This document shows, in pieces, positions 1 to 32,000 of a stretch of 32,000 nucleotides of DNA; position 1 is the stretch's first letter, and the number at the start of each line of letters is the position of its first letter. This stretch comes from Candidatus Nanopusillus sp. Lineage in GTDB: Archaea > Nanobdellota > Nanobdellia > Nanobdellales > Nanobdellaceae. A program made the position numbers and the translations under genes. The notes under the pieces are model-generated. The model was given only the letters and a program-made list of their open reading frames with translations. It ran no database searches and was not told where the DNA came from. The stretch covers positions 60,001-92,000 of the forward strand of contig JAWDOO010000001.1 in NCBI GenBank assembly GCA_046533775.1, in the 5' to 3' direction.

Positions 1-48
1 CTAAATTTTTTTCTATTTTCAATTAATTTCTTAGCAGCAAACAATCCA

Positions 49-321
49 TTAGCCATTCTTTAATATAGATATAACAGAAATTTTAAATGGCTTTTTCAAT
101 AGAAGACCTACTTCTTCATTTGAATAATTTAATATCTCTACTTCAAAATTTCCCAATTTCTGATAGTACTCTATATCTTTTTTTATATTTTCTGGAACGT
201 TTTTTGCTAAAAATATCTTTTCTACTTTCCCCCTTTTAATCATTTTCAAAGTTCTATTATACCCAATAATTATTTTTTTCTCATCAACAATTTTCTTTCT
301 TAAATCATCAAATGTTACCAT
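49..321 (-). CDS. rpl30e: 50S ribosomal protein L30e
   Basis: 90 aa, ATG start. The size and the central IIIGYNRTLKMIKRGKVEKIFLAKNVPE segment fit the L30e/L7Ae fold. It lies directly downstream of rpoA'', as in the conserved archaeal rpoH-rpoB-rpoA-rpl30e-nusA operon. Confidence 0.8.
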   Translation of the reverse strand: MVTFDDLRKKIVDEKKIIIGYNRTLKMIKRGKVEKIFLAKNVPENIKKDIEYYQKLGNFEVEILNYSNEEVGLLLKKPFKISVISILKNG

Positions 322-347
322 AAAATCTATCTATATAAAAAATATTT

Positions 348-1442
348 TTATTCTTTATCTTCCTTCTTATTTCCTACAAAATATATATCATATAAACCAG
401 TACCTAAATATATTGGTTGATTAATTATAACATTATCTATTCCACTTAATACTTTATCAGATTGTCCCATTATTGAAGATCTAACAAATATAGAAACTGG
501 AGTTTCAAATGCTGCCTTTGATAATGTGGATTCTTTTTCTGCATGTAGTCCATATCTATTTATACCTAAATATATTCCATACCATGTCAACATATCTGCT
601 ACTAACATAAAATGCCTTACATCTACACTAAGACCTTGTTGTTCATATAATTTAACTAATTCTTGTAATATTGCAGCTCTGGTAGCTTCTATTCCAAATA
701 CCCTTTCTATTTCTCTTAGATCATTTGTATATACTTTTGTATAATCTACCTCTGGTATTTTCATGACTTCCAATAAATTAGATCCAATGGTATATATTAC
801 ATATTCATTGTCTTCTTTATATATACTTACATCCTTAATTCCTTTTATTCCTTTTATTAATATTTTCTTTATCATTTCTTTAAGCAAATATAATTCTTTT
901 GCAGATAATTTAGGAGCAATTACATATATATTTTGCTTATCATTCTCAACCTTATACTTCTTTATTTTCTTTTTTATTATTCTAAATACTTCATCAAATG
1001 TTAATTCTTCTTTTTTCAATTTTTCCTTGTCTAAAATAATTATTATCTTATTTTCAAATACATCTATTGTTATTGATGATAATAAATCCTCTAATAATAA
1101 TTCCTTTATCTTTTTTGCAACATTTTGAGCTACATTTAAATCATTTTTATATTCATCCAATAACCTTATTATCATATATTTTCTTTTCATTTTCTTTTTT
1201 GCATCAGTTATCTCTGTAAGTCTGGGTAAACCTAAAGAAACCTGCTGAGCAGATATACCTACAAAGTGAAATGATTTTAATATCATCTGTGTTGTTGGTT
1301 CTGCAATTGATTGAGCAGCAACTATACCAACAGGTTCACCTGGATCTACTATAAATTTATATGAAAAATCTTCTACTATTTTTCTTAATTTTTCATCTTC
1401 TATTTTTTCCAGATCCTTTTTTATTTTTTCTGGTAGTTCCAT
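348..1442 (-). CDS. rpoA2: DNA-directed RNA polymerase subunit A'' (Rpo1C)
   Basis: 364 aa. Contains the conserved block DPGEPVGIVAAQSIAEPTTQMILKSFHFVG...LGLPRLTEI, typical of the C-terminal third of the largest RNAP subunit. Follows rpoA1. The ATG at 1442 overlaps the rpoA1 3' end by 50 nt. Confidence 0.95.
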   Translation of the reverse strand: MELPEKIKKDLEKIEDEKLRKIVEDFSYKFIVDPGEPVGIVAAQSIAEPTTQMILKSFHFVGISAQQVSLGLPRLTEITDAKKKMKRKYMIIRLLDEYKNDLNVAQNVAKKIKELLLEDLLSSITIDVFENKIIIILDKEKLKKEELTFDEVFRIIKKKIKKYKVENDKQNIYVIAPKLSAKELYLLKEMIKKILIKGIKGIKDVSIYKEDNEYVIYTIGSNLLEVMKIPEVDYTKVYTNDLREIERVFGIEATRAAILQELVKLYEQQGLSVDVRHFMLVADMLTWYGIYLGINRYGLHAEKESTLSKAAFETPVSIFVRSSIMGQSDKVLSGIDNVIINQPIYLGTGLYDIYFVGNKKEDKE

Positions 1443-4065
1443 TTTTATTATTTTCTACATAAGGTTTTAAAATTTGGGCCAGTAAATTTACGTCTAATTT
1501 TCCATTTATTGATTTATGTACTGCAACTCCATCCCCCCCATATATGAATTGTATAATCCTATTATATGCATCTCTAACAGTTAAATCATCATTTACATGA
1601 AGATCATATAAACTTAGTACCAATCTTCTATAGAAGTATCCAGATTGAGCAGTTCTTATTGCAGTATCCATTAAAGAGTCTCTACCAGGTAATGCATGGA
1701 AGAACATTTCCCATGGTTTTAATCCATCTCTAAAAGAACTTATTACCCAACCATGATATTTTGGATGGTATATATTTCTCTCAAATATTGATAAATTTCT
1801 TCCCCTATAACCAAAATCTATAAATCTTCCTCTAAATGCTTGAAATCCTAAAGATCCAGCCATTCTAACAGCATTTTGCCAATCACCTCTTGCACCAGTT
1901 ATAGACATAATATATGTACCTGTATCTTTTTTCATATATTTTCTAAGGACATCCTGTATTTTTGTAACACTTTCAGATATTGTCTGCATAGATTTTAATT
2001 CATATGTTTCCTGTAAACTTCTACCAGCAATTCTCTCAAGAGTACCTTCAGTATATTGTTTATATAAATCATCTACTGTTTTTTGTGTATCATCTATTAT
2101 CTTTCTTATTTCCTCTTTTGCCTCCTCTGGTAAATCAAAATCAGAAATGGACATTGTAATTCCCAAATTATATTGATAATATATTCCTAATAAACTATAT
2201 TTTTCTAATAAATCGGTTACATATTCTTTTCCATACATATTATATAATACAACAAATAATCTTCCCTTCTCTGCTTTTATTAAACTTGAATCCAAATATC
2301 CTCTAACAATCATTCCATTTTCTATCTTTATTTTATCATTTTCAAAATTAAAGTCATCTGGTAAGAATACTGAAGCAATTTCTTTTCCAGTTAAATAATC
2401 TCTTCCTTCTTCTTTTGCTTTTTTAATAATATTAGATAACTTATCTAAATCTTTATCATTAGCATTTGACATATATATTAACTGTACAGCTTGATTAATC
2501 GGCATTTTTACATCATCCTGTGTTATTAAATACAATCCTGTTATCATTTCTTGGATCATACCAACAATAAAATCTCCATATCTTGGAGTAATATAATTAT
2601 TTGATATTTCTGTTAAAAATTCTGCTTCTGCTCTTGCTTCCTCACTTCTTGGTAAGAATACATTCATCTCATCTCCATCAAAATCTGCATTATATGGTTT
2701 ACATATTATTGGATTTATCCTAAAGGTATTTCCAGGAAGTATTTTGGCATAATGACCCATCATTGATAATCTATGTAAAGAAGGATATCTTAATAATAAT
2801 ACAATATCTCCATCCATTAAATGTCTTTCAACAATCCATCCTGGTGCAATCATTGAAGCAAGTGTTTCTTTATTTTCTTCAGTAATTATCCTTTTTCTTC
2901 CATCTGGAGATATTACATAATTTGCACCAGGATATTTTTCAGGTCCGTTCAATATATATTCTTTCATTTTTTCAATATTCCATTCAGTAACCCTTTCAGG
3001 AACTGTCAATGTTTTTGCAACATATAATGGTATTCCAACCTCATTTGGTTTTATTTTTGTATCTGGAGTAATGACTGCTCTTGAACTATAATTTATCCTC
3101 TTTCCAAGCAAATATCTCCTAATTATCCCTTCCTTTCCGGAAATTCTTTCAACCAACGATTTTAATGGTTTTCCAGATCTCTGTTGAGCTTTAGGTACAT
3201 ATGGTAAAGTATTATTAAAATATGTAAATATGTGATATTGCAATAGATTATATATATCATCTACAATAACCTGTGGAGCTCCTGTTGTTATATCTTCTTT
3301 TAATCTTTGATTTGTTCTTACAATATCAACTAATTTGTGAGTTAAATCATCTTCTGCTCTTTCACCAGTTTCCAAAACTATTGAAGGTCTCATTGTTACT
3401 GGAGGTACTGGTAAAACCGTTAATATCATCCATTCTGGTCTAGAAAATGAAGGATCAAATCCAATTAATGGTAAATCTTCATTTGGTATTTTTTCAAATA
3501 TTGCTCTAATTTCAATGGGATACATTCTTCTTTCATTTTCCTTATCCTTAACATAAAAGTAAAATGGCTTTCTAAATTCGACTTTTGGATTTTCATATCC
3601 ACATACAGGACATTTTGATCTTTTTTTAGCTTTGGAATATACAAACTTGATTATAAATTTATATAATCTATTCCATCTTCTTGAATTTCTATATCTTTCT
3701 ATTTTATTTAATACAAATTCTCTTTCTTCTTTTGTTAATTTCACATGACCACAATTATGACAAACAGCATTTACTAATTCTTTAACAATTGGTAAAAATT
3801 CTGGATGTAATACTGGCCTTGCCAATTCAATATGACCAAAATGCCCCAAACATTTTCCCGCAGTTTTTCCACATGTTTCACATACATAACTTGGATCTAC
3901 TACTCCCAATCTTAAATCCATTAATCCACCCCTTATAGGAGTTCCATCTTCATCATATAACTCTGATACAATTATTTTTGCTGCAGACATTTTTCTTATT
4001 GCATCTGGACTTAATAAAGAATATTGAATTTCAGAAATTCTTTTGAAAAATATGTCGTTCATCAT
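1393..4065 (-). CDS. rpoA1: DNA-directed RNA polymerase subunit A' (Rpo1N)
   Basis: 890 aa. Has an N-terminal zinc motif (CETCGK...CLGHFGHIEL) and the catalytic NADFDGDEMN motif (here YNADFDGDEMNV). The start ATG shares one base with the rpoB1 stop at 4065. Confidence 0.96.
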   Translation of the reverse strand: MMNDIFFKRISEIQYSLLSPDAIRKMSAAKIIVSELYDEDGTPIRGGLMDLRLGVVDPSYVCETCGKTAGKCLGHFGHIELARPVLHPEFLPIVKELVNAVCHNCGHVKLTKEEREFVLNKIERYRNSRRWNRLYKFIIKFVYSKAKKRSKCPVCGYENPKVEFRKPFYFYVKDKENERRMYPIEIRAIFEKIPNEDLPLIGFDPSFSRPEWMILTVLPVPPVTMRPSIVLETGERAEDDLTHKLVDIVRTNQRLKEDITTGAPQVIVDDIYNLLQYHIFTYFNNTLPYVPKAQQRSGKPLKSLVERISGKEGIIRRYLLGKRINYSSRAVITPDTKIKPNEVGIPLYVAKTLTVPERVTEWNIEKMKEYILNGPEKYPGANYVISPDGRKRIITEENKETLASMIAPGWIVERHLMDGDIVLLLRYPSLHRLSMMGHYAKILPGNTFRINPIICKPYNADFDGDEMNVFLPRSEEARAEAEFLTEISNNYITPRYGDFIVGMIQEMITGLYLITQDDVKMPINQAVQLIYMSNANDKDLDKLSNIIKKAKEEGRDYLTGKEIASVFLPDDFNFENDKIKIENGMIVRGYLDSSLIKAEKGRLFVVLYNMYGKEYVTDLLEKYSLLGIYYQYNLGITMSISDFDLPEEAKEEIRKIIDDTQKTVDDLYKQYTEGTLERIAGRSLQETYELKSMQTISESVTKIQDVLRKYMKKDTGTYIMSITGARGDWQNAVRMAGSLGFQAFRGRFIDFGYRGRNLSIFERNIYHPKYHGWVISSFRDGLKPWEMFFHALPGRDSLMDTAIRTAQSGYFYRRLVLSLYDLHVNDDLTVRDAYNRIIQFIYGGDGVAVHKSINGKLDVNLLAQILKPYVENNKNGTTRKNKKGSGKNRR

Positions 4066-5867
4066 TAAAACTTATAATTTAATTTAAGTCTGGGCCAAAT
4101 TCCAAGAGAGATTAATTCATTTAATAATAAATAGAATGCATAAGAAACTTTAACTTTTGATATTTTTTCAGTTTCACCACAAATAGGACAATAAACTCTA
4201 TTTCTTATATTATCTTCAACAGCAAGGGAACCACATTTTTCACAAACATAAATAGTTGTATCATCGGAAGAATACATTTCTCTTAATAATATAGAAGCTC
4301 CATGAGCAGCAAGGACTTCATGTTCCATTTCACTAAATTTCAAACCACCTTTCTTTGATTTACCTTCTGTTGGCTGCCTTGTTAATAATGTAACAGGACC
4401 TGTTGCTCTTGCCTGTAATTTATTCTTTGCCATATATTTTAATCTTAAATAATAAATGCTTCCAATAAATATTTTAACCTTAAATTCATCTCCAGTTAAA
4501 GGATTATATAATGTTTCTGTTCCATCTTCTCTAAATCCTAAAGATAATAATTCTTTCCTTAATTCTTCCTCACTTTCTCCATACCATGGTGTTCCATCAA
4601 CATATCTTCCATTTAAACTTCCAACCTTTCCAGCAAGCAATTCTAATAATAAACCAAAAGTTTCTCTTGAAGGAATTCCAGCAGGAGAAAATATTATATC
4701 TGGAACAAGACCTGAAGATGACCATGGCATATCTGATGGATCAACAATCATTCCCAGAACACCTTTCTGTCCATGCCTTACAGAAAATTTATCTCCAAGT
4801 TCTGGAATCCTTAAGTCTCTTAATTTTATCCTAACAAGTAAATTTCCATCATCAGATTCTGTTATTATAACCCTATCTACCCATCCTTCCTCCCCACTAC
4901 CAGTAGTTAATGAAGAATCTTTCTTTCTTAAACCTGTTACAATAGATTCAGAAGTTAAACCAATAAATCTTGGAGGTGATACCCTACCAACAAGGACTTC
5001 TTCTGGTTTTACAAATGATTCGACAGCAACAATTCCATCCTCTTCTAAATTTTTATATTTATCCTTTCCTCTATATAATTCCACAGAAGGATCTGGAATT
5101 GTAATTTCATCTTGTAATCCTCCGGAGTATCTTAATCTTTCTATTTCATAAGATCTAAAATATACAGATCTAAATAAACCCCTATCTATTGAACCTTTAT
5201 TCATGATAATTGCATCCTCAATATTATATCCTTCTTGTGTCATTACAGCAACAATTACGTTTTGTCCTATTGCATAATCATCCTTAAATATATTAAAAGA
5301 AAATGTCCTAGTAATTGGATATTGTGGATAATATAAGATTGATATATCTGTATCAAATCTATTATGGAAGTTTAAAGCATATATTGCATGAGCCTGTCTT
5401 TGTGGCCTAACACCTCTATTTAATCTTGCAGATTGATTTCTATTTGAAAATGGAACCAAAGATGTAGCTATACTAAATATTACTAAAGAAGATAACTCTA
5501 AATGAGTTGTATTTTCTTTTATATCTTCGGGATATAATGCAACATTTAAATTTTCTTCTTCTGCAGGATCAACCCATTCAATTATACCTTCCTTTTCTAA
5601 ATCTGACCATTTTATTTCTCCTTTCTTTAATTTTTCAATATGTTCTTTTGTTAATAATGGTTTTCCATCTTTTACAACAATTAAAGGTCTTAAAATCCTT
5701 CCCTTTCTAGTTAATATTTCTACAACATTTCTTGTTTCATCAAAATGTATATTTACAAAATATGGAATAATACCTTTTCTTCTTTTTTCCTTAAATTCTT
5801 CAATAAATTTATTAGCATCATCTACATATCCAACAAAAATACCGTCTATATAAACCTCATATGCCAT
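4065..5867 (-). CDS. rpoB1: DNA-directed RNA polymerase subunit B' (Rpo2C, C-terminal half of split RpoB)
   Basis: 600 aa. Contains the conserved GDKFSVRHGQKGV block and a C-terminal zinc ribbon (CEKCGSLA...CPICG). The ATG lies 2 nt after the rpoB2 stop. Confidence 0.95.
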   Translation of the reverse strand: MAYEVYIDGIFVGYVDDANKFIEEFKEKRRKGIIPYFVNIHFDETRNVVEILTRKGRILRPLIVVKDGKPLLTKEHIEKLKKGEIKWSDLEKEGIIEWVDPAEEENLNVALYPEDIKENTTHLELSSLVIFSIATSLVPFSNRNQSARLNRGVRPQRQAHAIYALNFHNRFDTDISILYYPQYPITRTFSFNIFKDDYAIGQNVIVAVMTQEGYNIEDAIIMNKGSIDRGLFRSVYFRSYEIERLRYSGGLQDEITIPDPSVELYRGKDKYKNLEEDGIVAVESFVKPEEVLVGRVSPPRFIGLTSESIVTGLRKKDSSLTTGSGEEGWVDRVIITESDDGNLLVRIKLRDLRIPELGDKFSVRHGQKGVLGMIVDPSDMPWSSSGLVPDIIFSPAGIPSRETFGLLLELLAGKVGSLNGRYVDGTPWYGESEEELRKELLSLGFREDGTETLYNPLTGDEFKVKIFIGSIYYLRLKYMAKNKLQARATGPVTLLTRQPTEGKSKKGGLKFSEMEHEVLAAHGASILLREMYSSDDTTIYVCEKCGSLAVEDNIRNRVYCPICGETEKISKVKVSYAFYLLLNELISLGIWPRLKLNYKF

Positions 5868-5869
5868 TT

Positions 5870-7387
5870 TTATTTTTTATCTGAAATATTTTTAATTATT
5901 GGCCTCAATCCTATATCCTCTAACTTTCCAATCAATTCATTTTTATCAACTTCTTCAAAACTTATCTTTGCCAATATTGTTTTATTTTTTCTTAATCCAG
6001 TTTCATGGCCTTCCGGTGTTTCTATTAAATCCAATCTACCCCAATGAGTACCATGAGCCATTCTTGCTTCTAATAATTCAGCTTCACCAGATATTGAAGA
6101 AACAACCCTTGTTAAATGTGATAAAACAGAAATCTTATTTGTTCTATCTAGAGCCTGTGAAATTCCTGTTCTATTCCTTGTCCACTTTCCAATAGACATT
6201 ACATTTTCAAATCTTTCAGTAAATATTTTTGATCTAAATATAGATGTATATGAAGGTATCTTTCCCCTTTTTACTAACCTTTCATATTGATACATTGCAT
6301 CTGTCATTAATGTTCTTAAAGTAACTAAGAAATATTCTCTAATTAATTCTCCAGGTGTTCTAACTATTTTATTTGCAAAGTGATCTTTTATATCTTCATC
6401 AATTTTTTCATGAGCTAATAATAATAATTTCCTTGCCATCTTTAATAAATTATATGCTTTTAATAATCTATCATTCGGAGATGTTCCAATATTTGGTAAT
6501 AATAAATTATCCAATATTGATAATAATTTTTCTTTTTTAACTTCTGGAGATCCTGTTAATTTTAATTTATCAGCCAAATATCTTATTGCATCTTCAGAAG
6601 TTTTTATGTTTTGGAATTCTAATAAATTAATATATACTTCATCAAAATCTTCTCCTTCAGAAATTAATTGATTTATTTCAACATCCTTTTCTAAACCAAG
6701 AGCCCTTACCAAAGGTATTAATGGAACCCTTTTATATTTCTCAAATGATAAATATAATAAACCATCTTTTGTCATTTCCATTCTATGAGCCTTTAATTGA
6801 GTTAAAGATTCTGATAATAAATATCCACTATATTTTATAGAGCCAGATTCTCTTTGAACATAAAATTTATTTGTACTAAGTTCCTCAGATAATATAATTA
6901 ATTTTTCATTCCCATTAATAATAAAATATCCACCTCTATCTGTTGGATCTTCTCCAATTCTTATTAATTCTTCTTCAGACAATCCATAAGTATTGCAATA
7001 TTTTGATCTAACCATTATTGGCAATCTACCAATAGCTACCTGATATTTACTTTTAAATGTTTCATTTTCATATACAGAAAATTCCATAAATACTGTTCCA
7101 GCATATGTAAGTTTTCTAATCCTAGCTTCTATCGGATATATTAACCTAGAAACACCCTCCTTCTCCATAAAATCTGCTTTTCCCAACCACAATTTTTCTA
7201 TTTTAAATTGCAAATCCTTTAATCCTGGAGCTAATAATCTTGGAGAGAATGTTCCCAATTCTCTTCCAATCTTTGTCATTTCTACATCAACAAAATATTC
7301 AAACGATCTTAGTTGTACTCCTAAAAGATCATTTTCCTCCAAATATTTATAAAATAAGATATAATTATCTATATTATTATTAGCCAC
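5870..7387 (-). CDS. rpoB2: DNA-directed RNA polymerase subunit B'' (Rpo2N, N-terminal half of split RpoB)
   Basis: 505 aa. N-terminal RpoB-type blocks are present (GGYFIINGNEKLIILSEEL, HLTRVVS, AHGTHWGRLDLIETPEG). The start codon read from the sequence is GTG (reverse complement of 7385-7387), not ATG. Confidence 0.95.
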   Translation of the reverse strand: MANNNIDNYILFYKYLEENDLLGVQLRSFEYFVDVEMTKIGRELGTFSPRLLAPGLKDLQFKIEKLWLGKADFMEKEGVSRLIYPIEARIRKLTYAGTVFMEFSVYENETFKSKYQVAIGRLPIMVRSKYCNTYGLSEEELIRIGEDPTDRGGYFIINGNEKLIILSEELSTNKFYVQRESGSIKYSGYLLSESLTQLKAHRMEMTKDGLLYLSFEKYKRVPLIPLVRALGLEKDVEINQLISEGEDFDEVYINLLEFQNIKTSEDAIRYLADKLKLTGSPEVKKEKLLSILDNLLLPNIGTSPNDRLLKAYNLLKMARKLLLLAHEKIDEDIKDHFANKIVRTPGELIREYFLVTLRTLMTDAMYQYERLVKRGKIPSYTSIFRSKIFTERFENVMSIGKWTRNRTGISQALDRTNKISVLSHLTRVVSSISGEAELLEARMAHGTHWGRLDLIETPEGHETGLRKNKTILAKISFEEVDKNELIGKLEDIGLRPIIKNISDKK

Positions 7388-7419
7388 TTTTTATTTATTT
7401 ATATGATATCTTTATAAGC

Positions 7420-7734
7420 TTAATCCTCCACAACAACTCTATAATATATCTCTTCTCCAATCCATGGATTATTTCTTATAATCTTAACAATATCCCCTGG
7501 CTTAGCATTTAAATTCTTTAATGCTGGATCTGAGATTTTAATCTTTGGTAAATCTGATAAAGATACTTTATACTTTTCTAATAATTCTTTCTTTTCCTCT
7601 TCAGATAATATTATATGTTTTGGTACTAAATAATGTTTTGTTATATCAATTTCCGATAATTCTCTTAAACTTTTTTTAGGTTGATTAGCCTTAGAAGTTT
7701 TTTTAGATTTAGACTTTTTAGCAGATTTAGCCAT
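7420..7734 (-). CDS. rpoH: DNA-directed RNA polymerase subunit H (Rpo5) with Lys/Ser-rich N-terminal extension
   Basis: 104 aa. The C-terminal 75 aa ([40 protein letters not shown]...[23 protein letters not shown]) is the classic RpoH/Rpb5 C-domain. It is the first gene of the RNAP operon. Confidence 0.9.
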
Positions 7735-7784
7735 TTATTTATTTTTTATAAAAAACTTATAACTTTACCTCCTAGATATTAGGA
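7735..7784. promoter_or_regulatory. Divergent promoter region between rpoH and the ATP-grasp gene
   Basis: A 50-bp intergenic spacer holds the palindromic A/T box ttttttataaaaaa (about 7743-7756) and cttataac (7757-7764). These sit about 25-35 nt from the two divergent start codons, a spacing that fits archaeal TATA boxes driving leaderless or short-leader mRNAs. The genome is AT-rich, so specificity is weak. Confidence 0.3.
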
Positions 7785-8636
7785 ATGGGTAGAATAGCTA
7801 TATTCACAAAAACCAATTTAAAAGATTATAGAATAATAAAATTAAAAGAGGAAATAAAAAATTATAATAACATTAGCATTATTGATATAGAAAAAGAAAA
7901 TATATTTCCATATAATGAAAATATATTAAACTATGATTTATATTACTTTTTCGTTGGATCAAATTTTTTATCAGATATACACTTTCTAGCAAAATATCTT
8001 GAACAAAATGGAAAAAGAATAATAAATAAAATACACGTTAAGGAATCTATAATATCAAAAACCCTATTTTATAGTATTCTAAATAAATATATAAAAATTC
8101 CAGAATTTGTGAAAATATATTCAATAGATAATATAGAATATGTAATAAATAAAATAGGATTTCCAATGATAATAAAGCATCAATTTATTCATAGGGGAGA
8201 ATTTGTACATAAAATAGATAATGAAAAAGAATTATATGATTTTTTAGAAAAATATTTATTAGAAAAAAGAATAAACATAAAACATTTAATATTTCAAAAA
8301 TATATACCTTATGAGAAAGATATAAGGATAATTTTCATAGGAAAACCAATTGGTGCAATGGAAAGGATTAATAAAAATAGTTTTAAGGCAAATATCAGTC
8401 AAGGTGGATATGGAAAACAATATAACTTAGATCAAGATATAATAGATATTGGATATAAAATTATGGAAAAATGCGACTTACAGATATTTGCATTTGATCT
8501 ATTATTAAAAGATAATCAATATTATTTGATAGATTTACATCATATATTTCAATATGAGGGATTTGATAAATATTTAAATAAAAATATTACAAAAGAGATA
8601 TTAAATTACTTAAATGAAATTAGTAATAAAAGCTAA
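7785..8636 (+). CDS. ATP-grasp domain protein (RimK-like ligase family)
   Basis: 283 aa. The C-terminal half has the RimK/glutathione-synthetase-like ATP-grasp pattern: MIIKHQFIHRGEFVHKI, IFQKYIPYEKDIRIIFIGKPIGAMERI...FKANISQGGYG, and FAFDLLLKDNQYYLIDLH. The substrate is unknown. Confidence 0.6.
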   Translation: MGRIAIFTKTNLKDYRIIKLKEEIKNYNNISIIDIEKENIFPYNENILNYDLYYFFVGSNFLSDIHFLAKYLEQNGKRIINKIHVKESIISKTLFYSILNKYIKIPEFVKIYSIDNIEYVINKIGFPMIIKHQFIHRGEFVHKIDNEKELYDFLEKYLLEKRINIKHLIFQKYIPYEKDIRIIFIGKPIGAMERINKNSFKANISQGGYGKQYNLDQDIIDIGYKIMEKCDLQIFAFDLLLKDNQYYLIDLHHIFQYEGFDKYLNKNITKEILNYLNEISNKS

Positions 8637-9021
8637 AGGAAATAAATTAATAAAGGCAACGCATAAAAGTACTCTAGAAATTACTAAAGATAATTATTTA
8701 ACTGAAAAAGGAGATTGTATAATCGGTATAAATGCAAATTACTCTGTAAAAGATTTACCAGAAGATCTTAAAGATCATTTATTAAATGAAGGAAAGATAA
8801 AGATTGTAATTAAAGTTGATGATTTAATAGATAATATAATTGCATATGGTTCAAGAAATTTATTGTTAACAAATGATAGAAGTATTGTTATAAGAAAAAG
8901 CAATTATATTGATGATAGAACTTTGGCAATAAATTCAAATAAGAGTGCTATTGATATTGATAGAAGATTGATAGAAAGATTAAGGAATGAAAGGGATTTA
9001 GAATTTATAATATATTACTAA
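8614..9021 (+). CDS. DUF371-like archaeal protein
   Basis: 135 aa. ATHKSTLEITKDNYLTEKGDCIIGINA matches my recollection of the DUF371 signature (H-x-T-x-E-I-T-K...GDCIIGV). It overlaps the upstream ORF by 23 nt. Needs HMM confirmation. Confidence 0.5.
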   Translation: MKLVIKAKGNKLIKATHKSTLEITKDNYLTEKGDCIIGINANYSVKDLPEDLKDHLLNEGKIKIVIKVDDLIDNIIAYGSRNLLLTNDRSIVIRKSNYIDDRTLAINSNKSAIDIDRRLIERLRNERDLEFIIYY

Positions 9022-9025
9022 AATA

Positions 9026-9033
9026 TTTATAAA
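9026..9033 (+). promoter_or_regulatory. Candidate TATA box for the 9057-13397 transcription unit
   Basis: tttataaa is centred about 28 nt upstream of the ATG at 9057. The same octamer sits 26 nt upstream of the ATG at 31967, and similar A/T boxes precede other first-in-operon genes here. Confidence 0.35.
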
Positions 9034-9056
9034 GAATAAAATGTTTATCCTTAATT

Positions 9057-9818
9057 ATGAAAAGAAGGGGTATAGATATGGCTGTACAGTTAATATTTGT
9101 AATAATAATAATGTTAGTAGTAGCAGTTATTGTAATTAAGTTATTCCAGCAACAAACATCAAAGATTAGTCAAATATCAAATACACAGATACAACAGGCA
9201 GTTTCAGATTGCTCAAGTTATTGTTCAGATCAAGTAACATTTTGTACAAAGTATGAAGACATAGGAAATGGACTTGTAGAAGTAAGTCCTGGATATTATA
9301 TTTGTTCAAATGCTGTTCCATGCAGTGTAGTATTACAATTATATGGTGGCCCTTCTAGTCAATGTCAATATCAGGGATATCCTATAACTCCTCTAGATTG
9401 TATGTATTTAGAATGTCAAAATTATATTGATAATTTATATTATGATCCATTACAAGCAACAAGTTATGTATTCGGTAACTATTCTCCTACTACATATTTT
9501 AATGCAACAACTGGACAAGTAAATATACAAATTTCTTCTCCATCTCAAATATTAAATCCAGGTCCATCACAATGCTCTGCACAATTACCAACATGGATTA
9601 CAAACCAAGTATTTGGTGCATTATTAAATATTATTAACTATTATAATACTGCAGATAATTGTAATTTGAATTTAACAGTTAATAATGAAGTATTAACAGT
9701 AACTGGAAATTGCACAGCATTGGGTATAAATAATAATGTCAATGGAATGCCATTATGTCAATTCTTATTGCAAGTACCATATTCCCAGTTGAATAATATA
9801 CCAAGTGTAACAAGCTAA
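9057..9818 (+). CDS. Cys-rich secreted protein with pilin-like (class III signal-like) N-terminus
   Basis: 253 aa. MKRRG|IDMAVQLIFVIIIMLVVAVIVI has basic residues, then Gly, then a hydrophobic helix, the canonical prepilin-like arrangement. The mature part has many Cys and NxS/T sequons and few charged residues. An alternative ATG at 9078 (MAVQL...) is preceded by aagggg. Confidence 0.5.
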   Translation: MKRRGIDMAVQLIFVIIIMLVVAVIVIKLFQQQTSKISQISNTQIQQAVSDCSSYCSDQVTFCTKYEDIGNGLVEVSPGYYICSNAVPCSVVLQLYGGPSSQCQYQGYPITPLDCMYLECQNYIDNLYYDPLQATSYVFGNYSPTTYFNATTGQVNIQISSPSQILNPGPSQCSAQLPTWITNQVFGALLNIINYYNTADNCNLNLTVNNEVLTVTGNCTALGINNNVNGMPLCQFLLQVPYSQLNNIPSVTS

Positions 9819-9822
9819 TGTA

Positions 9823-11793
9823 ATGAGTTTTTTTGAGTATTTTTATAATAATTTTAATTTAATAAAAATAAAAGCTCCTGATCCAATATATAAAAGATAT
9901 ACATTTCATTTATGGTTAAATAGACTAAATACAAATCCAGATAATATATTTTCTTCTGTAATAACTCTTATATTATTTTCTATAATTATATATTTCATTC
10001 TAAGTTTTATAAGTTTTCAATTTGCTTTTTCTTTATTAATATCATTATTAATATTATCATTTTATTTTGCATATTATCCTATATTCTATACACAAGTTGT
10101 TAGAATACAAGTAACATCAGAAATTGTATGGATAATATTATATTTATCATTATATCTAAAAAGAAACCCAAATTTGGAAAATGGAATAAAATATGTAGCA
10201 TATTATATGAAAGGCTATATTGCAACAGACTTTAAATCATTATTATATAATTTAGAAACAAATAAATTTAATGATATTGAATCTGCATTAGAATATTATC
10301 ATAGAAGATGGTTTTATCTAAGTCCAGATTTTGTATATGCAATGACACATATTGTAAATATTAAATATAAGAATTCTATTGATGATATAAATAAATTATT
10401 AGATAGAATTTTAGGATGGGTACTAAAGAAATCCCTAGAAAAATCTCAATTATATGTAGATGCCTTAAAGGAACCAGCAACAGTTATAGTATCTTTCTTA
10501 GTAATGATGCCAATAGTTAGTTTAATGATGTTACCAATAATATCTGTATTTTTATTAAATACTGTAAGTTTCTATTTCATAGCATTTTCATATATAATAA
10601 TTTTACCTGTTATTACATTTTTAATAATTCAAAACTTCTTATCAAAAAATCCATTTGCATTCTCTGTTCCAGATTTATCTTTAGCAAGAGATCTACCAAA
10701 ATCTGGAAAATTTAAAATTGGAAATAAAGAAGTTCCAGCAATAATAATTTCAATAATATTGGGATCAATTGCAATTTTTGGAATATATCATTTAATTTCC
10801 CTAGCTATAGAAATTACATTTATTCCACAAGGATTCTTAAGTGATTATTTAAATATAGTTTACCAGGATAGAGCATTAATATATTCTGTTTTAACTTTAA
10901 CATTACCTTTGGGATTAGGTTTAGGTGTAGGATCTTATTATTATTTAACATCTTTCCAAAAGGTTAAAAAAATATATCAAATTGAAGAAATAGAAAATGA
11001 ATTTCCAATTGTTGTATATGAATTCGCATCATTATTAGAAGATGGCTATCCATTTGAAATAGTAATTGAGAAGACATATTATAATTATAAAATAATAAAA
11101 TCTTCTGGAGTTATGGAAAGCTTTCTAAAAACAACACTATATAATTTGAGAAAAGGCTATGATTTAAGTACTTCTATATTCGATCCAAAAATCGGTTCAT
11201 TAAATTTATATCCATCAAAATTAGTAAGAGAATCTATGCAATTGTTAGTTACTTCTGCATCAAAAGGTCCTGAAGTTTTATCAAAAATTGCATATAATAT
11301 ATCAACAAATTTGGAAAATGTAGATAATATAAGATATAATGTAAGGAAAACATTAAATGAAATAATTGGATTAATAGATATGACATCAAGAAATTTAGTA
11401 CCATTAATTTCCGCAATAGTTACAATTTTTAATAATGGAGTAGTTTCTATGCTTTTTGCACTTGCATATTTCTTTCAATTAATAGACCAATCTTTTGGGC
11501 TTGGTGGAGGAACAAATTTATTTAATTTCATTGTAAATACATTTAATCTATATAATTTAATACCACCAACATTTTTTGAAGCAATAATTGGTATATTTTT
11601 TATAGAATATGTAATAATAACTTCATATATGAGTGCTGGAATAAAATATGGATTTGATAATATAATGACATCATATTATATAGGTAGAAATTTATTATTC
11701 GGAACAATATTTTATGTAATATTTTCAATAATAGGAATATTAATAGTATATACAGTATTTGGCCCATATTTACCAACAAATATACAATTATGA
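9823..11793 (+). CDS. Polytopic membrane protein, T2SSF/FlaJ/TadC-like pilus platform candidate
   Basis: 656 aa with about 9-10 hydrophobic spans. Two roughly 110-140-aa soluble helical segments are each followed by a TM bundle: the first runs about EIVWIILYLSLYLKRNPNLENGIKYVAYYMKGYIATDFKSLLYNLE...ALEYYHRRW...LDRILGWV, the second about IENEFPIVVYEFASLLEDGYPFEIVIEKT...LYNLRKGYDLSTSI...LVTSASKGPEVLSKIA. This is the duplicated architecture of T2SSF-domain platform proteins. Assigned by eye only. Confidence 0.5.
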   Translation: MSFFEYFYNNFNLIKIKAPDPIYKRYTFHLWLNRLNTNPDNIFSSVITLILFSIIIYFILSFISFQFAFSLLISLLILSFYFAYYPIFYTQVVRIQVTSEIVWIILYLSLYLKRNPNLENGIKYVAYYMKGYIATDFKSLLYNLETNKFNDIESALEYYHRRWFYLSPDFVYAMTHIVNIKYKNSIDDINKLLDRILGWVLKKSLEKSQLYVDALKEPATVIVSFLVMMPIVSLMMLPIISVFLLNTVSFYFIAFSYIIILPVITFLIIQNFLSKNPFAFSVPDLSLARDLPKSGKFKIGNKEVPAIIISIILGSIAIFGIYHLISLAIEITFIPQGFLSDYLNIVYQDRALIYSVLTLTLPLGLGLGVGSYYYLTSFQKVKKIYQIEEIENEFPIVVYEFASLLEDGYPFEIVIEKTYYNYKIIKSSGVMESFLKTTLYNLRKGYDLSTSIFDPKIGSLNLYPSKLVRESMQLLVTSASKGPEVLSKIAYNISTNLENVDNIRYNVRKTLNEIIGLIDMTSRNLVPLISAIVTIFNNGVVSMLFALAYFFQLIDQSFGLGGGTNLFNFIVNTFNLYNLIPPTFFEAIIGIFFIEYVIITSYMSAGIKYGFDNIMTSYYIGRNLLFGTIFYVIFSIIGILIVYTVFGPYLPTNIQL

Positions 11794-12074
11794 AATTACA
11801 ACAATCAATATATTGGATTATAATAACTTTTATATTAATTATAGCTGCTGGTCTATTTTCTTTTTATTATATTTATAAAATAAAAAATAATTTGAATGGA
11901 AATAGTATACAAACAATTAATTGCCAACAATTAGAAAATTTATATAATAAAAGCTTTTATGAAATAATTAATATTAAAGTATTTCTTAATGAAAATTGTA
12001 CAATAAATGGAATAACAATACCTGCAGGCTATAGAATTATATATATTTATAACGGAAGTATTAATTATATATGA
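11790..12074 (+). CDS. Small pilin-like protein (N-terminal hydrophobic helix)
   Basis: 94 aa. N-terminus is MKLQQSIYWIIITFILIIAAGLFSF. ATGA overlaps occur at both ends (11790, 12071). It ends in a beta-strand-like YRIIYIYNGSINYI. Confidence 0.45.
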   Translation: MKLQQSIYWIIITFILIIAAGLFSFYYIYKIKNNLNGNSIQTINCQQLENLYNKSFYEIINIKVFLNENCTINGITIPAGYRIIYIYNGSINYI

Positions 12075-12550
12075 AGAATGATATAGCAATAGATACTGTA
12101 TTTATTATAATAATAGCAATAATATCTGTTGTAGTTATATTAGATATTATTTTTACAAAATTTTTTTATAATTCTCAAGCATATTATTGTCAAACATTAA
12201 TATCACAAGGAGATTTTTCTCCATCATGTGAAAAATATTATCCTTCAGCAATAAATGTTATATATACAAATGAAAGTAATGATACAATTTATTCAGATAT
12301 AACAGGATTAATATTAAATTGCTATAATAATAATGTAAATACAAATAAATTATTTAACATATGTTATGATATTTATATAGATGAGAACATTACTCTTAGT
12401 TCATCAATATTAATTCAATATATACAAAATTATACCGCATTTAATCCAAACAATATTATATTCTATTTAAATAATAATGAAGGAAATATATATCCATACA
12501 ATAGTATATTTATAATATATAACAATAGTTATATTGTAATATGGCAATAA
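12071..12550 (+). CDS. Small pilin-like protein (N-terminal hydrophobic helix)
   Basis: 159 aa. N-terminus is MKNDIAIDTVFIIIIAIISVVVILDIIF. Contains paired Cys (ILNCY...NICYDIYI). The C-terminus is SIFIIYNNSYIVIWQ. Confidence 0.45.
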   Translation: MKNDIAIDTVFIIIIAIISVVVILDIIFTKFFYNSQAYYCQTLISQGDFSPSCEKYYPSAINVIYTNESNDTIYSDITGLILNCYNNNVNTNKLFNICYDIYIDENITLSSSILIQYIQNYTAFNPNNIIFYLNNNEGNIYPYNSIFIIYNNSYIVIWQ

Positions 12551-12954
12551 AGTCTCAAGAACTTCCAATTAATTATACCTTCTTAATAATTATAGGAATA
12601 ATTGTTACAGTAGTAATTTTAGGAATAATATTTTTATTGAAAGGAAATATAACTTCTTATATTAATAATATAATGCCAAAATATAATAATACACAAACAG
12701 TAGTAGAAACAAATGTAAGTTCAATACAAGATGTTGCAATGGATATAGTAGCATGTTATTATAAAAAAGCTCAGGGTCTTTGTTATTTAATTAATTATCA
12801 AGGAAATCCATTTACATGTCAGGATTTAATAAATAATGTAAGTAGTATAGATCCAAATGTAGTAATGCAAAATTGTAATTATAATATAAATCCGGGAGAA
12901 TATATATTAATATATTCGACAGGAAATTATGTTTATATTAATGTCCAAGGATAA
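12541..12954 (+). CDS. Small pilin-like protein (N-terminal hydrophobic helix)
   Basis: 137 aa. N-terminus is MAIKSQELPINYTFLIIIGIIVTVVILGIIFLL. The IVACYYKKAQGLCYLINY motif resembles that of the preceding ORF. The C-terminus is YILIYSTGNYVYINVQG. Confidence 0.45.
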   Translation: MAIKSQELPINYTFLIIIGIIVTVVILGIIFLLKGNITSYINNIMPKYNNTQTVVETNVSSIQDVAMDIVACYYKKAQGLCYLINYQGNPFTCQDLINNVSSIDPNVVMQNCNYNINPGEYILIYSTGNYVYINVQG

Positions 12955-12956
12955 AA

Positions 12957-13397
12957 ATGGATAAATGGCTTTGGATAATTGTAACAATTATTGCTTTTGG
13001 TTTATCTTTATATTTATATTTTAAATTTTCAAGCATAAATAATCAGACTCAATTATTATATCAAGATATATCATCTTGCCAAAATTTATATACAACAATT
13101 GAAAGCGTATGTTATTCAAACAATGGAACAGAAATTTATATTAATATTGAAATAAACAAGTATTTAAATTATATTTATGGTAATAATAGTTTATTAAGTT
13201 GTTATATATATGATGAATATTACAATTATACATTACCATGCAATATAATAATAAATACAACAAATAATATGATTCAATACTATACTTCTGGATTATTTTA
13301 TGAATTATCCTATGGAAATCCAAATGAAAAAATCCCATTACTTGTTGAAAAAACAACTCCAACAGAAGTAACAATTTATATAGAAAATCCAAGTTAA
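12957..13397 (+). CDS. Small N-terminally anchored or secreted protein
   Basis: 146 aa. N-terminus is MDKWLWIIVTIIAFGLSLYLYF. It is the last gene before the 37-nt gap at 13398-13434. Confidence 0.4.
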   Translation: MDKWLWIIVTIIAFGLSLYLYFKFSSINNQTQLLYQDISSCQNLYTTIESVCYSNNGTEIYINIEINKYLNYIYGNNSLLSCYIYDEYYNYTLPCNIIINTTNNMIQYYTSGLFYELSYGNPNEKIPLLVEKTTPTEVTIYIENPS

Positions 13398-13434
13398 AAA
13401 TTTTTAAAATTTTTTTAAGTATTATTAACTCATA

Positions 13435-14964
13435 ATGAAAAGAAATCAATTAAATTTAATTTCAGTGGCAATAATATTGATAATTATATCTTTAGCTTTT
13501 ATAATATATTATCAATATTCCATGAATGTTAAAAAACAGCAAGAAAATTTAATATTTGAAAATTTTATTAATAACTTACAAAATTTAGAAAATACAATAA
13601 ATAGTATTCAAGGTACATATTATGTAAAAGTTAATATACCAAATGGAGTTATATTATATACAAATGGTACAGAATTAATAATACAATATAACAACAATAA
13701 TTATACAATTAATTTTTACAAGAATGTAACATTATATAATAATAACAATCAAAATGTAAGTTTCCTATATCCAAACAATTATATATATCTTGTTAGTACA
13801 AATAATACTGTTTTTATCACAACAAATCTTCAAAATTCAATTACAATATTAAATGAATATTTACCAAGTGGAACTCTCGTATATGTAAGTCCAGGAAATA
13901 ATCAAAACAATAATAATCAAAATAATGGAGGAAATAACAATAATAATAATATTAATCAAAATGCTCAATGCTTATTTGAGTATACTGGACAGGCAAACTT
14001 TTTCTGGGGTAATGTAAATGGAAATAATTATTTACCTCCAATAGGAGATCAAGGAGAATGTGGAGACTGTTGGGCATTTGCATCTGCAAATGGAATTGCT
14101 TCAATATATATGATAAGAAATAATAATCCAAATGAAGGATTGCAATTATCTCCAGCATACTTAGCAATAGAATGCAATAATGGTTATCCAAATGCACCAA
14201 GCTATTGTAATAACAATATAGGTTGTAATGGTGGTTGGCCATATTCTGGTATATTATTTACATCTCAATACGGAATTCCACCTGATCCAGGATGGAACTA
14301 TTATGATTCTACTTTAGCTAACTGTTCAGAAAATAATGATCAAAGTTATCCTGGTGATGTATGTAATCAAAACTATAATGGGCCCAGCTCTCCATTATAT
14401 TATTCACAAGGTGTTATAGATCTTGAACAAAACGGACCTTTAACAGATCAACAAGTAATTCAAGATTTATTATGTTATGGGCCATTAGTTGCTGCTGGGA
14501 TGCTAGCAGGAAGTGGTGGATCAAATCCAAATATAGATCCACAGCAAATAGTATCCAGTTCCGGACATGCAATGTTATTAGTTGGCTATACTACTGGCAA
14601 TACTATATATTCTCAAATATGTCAAGAAGTATATGGAACACCAGATTGTTGGATATTTGAGAATGAATGGGGGGATAATTCAAACTGTATAGTTCTTACT
14701 ACAAGCGGAGTACCAGTATCTATACTAAGCAATCCTACTCAGTGCGGTGAACTATATCAAAATTATCAGGATTGCAATACTTATCTACAATCAGTTTTTA
14801 ACACACCAGGAATAGCATGCGGAGGTGTTTATTGGATGCAAGATGGATATTTGCTTGTACCATTTGATCAATCTCCCTATGGTTTAACATTCATTGGTAC
14901 ACCTTTTTCTGGCCAAATTTATGGAGACCTTGTAGCAATCCAAAATGTCACTATTTCACAATAA
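13435..14964 (+). CDS. Papain-family (C1) cysteine peptidase with pilin-like N-terminus and poly-Asn linker
   Basis: 509 aa. N-terminus is MKRNQLNLISVAIILIIISLAFIIYY. The C-terminal domain aligns by eye to papain. GDQGECGDCWAFASANG carries the oxyanion Gln and the catalytic Cys212 (14068-14070), with the same Q-x5-C spacing as papain NQGSCGSCWAF. Also present are LSPAYLAIEC, GCNGGWPY, SSGHAMLLVGY (His378, 14566-14568) and WIFENEWGDN (Asn-x-W). Confidence 0.85.
   Translation: MKRNQLNLISVAIILIIISLAFIIYYQYSMNVKKQQENLIFENFINNLQNLENTINSIQGTYYVKVNIPNGVILYTNGTELIIQYNNNNYTINFYKNVTLYNNNNQNVSFLYPNNYIYLVSTNNTVFITTNLQNSITILNEYLPSGTLVYVSPGNNQNNNNQNNGGNNNNNNINQNAQCLFEYTGQANFFWGNVNGNNYLPPIGDQGECGDCWAFASANGIASIYMIRNNNPNEGLQLSPAYLAIECNNGYPNAPSYCNNNIGCNGGWPYSGILFTSQYGIPPDPGWNYYDSTLANCSENNDQSYPGDVCNQNYNGPSSPLYYSQGVIDLEQNGPLTDQQVIQDLLCYGPLVAAGMLAGSGGSNPNIDPQQIVSSSGHAMLLVGYTTGNTIYSQICQEVYGTPDCWIFENEWGDNSNCIVLTTSGVPVSILSNPTQCGELYQNYQDCNTYLQSVFNTPGIACGGVYWMQDGYLLVPFDQSPYGLTFIGTPFSGQIYGDLVAIQNVTISQ
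13897..13962 (+). repeat. Asn/Gln-rich low-complexity linker (AAT/AAC/CAA-rich tract) inside the protease gene
   Basis: Encodes NNQNNNNQNNGGNNNNNNINQN, between the N-terminal roughly 150-aa domain and the papain-like domain. Confidence 0.8.
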
Positions 14965-15769
14965 ATATTTAATAGTATTATTTATTCTCTTTTTTATAAT
15001 TTTATCCTATAATATATATTCTATGAAGAATCCATTTGCAGTTTATTGTGAATATGGTGGAGGAATATATTATATAAATAGTACAGGATCTTATTGTATT
15101 GTAAATGGTACATACTTCAATGCTTTACAATATTATGAAAATGAAGTACCTCCTCAATATTCTTTTTGTGCCCATTATGGATTAATATATGTAAATAGTA
15201 GTTATTGTGAATATCCAAATGGAACATTAGTTAGTCCATATACATTAATTCCTCCATCGGCATATCAAGATTTAATTATAATTCCAAGAGTATATTGTAA
15301 TAGTTTATTAAATTGTTCAAATACTCCATGGTATTATTCACCATGTTCAAATCAAATCTATCCATGTTTTAATCCACCATATATACCACCTTCTTATTTG
15401 ATAAATAATGCTTCATATCAGACCGTATTATATGTATATAAAACAGAATATATGTGCGGATATTGTCCAGAAAACTTATCATTTGAAGGAGATTGGTTTA
15501 GATGCCCATATAACTATTCATTAGATCAATTATATCAAGAATTTTTACAACAATGTCCACCACCAAGTATTGTTTATATATCATGTACAGGTGTATTTGA
15601 ATGCATAAATCAAACTCAAATAAATGTAACAAACAATACTCAGCAATTAATTTATCCACAACCAAAAGTAAGCATTCAAAACAATAATGTTAATTTAGTT
15701 TTACCAGTAGCAATAGTAATAGTAATAATTATAATAGGCCTAGTTATTCTTTTATATTATCTAAAATGA
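14945..15769 (+). CDS. DUF333-like Cys-rich secreted protein with C-terminal TM anchor
   Basis: 274 aa. Signal-like N-terminus: MSLFHNKYLIVLFILFFIILSYNIYS. NPFAVYCEYGGGIYY...GSYCIVNGTYFNALQYYENE resembles the DUF333 (putative hemolysin, PF03891) motif NPAsvYC...GG...G.C...G...eW.yyrGeC, with a second degenerate copy (CAHYGLIYVNSSYCEYPNGT). The C-terminal helix is LVLPVAIVIVIIIIGLVILLYYLK. It overlaps the protease gene by 20 nt. Confidence 0.45.
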   Translation: MSLFHNKYLIVLFILFFIILSYNIYSMKNPFAVYCEYGGGIYYINSTGSYCIVNGTYFNALQYYENEVPPQYSFCAHYGLIYVNSSYCEYPNGTLVSPYTLIPPSAYQDLIIIPRVYCNSLLNCSNTPWYYSPCSNQIYPCFNPPYIPPSYLINNASYQTVLYVYKTEYMCGYCPENLSFEGDWFRCPYNYSLDQLYQEFLQQCPPPSIVYISCTGVFECINQTQINVTNNTQQLIYPQPKVSIQNNNVNLVLPVAIVIVIIIIGLVILLYYLK

Positions 15770-17424
15770 AAAATCAGATAAATATATTAGCATTTGTTAT
15801 TATTATTTCAATAATAATTTTATTAGTTCTTTTAGTTTATCTTTTATCAACCAGTTATAGTTCTAAAATAACACAAACATATAATGTAGAAAATCAATAT
15901 ACATTAACAATTCAAAATAGCATTGATTTATTACCTTATATCTATGATAATAAAGTTAATTTATCTTATGCATTTTTATTATCATATTTTTCATCTTCTG
16001 GAAATGATACATATTGTATAAATCAAAATATATGTACAAACATATCGGAAGATTTAATAAATTATTTTGATAGTATATATGGAAATAGATGGAACTTAAC
16101 AATATATTTCCTTCCTCCTGTAACTGGATGGATTGTTCAGATGTTTATAATGGGTGGTAATCTTGGAAATTGGGATCCATGTTCAATGAATCCCCCTCCA
16201 GATCCTGATGGTACACAATGGTATGAGTGGAATTATACATATTTCTTTGTAAATAATTATACAGAAAATATTAATCTACCAAATGTATATAATCCATTTT
16301 CTAATACGCCAATACAGCAGACCTTATATGGAGCAGGATGGGTAAATGCAACAGCACCATTTCATCAATCTCGATCGATAAGTTCGTGGGGATTACCAAC
16401 ATTATATAATGGAATGACCCAATCTCTAGCTGTACAAACTGGTTTCTGTACACCATTAACAAAAATATTTCCAAATTATAATTTTACAGAAGCCTCTGTA
16501 TATTGTCCTCAAGGTGAATGGAATTTATTTCCAAATTATGTAGGTGGAGGTGGTACTCCAGCGCAACCTACCTATTATTTACCCTCTTTCTTTTCTGGAT
16601 ATTTATGTATTTTTGCTGGATCTTGTCCTGTGACTAATAATATATATTTAACATCTATACCATATTATTATCAAAGCCCTCCTATTTATAAAACTGCTAC
16701 TGATATAAATAGATTAGCAGAATTTATAATCCCACAACAATATTTAGATGATATATGCCAAGAAGAATTTCATACAAGCTATTCAGGTCCTTCCCAGCAA
16801 TGTGGAGGTCAAGAAATGATTGTTGGAGCATTTTATAGAGGTGTAGTAAATATACCACCAAATTGCCAACAAGTATTTATAGATTATCCATGGCATGAAG
16901 TAATAAGATTGTATATCTCATTTTTGAATAAAAGTGGAGAACCTGATTATGTATTTTTAGCAGCAGATCCTTTCTGTGAATATAATTTAAATGGAGAAAT
17001 AATAGATTGCCCAACTGGTGTATTTGATAGTATACAAAATGTAAGTGGAATTATTGTTGGAAAAGAATGTCCTCTAGTTTATTTAGGAAATATTAATATA
17101 AATAGTGAAGGATTTTATAGATTTAATATTACTCAATGGGTAATAGATGATAGAGATCCAAATACAAATCAGTTTATAATTTCTGGAGTATATTATGATC
17201 CTCATCCTGGAGGAAATGGTATTGCAATGGCAAGAGTATATTGTATTACAAATACTGGAAATGTTGAAGAACTAAATTCATATATTTATGAAGGTAGTGG
17301 AGAATCAATGAGTCTAGGATACCCAATACCCCCAAATATAAATATATATGTTTCTTATATATATTTACCAATGGATATACCATTCCTAGGCGGATATCTA
17401 GTTGCTAAATTAACGGTATGGTAA
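15766..17424 (+). CDS. Large secreted protein with pilin-like N-terminus, no recognisable domain
   Basis: 552 aa. N-terminus is MKNQINILAFVIIISIIILLVLLVYLL. It has many Cys, Pro, Tyr and sequons. ATGA overlap at 15766. Confidence 0.5.
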   Translation: MKNQINILAFVIIISIIILLVLLVYLLSTSYSSKITQTYNVENQYTLTIQNSIDLLPYIYDNKVNLSYAFLLSYFSSSGNDTYCINQNICTNISEDLINYFDSIYGNRWNLTIYFLPPVTGWIVQMFIMGGNLGNWDPCSMNPPPDPDGTQWYEWNYTYFFVNNYTENINLPNVYNPFSNTPIQQTLYGAGWVNATAPFHQSRSISSWGLPTLYNGMTQSLAVQTGFCTPLTKIFPNYNFTEASVYCPQGEWNLFPNYVGGGGTPAQPTYYLPSFFSGYLCIFAGSCPVTNNIYLTSIPYYYQSPPIYKTATDINRLAEFIIPQQYLDDICQEEFHTSYSGPSQQCGGQEMIVGAFYRGVVNIPPNCQQVFIDYPWHEVIRLYISFLNKSGEPDYVFLAADPFCEYNLNGEIIDCPTGVFDSIQNVSGIIVGKECPLVYLGNININSEGFYRFNITQWVIDDRDPNTNQFIISGVYYDPHPGGNGIAMARVYCITNTGNVEELNSYIYEGSGESMSLGYPIPPNINIYVSYIYLPMDIPFLGGYLVAKLTVW

Positions 17425-18629
17425 AAAAAGAAGATAAAATCTTATTTCTCATATATTTAATATTATTTTTACTTTTTATTTATATTAGCAACTTTAATAT
17501 TAATATAATTATTTTTGGCACAATTTATTTATTCTTATTATCTTTTATATTAAAAAATTCAAAGAATACATCTTTAATATATAAATTAATATTTCCATTA
17601 TATATACCAATTGGAATCTTTGGAATTTATACTAATTTACCTTTACCATTTCCATTTCCATCAATATTTGGTTATATAATAAATTACTGGGTATTTTATT
17701 TCATAGCATTTTCTATGGGATATTATTTATTTGAAAATAACTTTTATATTTCAAAAAAATCATCAATATTTTATATAACTTCAATAATATTATTTATAAT
17801 ACAATTTTTCCTAGAATTTATTTATAATTCTGCAACTACAGATCTTGATGCAAAAGCAAACTATATAGTAGCTTTGTTCATTAATTATGCATATTTAAAT
17901 TTTTACACTTTTGAGACAATATATACTTTATTATTTATTGTTTTTGCAATTTTCTTATTCTTAGTTATGTACTTTAATGGCAATGAAATATTAATAACAA
18001 AAACACAAATATTCAGGAAACTATCTGAAATATATAAATACAAAAAGTATATATTTCTATTATTATTTATTATAATAATATTACAGATTATCATTGCTAT
18101 ATACAAATTATCATTTTATAATAGTTTAATTATAGAAAGTTCAGCTGGAGAATATAGTATCTATGAATATGAATCTCTAATATTTTTATCAATATACGAA
18201 TTTATAATTTACTTTTTAGTTTATAGAAACTTAAGATATAATGATTATACAAATTACTTATTACTTTTTACTATGGTTTTAATAATATTTTTTGGAGAAC
18301 TATATTTAACATATATAGACTTTGCTTCTGTAATTTTACATACTAGATATCTAATAGCTATGCTATTTTTCTTGATGGGAATTCATCATAGAATATATAA
18401 AAATAGTAAAAAGGCAATTACAAAAGCCTTAGGTATTTCCATCGGTATTTTAATTTTATTACAAAATATAACTGGAGAATTTATCGAATCTGTATATTTT
18501 GGAGGACCAAGTAGTATACATCTAATATCTATACCAAATATATTAATGGCACTTGGAATTATACATGGATTAGTGACACCAATCCTTATATTAACATTTA
18601 TATATTTGCATGTTAAATTAAAAATATGA
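17418..18629 (+). CDS. Polytopic membrane protein (paralog of 20570-21640)
   Basis: 403 aa, about 10 hydrophobic spans, no Cys. It shares blocks with the 356-aa ORF: IIFGTIYLFLLSFILKNSKN vs ILFGIFYFFVLYYFLKNTKFN, FENNFYISKK vs AENKLSINRK, and MLFFLMGIHHRIYKNSKKAITKALGISIGILILLQN vs MFLFFFTAIHAYLYHRFPDSKKIILGIVSGIPFILMN. Confidence 0.6.
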   Translation: MVKKEDKILFLIYLILFLLFIYISNFNINIIIFGTIYLFLLSFILKNSKNTSLIYKLIFPLYIPIGIFGIYTNLPLPFPFPSIFGYIINYWVFYFIAFSMGYYLFENNFYISKKSSIFYITSIILFIIQFFLEFIYNSATTDLDAKANYIVALFINYAYLNFYTFETIYTLLFIVFAIFLFLVMYFNGNEILITKTQIFRKLSEIYKYKKYIFLLLFIIIILQIIIAIYKLSFYNSLIIESSAGEYSIYEYESLIFLSIYEFIIYFLVYRNLRYNDYTNYLLLFTMVLIIFFGELYLTYIDFASVILHTRYLIAMLFFLMGIHHRIYKNSKKAITKALGISIGILILLQNITGEFIESVYFGGPSSIHLISIPNILMALGIIHGLVTPILILTFIYLHVKLKI

Positions 18630-19864
18630 GAAATCAAGTAGAAATTATTTACGTGGTTTTATTTCTAACAATTGCTATATTAATAATCCTTCTATCTTTT
18701 TATGCATTAACATATAATTATAATCAAAATATTGTTTTTAATAGATTTACTTCATTATCTACATTATCAAATTATCTTTTAGGATATTTACAAACATTAT
18801 TAACACAAGAAGGTTATGCAGAATCATATGTAGCTGGTACAAATGGATGGGGAAATGAAGAATGGGCTTCTTATCCTTACGGATGTATATTACCTCAATC
18901 ATGTCAAAATGCACTTCAATATTATAATAATTTATTAACTTCTGGATATGAAACTTTATTAACTTTTGGAGAACAATATTTAACTTCATATCAATATTAT
19001 TATCCCTATAATATATCTTTCAATTTTTCAAATAATTATCAGGCAGGAATTTTTGGAGATTGTAGCAATATAATTTCTGGAGAATACAATTATAATTTTC
19101 CTGTTTATGTTCAAGGTTTATATATAAATATTACAGGACCTTCTTCAGGTTCAATAATTCCATATGAAAGTACATCAAATATAACAAACAATCCTGCATT
19201 CTATTTGTATAACTTAGCATATCAGTTCTCTCAAAATGGAGAATTTTCAGATTGCTCATATCAAGATTGTTTAAATACATTGAATAATAATCCAACATCT
19301 ACATGTGCACAAGAATTTGAGCAATTTTCAAATAATCCAAATATTCAATGTAATGAAACTGTAATTCCATATCAATGTGAAAACATACCGTTATGTCAGA
19401 TATGTTTAAATCCTGAAGAAATTGCGTGTAAGGTAATATTACAATGTTCTGATAACCAATATAATGTATATTATAATGGTAATACATATCCACAAACAAT
19501 AACAATTACTTCGGTAGTTTTTTATGAAAATGTAACAAATCAATATTATTTAAATTGCGTATATGATTGTACTGAGACATATAATTTAATAAGTAATCAA
19601 GTAATATCTCAAAGTTGTACATTAGAGAATCAACAATATTCATGTTCTCCCCAAAATGGTTGTGGTAATGTAAATACAAATCAACAAGATAATGAATTAA
19701 CATATAATTTTCAATATTATTATTCAATCCCAATTGAATGCTATCTATGTATAATTGGTGGAGAGCAATGTCCTGCCTGTTTACCTGGCGAATGTCCGAA
19801 TAATCCAACATGTCCAGAAACCATATCATTTCCAAATGAATGTGTATCACAACCATCTAGTTAA
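18626..19864 (+). CDS. Cys-rich secreted protein with pilin-like N-terminus
   Basis: 412 aa. N-terminus is MRNQVEIIYVVLFLTIAILIILLSFYAL. The C-terminal half is very Cys-dense (e.g. CYLCIIGGEQCPACLPGECPNNPTCPETISFPNEC). ATGA overlap at 18626. Confidence 0.5.
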   Translation: MRNQVEIIYVVLFLTIAILIILLSFYALTYNYNQNIVFNRFTSLSTLSNYLLGYLQTLLTQEGYAESYVAGTNGWGNEEWASYPYGCILPQSCQNALQYYNNLLTSGYETLLTFGEQYLTSYQYYYPYNISFNFSNNYQAGIFGDCSNIISGEYNYNFPVYVQGLYINITGPSSGSIIPYESTSNITNNPAFYLYNLAYQFSQNGEFSDCSYQDCLNTLNNNPTSTCAQEFEQFSNNPNIQCNETVIPYQCENIPLCQICLNPEEIACKVILQCSDNQYNVYYNGNTYPQTITITSVVFYENVTNQYYLNCVYDCTETYNLISNQVISQSCTLENQQYSCSPQNGCGNVNTNQQDNELTYNFQYYYSIPIECYLCIIGGEQCPACLPGECPNNPTCPETISFPNECVSQPSS

Positions 19865-19929
19865 TCTTTATATGGATAAAGTGAAGAAGAAGTTAAGGAT
19901 ATAAGAAATGTTCTAGATAACTAAATAAA

Positions 19930-20577
19930 ATGAAAGAACAATTATCTATAATATTTATAACAATATTAACTGTATTATTTTTAGTTGGAATGATAATTTT
20001 ATTAGCTATATTTTCTAATATAAATTTAACAAATTATAAAGAACAAACATCCTTTTCATATGAACAAGATATAATATATGATCTATTTTCTCCAAATTGT
20101 TTGGGATATCCAAATTATCCAATATATTTTACAACATTAGAAAAATTGGAACAATTTAATCAAATATATTATAATGAACTTCCAAATTGTACAATATTTC
20201 CTTATACATTTAGGGCAGAAATAGATAATTATAGTTTTGGAATAATAAATTTTAATGGAAATTGCAATACATATACATATCCAATTTCTTTGTATTATTC
20301 TCTAGATTATATTAAATTAACTATATGTAAAAACTATTATTCAGATTTTTATTATTTTTTATATAGTTTCTGTTTAAGTAATGAAAATATTTCAAATCAA
20401 ACTTTTGTATTTTTATTTCCAACAAATTTATCTGGAAATATAACATGTACAGAAAATACAAATGGAGATATTATATGCAATTATATACCATGCTATTCAA
20501 TAAATAATATTACATTTTATCAACTTGTAACAGTATATTTAGAAAGAATTAATCAAACATATTTTAGAATTGCATAA
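19930..20577 (+). CDS. Secreted protein with pilin-like N-terminus
   Basis: 215 aa. N-terminus is MKEQLSIIFITILTVLFLVGMIILLAIF. It is Cys-containing and sequon-rich. It is preceded by a 65-nt gap with an atataag box about 32 nt upstream. Confidence 0.5.
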   Translation: MKEQLSIIFITILTVLFLVGMIILLAIFSNINLTNYKEQTSFSYEQDIIYDLFSPNCLGYPNYPIYFTTLEKLEQFNQIYYNELPNCTIFPYTFRAEIDNYSFGIINFNGNCNTYTYPISLYYSLDYIKLTICKNYYSDFYYFLYSFCLSNENISNQTFVFLFPTNLSGNITCTENTNGDIICNYIPCYSINNITFYQLVTVYLERINQTYFRIA

Positions 20578-21640
20578 AAGTTTTAATGAATTTCTATATA
20601 TAATGGGTGAAACCATTATAGATAGATTAATCGATGAAAACAAAAATATCAATAAGCATATACTTATATTATATTTAATAATATTCCCAATATCTATGTT
20701 ATTTTTTACAAATTTATATTATATCTTATTTGGAATATTTTACTTCTTTGTTTTATATTATTTCTTGAAAAACACAAAATTTAATATGATAAAAATTTTA
20801 TATTTATTAATTTTTTTATTGCCTATATTAAATATTTTTAATAATATTTTATTTAAATATTTTGTTTATGTATTTTTTTCATTTATTTTATTTTATTTCT
20901 TTGGAAATTTTGTTGCAGAGAATAAATTATCTATAAATAGAAAACAAATAATAATATTAATAATTTCTCTAATATATATTTTATTTATAACATTATACAA
21001 TATTATAAATATTTATTCTCTATTTTTTATATCCCTTCTAGGATTTTTATTCAATTTGGATGATAAAAAAGTATATCATTTAGGTTCATTAAATTTTTTA
21101 AGCAAATATAACCAAATTATTTTCTCCATAATTTCTCTTTTTATATTTATACAGTTAATACTTTCTTTAATTGCTCAAAATATTTTAATATTATTTACTA
21201 TATCTTTATTCTCAATATTAGAATTTATTTTATTGTTAATGATTAAAAGAATATTTGATAATAAACCAGAAGGATTCACAATGTATATTTTAATATTAAT
21301 AATATTTTCATTTATCTTCTTTACAATTTTATTTTTCTTAACAAAAATCAATATAATTTACATTATTCAAAATATTATAATTATGTTTTTATTTTTCTTT
21401 ACAGCAATTCACGCATATTTATATCATAGGTTTCCAGACAGTAAAAAAATAATTTTAGGAATTGTTTCAGGAATACCATTTATATTAATGAATTTAATAA
21501 ATTATTTTTACTATATTTATCAAGGAAATTTAATTAATTTTCCTTTATTCATAATTTTATTTTCAATAAACTTACTAATATTAGCAATTATGGGATTAGT
21601 AATAGTTTATATACATTCCATATATAAAAAGCATATTTAA
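20570..21640 (+). CDS. Polytopic membrane protein (paralog of 17418-18629)
   Basis: 356 aa on the ORF track. The codon at 20570 is TTG; the first in-frame ATG is at 20603 (MGETIIDRL...), so the true start is uncertain. There are multiple hydrophobic spans and no Cys. Paralogy blocks are listed under 17418-18629. Confidence 0.6.
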   Translation: MHKSFNEFLYIMGETIIDRLIDENKNINKHILILYLIIFPISMLFFTNLYYILFGIFYFFVLYYFLKNTKFNMIKILYLLIFLLPILNIFNNILFKYFVYVFFSFILFYFFGNFVAENKLSINRKQIIILIISLIYILFITLYNIINIYSLFFISLLGFLFNLDDKKVYHLGSLNFLSKYNQIIFSIISLFIFIQLILSLIAQNILILFTISLFSILEFILLLMIKRIFDNKPEGFTMYILILIIFSFIFFTILFFLTKINIIYIIQNIIIMFLFFFTAIHAYLYHRFPDSKKIILGIVSGIPFILMNLINYFYYIYQGNLINFPLFIILFSINLLILAIMGLVIVYIHSIYKKHI

Positions 21641-21656
21641 AATTTTCAAAGATTAA

Positions 21657-22487
21657 TTATAATTTATTATTGAACATTGCAATAGTTTCTATTATTATTT
21701 TTGATGCTAAATTATCACATACTTCATTTGAAAATAATTCTACTAAATCAAAACCAATTAAATTAATATTTTTTAATTCTTTTATAATCTTAAAATAATG
21801 GTATGGTCTAATCCCAATACCTTCCAACCAATGTCCACATCCAGTATCAAATACATCTATATCTATTGAAATATATAAATTTTTATTTTTCAATATATCC
21901 GATATTTCTTTTGAAATTTCCTTTATATTATCCCAAACATCTAAAGGATTATAATATTTTATCCCCCATTCTTTTATTATATTCTTTTCTTCAAATGATA
22001 GATTAGATATACCAACAAAAATAATTTTTCCAGGTTCAATATAATTTTCCTTTATTAAATGATAAATAAAACTTTGATAATTTGGATACGGATCTGGATG
22101 AATATCTGGATGGGCATCAAAATACAATAAATAAAAATCTTCCCAATTTTCTTTAATAATTTTTAATATTGGATATGTTATTGAATGATCTCCTCCCAAA
22201 AATATATATTTTTTATCTTTTCTATATATCTTTTTAATTTCATTGTATATTTTTTCATATAATTTATTTAGATCCTTTATATCTTCTAAATCAATATCAC
22301 CATAATCATATATTTCTTCCATATTTATTTCTCCAAATATTGGAGAAAATATTCTATAAGATGCATCCCTAATAGATTCTGGCCCTTCAATATAATTTTT
22401 TATATGAGATAAACTACCAATTTCAGATGGGATTCCTACTATTATCCATTTTGATTTATCATATTCACCTTGAGCGTGTGCAAACAT
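21657..22487 (-). CDS. speB: Agmatinase / ureohydrolase (arginase family)
   Basis: 276 aa. The Mn-ligand motifs of the arginase fold are all present: LGGDHSITYP, YFDAHPDIHPD, ISIDIDVFDTG and GFDLVELFSNE. Agmatinase is the usual archaeal member; specificity is not proven. Confidence 0.8.
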   Translation of the reverse strand: MFAHAQGEYDKSKWIIVGIPSEIGSLSHIKNYIEGPESIRDASYRIFSPIFGEINMEEIYDYGDIDLEDIKDLNKLYEKIYNEIKKIYRKDKKYIFLGGDHSITYPILKIIKENWEDFYLLYFDAHPDIHPDPYPNYQSFIYHLIKENYIEPGKIIFVGISNLSFEEKNIIKEWGIKYYNPLDVWDNIKEISKEISDILKNKNLYISIDIDVFDTGCGHWLEGIGIRPYHYFKIIKELKNINLIGFDLVELFSNEVCDNLASKIIIETIAMFNNKL

Positions 22488-22520
22488 TAAACTAAAATAA
22501 TTATCATACTTATATTTTTA
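22488..22520. promoter_or_regulatory. 33-bp divergent promoter spacer (speB <-> udg)
   Basis: The sequence is taaactaaaataattatcatacttatattttta. A/T boxes at each end lie about 25-30 nt from the opposite-facing ATG, implying two leaderless or near-leaderless transcripts from 33 bp. Confidence 0.3.
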
Positions 22521-23135
22521 ATGGATAAAGAAAAAATGCTTGAAGAAATAAATAATCAAATATTAAAATGTACAAGATGTCCTTTATATAAATTTAAGAC
22601 AAATTATGTTCCTGGAGATGGCAATCCAAATTCAAAGATATTATTTATAGGAGAGGCACCTGGTAGAGAAGAGGATAAACAGGGAAAACCTTTTGTTGGA
22701 AAAGCTGGACAAGTATTAACTGAAAATATAAAAAATATATTAAATATGGATAGAAAAGATGTATATATAACTAATGTTATTAAATGCAGACCTCCAGAAA
22801 ATAGAGAACCTGAAGAAGAAGAAATAAAAGCATGTTCTATTTGGCTAGAAAAACAATTAGAAATAATTCAACCAGATATAATAATAACTTTAGGTCATTA
22901 TTCAACAAAATGGATTTTCGATTATTTTAAATTAAAATTCTCTTCAATAACAAAATTAAGAGGAAAAATATTTAGAGTAAATAAATGGGGAAAAAATATT
23001 ACAATAATTCCAACATTACATCCAGCATCTACTTTATATCATAAAGAATGGAGGGAATATTTTGATCAAGATTTTAAAACAATAAAAGAAATGTTAAATA
23101 AAAATAAAAGGGAGGGAATATTAAAATTTATATGA
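22521..23135 (+). CDS. udg: Uracil-DNA glycosylase, family 4 (4Fe-4S type)
   Basis: 204 aa. Contains CTRCPL, GEAPGREEDKQGKPFVGKAGQVL (motif A), ITNVIKCRPPENREP, EIKAC and TLHPAS (motif B). This gives the four Cys and both catalytic motifs of family-4 UDGs. Confidence 0.9.
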   Translation: MDKEKMLEEINNQILKCTRCPLYKFKTNYVPGDGNPNSKILFIGEAPGREEDKQGKPFVGKAGQVLTENIKNILNMDRKDVYITNVIKCRPPENREPEEEEIKACSIWLEKQLEIIQPDIIITLGHYSTKWIFDYFKLKFSSITKLRGKIFRVNKWGKNITIIPTLHPASTLYHKEWREYFDQDFKTIKEMLNKNKREGILKFI

Positions 23136-23182
23136 TGATGTTGCGCGCGACTGAATAAATGATGAATACACCTCCTCCCTGA
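23132..23182 (+). ncRNA. C/D box sRNA (2'-O-methylation guide)
   Basis: All four boxes are perfect with canonical spacing. C box ATGATGA is at 23132-23138 and overlaps the udg stop codon TGA at 23133-23135. A 12-nt guide tgttgcgcgcga (23139-23150) follows, then D' CTGA (23151-23154) and a 4-nt loop. C' ATGATGA is at 23159-23165, followed by a 13-nt guide atacacctcctcc (23166-23178) and D CTGA (23179-23182). The guides are strikingly GC-rich for this genome. The opposite strand has no box motifs. Confidence 0.75.
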
Positions 23183-23215
23183 AAAAATATAAAATAATTA
23201 AAATATTTATTAATT

Positions 23216-23602
23216 ATGGATAACATTCAGGATTTAGAAAATCAATTATTAACTCAAATAAGAAATTTATTATCACAGATAAATAACTACGTTTTGCAAT
23301 TGGAGAGTTTAAATGAATATGAAAAGAATATTAGTGGAAATTACTACTATTTATATAATTATCAAATGCAAGAAATTAATAATTTAATAAATTCAATGAA
23401 ATTATTAATAAGTATTTTAGAAAGTATAAAAGATTATATAACTTTATATTATAAAGAAATAAGTGGAAATCCATATATAACACCAAACATAAAAATTGAA
23501 ATAATTGGACAGATAAATAATGGAATAAAAGAAATAAAAAGTATGATCGATAAATTATTTATAGAGATAGAAATATTAACTAATAATTTACAGAGATTTT
23601 AA
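23216..23602 (+). CDS. Hypothetical coiled-coil protein
   Basis: 128 aa with a heptad-like Leu/Ile/Asn/Gln-rich sequence. No TM segment and no recognisable motif. An A/T box (aaatataaaa) lies about 27 nt upstream. Confidence 0.5.
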   Translation: MDNIQDLENQLLTQIRNLLSQINNYVLQLESLNEYEKNISGNYYYLYNYQMQEINNLINSMKLLISILESIKDYITLYYKEISGNPYITPNIKIEIIGQINNGIKEIKSMIDKLFIEIEILTNNLQRF

Positions 23603-23908
23603 ATATTCTATTGAATATTTTAACATATTATCATTTATATCTAAACCCTCAATTATATACCTAAATTTTTTCTTTGGAATTAAAATTTTAAATGGTTTTA
23701 ACTTTTTAGAATATTGAACTAATTCAAAATTTGAATTATATAAATAAATATCTAATGGTTTTAAACAAAAAAATGTGTGAACAAACCCATCTTCAACATC
23801 TTTTTTTAAATCTAAAATATATATTGTATTCTTTTTTGGTAACTGAAACATTAAACCAATAAAAGATCTAATAGGACCAAAATATTTTATATTATATTTG
23901 TATTCCAA
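23588..23908 (-). CDS. DUF192-like protein
   Basis: 106 aa. The pattern RSFIGLMFQ...(HTFFCLKPLDIYLYNSNFELV)...FRYIIEG resembles DUF192 (GLM.r ... M.nt..pLDiiF.d.dg.iv ... yvlE). The start on the track is TTG (reverse complement of 23906-23908). The next Met would delete the GLM motif. It overlaps rps27ae by 17 nt. Confidence 0.45.
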   Translation of the reverse strand: MEYKYNIKYFGPIRSFIGLMFQLPKKNTIYILDLKKDVEDGFVHTFFCLKPLDIYLYNSNFELVQYSKKLKPFKILIPKKKFRYIIEGLDINDNMLKYSIEYLKSL

Positions 23909-24095
23909 TTTCTTTTATATATCTTTTTTCTATATTTTGCTTAAATTCTGTATACCCACAATATCCACAATGATATCTATCTTTATGCTCTGCCATAAAT
24001 CTTCCACATTTTGGACATATTTTTTTCAATTTAACTACTTTATTATCCTCAACCTTATATAATTTTAATATTTTCAAATCTTTCTTTTCACTCAT
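23892..24095 (-). CDS. rps27ae: 30S ribosomal protein S27ae
   Basis: 67 aa. Contains the zinc ribbon CPKCGRFMAEHKDRYHCGYCGYTEF. ATGA overlap with rps24e, the conserved archaeal S24e-S27ae pair. Confidence 0.85.
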   Translation of the reverse strand: MSEKKDLKILKLYKVEDNKVVKLKKICPKCGRFMAEHKDRYHCGYCGYTEFKQNIEKRYIKEIGIQI

Positions 24096-24376
24096 TGTAT
24101 AATTTTATTCCTTTTTAATATATGTTTTGGCTCTAATTTTTTCATATCTTCTTCATTCTGATATACATTTATAAATGCTTTTGATCTTTGCTTTCCAAAT
24201 TCTGTTAATATTTTTTCTACTACAATTAAATTTTTGTCTTTTCCAATCATTGCTGAAATTTTTTCTCTTATATCATCTCTCTTTGGTGTTGGTTCATTTT
24301 TATGATCTATCAAAACAATAATTTCTTCTCTATTTAATAATTGATTATTTTCCCTACTTATTATTTTTAGATCCAT
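24092..24376 (-). CDS. rps24e: 30S ribosomal protein S24e
   Basis: 94 aa. NQLLNREEIIVLIDHKNEPTPKRDDIREKISAMIG...IVVEKILTEFGKQRSKAFINVY is the S24e pattern. It lies upstream of rps27ae. Confidence 0.85.
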   Translation of the reverse strand: MDLKIISRENNQLLNREEIIVLIDHKNEPTPKRDDIREKISAMIGKDKNLIVVEKILTEFGKQRSKAFINVYQNEEDMKKLEPKHILKRNKIIQ

Positions 24377-24429
24377 GTAATTAATTTATATGATATAATT
24401 TTTTAAAATAATAAAGATATTATAATAAA

Positions 24430-24741
24430 ATGAATGATATTACTATAATGACTTATAGTTTATCATTCCTCATAGGATATTTTTCAGCAGATTATATAAT
24501 TAGAAAATTTTCACCAGAATTCTTTATTGAAATTAAAACAAAGACAAAAGAATATAGAGCAAAAATTCATCATATATATTTATCAATATTTGGAATAATA
24601 CCAGCAATAATTGGAATGATTACATATTTATATGAATTATATATATTAACAACATTATTTTTGGGCGCTGCAATTCATGATGCAATATTAGAAATAAGAA
24701 AGAGATTTAAAAAATTAGATTATATTAAACAAAGCAAGTAA
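24430..24741 (+). CDS. Small membrane protein (about 3 TM), unknown function
   Basis: 103 aa with three hydrophobic segments. It converges on and overlaps the 3' end of the 1421-aa ORF by 27 nt. Confidence 0.45.
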   Translation: MNDITIMTYSLSFLIGYFSADYIIRKFSPEFFIEIKTKTKEYRAKIHHIYLSIFGIIPAIIGMITYLYELYILTTLFLGAAIHDAILEIRKRFKKLDYIKQSK

Positions 24742-27700
24742 TCCTATTATTAAACCCCCTATTCCAATTAAATCTGTTGGAGATATTTTTTCAGATACTA
24801 CTATTTGAGATTGTGTATAGTTTGCTATTACATTATTTGGTCCCAATATATATATTGGGACTTGAGTACTAAATGATGAGGAACCATATGTAGAATTACA
24901 TGTTATACCATATATTAAACTACTTACACCACTAGAAGCTCCCAAAATATTTATATCCAATTCTGAAGATCCATAAGGACTTATAACAAAATTATTACTA
25001 ATCATTCCATTTATACTATAGTTAGTAACAATTGCTTTATTATTTGTAGTTGATGGAATTGGTATTAGAGAACATTGAATGTTTGTTGGTACTAGATTTT
25101 TTATTAAGACAGGATATTTATATTCTTGTCCAACATATAAACTTATTACATTTGTTGCAACTGCTATTCCCATTATTGATGATTGATTAGTTAAATAATT
25201 ATAATATATATAATTTTCATAGAATTCTGCATAATTATTTATTGATTGAATTTGTGTATTACATAATGATCCTGCACACATATATTGTTGATATACAAAG
25301 TCTGAATTACAATTTCTAGAGAATTGTGCTCCATTAAATATTATATAACATGTTTGTGCATTATCATCTACTATATTAAATGTTGTTAATGATTGTAATT
25401 GTGCCCCATTTGGTGGGGAAATTATATAGCTTATTGGTAATATTATTGAATAATTATATATATATGTATTCCATCCATAAATTGTAAATGTTATATTATA
25501 ATCTTGTGGAGAACAATATAAGTTTGTTATATTAATTTCTACATTCAAATAACCTGTTTGATTTGGATTTAATGAATTTATTTGACCACCAGTATTTAAT
25601 ATTTGTATACAATTTGAATTATAATATATATTTTGTACAGATACATTTTCAGCAGGTACCGGTCCTGTATTTTGTACTGCTATAGTTATATTTGAAGGTT
25701 GTCCATATGTTACTTGAGTTAATGATGGATTAGTATATATATTTAATGTATCCCAGTTTATATTTACATATCCATAATATGTTACTGGACTATATACGGT
25801 TAATCCATATGCATTTTGATATGTTACACTATAATTTATTGTACAATCTTGATGTGAACATAGATTTGTTGGGAAATAAATATATAATGGAGAATATTGC
25901 TGTTGTTGTAATAAGAAACTATTATTTGGATCATTCGGAAGATTCCAATTTACATTTATTGTAAGATTTCCTACTCCAACATTTGTTATATTACCAATAT
26001 AAATTGCATCACCTGGATTTGTATTATAAATATATGGATAATATGTTAAATTTTGTAAATATACGGTAGCATTTGGATTTATTACCAATAAATAATATCC
26101 CGGTTCTGGATATATAGGTAACCATCCTTCTGCCTGTCCTACTATATCACCAATATTACATAAAGTTCCATTTGCATCACATATATAATTCGCTGGATTA
26201 ATACATCTTGTTTTTATATAATCTTGATATATTACATAATAACCTGCATCATTTATACTAAAATTATATAAAGTAAAGTAAGAACTTAATGTAAATCCTG
26301 GAATTAATAATCCTTCATTTGGATATATATTATAAACAGTATTTCTATCTATATTATATTGCGTGAAGTTGAATGCTGAATTTGATATACCTTGTACATA
26401 CTGAAATGAACTTGGATTATAATATTGATTTGAACTGTATAACCAAGCAGCAACAGAAGCTATATAACTCCATGTAGCACCATCACTACACAACCTGTTA
26501 TATCCACCACTTACATTAAATCCTACAGATGTATTCTGTGCTAAAACATATATTCCATTGTAATATGTATAATATGTTCCTGAATATGGTCCATAATATG
26601 AGAAATATATAGATAAAGGATTTGAATTTGAATTAGCATTCGTTATTGTTATCGCATGGGAACATGATTGATTAGTAAATTCTCCAGGAGTAACTTCTAA
26701 TACTTGTAGTGGATTGTTAATAAATGGTTGATTAAATGAAGTATTATCATAATAATATTCCCCATAATATGTATAATCTCCAGTATTAGTGTCATAATTA
26801 TCTATATTTAGATCACATAAGTTCTGACCCCAATCTGGATCTCCAGATCCAGGACAATCTGTTCTAGTAACTATACTTTCCCCATTTGGTAAAATTACTG
26901 TAAAGTTAAAGTATGTATTGTTTAATAAATTATTTGAAGAAGGACAACCTGGAATTATTTGAGCTGCATCATCTCCCCCTTGATATATTGGATTTGTATA
27001 ATATTCAAAATAATATGGATAGTTTAAATATATGAATCCTGTATAATTATATTGATCACAAGATAATGATGAACTATTTTCTCCGCTTACTGTACAATTT
27101 TGAACAGTTATATTATAATCTATTATTTCAGAATTTATATTATTTGGCAAATTTGATGGTAAATTGTTGAAATATACCGTATAATTATAAATAGGTGTAA
27201 TATTTCCTAAATAACTATAATTACCAATTGCAAAAATTTGTAATGGATTTGATGAATTATAAAATTCATATGAAACTGTTACAGTTCCATTGAATCCTTG
27301 TGTTGTTATATTTAAAGAATCTGAAGGCGTACATATTTGATTTGAACCTAGATATAGTTCCTGAGAATGTATATTAAATAATAATGGTAATAAAACTAAT
27401 ACAAAGATAAATAATTTTTTCTTTTTCATCATAAATAATATTATTGCAATAATTATTATTAATATTACTACTAAATATGTATAATTATTATTAAAATAAT
27501 TGTAATGATTTTGAACAGTACTTGGATATGTTTGATTTGTAGTGATATTTTGAATTGTATTATTTATTATCCATAGATTAGAATATTGAGATGAATAGAA
27601 AGAAATATAGTAAACCCCACTACTTAATGTATAATTTAAACAATCATTATTTATATTTGTAGTATATATTATGTTTGATTCAGAATTATATCCTATATTT

Positions 27701-28980
27701 AATATTCCAGAAATGTTTGAACATATATAGAAATAATTATTTGTATAATTTATATAAATTAAATTATTTATTGGAATACCATAAGTATTTGATTGATTTA
27801 AAATATAATATGCACAATATCCATAATCCAAATTATTATTAGAATATAGATTTATACATAAATCGAAGCTAGTAGAATTTAATGGTAATTGTAGATTTAC
27901 ATAAGTAAATTGTGTACTATTCCAACTTATATTTCCTAAGTATATATTTTCTTTAAATCCCAATGTATTTGAATAAACTTCTGCTTCTACATTTGGAGTA
28001 ACTGGATATGTATAATGATCTGGAGATGGAGCTACTATAAATGTTAAATTTCCATTACCTTGTAAATAAACACCATCTAATCTTGTTGTTGGACCTAAAA
28101 CTATAAATCTTAATCTATATATTGACTCTGTTTGATTATTATATAATAAAGTTATTCTTAATGAGTAAGCATTTGGATATAATTTTGCAACATTTATATA
28201 TGGAATATTTATTATATTATATCCTTCATTTAATTGTACATTTTCAGTATAATTGTATACCGGATTATATAAAATATCATCCCATGGAGATATTAAAATA
28301 TTTAATGTAGCATTTGTACTTATACTAGAATATATACCAACTGTTAAATTAATATAATTTGAAACACCATATCCAGAAGGTCCATTTAATGAAGAATAAT
28401 AATATCCTGATGATGATAATAGACTACCCCATGTATATAAAGCAGGAGAACTTAAATAAGTATCATCTTTTATAATATAAATTTCTGGAACATTGTTTGG
28501 ATTATTTATATAAAATTCTTGATATACTCCTGGATAATATATAAAAGGCAAACCATTTATTTCACTTAAAGGTGTATATAAATATGCAACAATATAATAA
28601 TATCCGGAAGGTAAATTATCCGGAATTGTATAATTTAATGGTATATTTAAAGATTCTCCAGGTTGCAAATATATATTTTTTATTACATATTCATATACTT
28701 CATTATCAGATGTAAATTGGAATGGATAAATATTATTATTATCATTTTTTTGTATTATTTGAATTACTAATGATGCATTTGGTATATAATAAATATCCCT
28801 ATAATTTATATAAACATTATAGTATAATGTTTGACCTATAGATAAATTATTATTCGATAAATTTATACTTAAAAATGCTACTGGTTGATATAAAGATTCT
28901 GAATACCATATATTATATCCTTGAGAAAAAATTGAATATAGAGAAAATAAAAGAAATGATAATAAATATATCTTTTTCAT
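24715..28980 (-). CDS. Giant surface (S-layer-domain/CARDB-like) glycoprotein candidate; apparent in-frame fusion of two surface proteins
   Basis: 1421 aa. The Sec-like signal is MKKIYLLSFLLFSLYSIFSQ. An internal TM-KKKK-second signal-like segment lies at aa 500-540. The C-terminal anchor is LIGIGGLIIGLLALFNII. Beta-sandwich-like segments resemble CARDB/COG1361 S-layer domains (LQPGESLNIPLNYTIPDNLPSGYYYIVAYLY; ITIAVQNTGPVPAENVSV...LNPNQTGYLNVEINI). There are dozens of NxS/T sequons and very few K/R/D/E. Confidence 0.6.
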   Translation of the reverse strand: MKKIYLLSFLLFSLYSIFSQGYNIWYSESLYQPVAFLSINLSNNNLSIGQTLYYNVYINYRDIYYIPNASLVIQIIQKNDNNNIYPFQFTSDNEVYEYVIKNIYLQPGESLNIPLNYTIPDNLPSGYYYIVAYLYTPLSEINGLPFIYYPGVYQEFYINNPNNVPEIYIIKDDTYLSSPALYTWGSLLSSSGYYYSSLNGPSGYGVSNYINLTVGIYSSISTNATLNILISPWDDILYNPVYNYTENVQLNEGYNIINIPYINVAKLYPNAYSLRITLLYNNQTESIYRLRFIVLGPTTRLDGVYLQGNGNLTFIVAPSPDHYTYPVTPNVEAEVYSNTLGFKENIYLGNISWNSTQFTYVNLQLPLNSTSFDLCINLYSNNNLDYGYCAYYILNQSNTYGIPINNLIYINYTNNYFYICSNISGILNIGYNSESNIIYTTNINNDCLNYTLSSGVYYISFYSSQYSNLWIINNTIQNITTNQTYPSTVQNHYNYFNNNYTYLVVILIIIIAIILFMMKKKKLFIFVLVLLPLLFNIHSQELYLGSNQICTPSDSLNITTQGFNGTVTVSYEFYNSSNPLQIFAIGNYSYLGNITPIYNYTVYFNNLPSNLPNNINSEIIDYNITVQNCTVSGENSSSLSCDQYNYTGFIYLNYPYYFEYYTNPIYQGGDDAAQIIPGCPSSNNLLNNTYFNFTVILPNGESIVTRTDCPGSGDPDWGQNLCDLNIDNYDTNTGDYTYYGEYYYDNTSFNQPFINNPLQVLEVTPGEFTNQSCSHAITITNANSNSNPLSIYFSYYGPYSGTYYTYYNGIYVLAQNTSVGFNVSGGYNRLCSDGATWSYIASVAAWLYSSNQYYNPSSFQYVQGISNSAFNFTQYNIDRNTVYNIYPNEGLLIPGFTLSSYFTLYNFSINDAGYYVIYQDYIKTRCINPANYICDANGTLCNIGDIVGQAEGWLPIYPEPGYYLLVINPNATVYLQNLTYYPYIYNTNPGDAIYIGNITNVGVGNLTINVNWNLPNDPNNSFLLQQQQYSPLYIYFPTNLCSHQDCTINYSVTYQNAYGLTVYSPVTYYGYVNINWDTLNIYTNPSLTQVTYGQPSNITIAVQNTGPVPAENVSVQNIYYNSNCIQILNTGGQINSLNPNQTGYLNVEINITNLYCSPQDYNITFTIYGWNTYIYNYSIILPISYIISPPNGAQLQSLTTFNIVDDNAQTCYIIFNGAQFSRNCNSDFVYQQYMCAGSLCNTQIQSINNYAEFYENYIYYNYLTNQSSIMGIAVATNVISLYVGQEYKYPVLIKNLVPTNIQCSLIPIPSTTNNKAIVTNYSINGMISNNFVISPYGSSELDINILGASSGVSSLIYGITCNSTYGSSSFSTQVPIYILGPNNVIANYTQSQIVVSEKISPTDLIGIGGLIIGLLALFNII
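27361..27483 (-). other. Internal junction: TM anchor + MMKKKK + signal-peptide-like segment
   Basis: aa 500-540 read YTYLVVILIIIIAIILF-MMKKKK-LFIFVLVLLPLLFNIHSQ. The in-frame ATGs are at 27432-27430 and 27429-27427. The second segment mimics the true N-terminus: MKKIYLLSFLLFSLYSIFSQ vs MKKKKLFIFVLVLLPLLFNIHSQ. Confidence 0.8.
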
Positions 28981-29004
28981 AAAAATTCATTCATAAAAAA
29001 TTTT

Positions 29005-30867
29005 TTAAATCTTCTTACTAGTTGCAATTTCTATAACTTCATCTATTGTTTTTACAGGTGTTATTTTTATCTTATCAAATAAGTCTTCAGGTATATCATT
29101 ATAATTACCCTCCGGTACTATAACTTCTTTTAATTTAGATTCTATTGCAGCTTCTATTTTTGCTATTATACCCCCAACAGGTAATACCTCTCCCCTTATT
29201 GATAAAGAACCTGTCATTGCCAAATCCTGTCTTACTGGCCAATTCTTTAATGCAGATATTATTGCAGTTGCAACAGTTATTGAAGCCGAATCTCCTTCTA
29301 CACCTTCATATGTTTGTAAAAATTGAACATGAACCTTATATTTCTTCAAATCTTCTCCAAATTTCTTTTTTACTACTGCAGATACATTTACTATTGCCTC
29401 TTTTGCAATTTTTCCTAAATTTCCTGTAGCAATAATTTCCCTACTACCCTTTCCAGGTACAACCTCTGCCTCAACAGGTAATACTAATCCTGAATAATAT
29501 AGCCTTGATCCAATTACTGCCAATCCATTTACCCTTCCAATTTCATATCCATCAGTTTTTATTATTTGATATTCTTTCCTTCTTTCAATATAATATTTGG
29601 ATATTTGCTCTTCAATTGTTAATGCCTTTTCCTTTGCTTCTATAACATCTTCAGGTTCAACATATTTTTTTCCTTTTGCTTTTGCAATATCTCCTGCCAA
29701 TCTTACCAATCCTCCCAAATCTCTTAATCTTAATGTTAAATAATTTTTTCTTCCAGATCTTCTTTGAGCTTCTCTAATAATTTCTATAACAGCCTCTTTT
29801 GTAAAATGTGGTATATTACCTGTTTTTTTAACTTCCTGTGCAACAAATTGAGCAAATTTATTTGCAGTTTCCTCAGTAAATAATATTTCAGAATTCATAA
29901 ATACTTCATATCCATATCCTTTTATTCTTGATCTAAATGCTGGATGCAATTTTTCTAATGATTCCAAATTTCCAGCTGCTACTAATACAAAATCAGCAGG
30001 AGCTGGTGTAGTTCTTACCATTGCACCAGCAGATCTTTCAGATCTTCCAAATATTGGATATTTCTTTTCTTGTAAAACAGATAATAATTCTATCTGAACC
30101 TCTGGTCTTAATGTTCCAATTTCATCTATAAACAATACACCTTTATTTGCCTTATGTATTGCACCTGCAATTACCCTCTGATGTGCTGGAGTTTCAAGGC
30201 CTCCGGATTGAAATGGATCATGTAATACATCTCCAAATAACATACCTTCAAATGCACCCGTAGCATCTACAAATGGTACAGAAGTTCTGTTTGAATTATC
30301 TACCAATAATTTTGGTACATTTTTCATTATTTGCTTTTGCATCACTTGGAAAGAAAATGATAAACTAGCCATTAAAATCATAAATCCAATAAATGTTGCA
30401 CCGGCCATTATATAATTTCCTTCATAATAAAAGTACATTGGAGTAAATGCTGATATAAATAATAATAAAATATAGAAATATTGGAAAATTTTTGTTTGTT
30501 CTAATATCTTTTTTCTCATTTCTTCTACAATTTTTTTACCAGCTCCCATAGGTACTGTTTTTATTATTGGTTGGTATTCATCATTTGGATTTGGGAATAC
30601 CAATATATCTTCTAAATTTTTAACTTGTTCTTTATCTTCTGATAATATTTCTGCCAATGCTCGCGCTAGCATAGATTTACCAGTGCCAGGATCCCCTATC
30701 AATAAAACATGTCTCCTCTGTTTAGCAGCTTTTTTAATTATATCTAATGCTTTATCTTGTCCAATAATTTGCTCTGATATCTTTTCAGGTACATTTATTT
30801 CTTCTGTAGTCTTAAATTTGAATATATTATATAAGTCCTTTATTGATATTATTGTATTTTCAGACAT
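29005..30867 (-). CDS. lon: Archaeal membrane-bound Lon protease (LonB)
   Basis: 620 aa. Walker A is [14 protein letters not shown] two-helix membrane insert ([22 protein letters not shown]...[17 protein letters not shown]) lies between Walker A and Walker B ([10 protein letters not shown]). The protease domain has the Ser ([13 protein letters not shown]) and Lys ([11 protein letters not shown]) dyad. Confidence 0.92.
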
Positions 30868-30903
30868 AATATATTTTATAAAATTAAAAAATATAAAGAT
30901 GAA

Positions 30904-31869
30904 ATGTTTGAATATATAAAAATAGATAGAAGAGTAATATATTATTTAATAATTGTAGGTTTTTTCCTATCTTTTAATCATTGGGATAATTTATTTATTG
31001 GATTAGCTAATTTATTTTTCTCAATAATTTATACAATAATTTCATACTTTATATTTTTATTTATATTTAATTTAGTTTCATCATTTTATGGTTTATATAT
31101 TTATTTAGATAATGTTATTGCAGAATTAAAAATATTGTTTTATAAAAGGGAATCTTATATATTTTTTTATTATTTATTAATTATTTTAGAAATAATATTA
31201 TTCTTTATATTTAGAAATAACTTATTTTTATATGTTATAATATCTCTTTTTGTTATATTATTCTTTTATAATTATATAAAACAATTAAAGATAAAGAGTT
31301 CAAAGAGTGAACAATTAAACTTTACATATATACATAGATATAATTTAAGTTATATAATTACAATCATAATATCAATAATTACACTTGGATTATTTGTTCC
31401 AATAATATTTTCTATGAAACCAATAGTAATAGAATATAAAAGGATTGGAAAAAGTAAAAATATAGAAGTAAGAAATGATGAATTATTAAGGATATTTTTT
31501 ATTTCTACAATAATATTATGGATAATATATTCATCAATAAAATATATATCATATTATTCAACAATATTTTATGGTTTTGTTTATTATTTCTTTAATTTCT
31601 TATTTTTCTTTACATATACATCAATAATACCAATAGGAATATTGTTATCTCCATATTTATCAATTAGAAGGGGATATATATATTCAAATAAATTTATTGG
31701 AGATATATTAATATTATCAAATACACCATTTTATGTTGCATCTATTATAACTATTGCTCTATTGCCAATATTTTCAATAATATTTAATCCAATAGAAGTA
31801 ATAATATTTTCTTTAGCTGTATTTTCTATAATATGGATAAGAAAGCAATTTGACGTTCTAACAAAATGA
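30904..31869 (+). CDS. Polytopic membrane protein, unknown function
   Basis: 321 aa, about 8 hydrophobic spans, with one basic soluble loop ([12 protein letters not shown]; [17 protein letters not shown]). No HExxH, GxGD or other catalytic motif was recognised. It is divergent from lon, with an A/T box (ttttataaaa) about 26 nt upstream. Confidence 0.5.
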
Positions 31870-31966
31870 TATAAAAATTATTAAGGACTATATTCATTGA
31901 TTAATAGTAAAAAATTAATAATGTTTAAAAGGTTAACTTTATAAACATAATATTTAAAAATTTATT

Positions 31967-32000
31967 ATGGTACAAAAGCTTATAAAAAATCCTGAATTGA
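31967..32000 (+). CDS. 5' end of an unidentified ORF running off the window
   Basis: ATG at 31967 (MVQKLIKNPEL...), preceded by tttataaa (31938-31945) 26 nt upstream, the same arrangement as at 9026/9057. It is too short to identify. Confidence 0.3.
   Translation, partial: MVQKLIKNPEL

Follow-up and report, generated by a model that had tools for sequence, protein, structure and literature searches.

The question raised by this locus is whether an unannotated cluster of 13 plus-strand ORFs, at positions 9057-21640 of the 32,000-nucleotide stretch analysed here (the window), specifies an undescribed surface system related to type IV filaments, as had been predicted. The DNA (GC about 24%) is from a Candidatus Nanopusillus genome, and the source organism is indeed of the reduced, host-dependent archaeal kind that had been supposed, being a nanoarchaeon from hot springs. 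All 13 predicted ORFs are present, co-directional, and overlapping at most junctions (Table 1). There are 4-nt ATGA overlaps at 11790, 12071, 15766, and 18626, longer overlaps at 12541 (10 nt), 14945 (20 nt), and 17418 (7 nt), and intergenic gaps of 37 nt (13398-13434) and 65 nt (19865-19929), all as originally described. Position 20570, in contrast, is an upstream TTG; orthologs of g13 begin with MNESF or MEESF, aligned to MGETI, and this gene probably starts at ATG 20603. Therefore, the 8-nt overlap claimed at 20570 is probably not real. The proposed division into three transcription units also fared poorly. A/T-rich boxes are indeed found 25-34 nt before positions 9057, 13435, and 19930, and the TTTATAAA box is possibly an archaeal TATA box that directs a leaderless transcript, but the evidence for it is weak because the DNA is about 24% GC. 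For the same reason, and because gaps vary among relatives (in L007, a relative with 96% identity, the 65-nt gap measures 7 nt, and gap positions differ in other relatives), three units are not established.

Table 1. Coordinates of the cluster genes and of the upstream box (positions in the window).
Feature	Description	Position	Strand	Basis or distribution
TTTATAAA box	About 27 nt upstream of first ATG	9026..9033	+	Read from sequence
g1	253 aa; pilin, class III-type N-terminus, 12-Cys ectodomain	9057..9818	+	Homology and motif
g2	656 aa; membrane platform, diverged TadC/FlaJ/GspF type (T2SSF)	9823..11793	+	Homologs and fold
g3	94 aa; small, pilin-like, MKLQQ then 24-residue hydrophobic run	11790..12074	+	Kept in six lineages
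g4	159 aa; pilin-like, MKNDIA↓IDTVF...	12071..12550	+	Kept in six lineages
g5	137 aa; pilin-like, MAIKSQELP...	12541..12954	+	
g6	146 aa; small module, N-terminal anchor, MDKWLW...	12957..13397	+	
g7	509 aa; pilin-like module, linker, papain-family C1 peptidase	13435..14964	+	PF00112
g8	274 aa; Sec-type signal, DUF333-like Cys motif, 14-Cys ectodomain, C-terminal membrane anchor	14945..15769	+	
g9	552 aa; large, pilin-like, MKNQIN then 27-residue hydrophobic run, 14-Cys ectodomain	15766..17424	+	
g10	403 aa; polytopic (~11-12 helices), Cys-free	17418..18629	+	Lineage-restricted family
g11	412 aa; pilin-like, MRNQVE..., 24-Cys ectodomain	18626..19864	+	
g12	215 aa; pilin-like, MKEQLS...	19930..20577	+	Window, L007, L008, YN1 (the four lineages whose locus reaches that far)
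g13	About 345 aa; g10 paralog, variable member	20603..21640	+	Probable ATG start

Orthologs were found in the same order in five other Nanopusillaceae lineages (six counting the window), which argues that the cluster genes are real. Across the family, the genes stay clustered and collinear, and the expectation of synteny among relatives was thus borne out. Platform identity among lineages is 54-96%, and the ectodomain proteins are 25-70% identical, the near-identical L007 excepted.

The g2 product has no direct match in Pfam and escapes PF00482. Its homologs are recovered at E-values down to 1e-65, and five of 16 match PF00482 (best E 5e-9). An AF2 model (pLDDT 86) was matched by Foldseek to the EpsF cytoplasmic domain (2vmb_A; probability 1.00, TM 0.68, rmsd 3.1 Å, 17% identity) and to a PilC model (0.63). 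Additionally, a PDB profile search gave a weak GspF match, and a weak internal repeat links the two cytoplasmic domains. By transitive homology and fold, g2 is a TadC/FlaJ-like inner-membrane platform, in agreement with the T2SSF fold proposed for this protein.

Neither a secretion ATPase nor an A24 prepilin peptidase is encoded in the window, as had been stated, and no ATPase gene adjoins the cluster in any of the six lineages. A secretion ATPase search was saturated by Woesearchaeota-type proteins and did not single out a cognate enzyme. At the genome level, five secretion ATPases are reported in the literature for the close relative Nst1, but no A24 prepilin peptidase is reported for nanoarchaea. 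In four Woesearchaeota/Aenigmarchaeota loci (L003, L005, L006, and L010), a platform homolog lies immediately downstream of a T2SSE ATPase of 757-772 aa and precedes about 7-12 small ORFs with a KKG/KRG/RKG start and a hydrophobic helix. No published description of the present cluster was found, and to that extent it is undescribed, although earlier work on Nanoarchaeota had noted type IV pilus systems as well as several homologs of FlaJ/TadC.

The N-terminus of g1, the first gene of the cluster, MKRRG↓IDMAVQ (↓, predicted site), precedes a hydrophobic helix, and the site [KR][KR][G/A/S]↓[ILV][DE]MA[VI]Q occurs in six lineages, with only G, A, or S at -1, after K/R. Its N-terminal ~97 aa align with a 119-aa KKRG-pilin of the Woesearchaeota ATPase-platform locus (L010:13765-14124), with five Cys in register. 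Pilin matches above noise are absent for g1 in Pfam and NCBIfam, and for the cluster proteins in Pfam, NCBIfam, and the PDB. Homology and motif together mark g1 as a bona fide prepilin-type subunit.

As predicted, ten products have a short polar or basic start followed by an uncharged run of 15-27 residues, and three, all Cys-free, are polytopic membrane proteins. The layout of g3-g7, g9, g11, and g12 is pilin-like, with a very short basic leader, a hydrophobic helix of 16-27 residues, and an ectodomain predicted to be disulfide-rich and N-glycosylated. Similarity among paralogs is limited to the N-terminal 50-100 residues, a pilin-style divergence; for instance, the N-terminal ~55-100 aa of g9 are related to the g7 module and to g11 (hhalign 91% and 86%). 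A small-residue/[ILV]/[DE] pattern is common to g4 and g1, the g5 N-terminus has a weak Flp1_like match (E 0.07), and no cleavage motif is recognisable in g6. The original prediction of pilin-like subunits is supported for g1, whereas most others carry a non-canonical [KR]-x-Q. This start, followed by a long hydrophobic helix, is common to six products other than g1; the residue before Gln varies, and because the canonical small residue at -1 is absent, signal cleavage of these N-termini appears doubtful. The ectodomain proteins contain 2-24 Cys, 3-11 sequons, and 7-12% charged residues. Their Cys-, Asn-, Tyr-, and sequon-rich, charge-poor character was as described, but it is not specific to the cluster: a 1421-aa surface protein ORF at 24715-28980 has a similar Asn/Tyr/Cys/sequon-rich composition.

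Of the three families originally recognised, only the papain-type peptidase has a direct family match, which is the sole one in the cluster; the platform is reached through homologs and fold, and the DUF333 score of g8 stays below threshold (E 0.0095; three of six orthologs down to 1.3e-4). From its features, g8, which is duplicated in L008 and YN1, is clearly predicted to be a type I membrane protein and not pilin-like. In g7, a pilin-like module (aa 1-140) and an Asn-rich linker precede the peptidase domain, which matches PF00112 (E 3.7e-18, 66.8 bits; Pfam aa 198-415, nt about 14026-14679) as well as papain and DPP1 in the PDB, with the motifs QGECGDCWAFAS, SGHAMLLVGY, and CWIFENEW intact. 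There is no foreign-DNA signal in g7, because its GC3 is low as in the other cluster genes. The protease is carried on the g7 module in four lineages (window, L007, L012, and L013), is fused to the g6 module instead in YN1, and is cleanly deleted in KM4331-08. It thus appears to behave as cargo among modules.

Neither g9 nor g11 has a PDB match, and g10 has none in Pfam or the PDB. The g10 family has only 11 representatives among 1.84 billion proteins, with invariant residues K207, Y208, E261, H323, and H398; the AF2 model of g10 is unusable (pLDDT 49). Paralogy with g13 was detected through the L008 ortholog (E 3e-9), and g13 is missing in L007 (96% related), in which an arginase-family gene directly adjoins g12. 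On this evidence, g10 and g13 form a new polytopic, lineage-restricted family. They were considered as A24 peptidases and rejected, since the two conserved Asp required by such an enzyme are missing from both.

On balance, the cluster is probably derived from a DPANN type IV filament locus, in a form specific to this lineage, and most likely represents a pilus, or a bindosome-like system for surface display, that is powered in trans. An ATPase of the secretion type, encoded elsewhere, would dock on g2, and the complex would use the N-terminal helices of the pilin-like subunits to draw these out of the membrane. It would then stack them as a short pilus, a pseudopilus, or an assembly resembling the bindosome. 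Such a structure would carry the protease and adhesin-like domains across the cell's own S-layer or past it, probably in the direction of the host envelope. The g8 product and g10/g13, each of the latter pair possibly coupled translationally to the preceding pilin-like gene, may be accessory anchoring or assembly factors. A point against a filament is subunit size, since 400-550 aa is very large for a building block. The cluster is a testable candidate for the still-unidentified structures that these cells use on their hosts.

If the helices are instead uncleaved signal anchors (type II topology), then the cluster would specify membrane-anchored surface proteins of an ordinary kind. The protease, the small proteins, and the adhesin-like domains would be held on the cell surface or inside the envelope or an attachment-organelle scaffold, and the platform would be a co-inherited neighbour serving another pilus system, or repurposed. 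Such an arrangement would suit the absence of a canonical class III site from most N-termini (g6 has none), the lack of a known A24 peptidase in nanoarchaea and of an adjoining ATPase, the composition common to the non-pilin 1421-aa ORF, and the type I character of g8. It does not readily account for the strict G/A/S after K/R in g1 in six lineages or for the pilin homology of this protein. Additionally, the platform is the best-conserved gene, its stop codon overlaps the g3 start by 4 nt, and the ancestral locus type couples a platform with arrays of class III proteins. We therefore regard simple surface anchoring as rather unlikely.

A type II secretion-like device, in which g1 and g3-g6 form a pseudopilus piston on the platform that releases or exposes the protease, g9, and g11 across the S-layer, is suggested by the combination of a T2SSF platform, several small pilin-like proteins, and larger exoproteins, a protease among them, and by EpsF, a T2SS protein, being the nearest solved match. 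It appears quite improbable: the large proteins carry a pilin-like N-terminus and no Sec-type signal, a secretin or other outer component is neither needed nor present, and we know of no type II secretion system described in archaea. Finally, the locus has no ATPase gene, g13 is lost in one lineage, and the protease domain is lost in one lineage, as might be expected of a decaying pilus-locus remnant that no longer works. However, 12 core genes are intact, ordered, and overlapping in six lineages (g12 in four) with platform identity down to 54%, the genomes are strongly reduced (about 0.6-0.8 Mb), and the protease retains its catalytic motifs; all this makes decay highly improbable.

The trans-powered filament or display system favoured here resembles several known systems in part. 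The closest solved fold for a g2 cytoplasmic domain is that of GspF/EpsF (PDB 2vma, 2vmb, and 3c1q), but g2 exceeds these in length by about 250 residues and in its number of transmembrane helices, resembling archaeal FlaJ/TadC, and other parts of bacterial type II secretion are absent from the cluster. In bacterial modular type IV pilins (Streptococcus sanguinis PilB and PilC; the large minor pilins GspK and CofB), a pilin N-terminal module is similarly fused to a bulky functional domain, which in their case is displayed on a filament or its tip. These bacterial proteins have canonical G↓F/M-x-x-x-E leaders processed by PilD, which the archaeal cluster lacks, and to our knowledge no example with a papain-type protease module has been described.

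Archaeal type IV pilus loci, with an ATPase, a TadC-like platform, and class III-signal pilins, were catalogued by Makarova, Koonin and Albers 2016 (PMC4858521). Like these and the DPANN loci, the cluster has a T2SSF-type platform followed by about 10 genes for proteins with a short basic leader and a hydrophobic N-terminal helix, and g1 shares homology with a pilin from the locus in Woesearchaeota. Unlike them, it has no adjacent ATPase, its leaders are mostly [KR]-x-Q and not [KR][G/A/S], its ectodomains are much larger and Cys-rich, and it adds a protease cargo and a new polytopic family; g2 is only 26-29% identical to the platforms of other DPANN loci and escapes PF00482. The Sulfolobus bindosome assembly system comprises the BasEF ATPase/platform, the BasABC pilin-like proteins, and sugar-binding proteins with class III signals. 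A type IV filament core is proposed in the literature to assemble such proteins on the cell surface without building a long pilus. The likeness, drawn from layout and from the description of the Bas proteins, is that functional, non-structural proteins carry pilin-type N-termini, as predicted for the cluster products. In contrast to the bindosome, the cargo consists of a papain-type protease and orphan Cys-rich domains instead of solute-binding proteins, and its genes lie beside the platform gene where those of the bindosome are scattered, with the ATPase outside the locus.

The DNA of the window is archaeal and strongly AT-rich (GC 0.17-0.34 per kb). The guess in the original prediction of a reduced, host-dependent nanoarchaeon is borne out, because a Candidatus Nanopusillus MAG encodes a protein 100% identical to the product of g10 (the cluster genes are numbered g1 to g13 in order), and the nearest relatives of the g2 product carry the labels Nanopusillus, Nanopusillaceae, and cultured strain YN1. 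The cluster and the other features are listed in the table below.

Positions of the gene cluster, its surroundings, and features of loci in relatives
Locus	Position	Strand	Feature
Window	5' of cluster		RNA polymerase genes (split B subunit, A', A'', H), ATP-grasp RimK-like gene, DUF371 gene
Window	7785-9021		RimK-like ATP-grasp and DUF371 genes
Window	9057-21640	+	Cluster, g1-g13
Window	3' of cluster		Arginase-family gene, uracil-DNA glycosylase, ribosomal protein S24e, 1421-aa surface protein ORF, LonB
Window	24430-24741	+	103-aa ORF, weak LAGLIDADG_3 match (E 0.005)
Window	24715-28980	-	1421-aa ORF, no Pfam match
Window	30904-31869	+	321-aa polytopic membrane protein, no Pfam match
L003	4821-7712	-	Conserved neighbours beside ATPase
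L005	3383-6233	-	Conserved neighbours beside ATPase
L005	6283-10032		Intein-containing filament ATPase
L010	4756-7440		Conserved neighbours beside ATPase
L010	13765-14124		119-aa KKRG-pilin
L011	1-2402		Platform homolog P0009 at contig edge

Identical gene order and neighbours (RNA polymerase, RimK-like, DUF371, then g1, g2 onward) are found in six lineages, namely the window, Nanopusillus RSNS15, Nanopusillaceae KM4331-08, YN1, and two more with 63% and 54% platform identity. The platform encoded by g2 is the best-conserved cluster protein (54-96% identity). Apart from the near-identical relative L007, identity is 25-70% for the ectodomain proteins and 30-40% for g10, which fits exposed, fast-evolving surface parts. 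The RimK-like and DUF371 genes, the latter overlapping the 3' end of the former, lie between the RNA polymerase genes and g1 in every lineage examined (the window and the related loci L001, L012, and L013); this position may reflect general collinearity and not a functional link.

The 13 ORFs are as originally described, and so are their 4-nt ATGA overlaps, their longer overlaps, and both gaps, with the exception of the overlap at 20570, which depends on the start of g13. In the window, g13 could start at a TTG 8 nt inside g12 or at an ATG 25 nt past its end, and the latter (ATG 20603) is most likely the start because the orthologs begin at the aligned position; g10 starts 7 nt inside g9. The A/T boxes within the gaps are present, but they have little meaning at 24% GC. 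The proposed division into three transcription units is not established, since the internal gaps are not conserved among relatives: the gap of 65 nt measures just 7 nt in the 96%-identical relative, and in other relatives the gaps fall at different junctions.

Ten of the products indeed begin with a short polar or basic stretch followed by an uncharged run of 15-27 residues, and three are polytopic and lack Cys. Each ectodomain protein has 2-24 Cys, an even number except in one case, along with 3-11 N-glycosylation sequons, and only 7-12% of its residues are charged. This unusual composition is present in the cluster as predicted, but it is not specific to it, being common to the unrelated 1421-aa surface ORF, and it marks the organism's secreted proteins and not the cluster. 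The 1421-aa ORF has 55 sequons and 25 Cys and looks like two surface glycoproteins in one frame, in that a C-terminal-type membrane anchor and KKKK at about residues 500-540 are followed by the signal-peptide-like MMKKKKLFIFVLVLLPLLFNIHSQ, whose Met codon lies near 27432. This ORF is possibly an S-layer candidate, or else a pair of genes read through as one. The 103-aa ORF over its 3' end on the opposite strand may be a homing-endonuclease remnant or a chance ORF.

When all 13 proteins were scanned directly against Pfam and NCBIfam, Peptidase_C1 was the sole family found, and g2 in particular had no match to PF00482 (the T2SSF platform family) or to NCBIfam profiles at E <= 0.1. A homolog search with g2 retrieved 16 proteins (E 1.7e-65 to 2.4e-30), eight of them close (54-95% identity; labelled hypothetical wherever the source names them) and eight distant (22-29%). 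PF00482 is matched by 5 of these 16 aligned family members (best E 5e-9), and the family profile has a weak match to GspF in the PDB. The AlphaFold (AF2) model of g2 (pLDDT 86, pTM 0.83) has two cytoplasmic helical bundles with membrane helices after each. In Foldseek comparisons, one bundle matches the EpsF cytoplasmic domain 2vmb_A in the PDB (prob 1.00, TM 0.68, rmsd 3.1 Å), 3c1q_A (prob 0.99), and, more loosely, a PilC model; the global E-values are poor because the alignment covers one domain alone. Additionally, the N- and C-terminal halves of g2 align weakly with each other over their cytoplasmic regions (hhalign prob 36%, E 3.8e-4).

The genomic context of four of the distant homologs is that of a filament system. 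These four, from two DPANN MAGs, one Aenigmarchaeota, and one Woesearchaeota, lie directly 3' of a 757-772-aa secretion ATPase of the T2SSE family, and one of these four ATPases carries an intein. The platform is followed there by 7-12 small genes, whose products start with KKG, KRG, or RKG and continue into a hydrophobic helix, which makes these starts canonical class III signal peptides. No T2SSE ATPase lies beside g2 in any of the six Nanopusillaceae loci. On the basis of its homologs, its predicted fold, and the context of its distant homologs, g2 was assigned to the T2SSF family, and it is concluded to be a diverged TadC/FlaJ-type platform from an ancestral complete type IV filament locus.

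Several features of the distant loci were observed in passing. Among DPANN filament ATPases of this family, that of L005 and the proteins P0141, P0151, P0185, and P0208 are ~1250-1280 aa long owing to an intein that holds a LAGLIDADG endonuclease (Pfam Intein_splicing, LAGLIDADG_3). The conserved neighbours beside the ATPase in L003, L005, and L010 comprise three paralogs of ~170-210 aa with an N-terminal motif like F-N-F-L-F-P-F-L-L, together with ~230-aa and ~130-aa proteins. These have no Pfam match and may be accessory components of the DPANN pilus machinery that have so far gone unrecognised; as candidates for shared parts they were rejected, no counterpart being found in the window. In L011, the 29%-identical platform homolog follows a partial 137-codon ORF and is followed by an ABCE1-like gene and no pilins, so the downstream pilin array is not kept in all platform relatives.

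The strongest pilin candidate in the cluster is g1. In six lineages its product starts with M-(G)-K/R-K/R-R-[G/A/S], followed by [I/V/L]-[D/E]-M-A-[V/I]-[Q/E] and a hydrophobic helix. The residue before the helix is solely G, A, or S (RG, RG, RS, RA, RA, and RS), a restriction that reads as the signature of a prepilin-peptidase site. The first ~97 residues align with the KKRG-pilin of the Woesearchaeota locus L010 (hmmsearch E 7e-6, searched within the loci); 23 columns are invariant, 5 of them Cys. When the proteins were tested for a class III motif (a short basic leader, G/A/S at -1 after K/R, and ~20 hydrophobic residues), g1 alone passed.

The remaining leaders are of other kinds. The canonical class III motif was not found in g3, g5, g7, g9, g11, and g12, which start with a very short [K/R]-x-Q-[I/L/V]-[N/E/S], where the Gln is invariant and the residue before it is N, S, A, V, Y, E, or L across lineages. 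The g4 product has a small-residue/[ILV]/[DE] pattern with A, T, or V at the equivalent position and no adjacent K/R, and neither a [KR]-x-Q nor a class III-like start was found in g6. Comparisons with hhalign link the g7 module to g9 (91%) and g9 to g11 (86%), with the likeness confined to the N-terminal 50-100 residues; paralogy of the ectodomains is therefore unsupported. Such N-terminal-only likeness suggests the typical look of pilin paralogs, but is not proof. Pilin and archaellin profiles from Pfam, NCBIfam, and PDB gave noise only (GspG E 0.097, Flp1_like E 0.07, PilE1 E 0.83), canonical-looking DPANN pilins likewise have no Pfam match, and PDB profile searches with g1, g8, g9, g10, and g11 found nothing significant. 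Judged from sequence, pilin identity is well supported for g1 only, and "pilin-like" is best taken as a description of architecture for the other proteins.

The g7 product contains a papain-family domain (PF00112) at aa 198-415 (66.8 bits versus a cut-off of 20.7, E 3.7e-18), and a C1 peptidase is annotated too in YN1, L012, and L013. A pattern search found the Gln/Cys, His, and Asn motifs intact (QGECGDCWAFAS, SGHAMLLVGY, and CWIFENEW, respectively), using PROSITE-type patterns, and the Cys region aligns to papain. The GC3 of the protease is as low as that of neighbouring genes and of the window's other genes; there is thus no sign of recent foreign origin, and a horizontal origin of the domain was ruled out on this ground. 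In the window, L007, L012, and L013, the protease follows the N-terminal module of g7. In YN1, it follows the g6 module together with a further Ser/Cys-rich domain and a Pro/Ser linker, and the g7 module stands alone; KM4331-08 has a YN1-type gene that has lost precisely the linker and protease and keeps the last 27 codons. The papain domain thus appears to act as cargo, the implication being that a catalytic domain can move between pilin-like carrier modules.

The g8 product combines a Sec-type signal with a DUF333-like Cys motif and a C-terminal anchor. Its score against DUF333 (PF03891) is 16.6 bits, under the cut-off of 25, and three of six orthologs or paralogs match that profile (best E 1.3e-4); g8 is duplicated in two lineages. 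The polytopic products of g10 and g13 are paralogs, bridged by an ortholog in the related locus L008 at E 3e-9, and have about 11-12 helices, with K207, Y208, E261, H323, and H398 as invariant residues. A profile search among 1.84 billion proteins found 11 representatives of this family, none annotated. The AF2 model of g10 was unusable (pLDDT 49 with 17 sequences), searches of g10 and g13 against Pfam, NCBIfam, and PDB, including the A24 prepilin peptidase profile, returned no match, and g13 is missing from L007, the closest relative. The possibility that g10 and g13 are the missing A24 peptidase was ruled out on motifs, because they have no conserved Asp pair (GxGD-type included), the invariant residues being K, Y, E, H, and H. 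A Glu/His intramembrane protease (Rce1-like) was also considered for them and is without support.

The cognate ATPase was sought with a Woesearchaeota ATPase query, which has ~4900 close DPANN relatives; no Nanopusillus was among the 120 matches listed. Earlier genomics had found nanoarchaeal secretion ATPases without cognate pilins and had found no prepilin peptidase. For instance, Makarova et al. (PMC4858521) could not identify the cognate pilins of a nanoarchaeal ATPase and reported A24 peptidase as absent from the two nanoarchaea. The close relative Nst1, which belongs to Ca. Nanobsidianus stetteri (a species with 83%-identical homologs of g10), encodes five secretion ATPases, of which three are clade 2, one is that of the archaellum, and one is clade 4. 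Jarett et al. put the number of FlaJ/TadC homologs at four and deduced two pilus systems together with an archaellum. According to the literature for Nst1 and nanoarchaea, ATPases can thus be supplied in trans. The missing peptidase is still a true gap, although archaella are made by related nanoarchaea, YN1 and N. aerobiophila among them. The 321-aa membrane protein near the end of the window has no GxGD motif by eye, and so is no obvious prepilin peptidase.

The most economical reading is that the cluster is a trans-powered derivative of a type IV filament. An ATPase would dock onto g2, and a short pilus or pseudopilus would have g1, and probably the small proteins g3-g6, at its core. The g7 protease, g9, g11, and g12 would be built into or presented on this short pilus, which would place the protease and adhesin-like domains outside the S-layer. 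Within this reading, the identities of g2 as platform and g1 as pilin are shown, as are the intactness of the protease, the conservation of the linkage, and a composition of surface type, whereas the use of an ATPase, the cleavage of leaders, polymerisation, and the targeting of a host are inferred. Its main rival is that most of the pilin-like proteins are plain signal-anchored surface proteins, an explanation kept alive by the non-canonical leaders and the missing peptidase.

A bolder proposal connects the trans-powered filament derivative to structures that have been imaged. Nanopusillaceae and Nanobdellales are cultured model ectosymbionts among DPANN archaea, and cryo-tomography of N. aerobiophila, YN1, and YN4 has revealed archaella, nanotubes, a rough second appendage of ~15 nm and unassigned identity, and an attachment organelle of the cone-portal-filament type whose filament or tube measures 7-8 nm (2024-2026 papers). 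The proteins are not known, according to the authors of these papers. It seems unlikely, though conceivable, that the cluster encodes an imaged host-interaction structure of the Nanobdellales/Nanopusillaceae that is built from pilin-like subunits processed at [KR]-x-Q. If so, the structure may be the rough appendage of Nanobdella aerobiophila or the attachment-organelle filament or tube of YN1 and YN4. The bulky glycosylated ectodomains of the subunits may then include the papain-type protease, which would open the host S-layer, and a filament of subunits with such heads would hypothetically appear thick and rough. Cleavage at [KR]-x-Q would be the work of a non-A24 peptidase, possibly g10/g13 acting through the invariant Glu and two His.

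Overall, the cluster is real, conserved, and largely unannotated, and it is best filed among archaeal type IV filament systems and not as a new kind of machine. What is unusual is the presence of cargo-bearing pilin-like proteins, a protease among them, of a conserved non-canonical leader motif in organisms for which no prepilin peptidase is known, and of a new polytopic protein family (g10/g13). This concrete conserved gene set, so far "hypothetical", occurs in cultured YN1 and reaches Ca. Nanobsidianus stetteri for g10 at least. Comprising a platform that had gone unrecognised, one canonical pilin, some eight pilin-like proteins, and a protease of the surface, it offers targets for antibodies, proteomics, and tomography, and it raises the question of class III-type processing in organisms without a recognisable A24 peptidase; follow-up is worthwhile, given that relatives are in culture and omics data are public. 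Among known systems, the Sulfolobus bindosome (Bas system), as an analogy of architecture only, and the modular pilins of bacteria offer a likeness in how the large pilin-like proteins of the cluster would be incorporated or presented.

Follow-up and report, generated by a model that had tools for sequence, protein, structure and literature searches.

The gene at positions 13435 to 14964 of the analysed window, a stretch of 32,000 nucleotides, encodes by its sequence a papain-family (C1A) peptidase, in which the protease domain is carried on a small pilin-like module. We read the product, with a probability of about 60%, as an active extracellular papain-type endopeptidase of 'modular pilin-like' build that acts on surface proteins at the contact site; enzymatic activity, leader processing, filament incorporation, the substrate and the role of a DUF333-like neighbour are what we infer. 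The window is chromosomal DNA of a Nanopusillaceae nanoarchaeon, and members of this family are ectosymbionts of hot-spring Crenarchaeota. A virus or mobile-element context was rejected, since the window carries core genes for RNA polymerase, ribosomal proteins and LonB. The peptidase as such was already known, as it bears the NCBI annotation 'Peptidase C1A'; new are its architecture and context, which were previously undescribed. The nanoarchaeal literature examined, including bioRxiv 10.1101/2023.10.27.564410, makes no mention of this C1 peptidase. The gene has the following features.

13435..14964, + strand: whole gene of the modular C1A cysteine peptidase, 509 aa with ATG start; ortholog of N. 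acidilobi Nps_00495 and N. stetteri Nst1_643; arCOG03611
13435..13524, + strand: leader MKRNQ and hydrophobic helix of ~22 residues (aa 1-30); short leader of class-III-like type, in which Gln5 is conserved and follows a non-canonical residue
13525..13884, + strand: carrier N-module (aa 31-150), in which the helix continues as an amphipathic stretch and ~7 beta strands follow (low-confidence models); homolog of a free 141-aa protein in strain YN1
13885..13968, + strand: flexible Asn/Gln/Gly-rich linker (aa ~151-178), hypervariable in length and composition among orthologs; an apparent recombination junction
13969..14961, + strand: C1A peptidase domain of predicted papain fold (aa 179-509), with ~15 conserved Cys and no I29 propeptide
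14050..14070, + strand: oxyanion Gln206 (14050-14052) and catalytic Cys212 (14068-14070) in DQGECGDCWAF, from alignments and family conservation
14566..14568, + strand: catalytic His378 in GHAMLLVGY, from profile alignment and family conservation
14662..14670, + strand: Asn410 (14662-14664)-Glu-Trp412 in ENEWG, equivalents of papain Asn175/Trp177
14695..14817, + strand: Cys-containing insertion (aa 421-461) that immediately follows the Asn/Trp motif and is hypervariable, with a mean pairwise identity of 0.33-0.43

The open reading frame lies exactly where the first-pass annotation had placed it (13435-14964), on the + strand with an ATG start and 509 aa. The annotation had described a complete C1 catalytic set in papain-like register. 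The PF00112 (Peptidase_C1) search that it asked for matched aa 198-415 with E=3.7e-18 and 66.8 bits (cutoff 20.7), and the same domain was present in 40/40 orthologs. In the alignment with papain, DQGECGDCWAF lies opposite NQGSCGSCWAF. The family-profile alignment with human cathepsin C (3pdf) sets GHAMLLVGY opposite NHAVLLVGY and CWIFENQWG opposite YWIVKNSWG. Among 39 family members, the Cys, the His and the Gly23 and Trp26 equivalents are found in 39/39, the Asn in 38/39, and the Gln and Trp412 in 37/39 each. The catalytic set thus stands, and the Cys and His codons had been assigned correctly. An AF2 model of the C1 domain reached a pLDDT of 70-93, and Foldseek matched it to cathepsins B/K/L/V and papain-like enzymes with a probability of 1.0 and TM scores of ~0.6-0.69; the domain is thus predicted to adopt the two-lobed papain fold. 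As had been noted before, there is no I29-type propeptide: Pfam gave no I29 (PF08246) match in the 509-aa protein, and the mature-type motif FFWG starts straight after the linker. The protein has a single N-terminal TM segment, seven N-glycosylation sequons and about 15 conserved Cys, features that speak for an extracellular location.

When 1.84 billion representatives were searched, matches with E<1e-30 fell into only five clusters, and the next match had 66 bits. The nearest C1 domains outside the family (<=66 bits) are a mix of DUF333-C1 proteins and helix-anchored archaeal proteins, and related proteins were found in ANME-1 and Altiarchaeales. The earlier statement that such peptidases are uncommon in archaea is therefore roughly right but not absolute, given these relatives and the existence of arCOG03611.

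The N-terminus consists of the short basic leader MKRNQ followed by the hydrophobic helix LNLISVAIILIIISLAFIIYY (~20 residues), and the gene table of N. acidilobi lists one TMD and no Sec signal peptide call for the ortholog Nps_00495. A canonical prepilin-peptidase site, [KR]-[G/A/S], is absent; N, Y, D, V or L precedes the conserved Gln in the orthologs, whereas the known archaeal prepilin peptidases need G, A or S before the cleavage site. Two AF2 runs gave a helix at ~aa 3-57 followed by seven strands, with a pLDDT of 40-60 over the N-module, and the N-module modelled alone reached ~60. Foldseek of this model against the PDB returned no significant match (best E=0.2, unrelated beta proteins). 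Comparison of the N-module with the N-terminal modules of distant C1 proteins that carry canonical class III signals (P0049, P0051, P0091, P0114, P0149) was negative by hmmsearch; hhalign with P0051 and P0149 gave a weak match (E=0.009 over 45 columns) that is suggestive only. The hydrophobic helix and the helix-beta module (aa 1-150) are present as first described, and so is the Asn/Gln linker, which is rich in N, Q and G.

The N-module had also been said to resemble the small neighbouring proteins. Within the window this likeness did not hold, as BLASTP and phmmer gave only E>0.3 against all small neighbours, and paralogy with them was dropped. The support came from strain YN1. There, the N-module is a free-standing 141-aa protein (52% identity, E=4e-28), and an in-frame fusion joins the C1 domain to a different subunit of the o12957 family (60% identity, E=2e-60), a carrier on which it was also found in L004. 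The free-standing protein in YN1 supports counting the N-module of the peptidase among the small subunits of the operon. The carrier had been proposed to act as a prodomain surrogate. This is unlikely because the linker is hypervariable and predicted to be disordered, and because the C1 domain sits on another carrier in YN1; in the full-length AF2 model the linker had a pLDDT of 24-38 and the N-module showed no confident docking.

The peptidase gene lies within an operon of 12-13 genes (9057-21640), in which neighbouring genes overlap. Nanopusillus acidilobi, Nanobsidianus stetteri, Nanobdella aerobiophila and strain YN1 show full synteny over the operon, which was found in all three cultured Nanopusillaceae systems. 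Gene order is identical in 10 genomes, with peptidase identities down to 39-44%, and every cultured relative has an intact full-length peptidase ORF. The remaining parts of the operon are listed here.

9057..9818, + strand: first operon gene (o9057), 253-aa Cys-rich protein with the canonical class III (prepilin-type) signal MKRRG↓IDMAVQLIF
9823..11793, + strand: divergent TadC/PilC/FlaJ (T2SSF) platform protein (o9823), as judged through homologs, 656 aa, 9 TM; ortholog Nps_00520, arCOG01814
11790..13397, + strand: four small N-terminally anchored subunits (94, 159, 137 and 146 aa), the last of which (12957-13397) is the alternative C1 carrier in YN1 and L004
14945..15769, + strand: DUF333-like gene (o14945) overlapping the end of the peptidase gene, with signal peptide, DUF333-like Cys domain (aa 27-81), Cys-rich region and C-terminal TM anchor
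15766..21640, + strand: rest of the operon, with Cys-rich proteins of 552, 412 and 215 aa that have an M-[KR]-x-Q leader, and two paralogs (403 and 356 aa) that are polytopic membrane proteins

Besides o9057, whose class III site reads [KR]R[GA]↓[IV]D across orthologs, seven families including the peptidase share an M-[KR]-x-Q-hydrophobic N-terminus, and the Gln is kept across orthologs. The site of o12541 agrees in part with that of prepilin peptidases (K[SG]↓QE). Four genes upstream of the peptidase, in the same operon, lies o9823. Direct detection of T2SSF by Pfam, NCBIfam and PDB profiles was weak or negative (Pfam, 2/6 orthologs, E=0.044), and hhalign detected no internal repeat. Distant full-length homologs of o9823 (E=4e-69 and 2e-61) exceed the Pfam T2SSF threshold with two repeats, and the protein was independently assigned to arCOG01814, which is TadC. 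Its nine TM segments and two soluble domains (127 and 154 aa) agree with the T2SSF family layout of two repeats, each with a cytoplasmic helical domain and then TM helices. Thus, by way of intermediate homologs, o9823 is assigned as a divergent TadC/PilC-type platform protein. Neither a secretion ATPase (FlaI/PilB/VirB11 family) nor an A24 prepilin peptidase is encoded in the operon or the 32-kb window. In N. acidilobi, ATPases are encoded elsewhere, and one of them, Nps_02250, adjoins a second arCOG01814 gene; a keyword search of its gene table yielded no A24 peptidase. The two polytopic paralogs, o17418 and o20570, were considered as the missing prepilin peptidase and rejected, as they have no GxGD motif and no Asp is invariant in o17418. 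The earlier pilin-like reading is largely supported, although by other evidence: the platform protein, the class III signal of o9057, the common leader motif and the free module in YN1 speak for it, but the peptidase itself has no canonical cleavage site. For the surrounding cluster, gene content largely supports a type-IV-filament-like nature. A probable S-layer gene was observed ~10 kb from the peptidase gene. In the N. acidilobi proteome, neither the peptidase nor any other operon product was detected.

The overlapping downstream gene was compared with DUF333, a domain that many other organisms have in fusion with C1 peptidases. Pfam matched o14945 to DUF333 (PF03891) with E=0.0095, below threshold, and one Cys pair of the DUF333 pattern is missing. 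A custom HMM built from 56 C1-fused DUF333 domains gave E=1e-6 in a 48-sequence database, with matches only to four orthologs/paralogs at the same position. No solved structure of DUF333 was found. The DUF333-like protein is likely a partner of the peptidase and may serve, for example, as chaperone, inhibitor or substrate adaptor.

The protease domain evolves fast. In four comparisons the peptidase gene had the highest dN of the operon, with a dN/dS of 0.31-0.40; gene-wide values below 1 give no indication of positive selection, and a dN/dS near 1 was seen only in the tiny linker. In 99% of 741 pairs, conservation was lower in the C1 domain than in the carrier, and in some pairs the carrier was 97-99% identical and the C1 domain 69-72%. 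The C1 domain is thus faster-evolving than its carrier and mosaic relative to it. Within the domain, the catalytic residues are fixed, and the equivalents of papain Tyr61 and Tyr67 and the loop 421-461 are hypervariable. In our preferred reading this pattern counts as a signature of the host interface. Those operon proteins that are putative substrates were 66-95% conserved in the comparisons in which the peptidase was fastest.

In our preferred reading, a tethered surface protease, the short leader and hydrophobic helix, the small carrier domain, the flexible Asn-rich linker and the protease would work as one device. The carrier would be one of about eight small subunits of a conserved, Nanopusillaceae-specific, type-IV-filament-like operon with its own TadC-type platform. 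The protein would be inserted through Sec, and its N-terminal helix would then either stay in the membrane or be extracted by the platform and built into a short pilus or a pseudopilus-like structure, for which an ATPase would be supplied in trans. The linker could let the protease extend past the symbiont's own envelope and cut surface proteins at the contact site, most probably the host S-layer (or the symbiont's own). Cleavage of the S-layer would let the attachment organelle touch the host membrane. Cryo-ET has shown that this organelle crosses the host S-layer in Nanobdella and YN1, and its proteins were left unidentified there (PMC11420986, PMC11104419). Given this literature, degradation of the host S-layer is plausible, and it is purely what we infer from it. 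There are precedents for such a build: in archaea, proteases as well as binding proteins carry class III signals, and Gln stands at +1 in EppA-type sites (PMC2910488); domains grafted onto pilins are known too.

The same protein could be a plain membrane-anchored ectoprotease for nutrition, with an uncleaved signal anchor and no pilus machinery, which digests environmental or leaked host proteins for an amino-acid-auxotrophic symbiont and shares the operon through co-expression only. We consider this unlikely. The single TM segment, the missing canonical prepilin site and an operon that has no ATPase or prepilin peptidase agree with it. Nanoarchaea also lack most biosynthesis (PMC4935971, PMC11420986), and many prokaryotic C1 homologs are secreted and degradative, for example matches with dockerin or cohesin. 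However, it leaves unexplained why seven unrelated families beside a TadC paralog have a conserved Gln leader, why the protease domain occurs on two different small subunits of one operon, and why the specificity-determining positions show strain-level mosaic diversification. This diversification also bears on a self-directed protease, which would process the Cys-rich surface proteins of the operon or clear the symbiont's own S-layer where the cone is inserted, without attacking the host. Fixed self substrates predict high conservation, but the peptidase has the highest dN of the operon and hypervariable subsite equivalents, and the putative operon substrates are the conserved proteins in the same comparisons. 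We therefore hold a self-directed role to be quite improbable, even though cryo-ET shows the cone replacing the symbiont's own S-layer at the contact site, the peptidase is tightly linked in the operon to large surface proteins with a probable S-layer gene ~10 kb away, and the gene of the DUF333-like partner overlaps that of the peptidase.

Fast evolution could also be a sign of lost function. In that case the papain fold would be a non-catalytic or decaying domain, either an adhesin- or lectin-like binding module or a domain under relaxed constraint. That the peptidase is the fastest-evolving gene of the operon, that the oxyanion Gln is replaced in two family members (P0038 and P0039) and that the protein went undetected in the N. 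acidilobi proteome would fit. The invariance of Cys, His and the Gly23/Trp26 equivalents, with near-invariance of Asn and Gln, extends across lineages down to 39% identity, a dN/dS of 0.3-0.4 corresponds to purifying selection, and the ORFs of all cultured relatives are intact and full-length. These observations make a non-catalytic domain very improbable.

For the tethered surface protease a further-reaching scenario can be drawn, which we regard as speculative and rather doubtful. The operon at 9057-21640, with its TadC paralog, about eight Q-leader pilin-like subunits, the C1 peptidase and the DUF333-like partner, would encode the machinery by which Nanopusillaceae attach, or else a device of type-IV-filament-like kind that serves it, and the tethered C1 peptidase would cut the host S-layer locally so that the host membrane enters the cone portal. 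Host range would be tuned by recombinational swapping of protease cassettes and by the hypervariable subsites. The 'missing pilins' would be found in the Q-leader proteins, as partners of the orphan TadC/ATPase pair that Makarova et al. reportedly described in nanoarchaea in 2016.

How contact forms despite the S-layers was an open question in two 2024 cryo-ET papers (PMC11420986, PMC11104419). The peptidase, as a surface cysteine protease on a pilin-like carrier, is a family-wide conserved candidate for the enzyme that opens the host S-layer, and its specificity-determining positions vary from strain to strain, with an unchanged active site. This idea is directly testable, since co-cultures exist and E-64-type inhibitors stay outside cells. 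The 'modular pilin' and 'bindosome' concepts would be extended to protease cargo in DPANN archaea, and the findings suggest that very short Gln-type leaders form a class that escapes pilin predictors. With C1 peptidases as its partners, the widespread DUF333 domain would for the first time have a functional context.

Compared with papain and cathepsins (MEROPS C1A, PF00112), the nanoarchaeal enzyme has the same catalytic Gln, Cys, His, Asn and Trp in canonical motifs, the same GCNGG glycine loop, papain-type disulfide cysteines and the same predicted papain fold, with cathepsins B/K/L/V, papain and DPP1 as best PDB matches. Identity to solved C1A enzymes in structural alignments is only 14-20%. 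In contrast to papain and cathepsins, it lacks the I29 propeptide, which is typical of eukaryotic C1A zymogens and not strictly defining, and it has a further Cys pair around SQICQEVYGTPDCW, located between the strands of the His and the Asn, the hypervariable insertion of ~40 aa after the Asn/Trp motif and the N-terminal membrane/pilin-like carrier.

On the side of the carrier, the closest parallels are with pilin-type systems. Archaeal binding proteins with class III signals are likewise functional non-filament proteins with a pilin-type N-terminus; they come with a TadC/FlaJ-type platform and small pilin-like proteins and were proposed to be held near the membrane/S-layer (PMC2910488). Here, the cargo is a protease, and the operon has no ATPase. 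With 3-4 residues the leader is far shorter, the presumed +1 position is a Gln, and the residue preceding this Gln is non-canonical. A discrete carrier domain and a linker lie between helix and cargo. Modular type IV pilins such as Streptococcus sanguinis PilB/PilC, with bulky domains on a pilin moiety, also combine a pilin-like module with a grafted functional domain. In our case the grafting event is shown because the carrier is a stand-alone subunit in YN1 (YN1_141); the protein differs in being archaeal, in carrying a C1 peptidase and in having no class III site acceptable to known peptidases, and its filament incorporation is only proposed. Similar to the EppA-dependent (DUF361) pilins of euryarchaea, several co-encoded small proteins have a conserved Gln directly before the hydrophobic helix (PMC2910488), but they have no QxSxExxxL motif, the -1 residue is not Gly, and no EppA-like gene was identified.

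Fusions of DUF333 and Peptidase_C1 from uncultured bacteria and archaea (P0050, P0053) carry DUF333 (E=5e-20 and 7e-17) upstream of C1 in one polypeptide. Here the same two domains are split between two genes, with the DUF333-like one in the overlapping downstream gene; it lacks one Cys pair and has in addition a Cys-rich region and a C-terminal TM anchor. Finally, the thermopsin-like proteases of Nanobdella aerobiophila (bioRxiv 10.1101/2023.10.27.564410) have the same proposed role, which is degradation of the host S-layer by a surface protease. Those enzymes are aspartic proteases of the thermopsin type with Ig-like folds and C-terminal anchors, whereas the peptidase described here is a cysteine protease of the C1A family.

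The open reading frame that the first-pass annotation placed at 13435-14964 is present on the + strand, starts with ATG and encodes 509 residues. In the Pfam search that this annotation had called for, residues 198-415 were assigned to Peptidase_C1 (PF00112; E=3.7e-18, 66.8 bits versus a gathering score of 20.7), and phmmer against the PDB matched papain, cathepsin C, ananain, falcipain and cathepsins L/K. The codons named earlier for the catalytic Cys and His were correct. The following residues were located:

14050-14052, +, Gln206
14068-14070, +, catalytic Cys212
14566-14568, +, catalytic His378
14662-14664, +, Asn410

A family-profile alignment placed three motifs in register with human cathepsin C (3pdf). 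DQGECGDCWAF of the peptidase aligned to NQASCGSCYSF, GHAMLLVGY to NHAVLLVGY, and CWIFENQWG of the family to YWIVKNSWG. Cys, His and the Gly23- and Trp26-equivalents were kept in all 39 aligned family members, the catalytic Asn in 38, Gln in 37 and Trp412 in 37 of the 39. The AlphaFold2 model (40-sequence alignment) reached a pLDDT of 70-93 for residues 210-509, and Foldseek matched its C1 domain to cathepsins B/K/L/V, chymopapain, bromelain and ficin (probability 1.0, target TM 0.6-0.69). The earlier observation of a papain-family peptidase was thus confirmed. As also described there, an I29 propeptide was not detected; the linker passes straight into a mature-type FFWG motif. Two homologues, P0038 and P0039 (locus L003, 4742-6388), carry Thr/Ser at the oxyanion-hole position Gln206, an altered flanking motif (PPAETKFCGACWAV) and a Gly/Ser-rich linker of ~100 residues, with Cys, His and Asn kept. 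These changes may point to another mechanism or to lower activity.

The window has a GC content of ~24%. It encodes split RpoA'/A'' and RpoB'/B'', RpoH, L30e, LonB, arginase and UDG and is therefore part of an archaeal core chromosome. In a scan of species-representative genomes, the peptidase gene was restricted to Nanopusillaceae. About 40 full-length orthologs (54-87% identity) were found in hot-spring metagenomes, among them the NCBI entry 'Peptidase C1A subfamily [Candidatus Nanobsidianus stetteri]'. Identity was 80% in N. stetteri, 75% in the cultured Nanopusillus acidilobi 7A, 44% in both Nanobdella aerobiophila MJ1 and strain YN1, and 39% in MAG KM4331-16. The N. acidilobi ortholog, Nps_00495, and the remaining operon products were not detected in the proteome of that species. 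Among 1.84 billion representatives, searched exhaustively with HMMER, just five clusters reached E<1e-30, all of which appear to belong to the nanoarchaeal lineage or near relatives. Below these the score dropped to 66 bits, and the family is therefore an isolated C1 clade. The distant matches included helix-anchored C1 peptidases of other uncultured archaea (P0049, P0051, P0091, P0114, P0149, P0081), with members of clusters named Methanophagales and Altiarchaeales. These proteins have an N-terminal TM helix, a helix-plus-beta module and a Cys-rich spacer; two carry a canonical class III site (MRKG/IA or MKG/TI, slash marking the cleavage position), and several share the signature GYDDxSxxCxxxYGxxxCW with the nanoarchaeal family. 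Helix-anchored C1 peptidases may form a broader class in archaea.

In strain YN1, the N-terminal module occurs as a free-standing 141-residue protein (MKNQISFLNVG..., 52% identity, E=4e-28), and the C1 domain forms an in-frame fusion with a homolog of the small neighbouring protein o12957 (60% identity over all 146 residues, E=2e-60), after which come a further beta domain and a Pro/Ser linker. The N-module thus counts among the small subunits of the operon, with the protease as a cargo that was grafted onto two different carriers. In YN1 (10900-12704 of its locus), the free-standing N-module gene lies between two DUF333-like genes (283 and 172 aa); in this lineage, the operon was rearranged in the region of the protease and its partner.

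The peptidase gene lies in an operon of thirteen co-directional, mostly overlapping genes (9057-21640, +). Their order (253-656-94-159-137-146-C1-274-552-403-412-215-(356), in residues) was the same across all genomes examined, including Nanobdella and YN1, and the membrane and surface proteins around the peptidase matched no Pfam family. The 656-residue protein o9823 (9 TM) belongs to a family placed by Wurch et al. in arCOG01814, which is TadC, pilus assembly protein, in the list of Makarova et al. A direct T2SSF match to this family was weak (2/6 orthologs, E=0.044), and o9823 had no PDB match and no detectable internal repeat. Stronger evidence for a platform protein came from a profile search, which retrieved distant full-length homologs (E=2e-79 to 2e-34; an Aenigmarchaeota MAG supplied one of them), of which P0211 (36.6 bits) and P0214 (26.5 bits) exceed the Pfam T2SSF threshold, each with two matched stretches at positions corresponding to the two cytoplasmic domains of o9823. 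The first gene product, o9057, has in all orthologs the N-terminus [KR]-R-[GA]-/-[IV]-D-M-A-V-[QE]-L-I-F, a canonical class III signal. Seven other operon families (o11790, o12541, the peptidase, o15766, o18626, o19930 and the free-standing YN1 module) start with M-[KR]-x(0-2)-Q and ~20 hydrophobic residues. The Gln is kept across orthologs down to 40-50% identity, and the preceding residue varies (G, S, A, N, E, L, Y, V, I). Gln at +1 is known from EppA-processed euryarchaeal pilins (PMC2910488). Two AlphaFold2 models of the N-module gave a helix at about residues 3-57 plus seven strands at a low pLDDT of 40-60, with no significant Foldseek neighbour.

The pilin-like system proposed in the first-pass annotation was therefore largely borne out by the platform protein, the class III signal, the shared leader and the carrier being a subunit. 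What did not fit strict membership is that the residue before Gln in the peptidase is not G/A/S, that neither a secretion ATPase nor an A24 peptidase is encoded within the operon, and that the N-module models are of low confidence and lack a significant structural neighbour. A second arCOG01814 (TadC) gene of N. acidilobi adjoins a proteome-detected secretion ATPase (Nps_02245/Nps_02250) and has no pilins nearby, and according to Makarova et al. 2016 the cognate pilins of this nanoarchaeal ATPase clade 'could not be identified'. The present operon holds a TadC paralog and many pilin-like proteins without an ATPase; we infer that the two loci may be complementary.

Several observations concern the surroundings:

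7785-9021, +, RimK-type ATP-grasp ligase and DUF371 protein, which in all syntenic genomes directly precede the operon on its strand
17418-18629, + and 20570-21640, +, polytopic, Cys-free membrane proteins, distant paralogs with conserved His/Glu/Arg motifs (LHTR, G.IHG, FTAIHA.L.H)
24715-28980, -, 1421-residue ORF adjoining LonB, with a Sec-type signal, 55 N-x-S/T sequons, 25 Cys and a C-terminal TM anchor

The paralogs were ruled out as A24 prepilin peptidases, since GxGD is missing; that at 20570-21640 is missing from otherwise syntenic loci (L001/L009, L003, L007, L010, L013). The 1421-residue ORF matched no Pfam family, occupies the position of N. acidilobi Nps_00425 'S-layer domain' (arCOG02079), and is probably an S-layer or giant surface protein. 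GC and AT skew change sign at ~8 kb (-0.28 to +0.36), where minus-strand RNA polymerase genes give way to the plus-strand operon, most simply a coding-strand bias and not a replication landmark.

Across orthologous loci, the peptidase was the least conserved operon protein. It was 57-61% identical to its counterparts in L001 and L003, compared with 62-95% for the neighbours, and 44% identical in YN1 and Nanobdella, compared with 71-77% for the TadC homolog. Its dN was the highest in the operon in all four close comparisons (0.10-0.25). The gene-wide dN/dS of 0.31-0.40 in these comparisons indicates purifying selection overall and does not demonstrate positive selection. Divergence breaks at the linker: against L007, the carrier had dN 0.028 and dS 0.24, the C1 domain dN 0.200 and dS 0.55. 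The C1 domain was less conserved than the carrier in 99% of 741 family pairs, and in many pairs the carrier was 94-99% identical, the C1 domain just 68-72%. This contrast in the sequences speaks for an exchange of the protease cassette by recombination.

Within the varying C1 domain, the catalytic residues are fixed, and a non-catalytic or decaying domain is accordingly hard to credit. By motif register, the equivalents of papain Tyr61 and Tyr67, which we take to form the S3/S2 subsite walls, rank 17th and 29th of 331 in variability, with radical changes (E/F/M/I and W/D/R/Q). An insertion directly after the Asn/Trp motif (residues 421-461) had a mean pairwise identity of 0.33-0.43. The picture is one of a conserved catalytic engine with predicted specificity surfaces that diversify, as would be expected for an enzyme facing variable external substrates; a self-directed protease for maturation or S-layer remodelling seems improbable to us. 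Nps_00495 (arCOG03611) has one TMD and no Sec signal-peptide call, and archaeal proteases, like substrate-binding proteins, are known with class III signals (PMC2910488). A plain signal-anchored protease for nutrition is rather unlikely beside the carrier exchange in YN1.

We put at roughly 60% the reading that the peptidase is active outside the cell as a C1A endopeptidase and belongs to a type-IV-filament-like operon specific to Nanopusillaceae. The protease would be mounted on a pilin-like carrier subunit, held by the flexible linker at or beyond the cell surface, and would act on surface proteins where symbiont and host meet. In Nanobdella aerobiophila and YN1, cryo-ET revealed an 'attachment organelle' of cone, portal and filament, which takes the place of the symbiont's own S-layer and reaches through that of the host to touch the host membrane; according to the authors, the proteins of the organelle are unknown and contact despite S-layers is unexplained (PMC11420986, PMC11104419). 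A Nanobdella preprint speculated that thermopsin-like proteases degrade the host S-layer (bioRxiv 10.1101/2023.10.27.564410). This C1 peptidase was not mentioned in the nanoarchaeal papers that we checked. The peptidase makes an open question in DPANN symbiosis approachable by experiment.

C1A enzymes are a known family, to which the existing annotation already assigns the gene. Apparently undescribed are the architecture and the swapping of the carrier, the short Gln-type leaders, the operon with its TadC homolog, the DUF333 pairing and the mosaic evolution. The pairing concerns o14945, whose gene overlaps the peptidase gene by 20 nt. A Cys-rich domain, DUF333 by Pfam (E=5e-20 and 7e-17), precedes the peptidase in 56 of the 148 best non-family C1 matches. 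An HMM of these C1-fused domains, run against 48 operon proteins, matched only o14945 and its orthologs/paralogs (E=4e-7 to 4e-5), in each case just behind the signal peptide; Pfam DUF333 itself matched o14945 with E=0.0095. No solved DUF333 structure was found. Since the domain sits where C1A zymogens carry their propeptide, it could plausibly act as a chaperone or inhibitor. In other organisms DUF333 and C1 form one polypeptide, whereas here two overlapping genes would represent a split version, which implies a functional partnership of o14945 and the peptidase.

Follow-up and report, generated by a model that had tools for sequence, protein, structure and literature searches.

The window, a 32,000-nucleotide stretch of Candidatus Nanopusillus sp. 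DNA (GCA_046533775.1 JAWDOO010000001.1:60001-92000), carries on its minus strand an ORF of 1421 aa that has one terminal stop codon and none internal. The features of the ORF, and the position of its upstream neighbour lonB, are given in Table 1, where N-type and C-type refer to proteins related to the first and the second half. A preliminary description of this DNA had noticed that signal, ectodomain and anchor follow one another twice with no stop between them, and had placed in-frame ATGs at 27432 and 27429. We reproduce this layout and confirm both ATG positions, which lie within the TM1 segment. Among the readings offered there, a single chain with a TM-KKKK-TM hairpin is correct for what the ORF encodes.

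Table 1. Features of the fused ORF and its upstream neighbour (window coordinates)
Feature	Position	Strand	Remarks
lonB (context), upstream of ORF	29005..30867	(-)	stop codon 24 nt upstream of the start of the ORF
Whole ORF	24715..28980	(-)	stop codon 24715-24717; fused N-type + C-type surface glycoprotein precursor (from sequence comparison)
N-terminal Sec-type signal peptide, residues 1-19 MKKIYLLSFLLFSLYSIFS	28924..28980	(-)	predicted cleavage S19|Q20 by the -3/-1 rule
Ectodomain 1, residues 20-499 (480 aa)	27484..28923	(-)	beta-sandwich domains; N-type homology
TM1, residues 500-518 YTYLVVILIIIIAIILFMM	27427..27483	(-)	hydropathy peak 2.97; AF2 helix 496-517
KKKK, residues 519-522	27415..27426	(-)	predicted cytoplasmic loop; basic cluster in every fused homologue
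Internal signal peptide, residues 523-539 LFIFVLVLLPLLFNIHS	27364..27414	(-)	AF2 helix 521-533; conserved [IV]xSQ
Ectodomain 2, residues 540-1403 (864 aa)	24772..27363	(-)	Cys-containing, beta-rich; C-type homology
Conserved C-type core, residues ~690-1060	25801..26913	(-)	region matched in stand-alone C-type proteins; boundaries approximate
CARDB/DUF11-like beta-sandwich signature, residues 1081-1121	25618..25740	(-)	sub-threshold matches only
C-terminal TM anchor, residues 1404-1421 LIGIGGLIIGLLALFNII	24718..24771	(-)	at the very C-terminus; conserved in orthologs

The protein contains 55 N-x-S/T sequons and only 26 Lys and Arg residues. There are 21 Cys in the ectodomain 2 half, and C550, C709, C722, C773, C926, C934, C941, C1041, C1046, C1124 and C1156 are invariant in an alignment of 13 sequences. 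The C-type core is marked by the motifs SGDPDWG, CSH, CSDG, PGYY..Y.DY....C..P..YIC, LCN.G and GW, and the segment that follows it scores 15.1 bits against DUF11 (cut-off 24.6) and 19 bits against TIGR01451 (cut-off 24). The AF2 model is of low confidence (pLDDT 54); it has beta strands at residues 37-393, with pLDDT up to 87, and its two helices at the junction form a hairpin. The structure models, at this confidence, say nothing on contact between the halves.

Continuity of the reading frame across the junction

A pattern search found the junction read through in the window and in 27 further loci, and the frame is also continuous in the Nanobdella locus (L005) and in a distant syntenic locus with 32% identity (L012). 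Three of the continuous loci are in closed Nanopusillaceae genomes: N. acidilobi CP010514, YN1 AP031373 and Nanobdella AP019769 (L005). No internal stop occurs in any of the 10 full-length ORFs that were compared, and all 12 protein homologues are single chains with the layout of the window protein, including two that are 32% identical (P0011 and P0012). The Nanopusillaceae orthologs are 1410-1461 aa long and share its syntenic position. Synteny around the ORF is kept, including in the distant ortholog L012, and the order lonB then fused ORF is conserved. The linkage to lonB is absent in the lineages with unfused genes (six contigs), so it probably reflects synteny rather than function.

The preliminary description had allowed for an assembly error, and the window could in principle hold two ordinary neighbouring genes joined by such an error, by a sequencing error or by pseudogene formation. 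The junction does sit in an A-rich stretch (atgatgaaaaagaaaaaa) and two metagenome contigs break there. Against this, the same frame is read in all the loci listed above, three of them from closed genomes of cultured organisms, the full-length ORFs are free of internal stops, and the architecture persists down to 32% identity. The chance of such an artefact is therefore practically negligible, and we regard it as refuted.

Stand-alone relatives of each half and the origin of the fusion

A HMMER search of 1.84 billion representatives gave 204 matches. Most are proteins of 500-620 aa that match the N half only, about 16 match the C half only and a few are fused. The N-half-only proteins number more than 100, are typically type-I membrane proteins about 520 aa long with the order signal, ectodomain, TM, basic tail, and come from Aenigmarchaeota, Altiarchaeota, Diapherotrites and 'Nanoarchaeota'. 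The C-half-only proteins (545-1331 aa) each have a signal peptide of their own; a core with Cys residues and Ig-like domains follow, and often the chain ends in a TM segment.

Unfused gene contexts were inspected in six contigs of DPANN archaea, which are tiny symbionts. The N-half profile matches the N genes of all of them (L035-L040) with E-values of 1e-32 to 1e-46, and in 6/6 a large gene follows on the same strand, at spacings of -8, +4, -4, -4, -4 and +10 nt. The C-half profile matches three of the six downstream proteins (L037_C, 5e-26; L039_C, 3e-25; L035_C, 2e-12), and two further ones are tied to the C-type family by BLASTP (1e-20 to 1e-75); these five are mutually homologous. The remaining downstream protein, L038_C, bears no resemblance to the C-type proteins. 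In five of the six contigs, then, an N-type and a C-type gene lie next to each other on the same strand, within the range of -8 to +10 nt. There is an ATGA overlap in three contigs, two of them with N/C pairs, and an SD-like AGGAGG lies within Arg codons of the N-type tail. The abutting or overlapping arrangement implies translational coupling and equimolar production of the two proteins.

The unfused pairs, exemplified by GCA_016185435 (Aenigmarchaeota, L037), GCA_016933855 (Altiarchaeota, L039) and GCA_018830525 ('Nanoarchaeota', L035), are homologous to the window protein in both halves and share with it the gene order, signal peptides on both proteins and the N-type TM segment with its basic tail (RRRKA, KNRRK or KRGRRK in the unfused proteins). 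They differ in that a stop separates two ORFs, which lie in different frames, whereas the window has one ORF, and the accessory Ig-like domains of their C-type proteins vary greatly. These DPANN pairs are uncharacterised and are without a Pfam family.

Because each half has stand-alone relatives and the two are adjacent genes in five of the six contigs, the sequence comparisons indicate that the ORF is a genuine, conserved and ancient in-frame fusion of a DPANN two-gene cassette. The preliminary description was right in its headline of an in-frame fusion of two surface-protein genes, as these separate homologues show: one chain is encoded in the Nanopusillaceae and their syntenic relatives, and homologues of the two halves are separate genes in other DPANN. 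Its further suggestion of tandem paralogous genes that lost a stop fares well as regards origin only. Pairwise comparison of the halves gave no significant similarity (BLASTP, E>0.7; hhalign probability 2.7%), so the halves are not paralogues. Nor is the fusion recent, since it is common to every Nanopusillaceae genome and to syntenic relatives at 32% identity.

The make-up of the hairpin can be read in the same terms: the anchor and tail of the first protein run into the signal peptide of the second. TM1 corresponds to the stop-transfer anchor of the one-time N-type protein, and in KKKK its old basic tail is combined with the n-region of the C-type signal. The genes were probably joined by a small indel where stop and start overlapped, in the ancestor of the Nanopusillaceae and their relatives, and the N-type anchor and basic tail, with the C-type signal peptide, thereby became the TM-KKKK-TM hairpin.

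Family searches and the S-layer label

There was no homology to any solved structure in a PDB sequence search, no S-layer family was matched in Pfam and NCBIfam, and the C-type core has no Pfam or PDB relative. Foldseek placed the MG-domain arrays of alpha2-macroglobulin, TEP and CD109 at the top for both models, and weak MG2 Pfam matches occur in six of 30 N-type homologues. The superpositions are poor (TM-scores 0.09-0.16, rmsd 35-50 A, from low-confidence models) and no thioester motif (C-G-E-Q/CxEQ) is present in the 1421-aa protein. We therefore rejected an alpha2-macroglobulin or thioester-protein identity; the likeness is one of beta-sandwich strings only.

The preliminary description had also called the protein S-layer-type. 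Behind this label there is only a generic annotation: Nps_00425, the ortholog in N. acidilobi, is listed as 'S-layer domain', arCOG02079 (PMC4935971 supplement). For MJ1_0095, the Nanobdella ortholog, the expression rank is below 100th; the top-expressed S-layer candidate there is MJ1_0160. With this ranking and no PDB or S-layer family match, identity as a major archaeal S-layer protein was rejected: the fused protein is not the main S-layer protein.

There is a likeness to SlaA/SlaB of the Sulfolobales, where adjacent genes likewise encode a membrane-anchored protein of ~450-520 aa and a large, heavily N-glycosylated partner rich in beta-sandwiches. The gene order of SlaA/SlaB is reversed relative to N-type/C-type. 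The window protein differs in that both of its parts are membrane-anchored, it has no sequence homology to the solved structures, and its Nanobdella ortholog has the expression rank given above and is not the S-layer candidate.

Proposed maturation of the fused chain

Since the export signal of the second gene survives within the chain, the fused ORF probably still yields two membrane-anchored proteins. The internal signal segment has an h-region of 13 residues and a c-region N-I-H-S, with a predicted signal-peptidase site at S539|Q540. The preliminary description had pointed to the SQ ending common to both signal segments, and [IV]xSQ does occur exactly twice in the protein, at residues 17-20 and 537-540, the ends of these segments; by shuffling, about one is expected by chance anywhere in 1421 aa. 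I-F-S|Q of the N-terminal signal is conserved in orthologs, and [IV]xSQ of the internal signal is kept in Nanopusillaceae although the TM2 core varies. Distant clades switch both signal ends together, to VYG and to VYS, and the other fused forms (VFS|S, SYS|L, IKA|D and IYG|Q) all fit the -3/-1 rule. At the internal site, I-H-S|Q in the window is replaced in relatives by VHS, VNS, VYS, SYS, VFS, IKA or IYG; the exception is contig L029, with Pro at -1 (VHPQ). Taken alone, a fit to the -3/-1 rule would be weak evidence in a protein so rich in S, T and I. The ortholog Nps_00425 was not detected in the N. acidilobi proteome. From the last Lys to the predicted internal site there are 18 residues, the same spacing as in the signal peptides at the start of unfused C-type proteins. 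These features put cleavage by signal peptidase into two subunits at slightly better than an even chance.

The same ancient fusion could instead leave the internal signal uncleaved, so that one mature chain would present two ectodomains, anchored by a TM hairpin and by a further TM segment at the C-terminus. The chain is continuous in every fused locus, the AF2 model, of low confidence, shows the helical hairpin, the Pro at -1 in L029 would block signal peptidase, and a table for N. acidilobi lists four TM segments for Nps_00425. However, an uncleaved chain does not explain why H-S-Q is strictly kept behind a variable TM2, nor why the two signal ends change in parallel in distant clades. An h-region of 13 residues is typical of cleaved signals and is short for a stable TM segment. 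We consider an uncleaved chain rather unlikely. Far less probable is that internal initiation at the ATGs in TM1 yields the C half as a separate protein, in addition to the fused chain or in place of it, by way of an internal promoter or of translational coupling that has been retained. Most orthologs do have a Met at the junction, translation of the ancestral genes was coupled, and one database protein (P0015) begins MMKKKK. But P0015 is probably a contig-edge gene call; two contigs end exactly at the junction; the ATGs at 27432 and 27429 have no SD-like sequence ahead of them; and synonymous conservation near the junction (0.72-0.86 against a mean of 0.75) shows no excess. The start that the preliminary description had proposed for a downstream protein is also not conserved: P0004/L015 reads ATA GTA CTG at this position, with no canonical start codon, which supports translation as one chain.

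Precursors cut by host signal peptidase are familiar from viruses, in bunyavirus Gn-Gc, flavivirus prM-E and alphavirus p62-6K-E1. Gn-Gc-like precursors have the same linear order as the window protein: signal, ectodomain, TM, short cytoplasmic loop, internal signal, ectodomain and TM. As in bunyavirus Gn, the first subunit would after cleavage retain the signal of the second as an extra TM segment. The difference is that the window gene is cellular and archaeal, and cleavage here is predicted only. There is no sequence or fold similarity to viral glycoproteins; when envelope or fusion glycoprotein folds were sought with Foldseek in BFVD and PDB, nothing but generic Ig-like arrays matched (TM about 0.1 in BFVD), a negative that carries little weight because the models are of low confidence. 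Clostridioides difficile SlpA, which is cut by Cwp84, and Staphylothermus marinus tetrabrachion likewise give two stoichiometric surface subunits from one precursor. These precursors are cut extracellularly by dedicated proteases, lack any TM hairpin or signal peptide inside the chain, and are not homologous to the window protein.

Taken together, the data make it reasonably probable that an ancient cassette fusion is combined with a biogenesis that gives two subunits. We propose that the Sec system would export ectodomain 1 until TM1 halts transfer and leaves KKKK in the cytoplasm, and that the internal signal would then re-initiate export of ectodomain 2. Signal peptidase I would cut after S19 and after S539. 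The products would be two N-glycosylated, membrane-anchored subunits in a 1:1 ratio, both with Gln as their first residue, which may act together as a complex at the cell surface.

Architecture and continuity of the ORF

The big ORF, at 24715..28980 on the reverse strand of a window with a G+C content of approximately 24 %, encodes 1421 aa and its sole stop codon is the terminal one. All the segments of the two-halves layout given in the preliminary description were found in place, as were the two in-frame ATG codons that it placed at the junction. The protein is rich in Asn, Tyr, Ile and Ser, with 55 N-glycosylation sequons and only 26 Lys and Arg residues. A conserved membrane-protein ORF of 103 aa (24430-24741, forward strand) runs towards the big ORF, and the two share 27 nt (24715-24741) at the 3' end of the latter. 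This converging ORF is also found in related loci.

Segments of the 1421-aa protein (residue numbering; Met codons in window positions)
Segment	Residues	Sequence and remarks
N-terminal signal segment	1-19	MKKIYLLSFLLFSLYSIFS, then Q20
Ectodomain 1	20-499	
TM1	500-518	YTYLVVILIIIIAIILFMM; two Met codons start at 27432 and 27429
KKKK	519-522	
Second signal-like segment	523-539	LFIFVLVLLPLLFNIHS, then Q540
Ectodomain 2	540-1403	
C-terminal hydrophobic anchor	1404-1421	

A search of 5.8 billion proteins gave 12 homologues of the protein. Ten of these are 1410-1461 aa in length with 61-91 % identity and 99-100 % coverage, and they include proteins of Candidatus Nanobsidianus stetteri, Nanobdella aerobiophila (MJ1_0095) and strain YN1; the remaining two have only ~32 % identity in the alignment. 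All 12 share the order signal, ectodomain, TM, basic cluster, TM, ectodomain, TM. A second, word-index search with the family alignment as query gave no new relatives. In each of eleven genome loci, among them those of N. acidilobi 7A, Nanobdella aerobiophila MJ1 and YN1 (closed genomes), the gene is a single unbroken ORF or the portion of one that lies on the contig, and the junction is read straight through in sixteen further metagenome loci. A pattern search shows it to be continuous in the window and 27 loci, and it is continuous too in the Nanobdella locus L005 and in the distant orthologue L012. The gene order lonB, big ORF, S24e, S27ae, UDG, arginase is kept in all loci, including L012. 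The linkage to lonB is missing in lineages with unfused genes and we rejected it as functional.

Because the homologues and loci, closed genomes among them, are continuous across the junction, an assembly error (one of the readings in the preliminary description), a pseudogene and a recent loss of a stop codon are all excluded. These homologues encode one chain, which is a bona fide conserved architecture. The proposal that two surface-protein genes were fused in frame holds as an evolutionary statement, but the fusion is ancient rather than recent and the genes were not paralogous. That the ORF arose by fusion and has a genuine architecture is close to certain.

Elsewhere in the window, putative RNA polymerase subunit genes, assigned by reading translations, lie at 4065-7387 and 348-4065 on the reverse strand; rpoB is split into two ORFs (505 and 600 aa) and is followed by rpoA' and rpoA''. 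Their presence at its start indicates that the window is core chromosome. On the forward strand, 9057-21640 is a long same-strand run of secreted or membrane ORFs rich in Asn, Tyr, Ser and Thr, many of them with pilin-like N-terminal hydrophobic segments (starts at 9057, 11790, 12071, 12541, 12957, 13435, 15766, 18626 and 19930). Within the run are a polytopic membrane protein of 656 aa with no Pfam match (9823-11793) and a papain-family C1 cysteine peptidase of 509 aa (13435-14964, forward strand; PF00112, E=3.7e-18) with an N-terminal membrane or pilin-like anchor; this peptidase may be secreted or directed at the host. Type-IV-pilus-like loci with a FlaJ/TadC-like platform have been discussed for Nanoarchaeota (PMC6142677), and the run is probably one such locus.

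Unfused counterparts in other DPANN archaea

The preliminary description had also considered tandem paralogous genes, but pairwise alignment of the halves gave a best BLASTP E value of 0.78 and an hhalign probability of 2.7 %, and we reject paralogy of the halves. Neither half belongs to any Pfam or NCBIfam family, the sole signal being a DUF11/CARDB signature below the threshold at residues 1081-1121. Searches of PDB sequences with three profiles gave no meaningful match and no related solved structure.

An HMMER profile spanning residues 1-1173 and including distant orthologues, run exhaustively against 1.84 billion representative proteins, gave 204 matches. A few of these are full-length fused proteins (P0013, P0014 and P0016). 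The majority are 500-620 aa in length and align solely to profile positions ~1-490, and ~16 match the C-half only (e.g. P0157, P0079, P0123, P0126, P0139 and P0093). The N-only proteins are complete type-I membrane proteins with a signal peptide, an ectodomain, a TM and a short basic tail (e.g. ...LLKRGSEDRKKNHI); the named members are from MAGs of Aenigmarchaeota, Altiarchaeota, Diapherotrites and 'Nanoarchaeota', and N-type homologues have weak MG2 and Arrestin_C Pfam matches. Each C-only protein begins with a signal peptide of its own, and the group shares a Cys-containing core, the motifs of which are, in the window version, SGDPDWG, CSH, CSDG, PGYY..Y.DY....C..P..YIC and GW. Assorted Ig-like domains flank this unannotated core in C-type homologues.

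The gene context of unfused N-type genes was taken from six contigs with N-only genes. In all six the N-type gene is followed on the same strand by a large gene (791, 1000, 1190, 803, 545 and 1212 aa) which is in a different frame and starts at -8, +4, -4, -4, -4 and +10 nt from the N-type stop. Stop and start overlap as ATGA in three contigs (L037, L038 and L039), and we infer that with such an overlap one change a little way upstream, the loss of 1 nt or the gain of 2 nt, would be enough to abolish the stop and bring both genes into one frame. Shine-Dalgarno-like AGGAGG or GGAGG falls within the Arg codons for the N-type basic tail. In L035, L037, L038 and L039, the Arg/Lys/Gly codons of this cytoplasmic tail (AGGAGG, GGAGG, GGGGG) also serve the gene downstream as a Shine-Dalgarno-like sequence. 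Among the six downstream proteins, five are mutually homologous, and the window C-half profile directly matches three of the six (those of L037, 5e-26; L039, 3e-25; and L035, 2e-12); that of L038 has no match to the C-type family.

The L037 pair reads ...LIIMTRRRKA* and then MRSAVKWLAIVIMPFALLAYSVSA|ELK, compared with ...AIILFMMKKKKLFIFVLVLLPLLFNIHS|QELY in the window. Since the halves are neighbouring genes elsewhere, the window hairpin is, judged by sequence, an N-type anchor and basic tail fused to the n-, h- and c-region of a C-type signal peptide. The true relatives of the protein are unfused DPANN gene pairs. What is new is a DPANN-wide, tightly coupled N-type/C-type surface-protein cassette, and its fusion in Nanopusillaceae with the internal signal peptide retained.

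Fate of the internal signal

The preliminary description raised the possibility that a downstream protein is also made from the internal ATG. The C-half-type relative P0015 (1112 aa) does start with MMKKKK, but the locus that it comes from was not found (the best match had 64 % identity) and two independent metagenome contigs, L022 and L027 (position 1-2), break off in the orthologous gene precisely at KKKK, so P0015 is probably a contig-edge gene call and not a separate C gene. These contig ends point either to an assembly break where the sequence is A-rich or to strain-level mosaicism of the two halves. In P0015 the first ~230 residues of ectodomain 2 are duplicated, and the domain after the internal signal is present twice. 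In the orthologous junction of L015 (protein P0004) the start codon is missing (ATA GTA CTG), there is no Shine-Dalgarno-like sequence upstream of the ATGs in the window, and synonymous conservation at the junction is unremarkable, with no excess. The same data speak against an internal promoter or ribosome-binding site, although they are weak evidence because codon bias is extreme. Significant internal initiation is very improbable.

The segment order and the positive-inside rule would place both ectodomains outside and KKKK inside. Several features suggest that the internal signal may still be cut by signal peptidase I. Just two stretches of the 1421 residues match the motif [IV]-x-S-Q, 17-20 and 537-540, and these are the c-regions of the two signals; about one occurrence would be expected by chance anywhere in the protein. 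H/N-S-Q is kept in essentially all Nanopusillaceae sequences while the hydrophobic core before it varies freely, and the two sites have changed in parallel in the distant clade, where the N-terminal one reads VYG|L and the internal one VYS|Y. Additionally, the internal h-region is 13 residues long and the last basic residue is 18 residues from the predicted site, as in the N-terminal signals of unfused C-type proteins. The sites VFS|S, SYS|L, IKA|D and IYG|Q of further fused relatives all fit the -3/-1 rule, but such compliance is weak evidence in a protein rich in Ser, Thr and Ile. To our knowledge there is no described archaeal cellular example of internal signal peptide cleavage, and a literature search on internal signal peptides in archaea found nothing relevant. 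On balance we lean slightly towards cleavage and consider an uncleaved hairpin fairly unlikely. After cleavage, the N-subunit would retain TM1, KKKK and TM2 as a hairpin, and the C-subunit would begin at Gln-540 and be held by its own C-terminal TM. One Nanopusillus-type contig (L029, around 621-1109) has V-H-P-Q in place of V-H-S-Q at the predicted internal site; this Pro at -1 may be an error of sequencing or, if real, a natural variant at which signal peptidase would be unable to cut.

Surface role and meaning for DPANN biology

Viral Gn-Gc-type precursors have the same topology as this protein, and a precursor that yields two surface subunits, as proposed here, has parallels in Clostridioides difficile SlpA and tetrabrachion; the protein is homologous to none of them. 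AF2, run twice on 13-sequence alignments, gave poor models (pLDDT 54) of beta-sandwich strings and a helical hairpin. Foldseek searches of PDB and BFVD with them returned generic multi-beta-sandwich proteins only (alpha2-macroglobulin, TEP, CD109, DUF11, Big-1 and FN3 proteins; TM-scores ~0.1), so that, from these low-confidence models, neither a viral or class-II fusogen fold nor a true alpha2-macroglobulin relationship is supported. The protein has no thioester motif, and literature searches on arCOG02079 and on DPANN with macroglobulin found nothing relevant.

In Nanobdella, the expression rank of MJ1_0095 is lower than 100th, and MJ1_0160 is the S-layer candidate (bioRxiv 10.1101/2023.10.27.564410). 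We conclude that the product is a surface glycoprotein other than the major S-layer protein. The N. acidilobi orthologue Nps_00425, annotated as 'S-layer domain' (arCOG02079, 4 predicted TM segments), was undetected by tryptic proteomics (PMC4935971 supplement), which fits the finding that usable-size tryptic peptides cover just 8 % of residues. The database views of the family, 'S-layer domain' or 'hypothetical, C-terminal TM helix', are corrected here.

For DPANN archaea, which live attached to host cells, knowledge of the surface proteins that they use is scant. Here, Aenigmarchaeota, Altiarchaeota and 'Nanoarchaeota' are shown to share a conserved, tightly coupled gene pair that is uncharacterised and without Pfam or PDB relatives, and the natural fusion of this pair, which occurs in the cultivable Nanopusillaceae (Nanobdella, Nanopusillus), argues by Rosetta-stone logic that the two proteins work together in a 1:1 ratio. 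A bolder and, as a whole, unlikely model is a cellular archaeal 'polyprotein' organised like viral Gn/Gc, in which signal peptidase would cut the internal signal to give two stoichiometric, pyroGlu-capped envelope glycoproteins of a heterodimeric, DPANN-wide surface complex for host-cell contact. If true, the natural fusion would be Rosetta-stone evidence for an unrecognised DPANN-wide two-protein surface machine. The cassette is not a new kind of system, but it gives the study of DPANN surface biology a concrete and testable lead.
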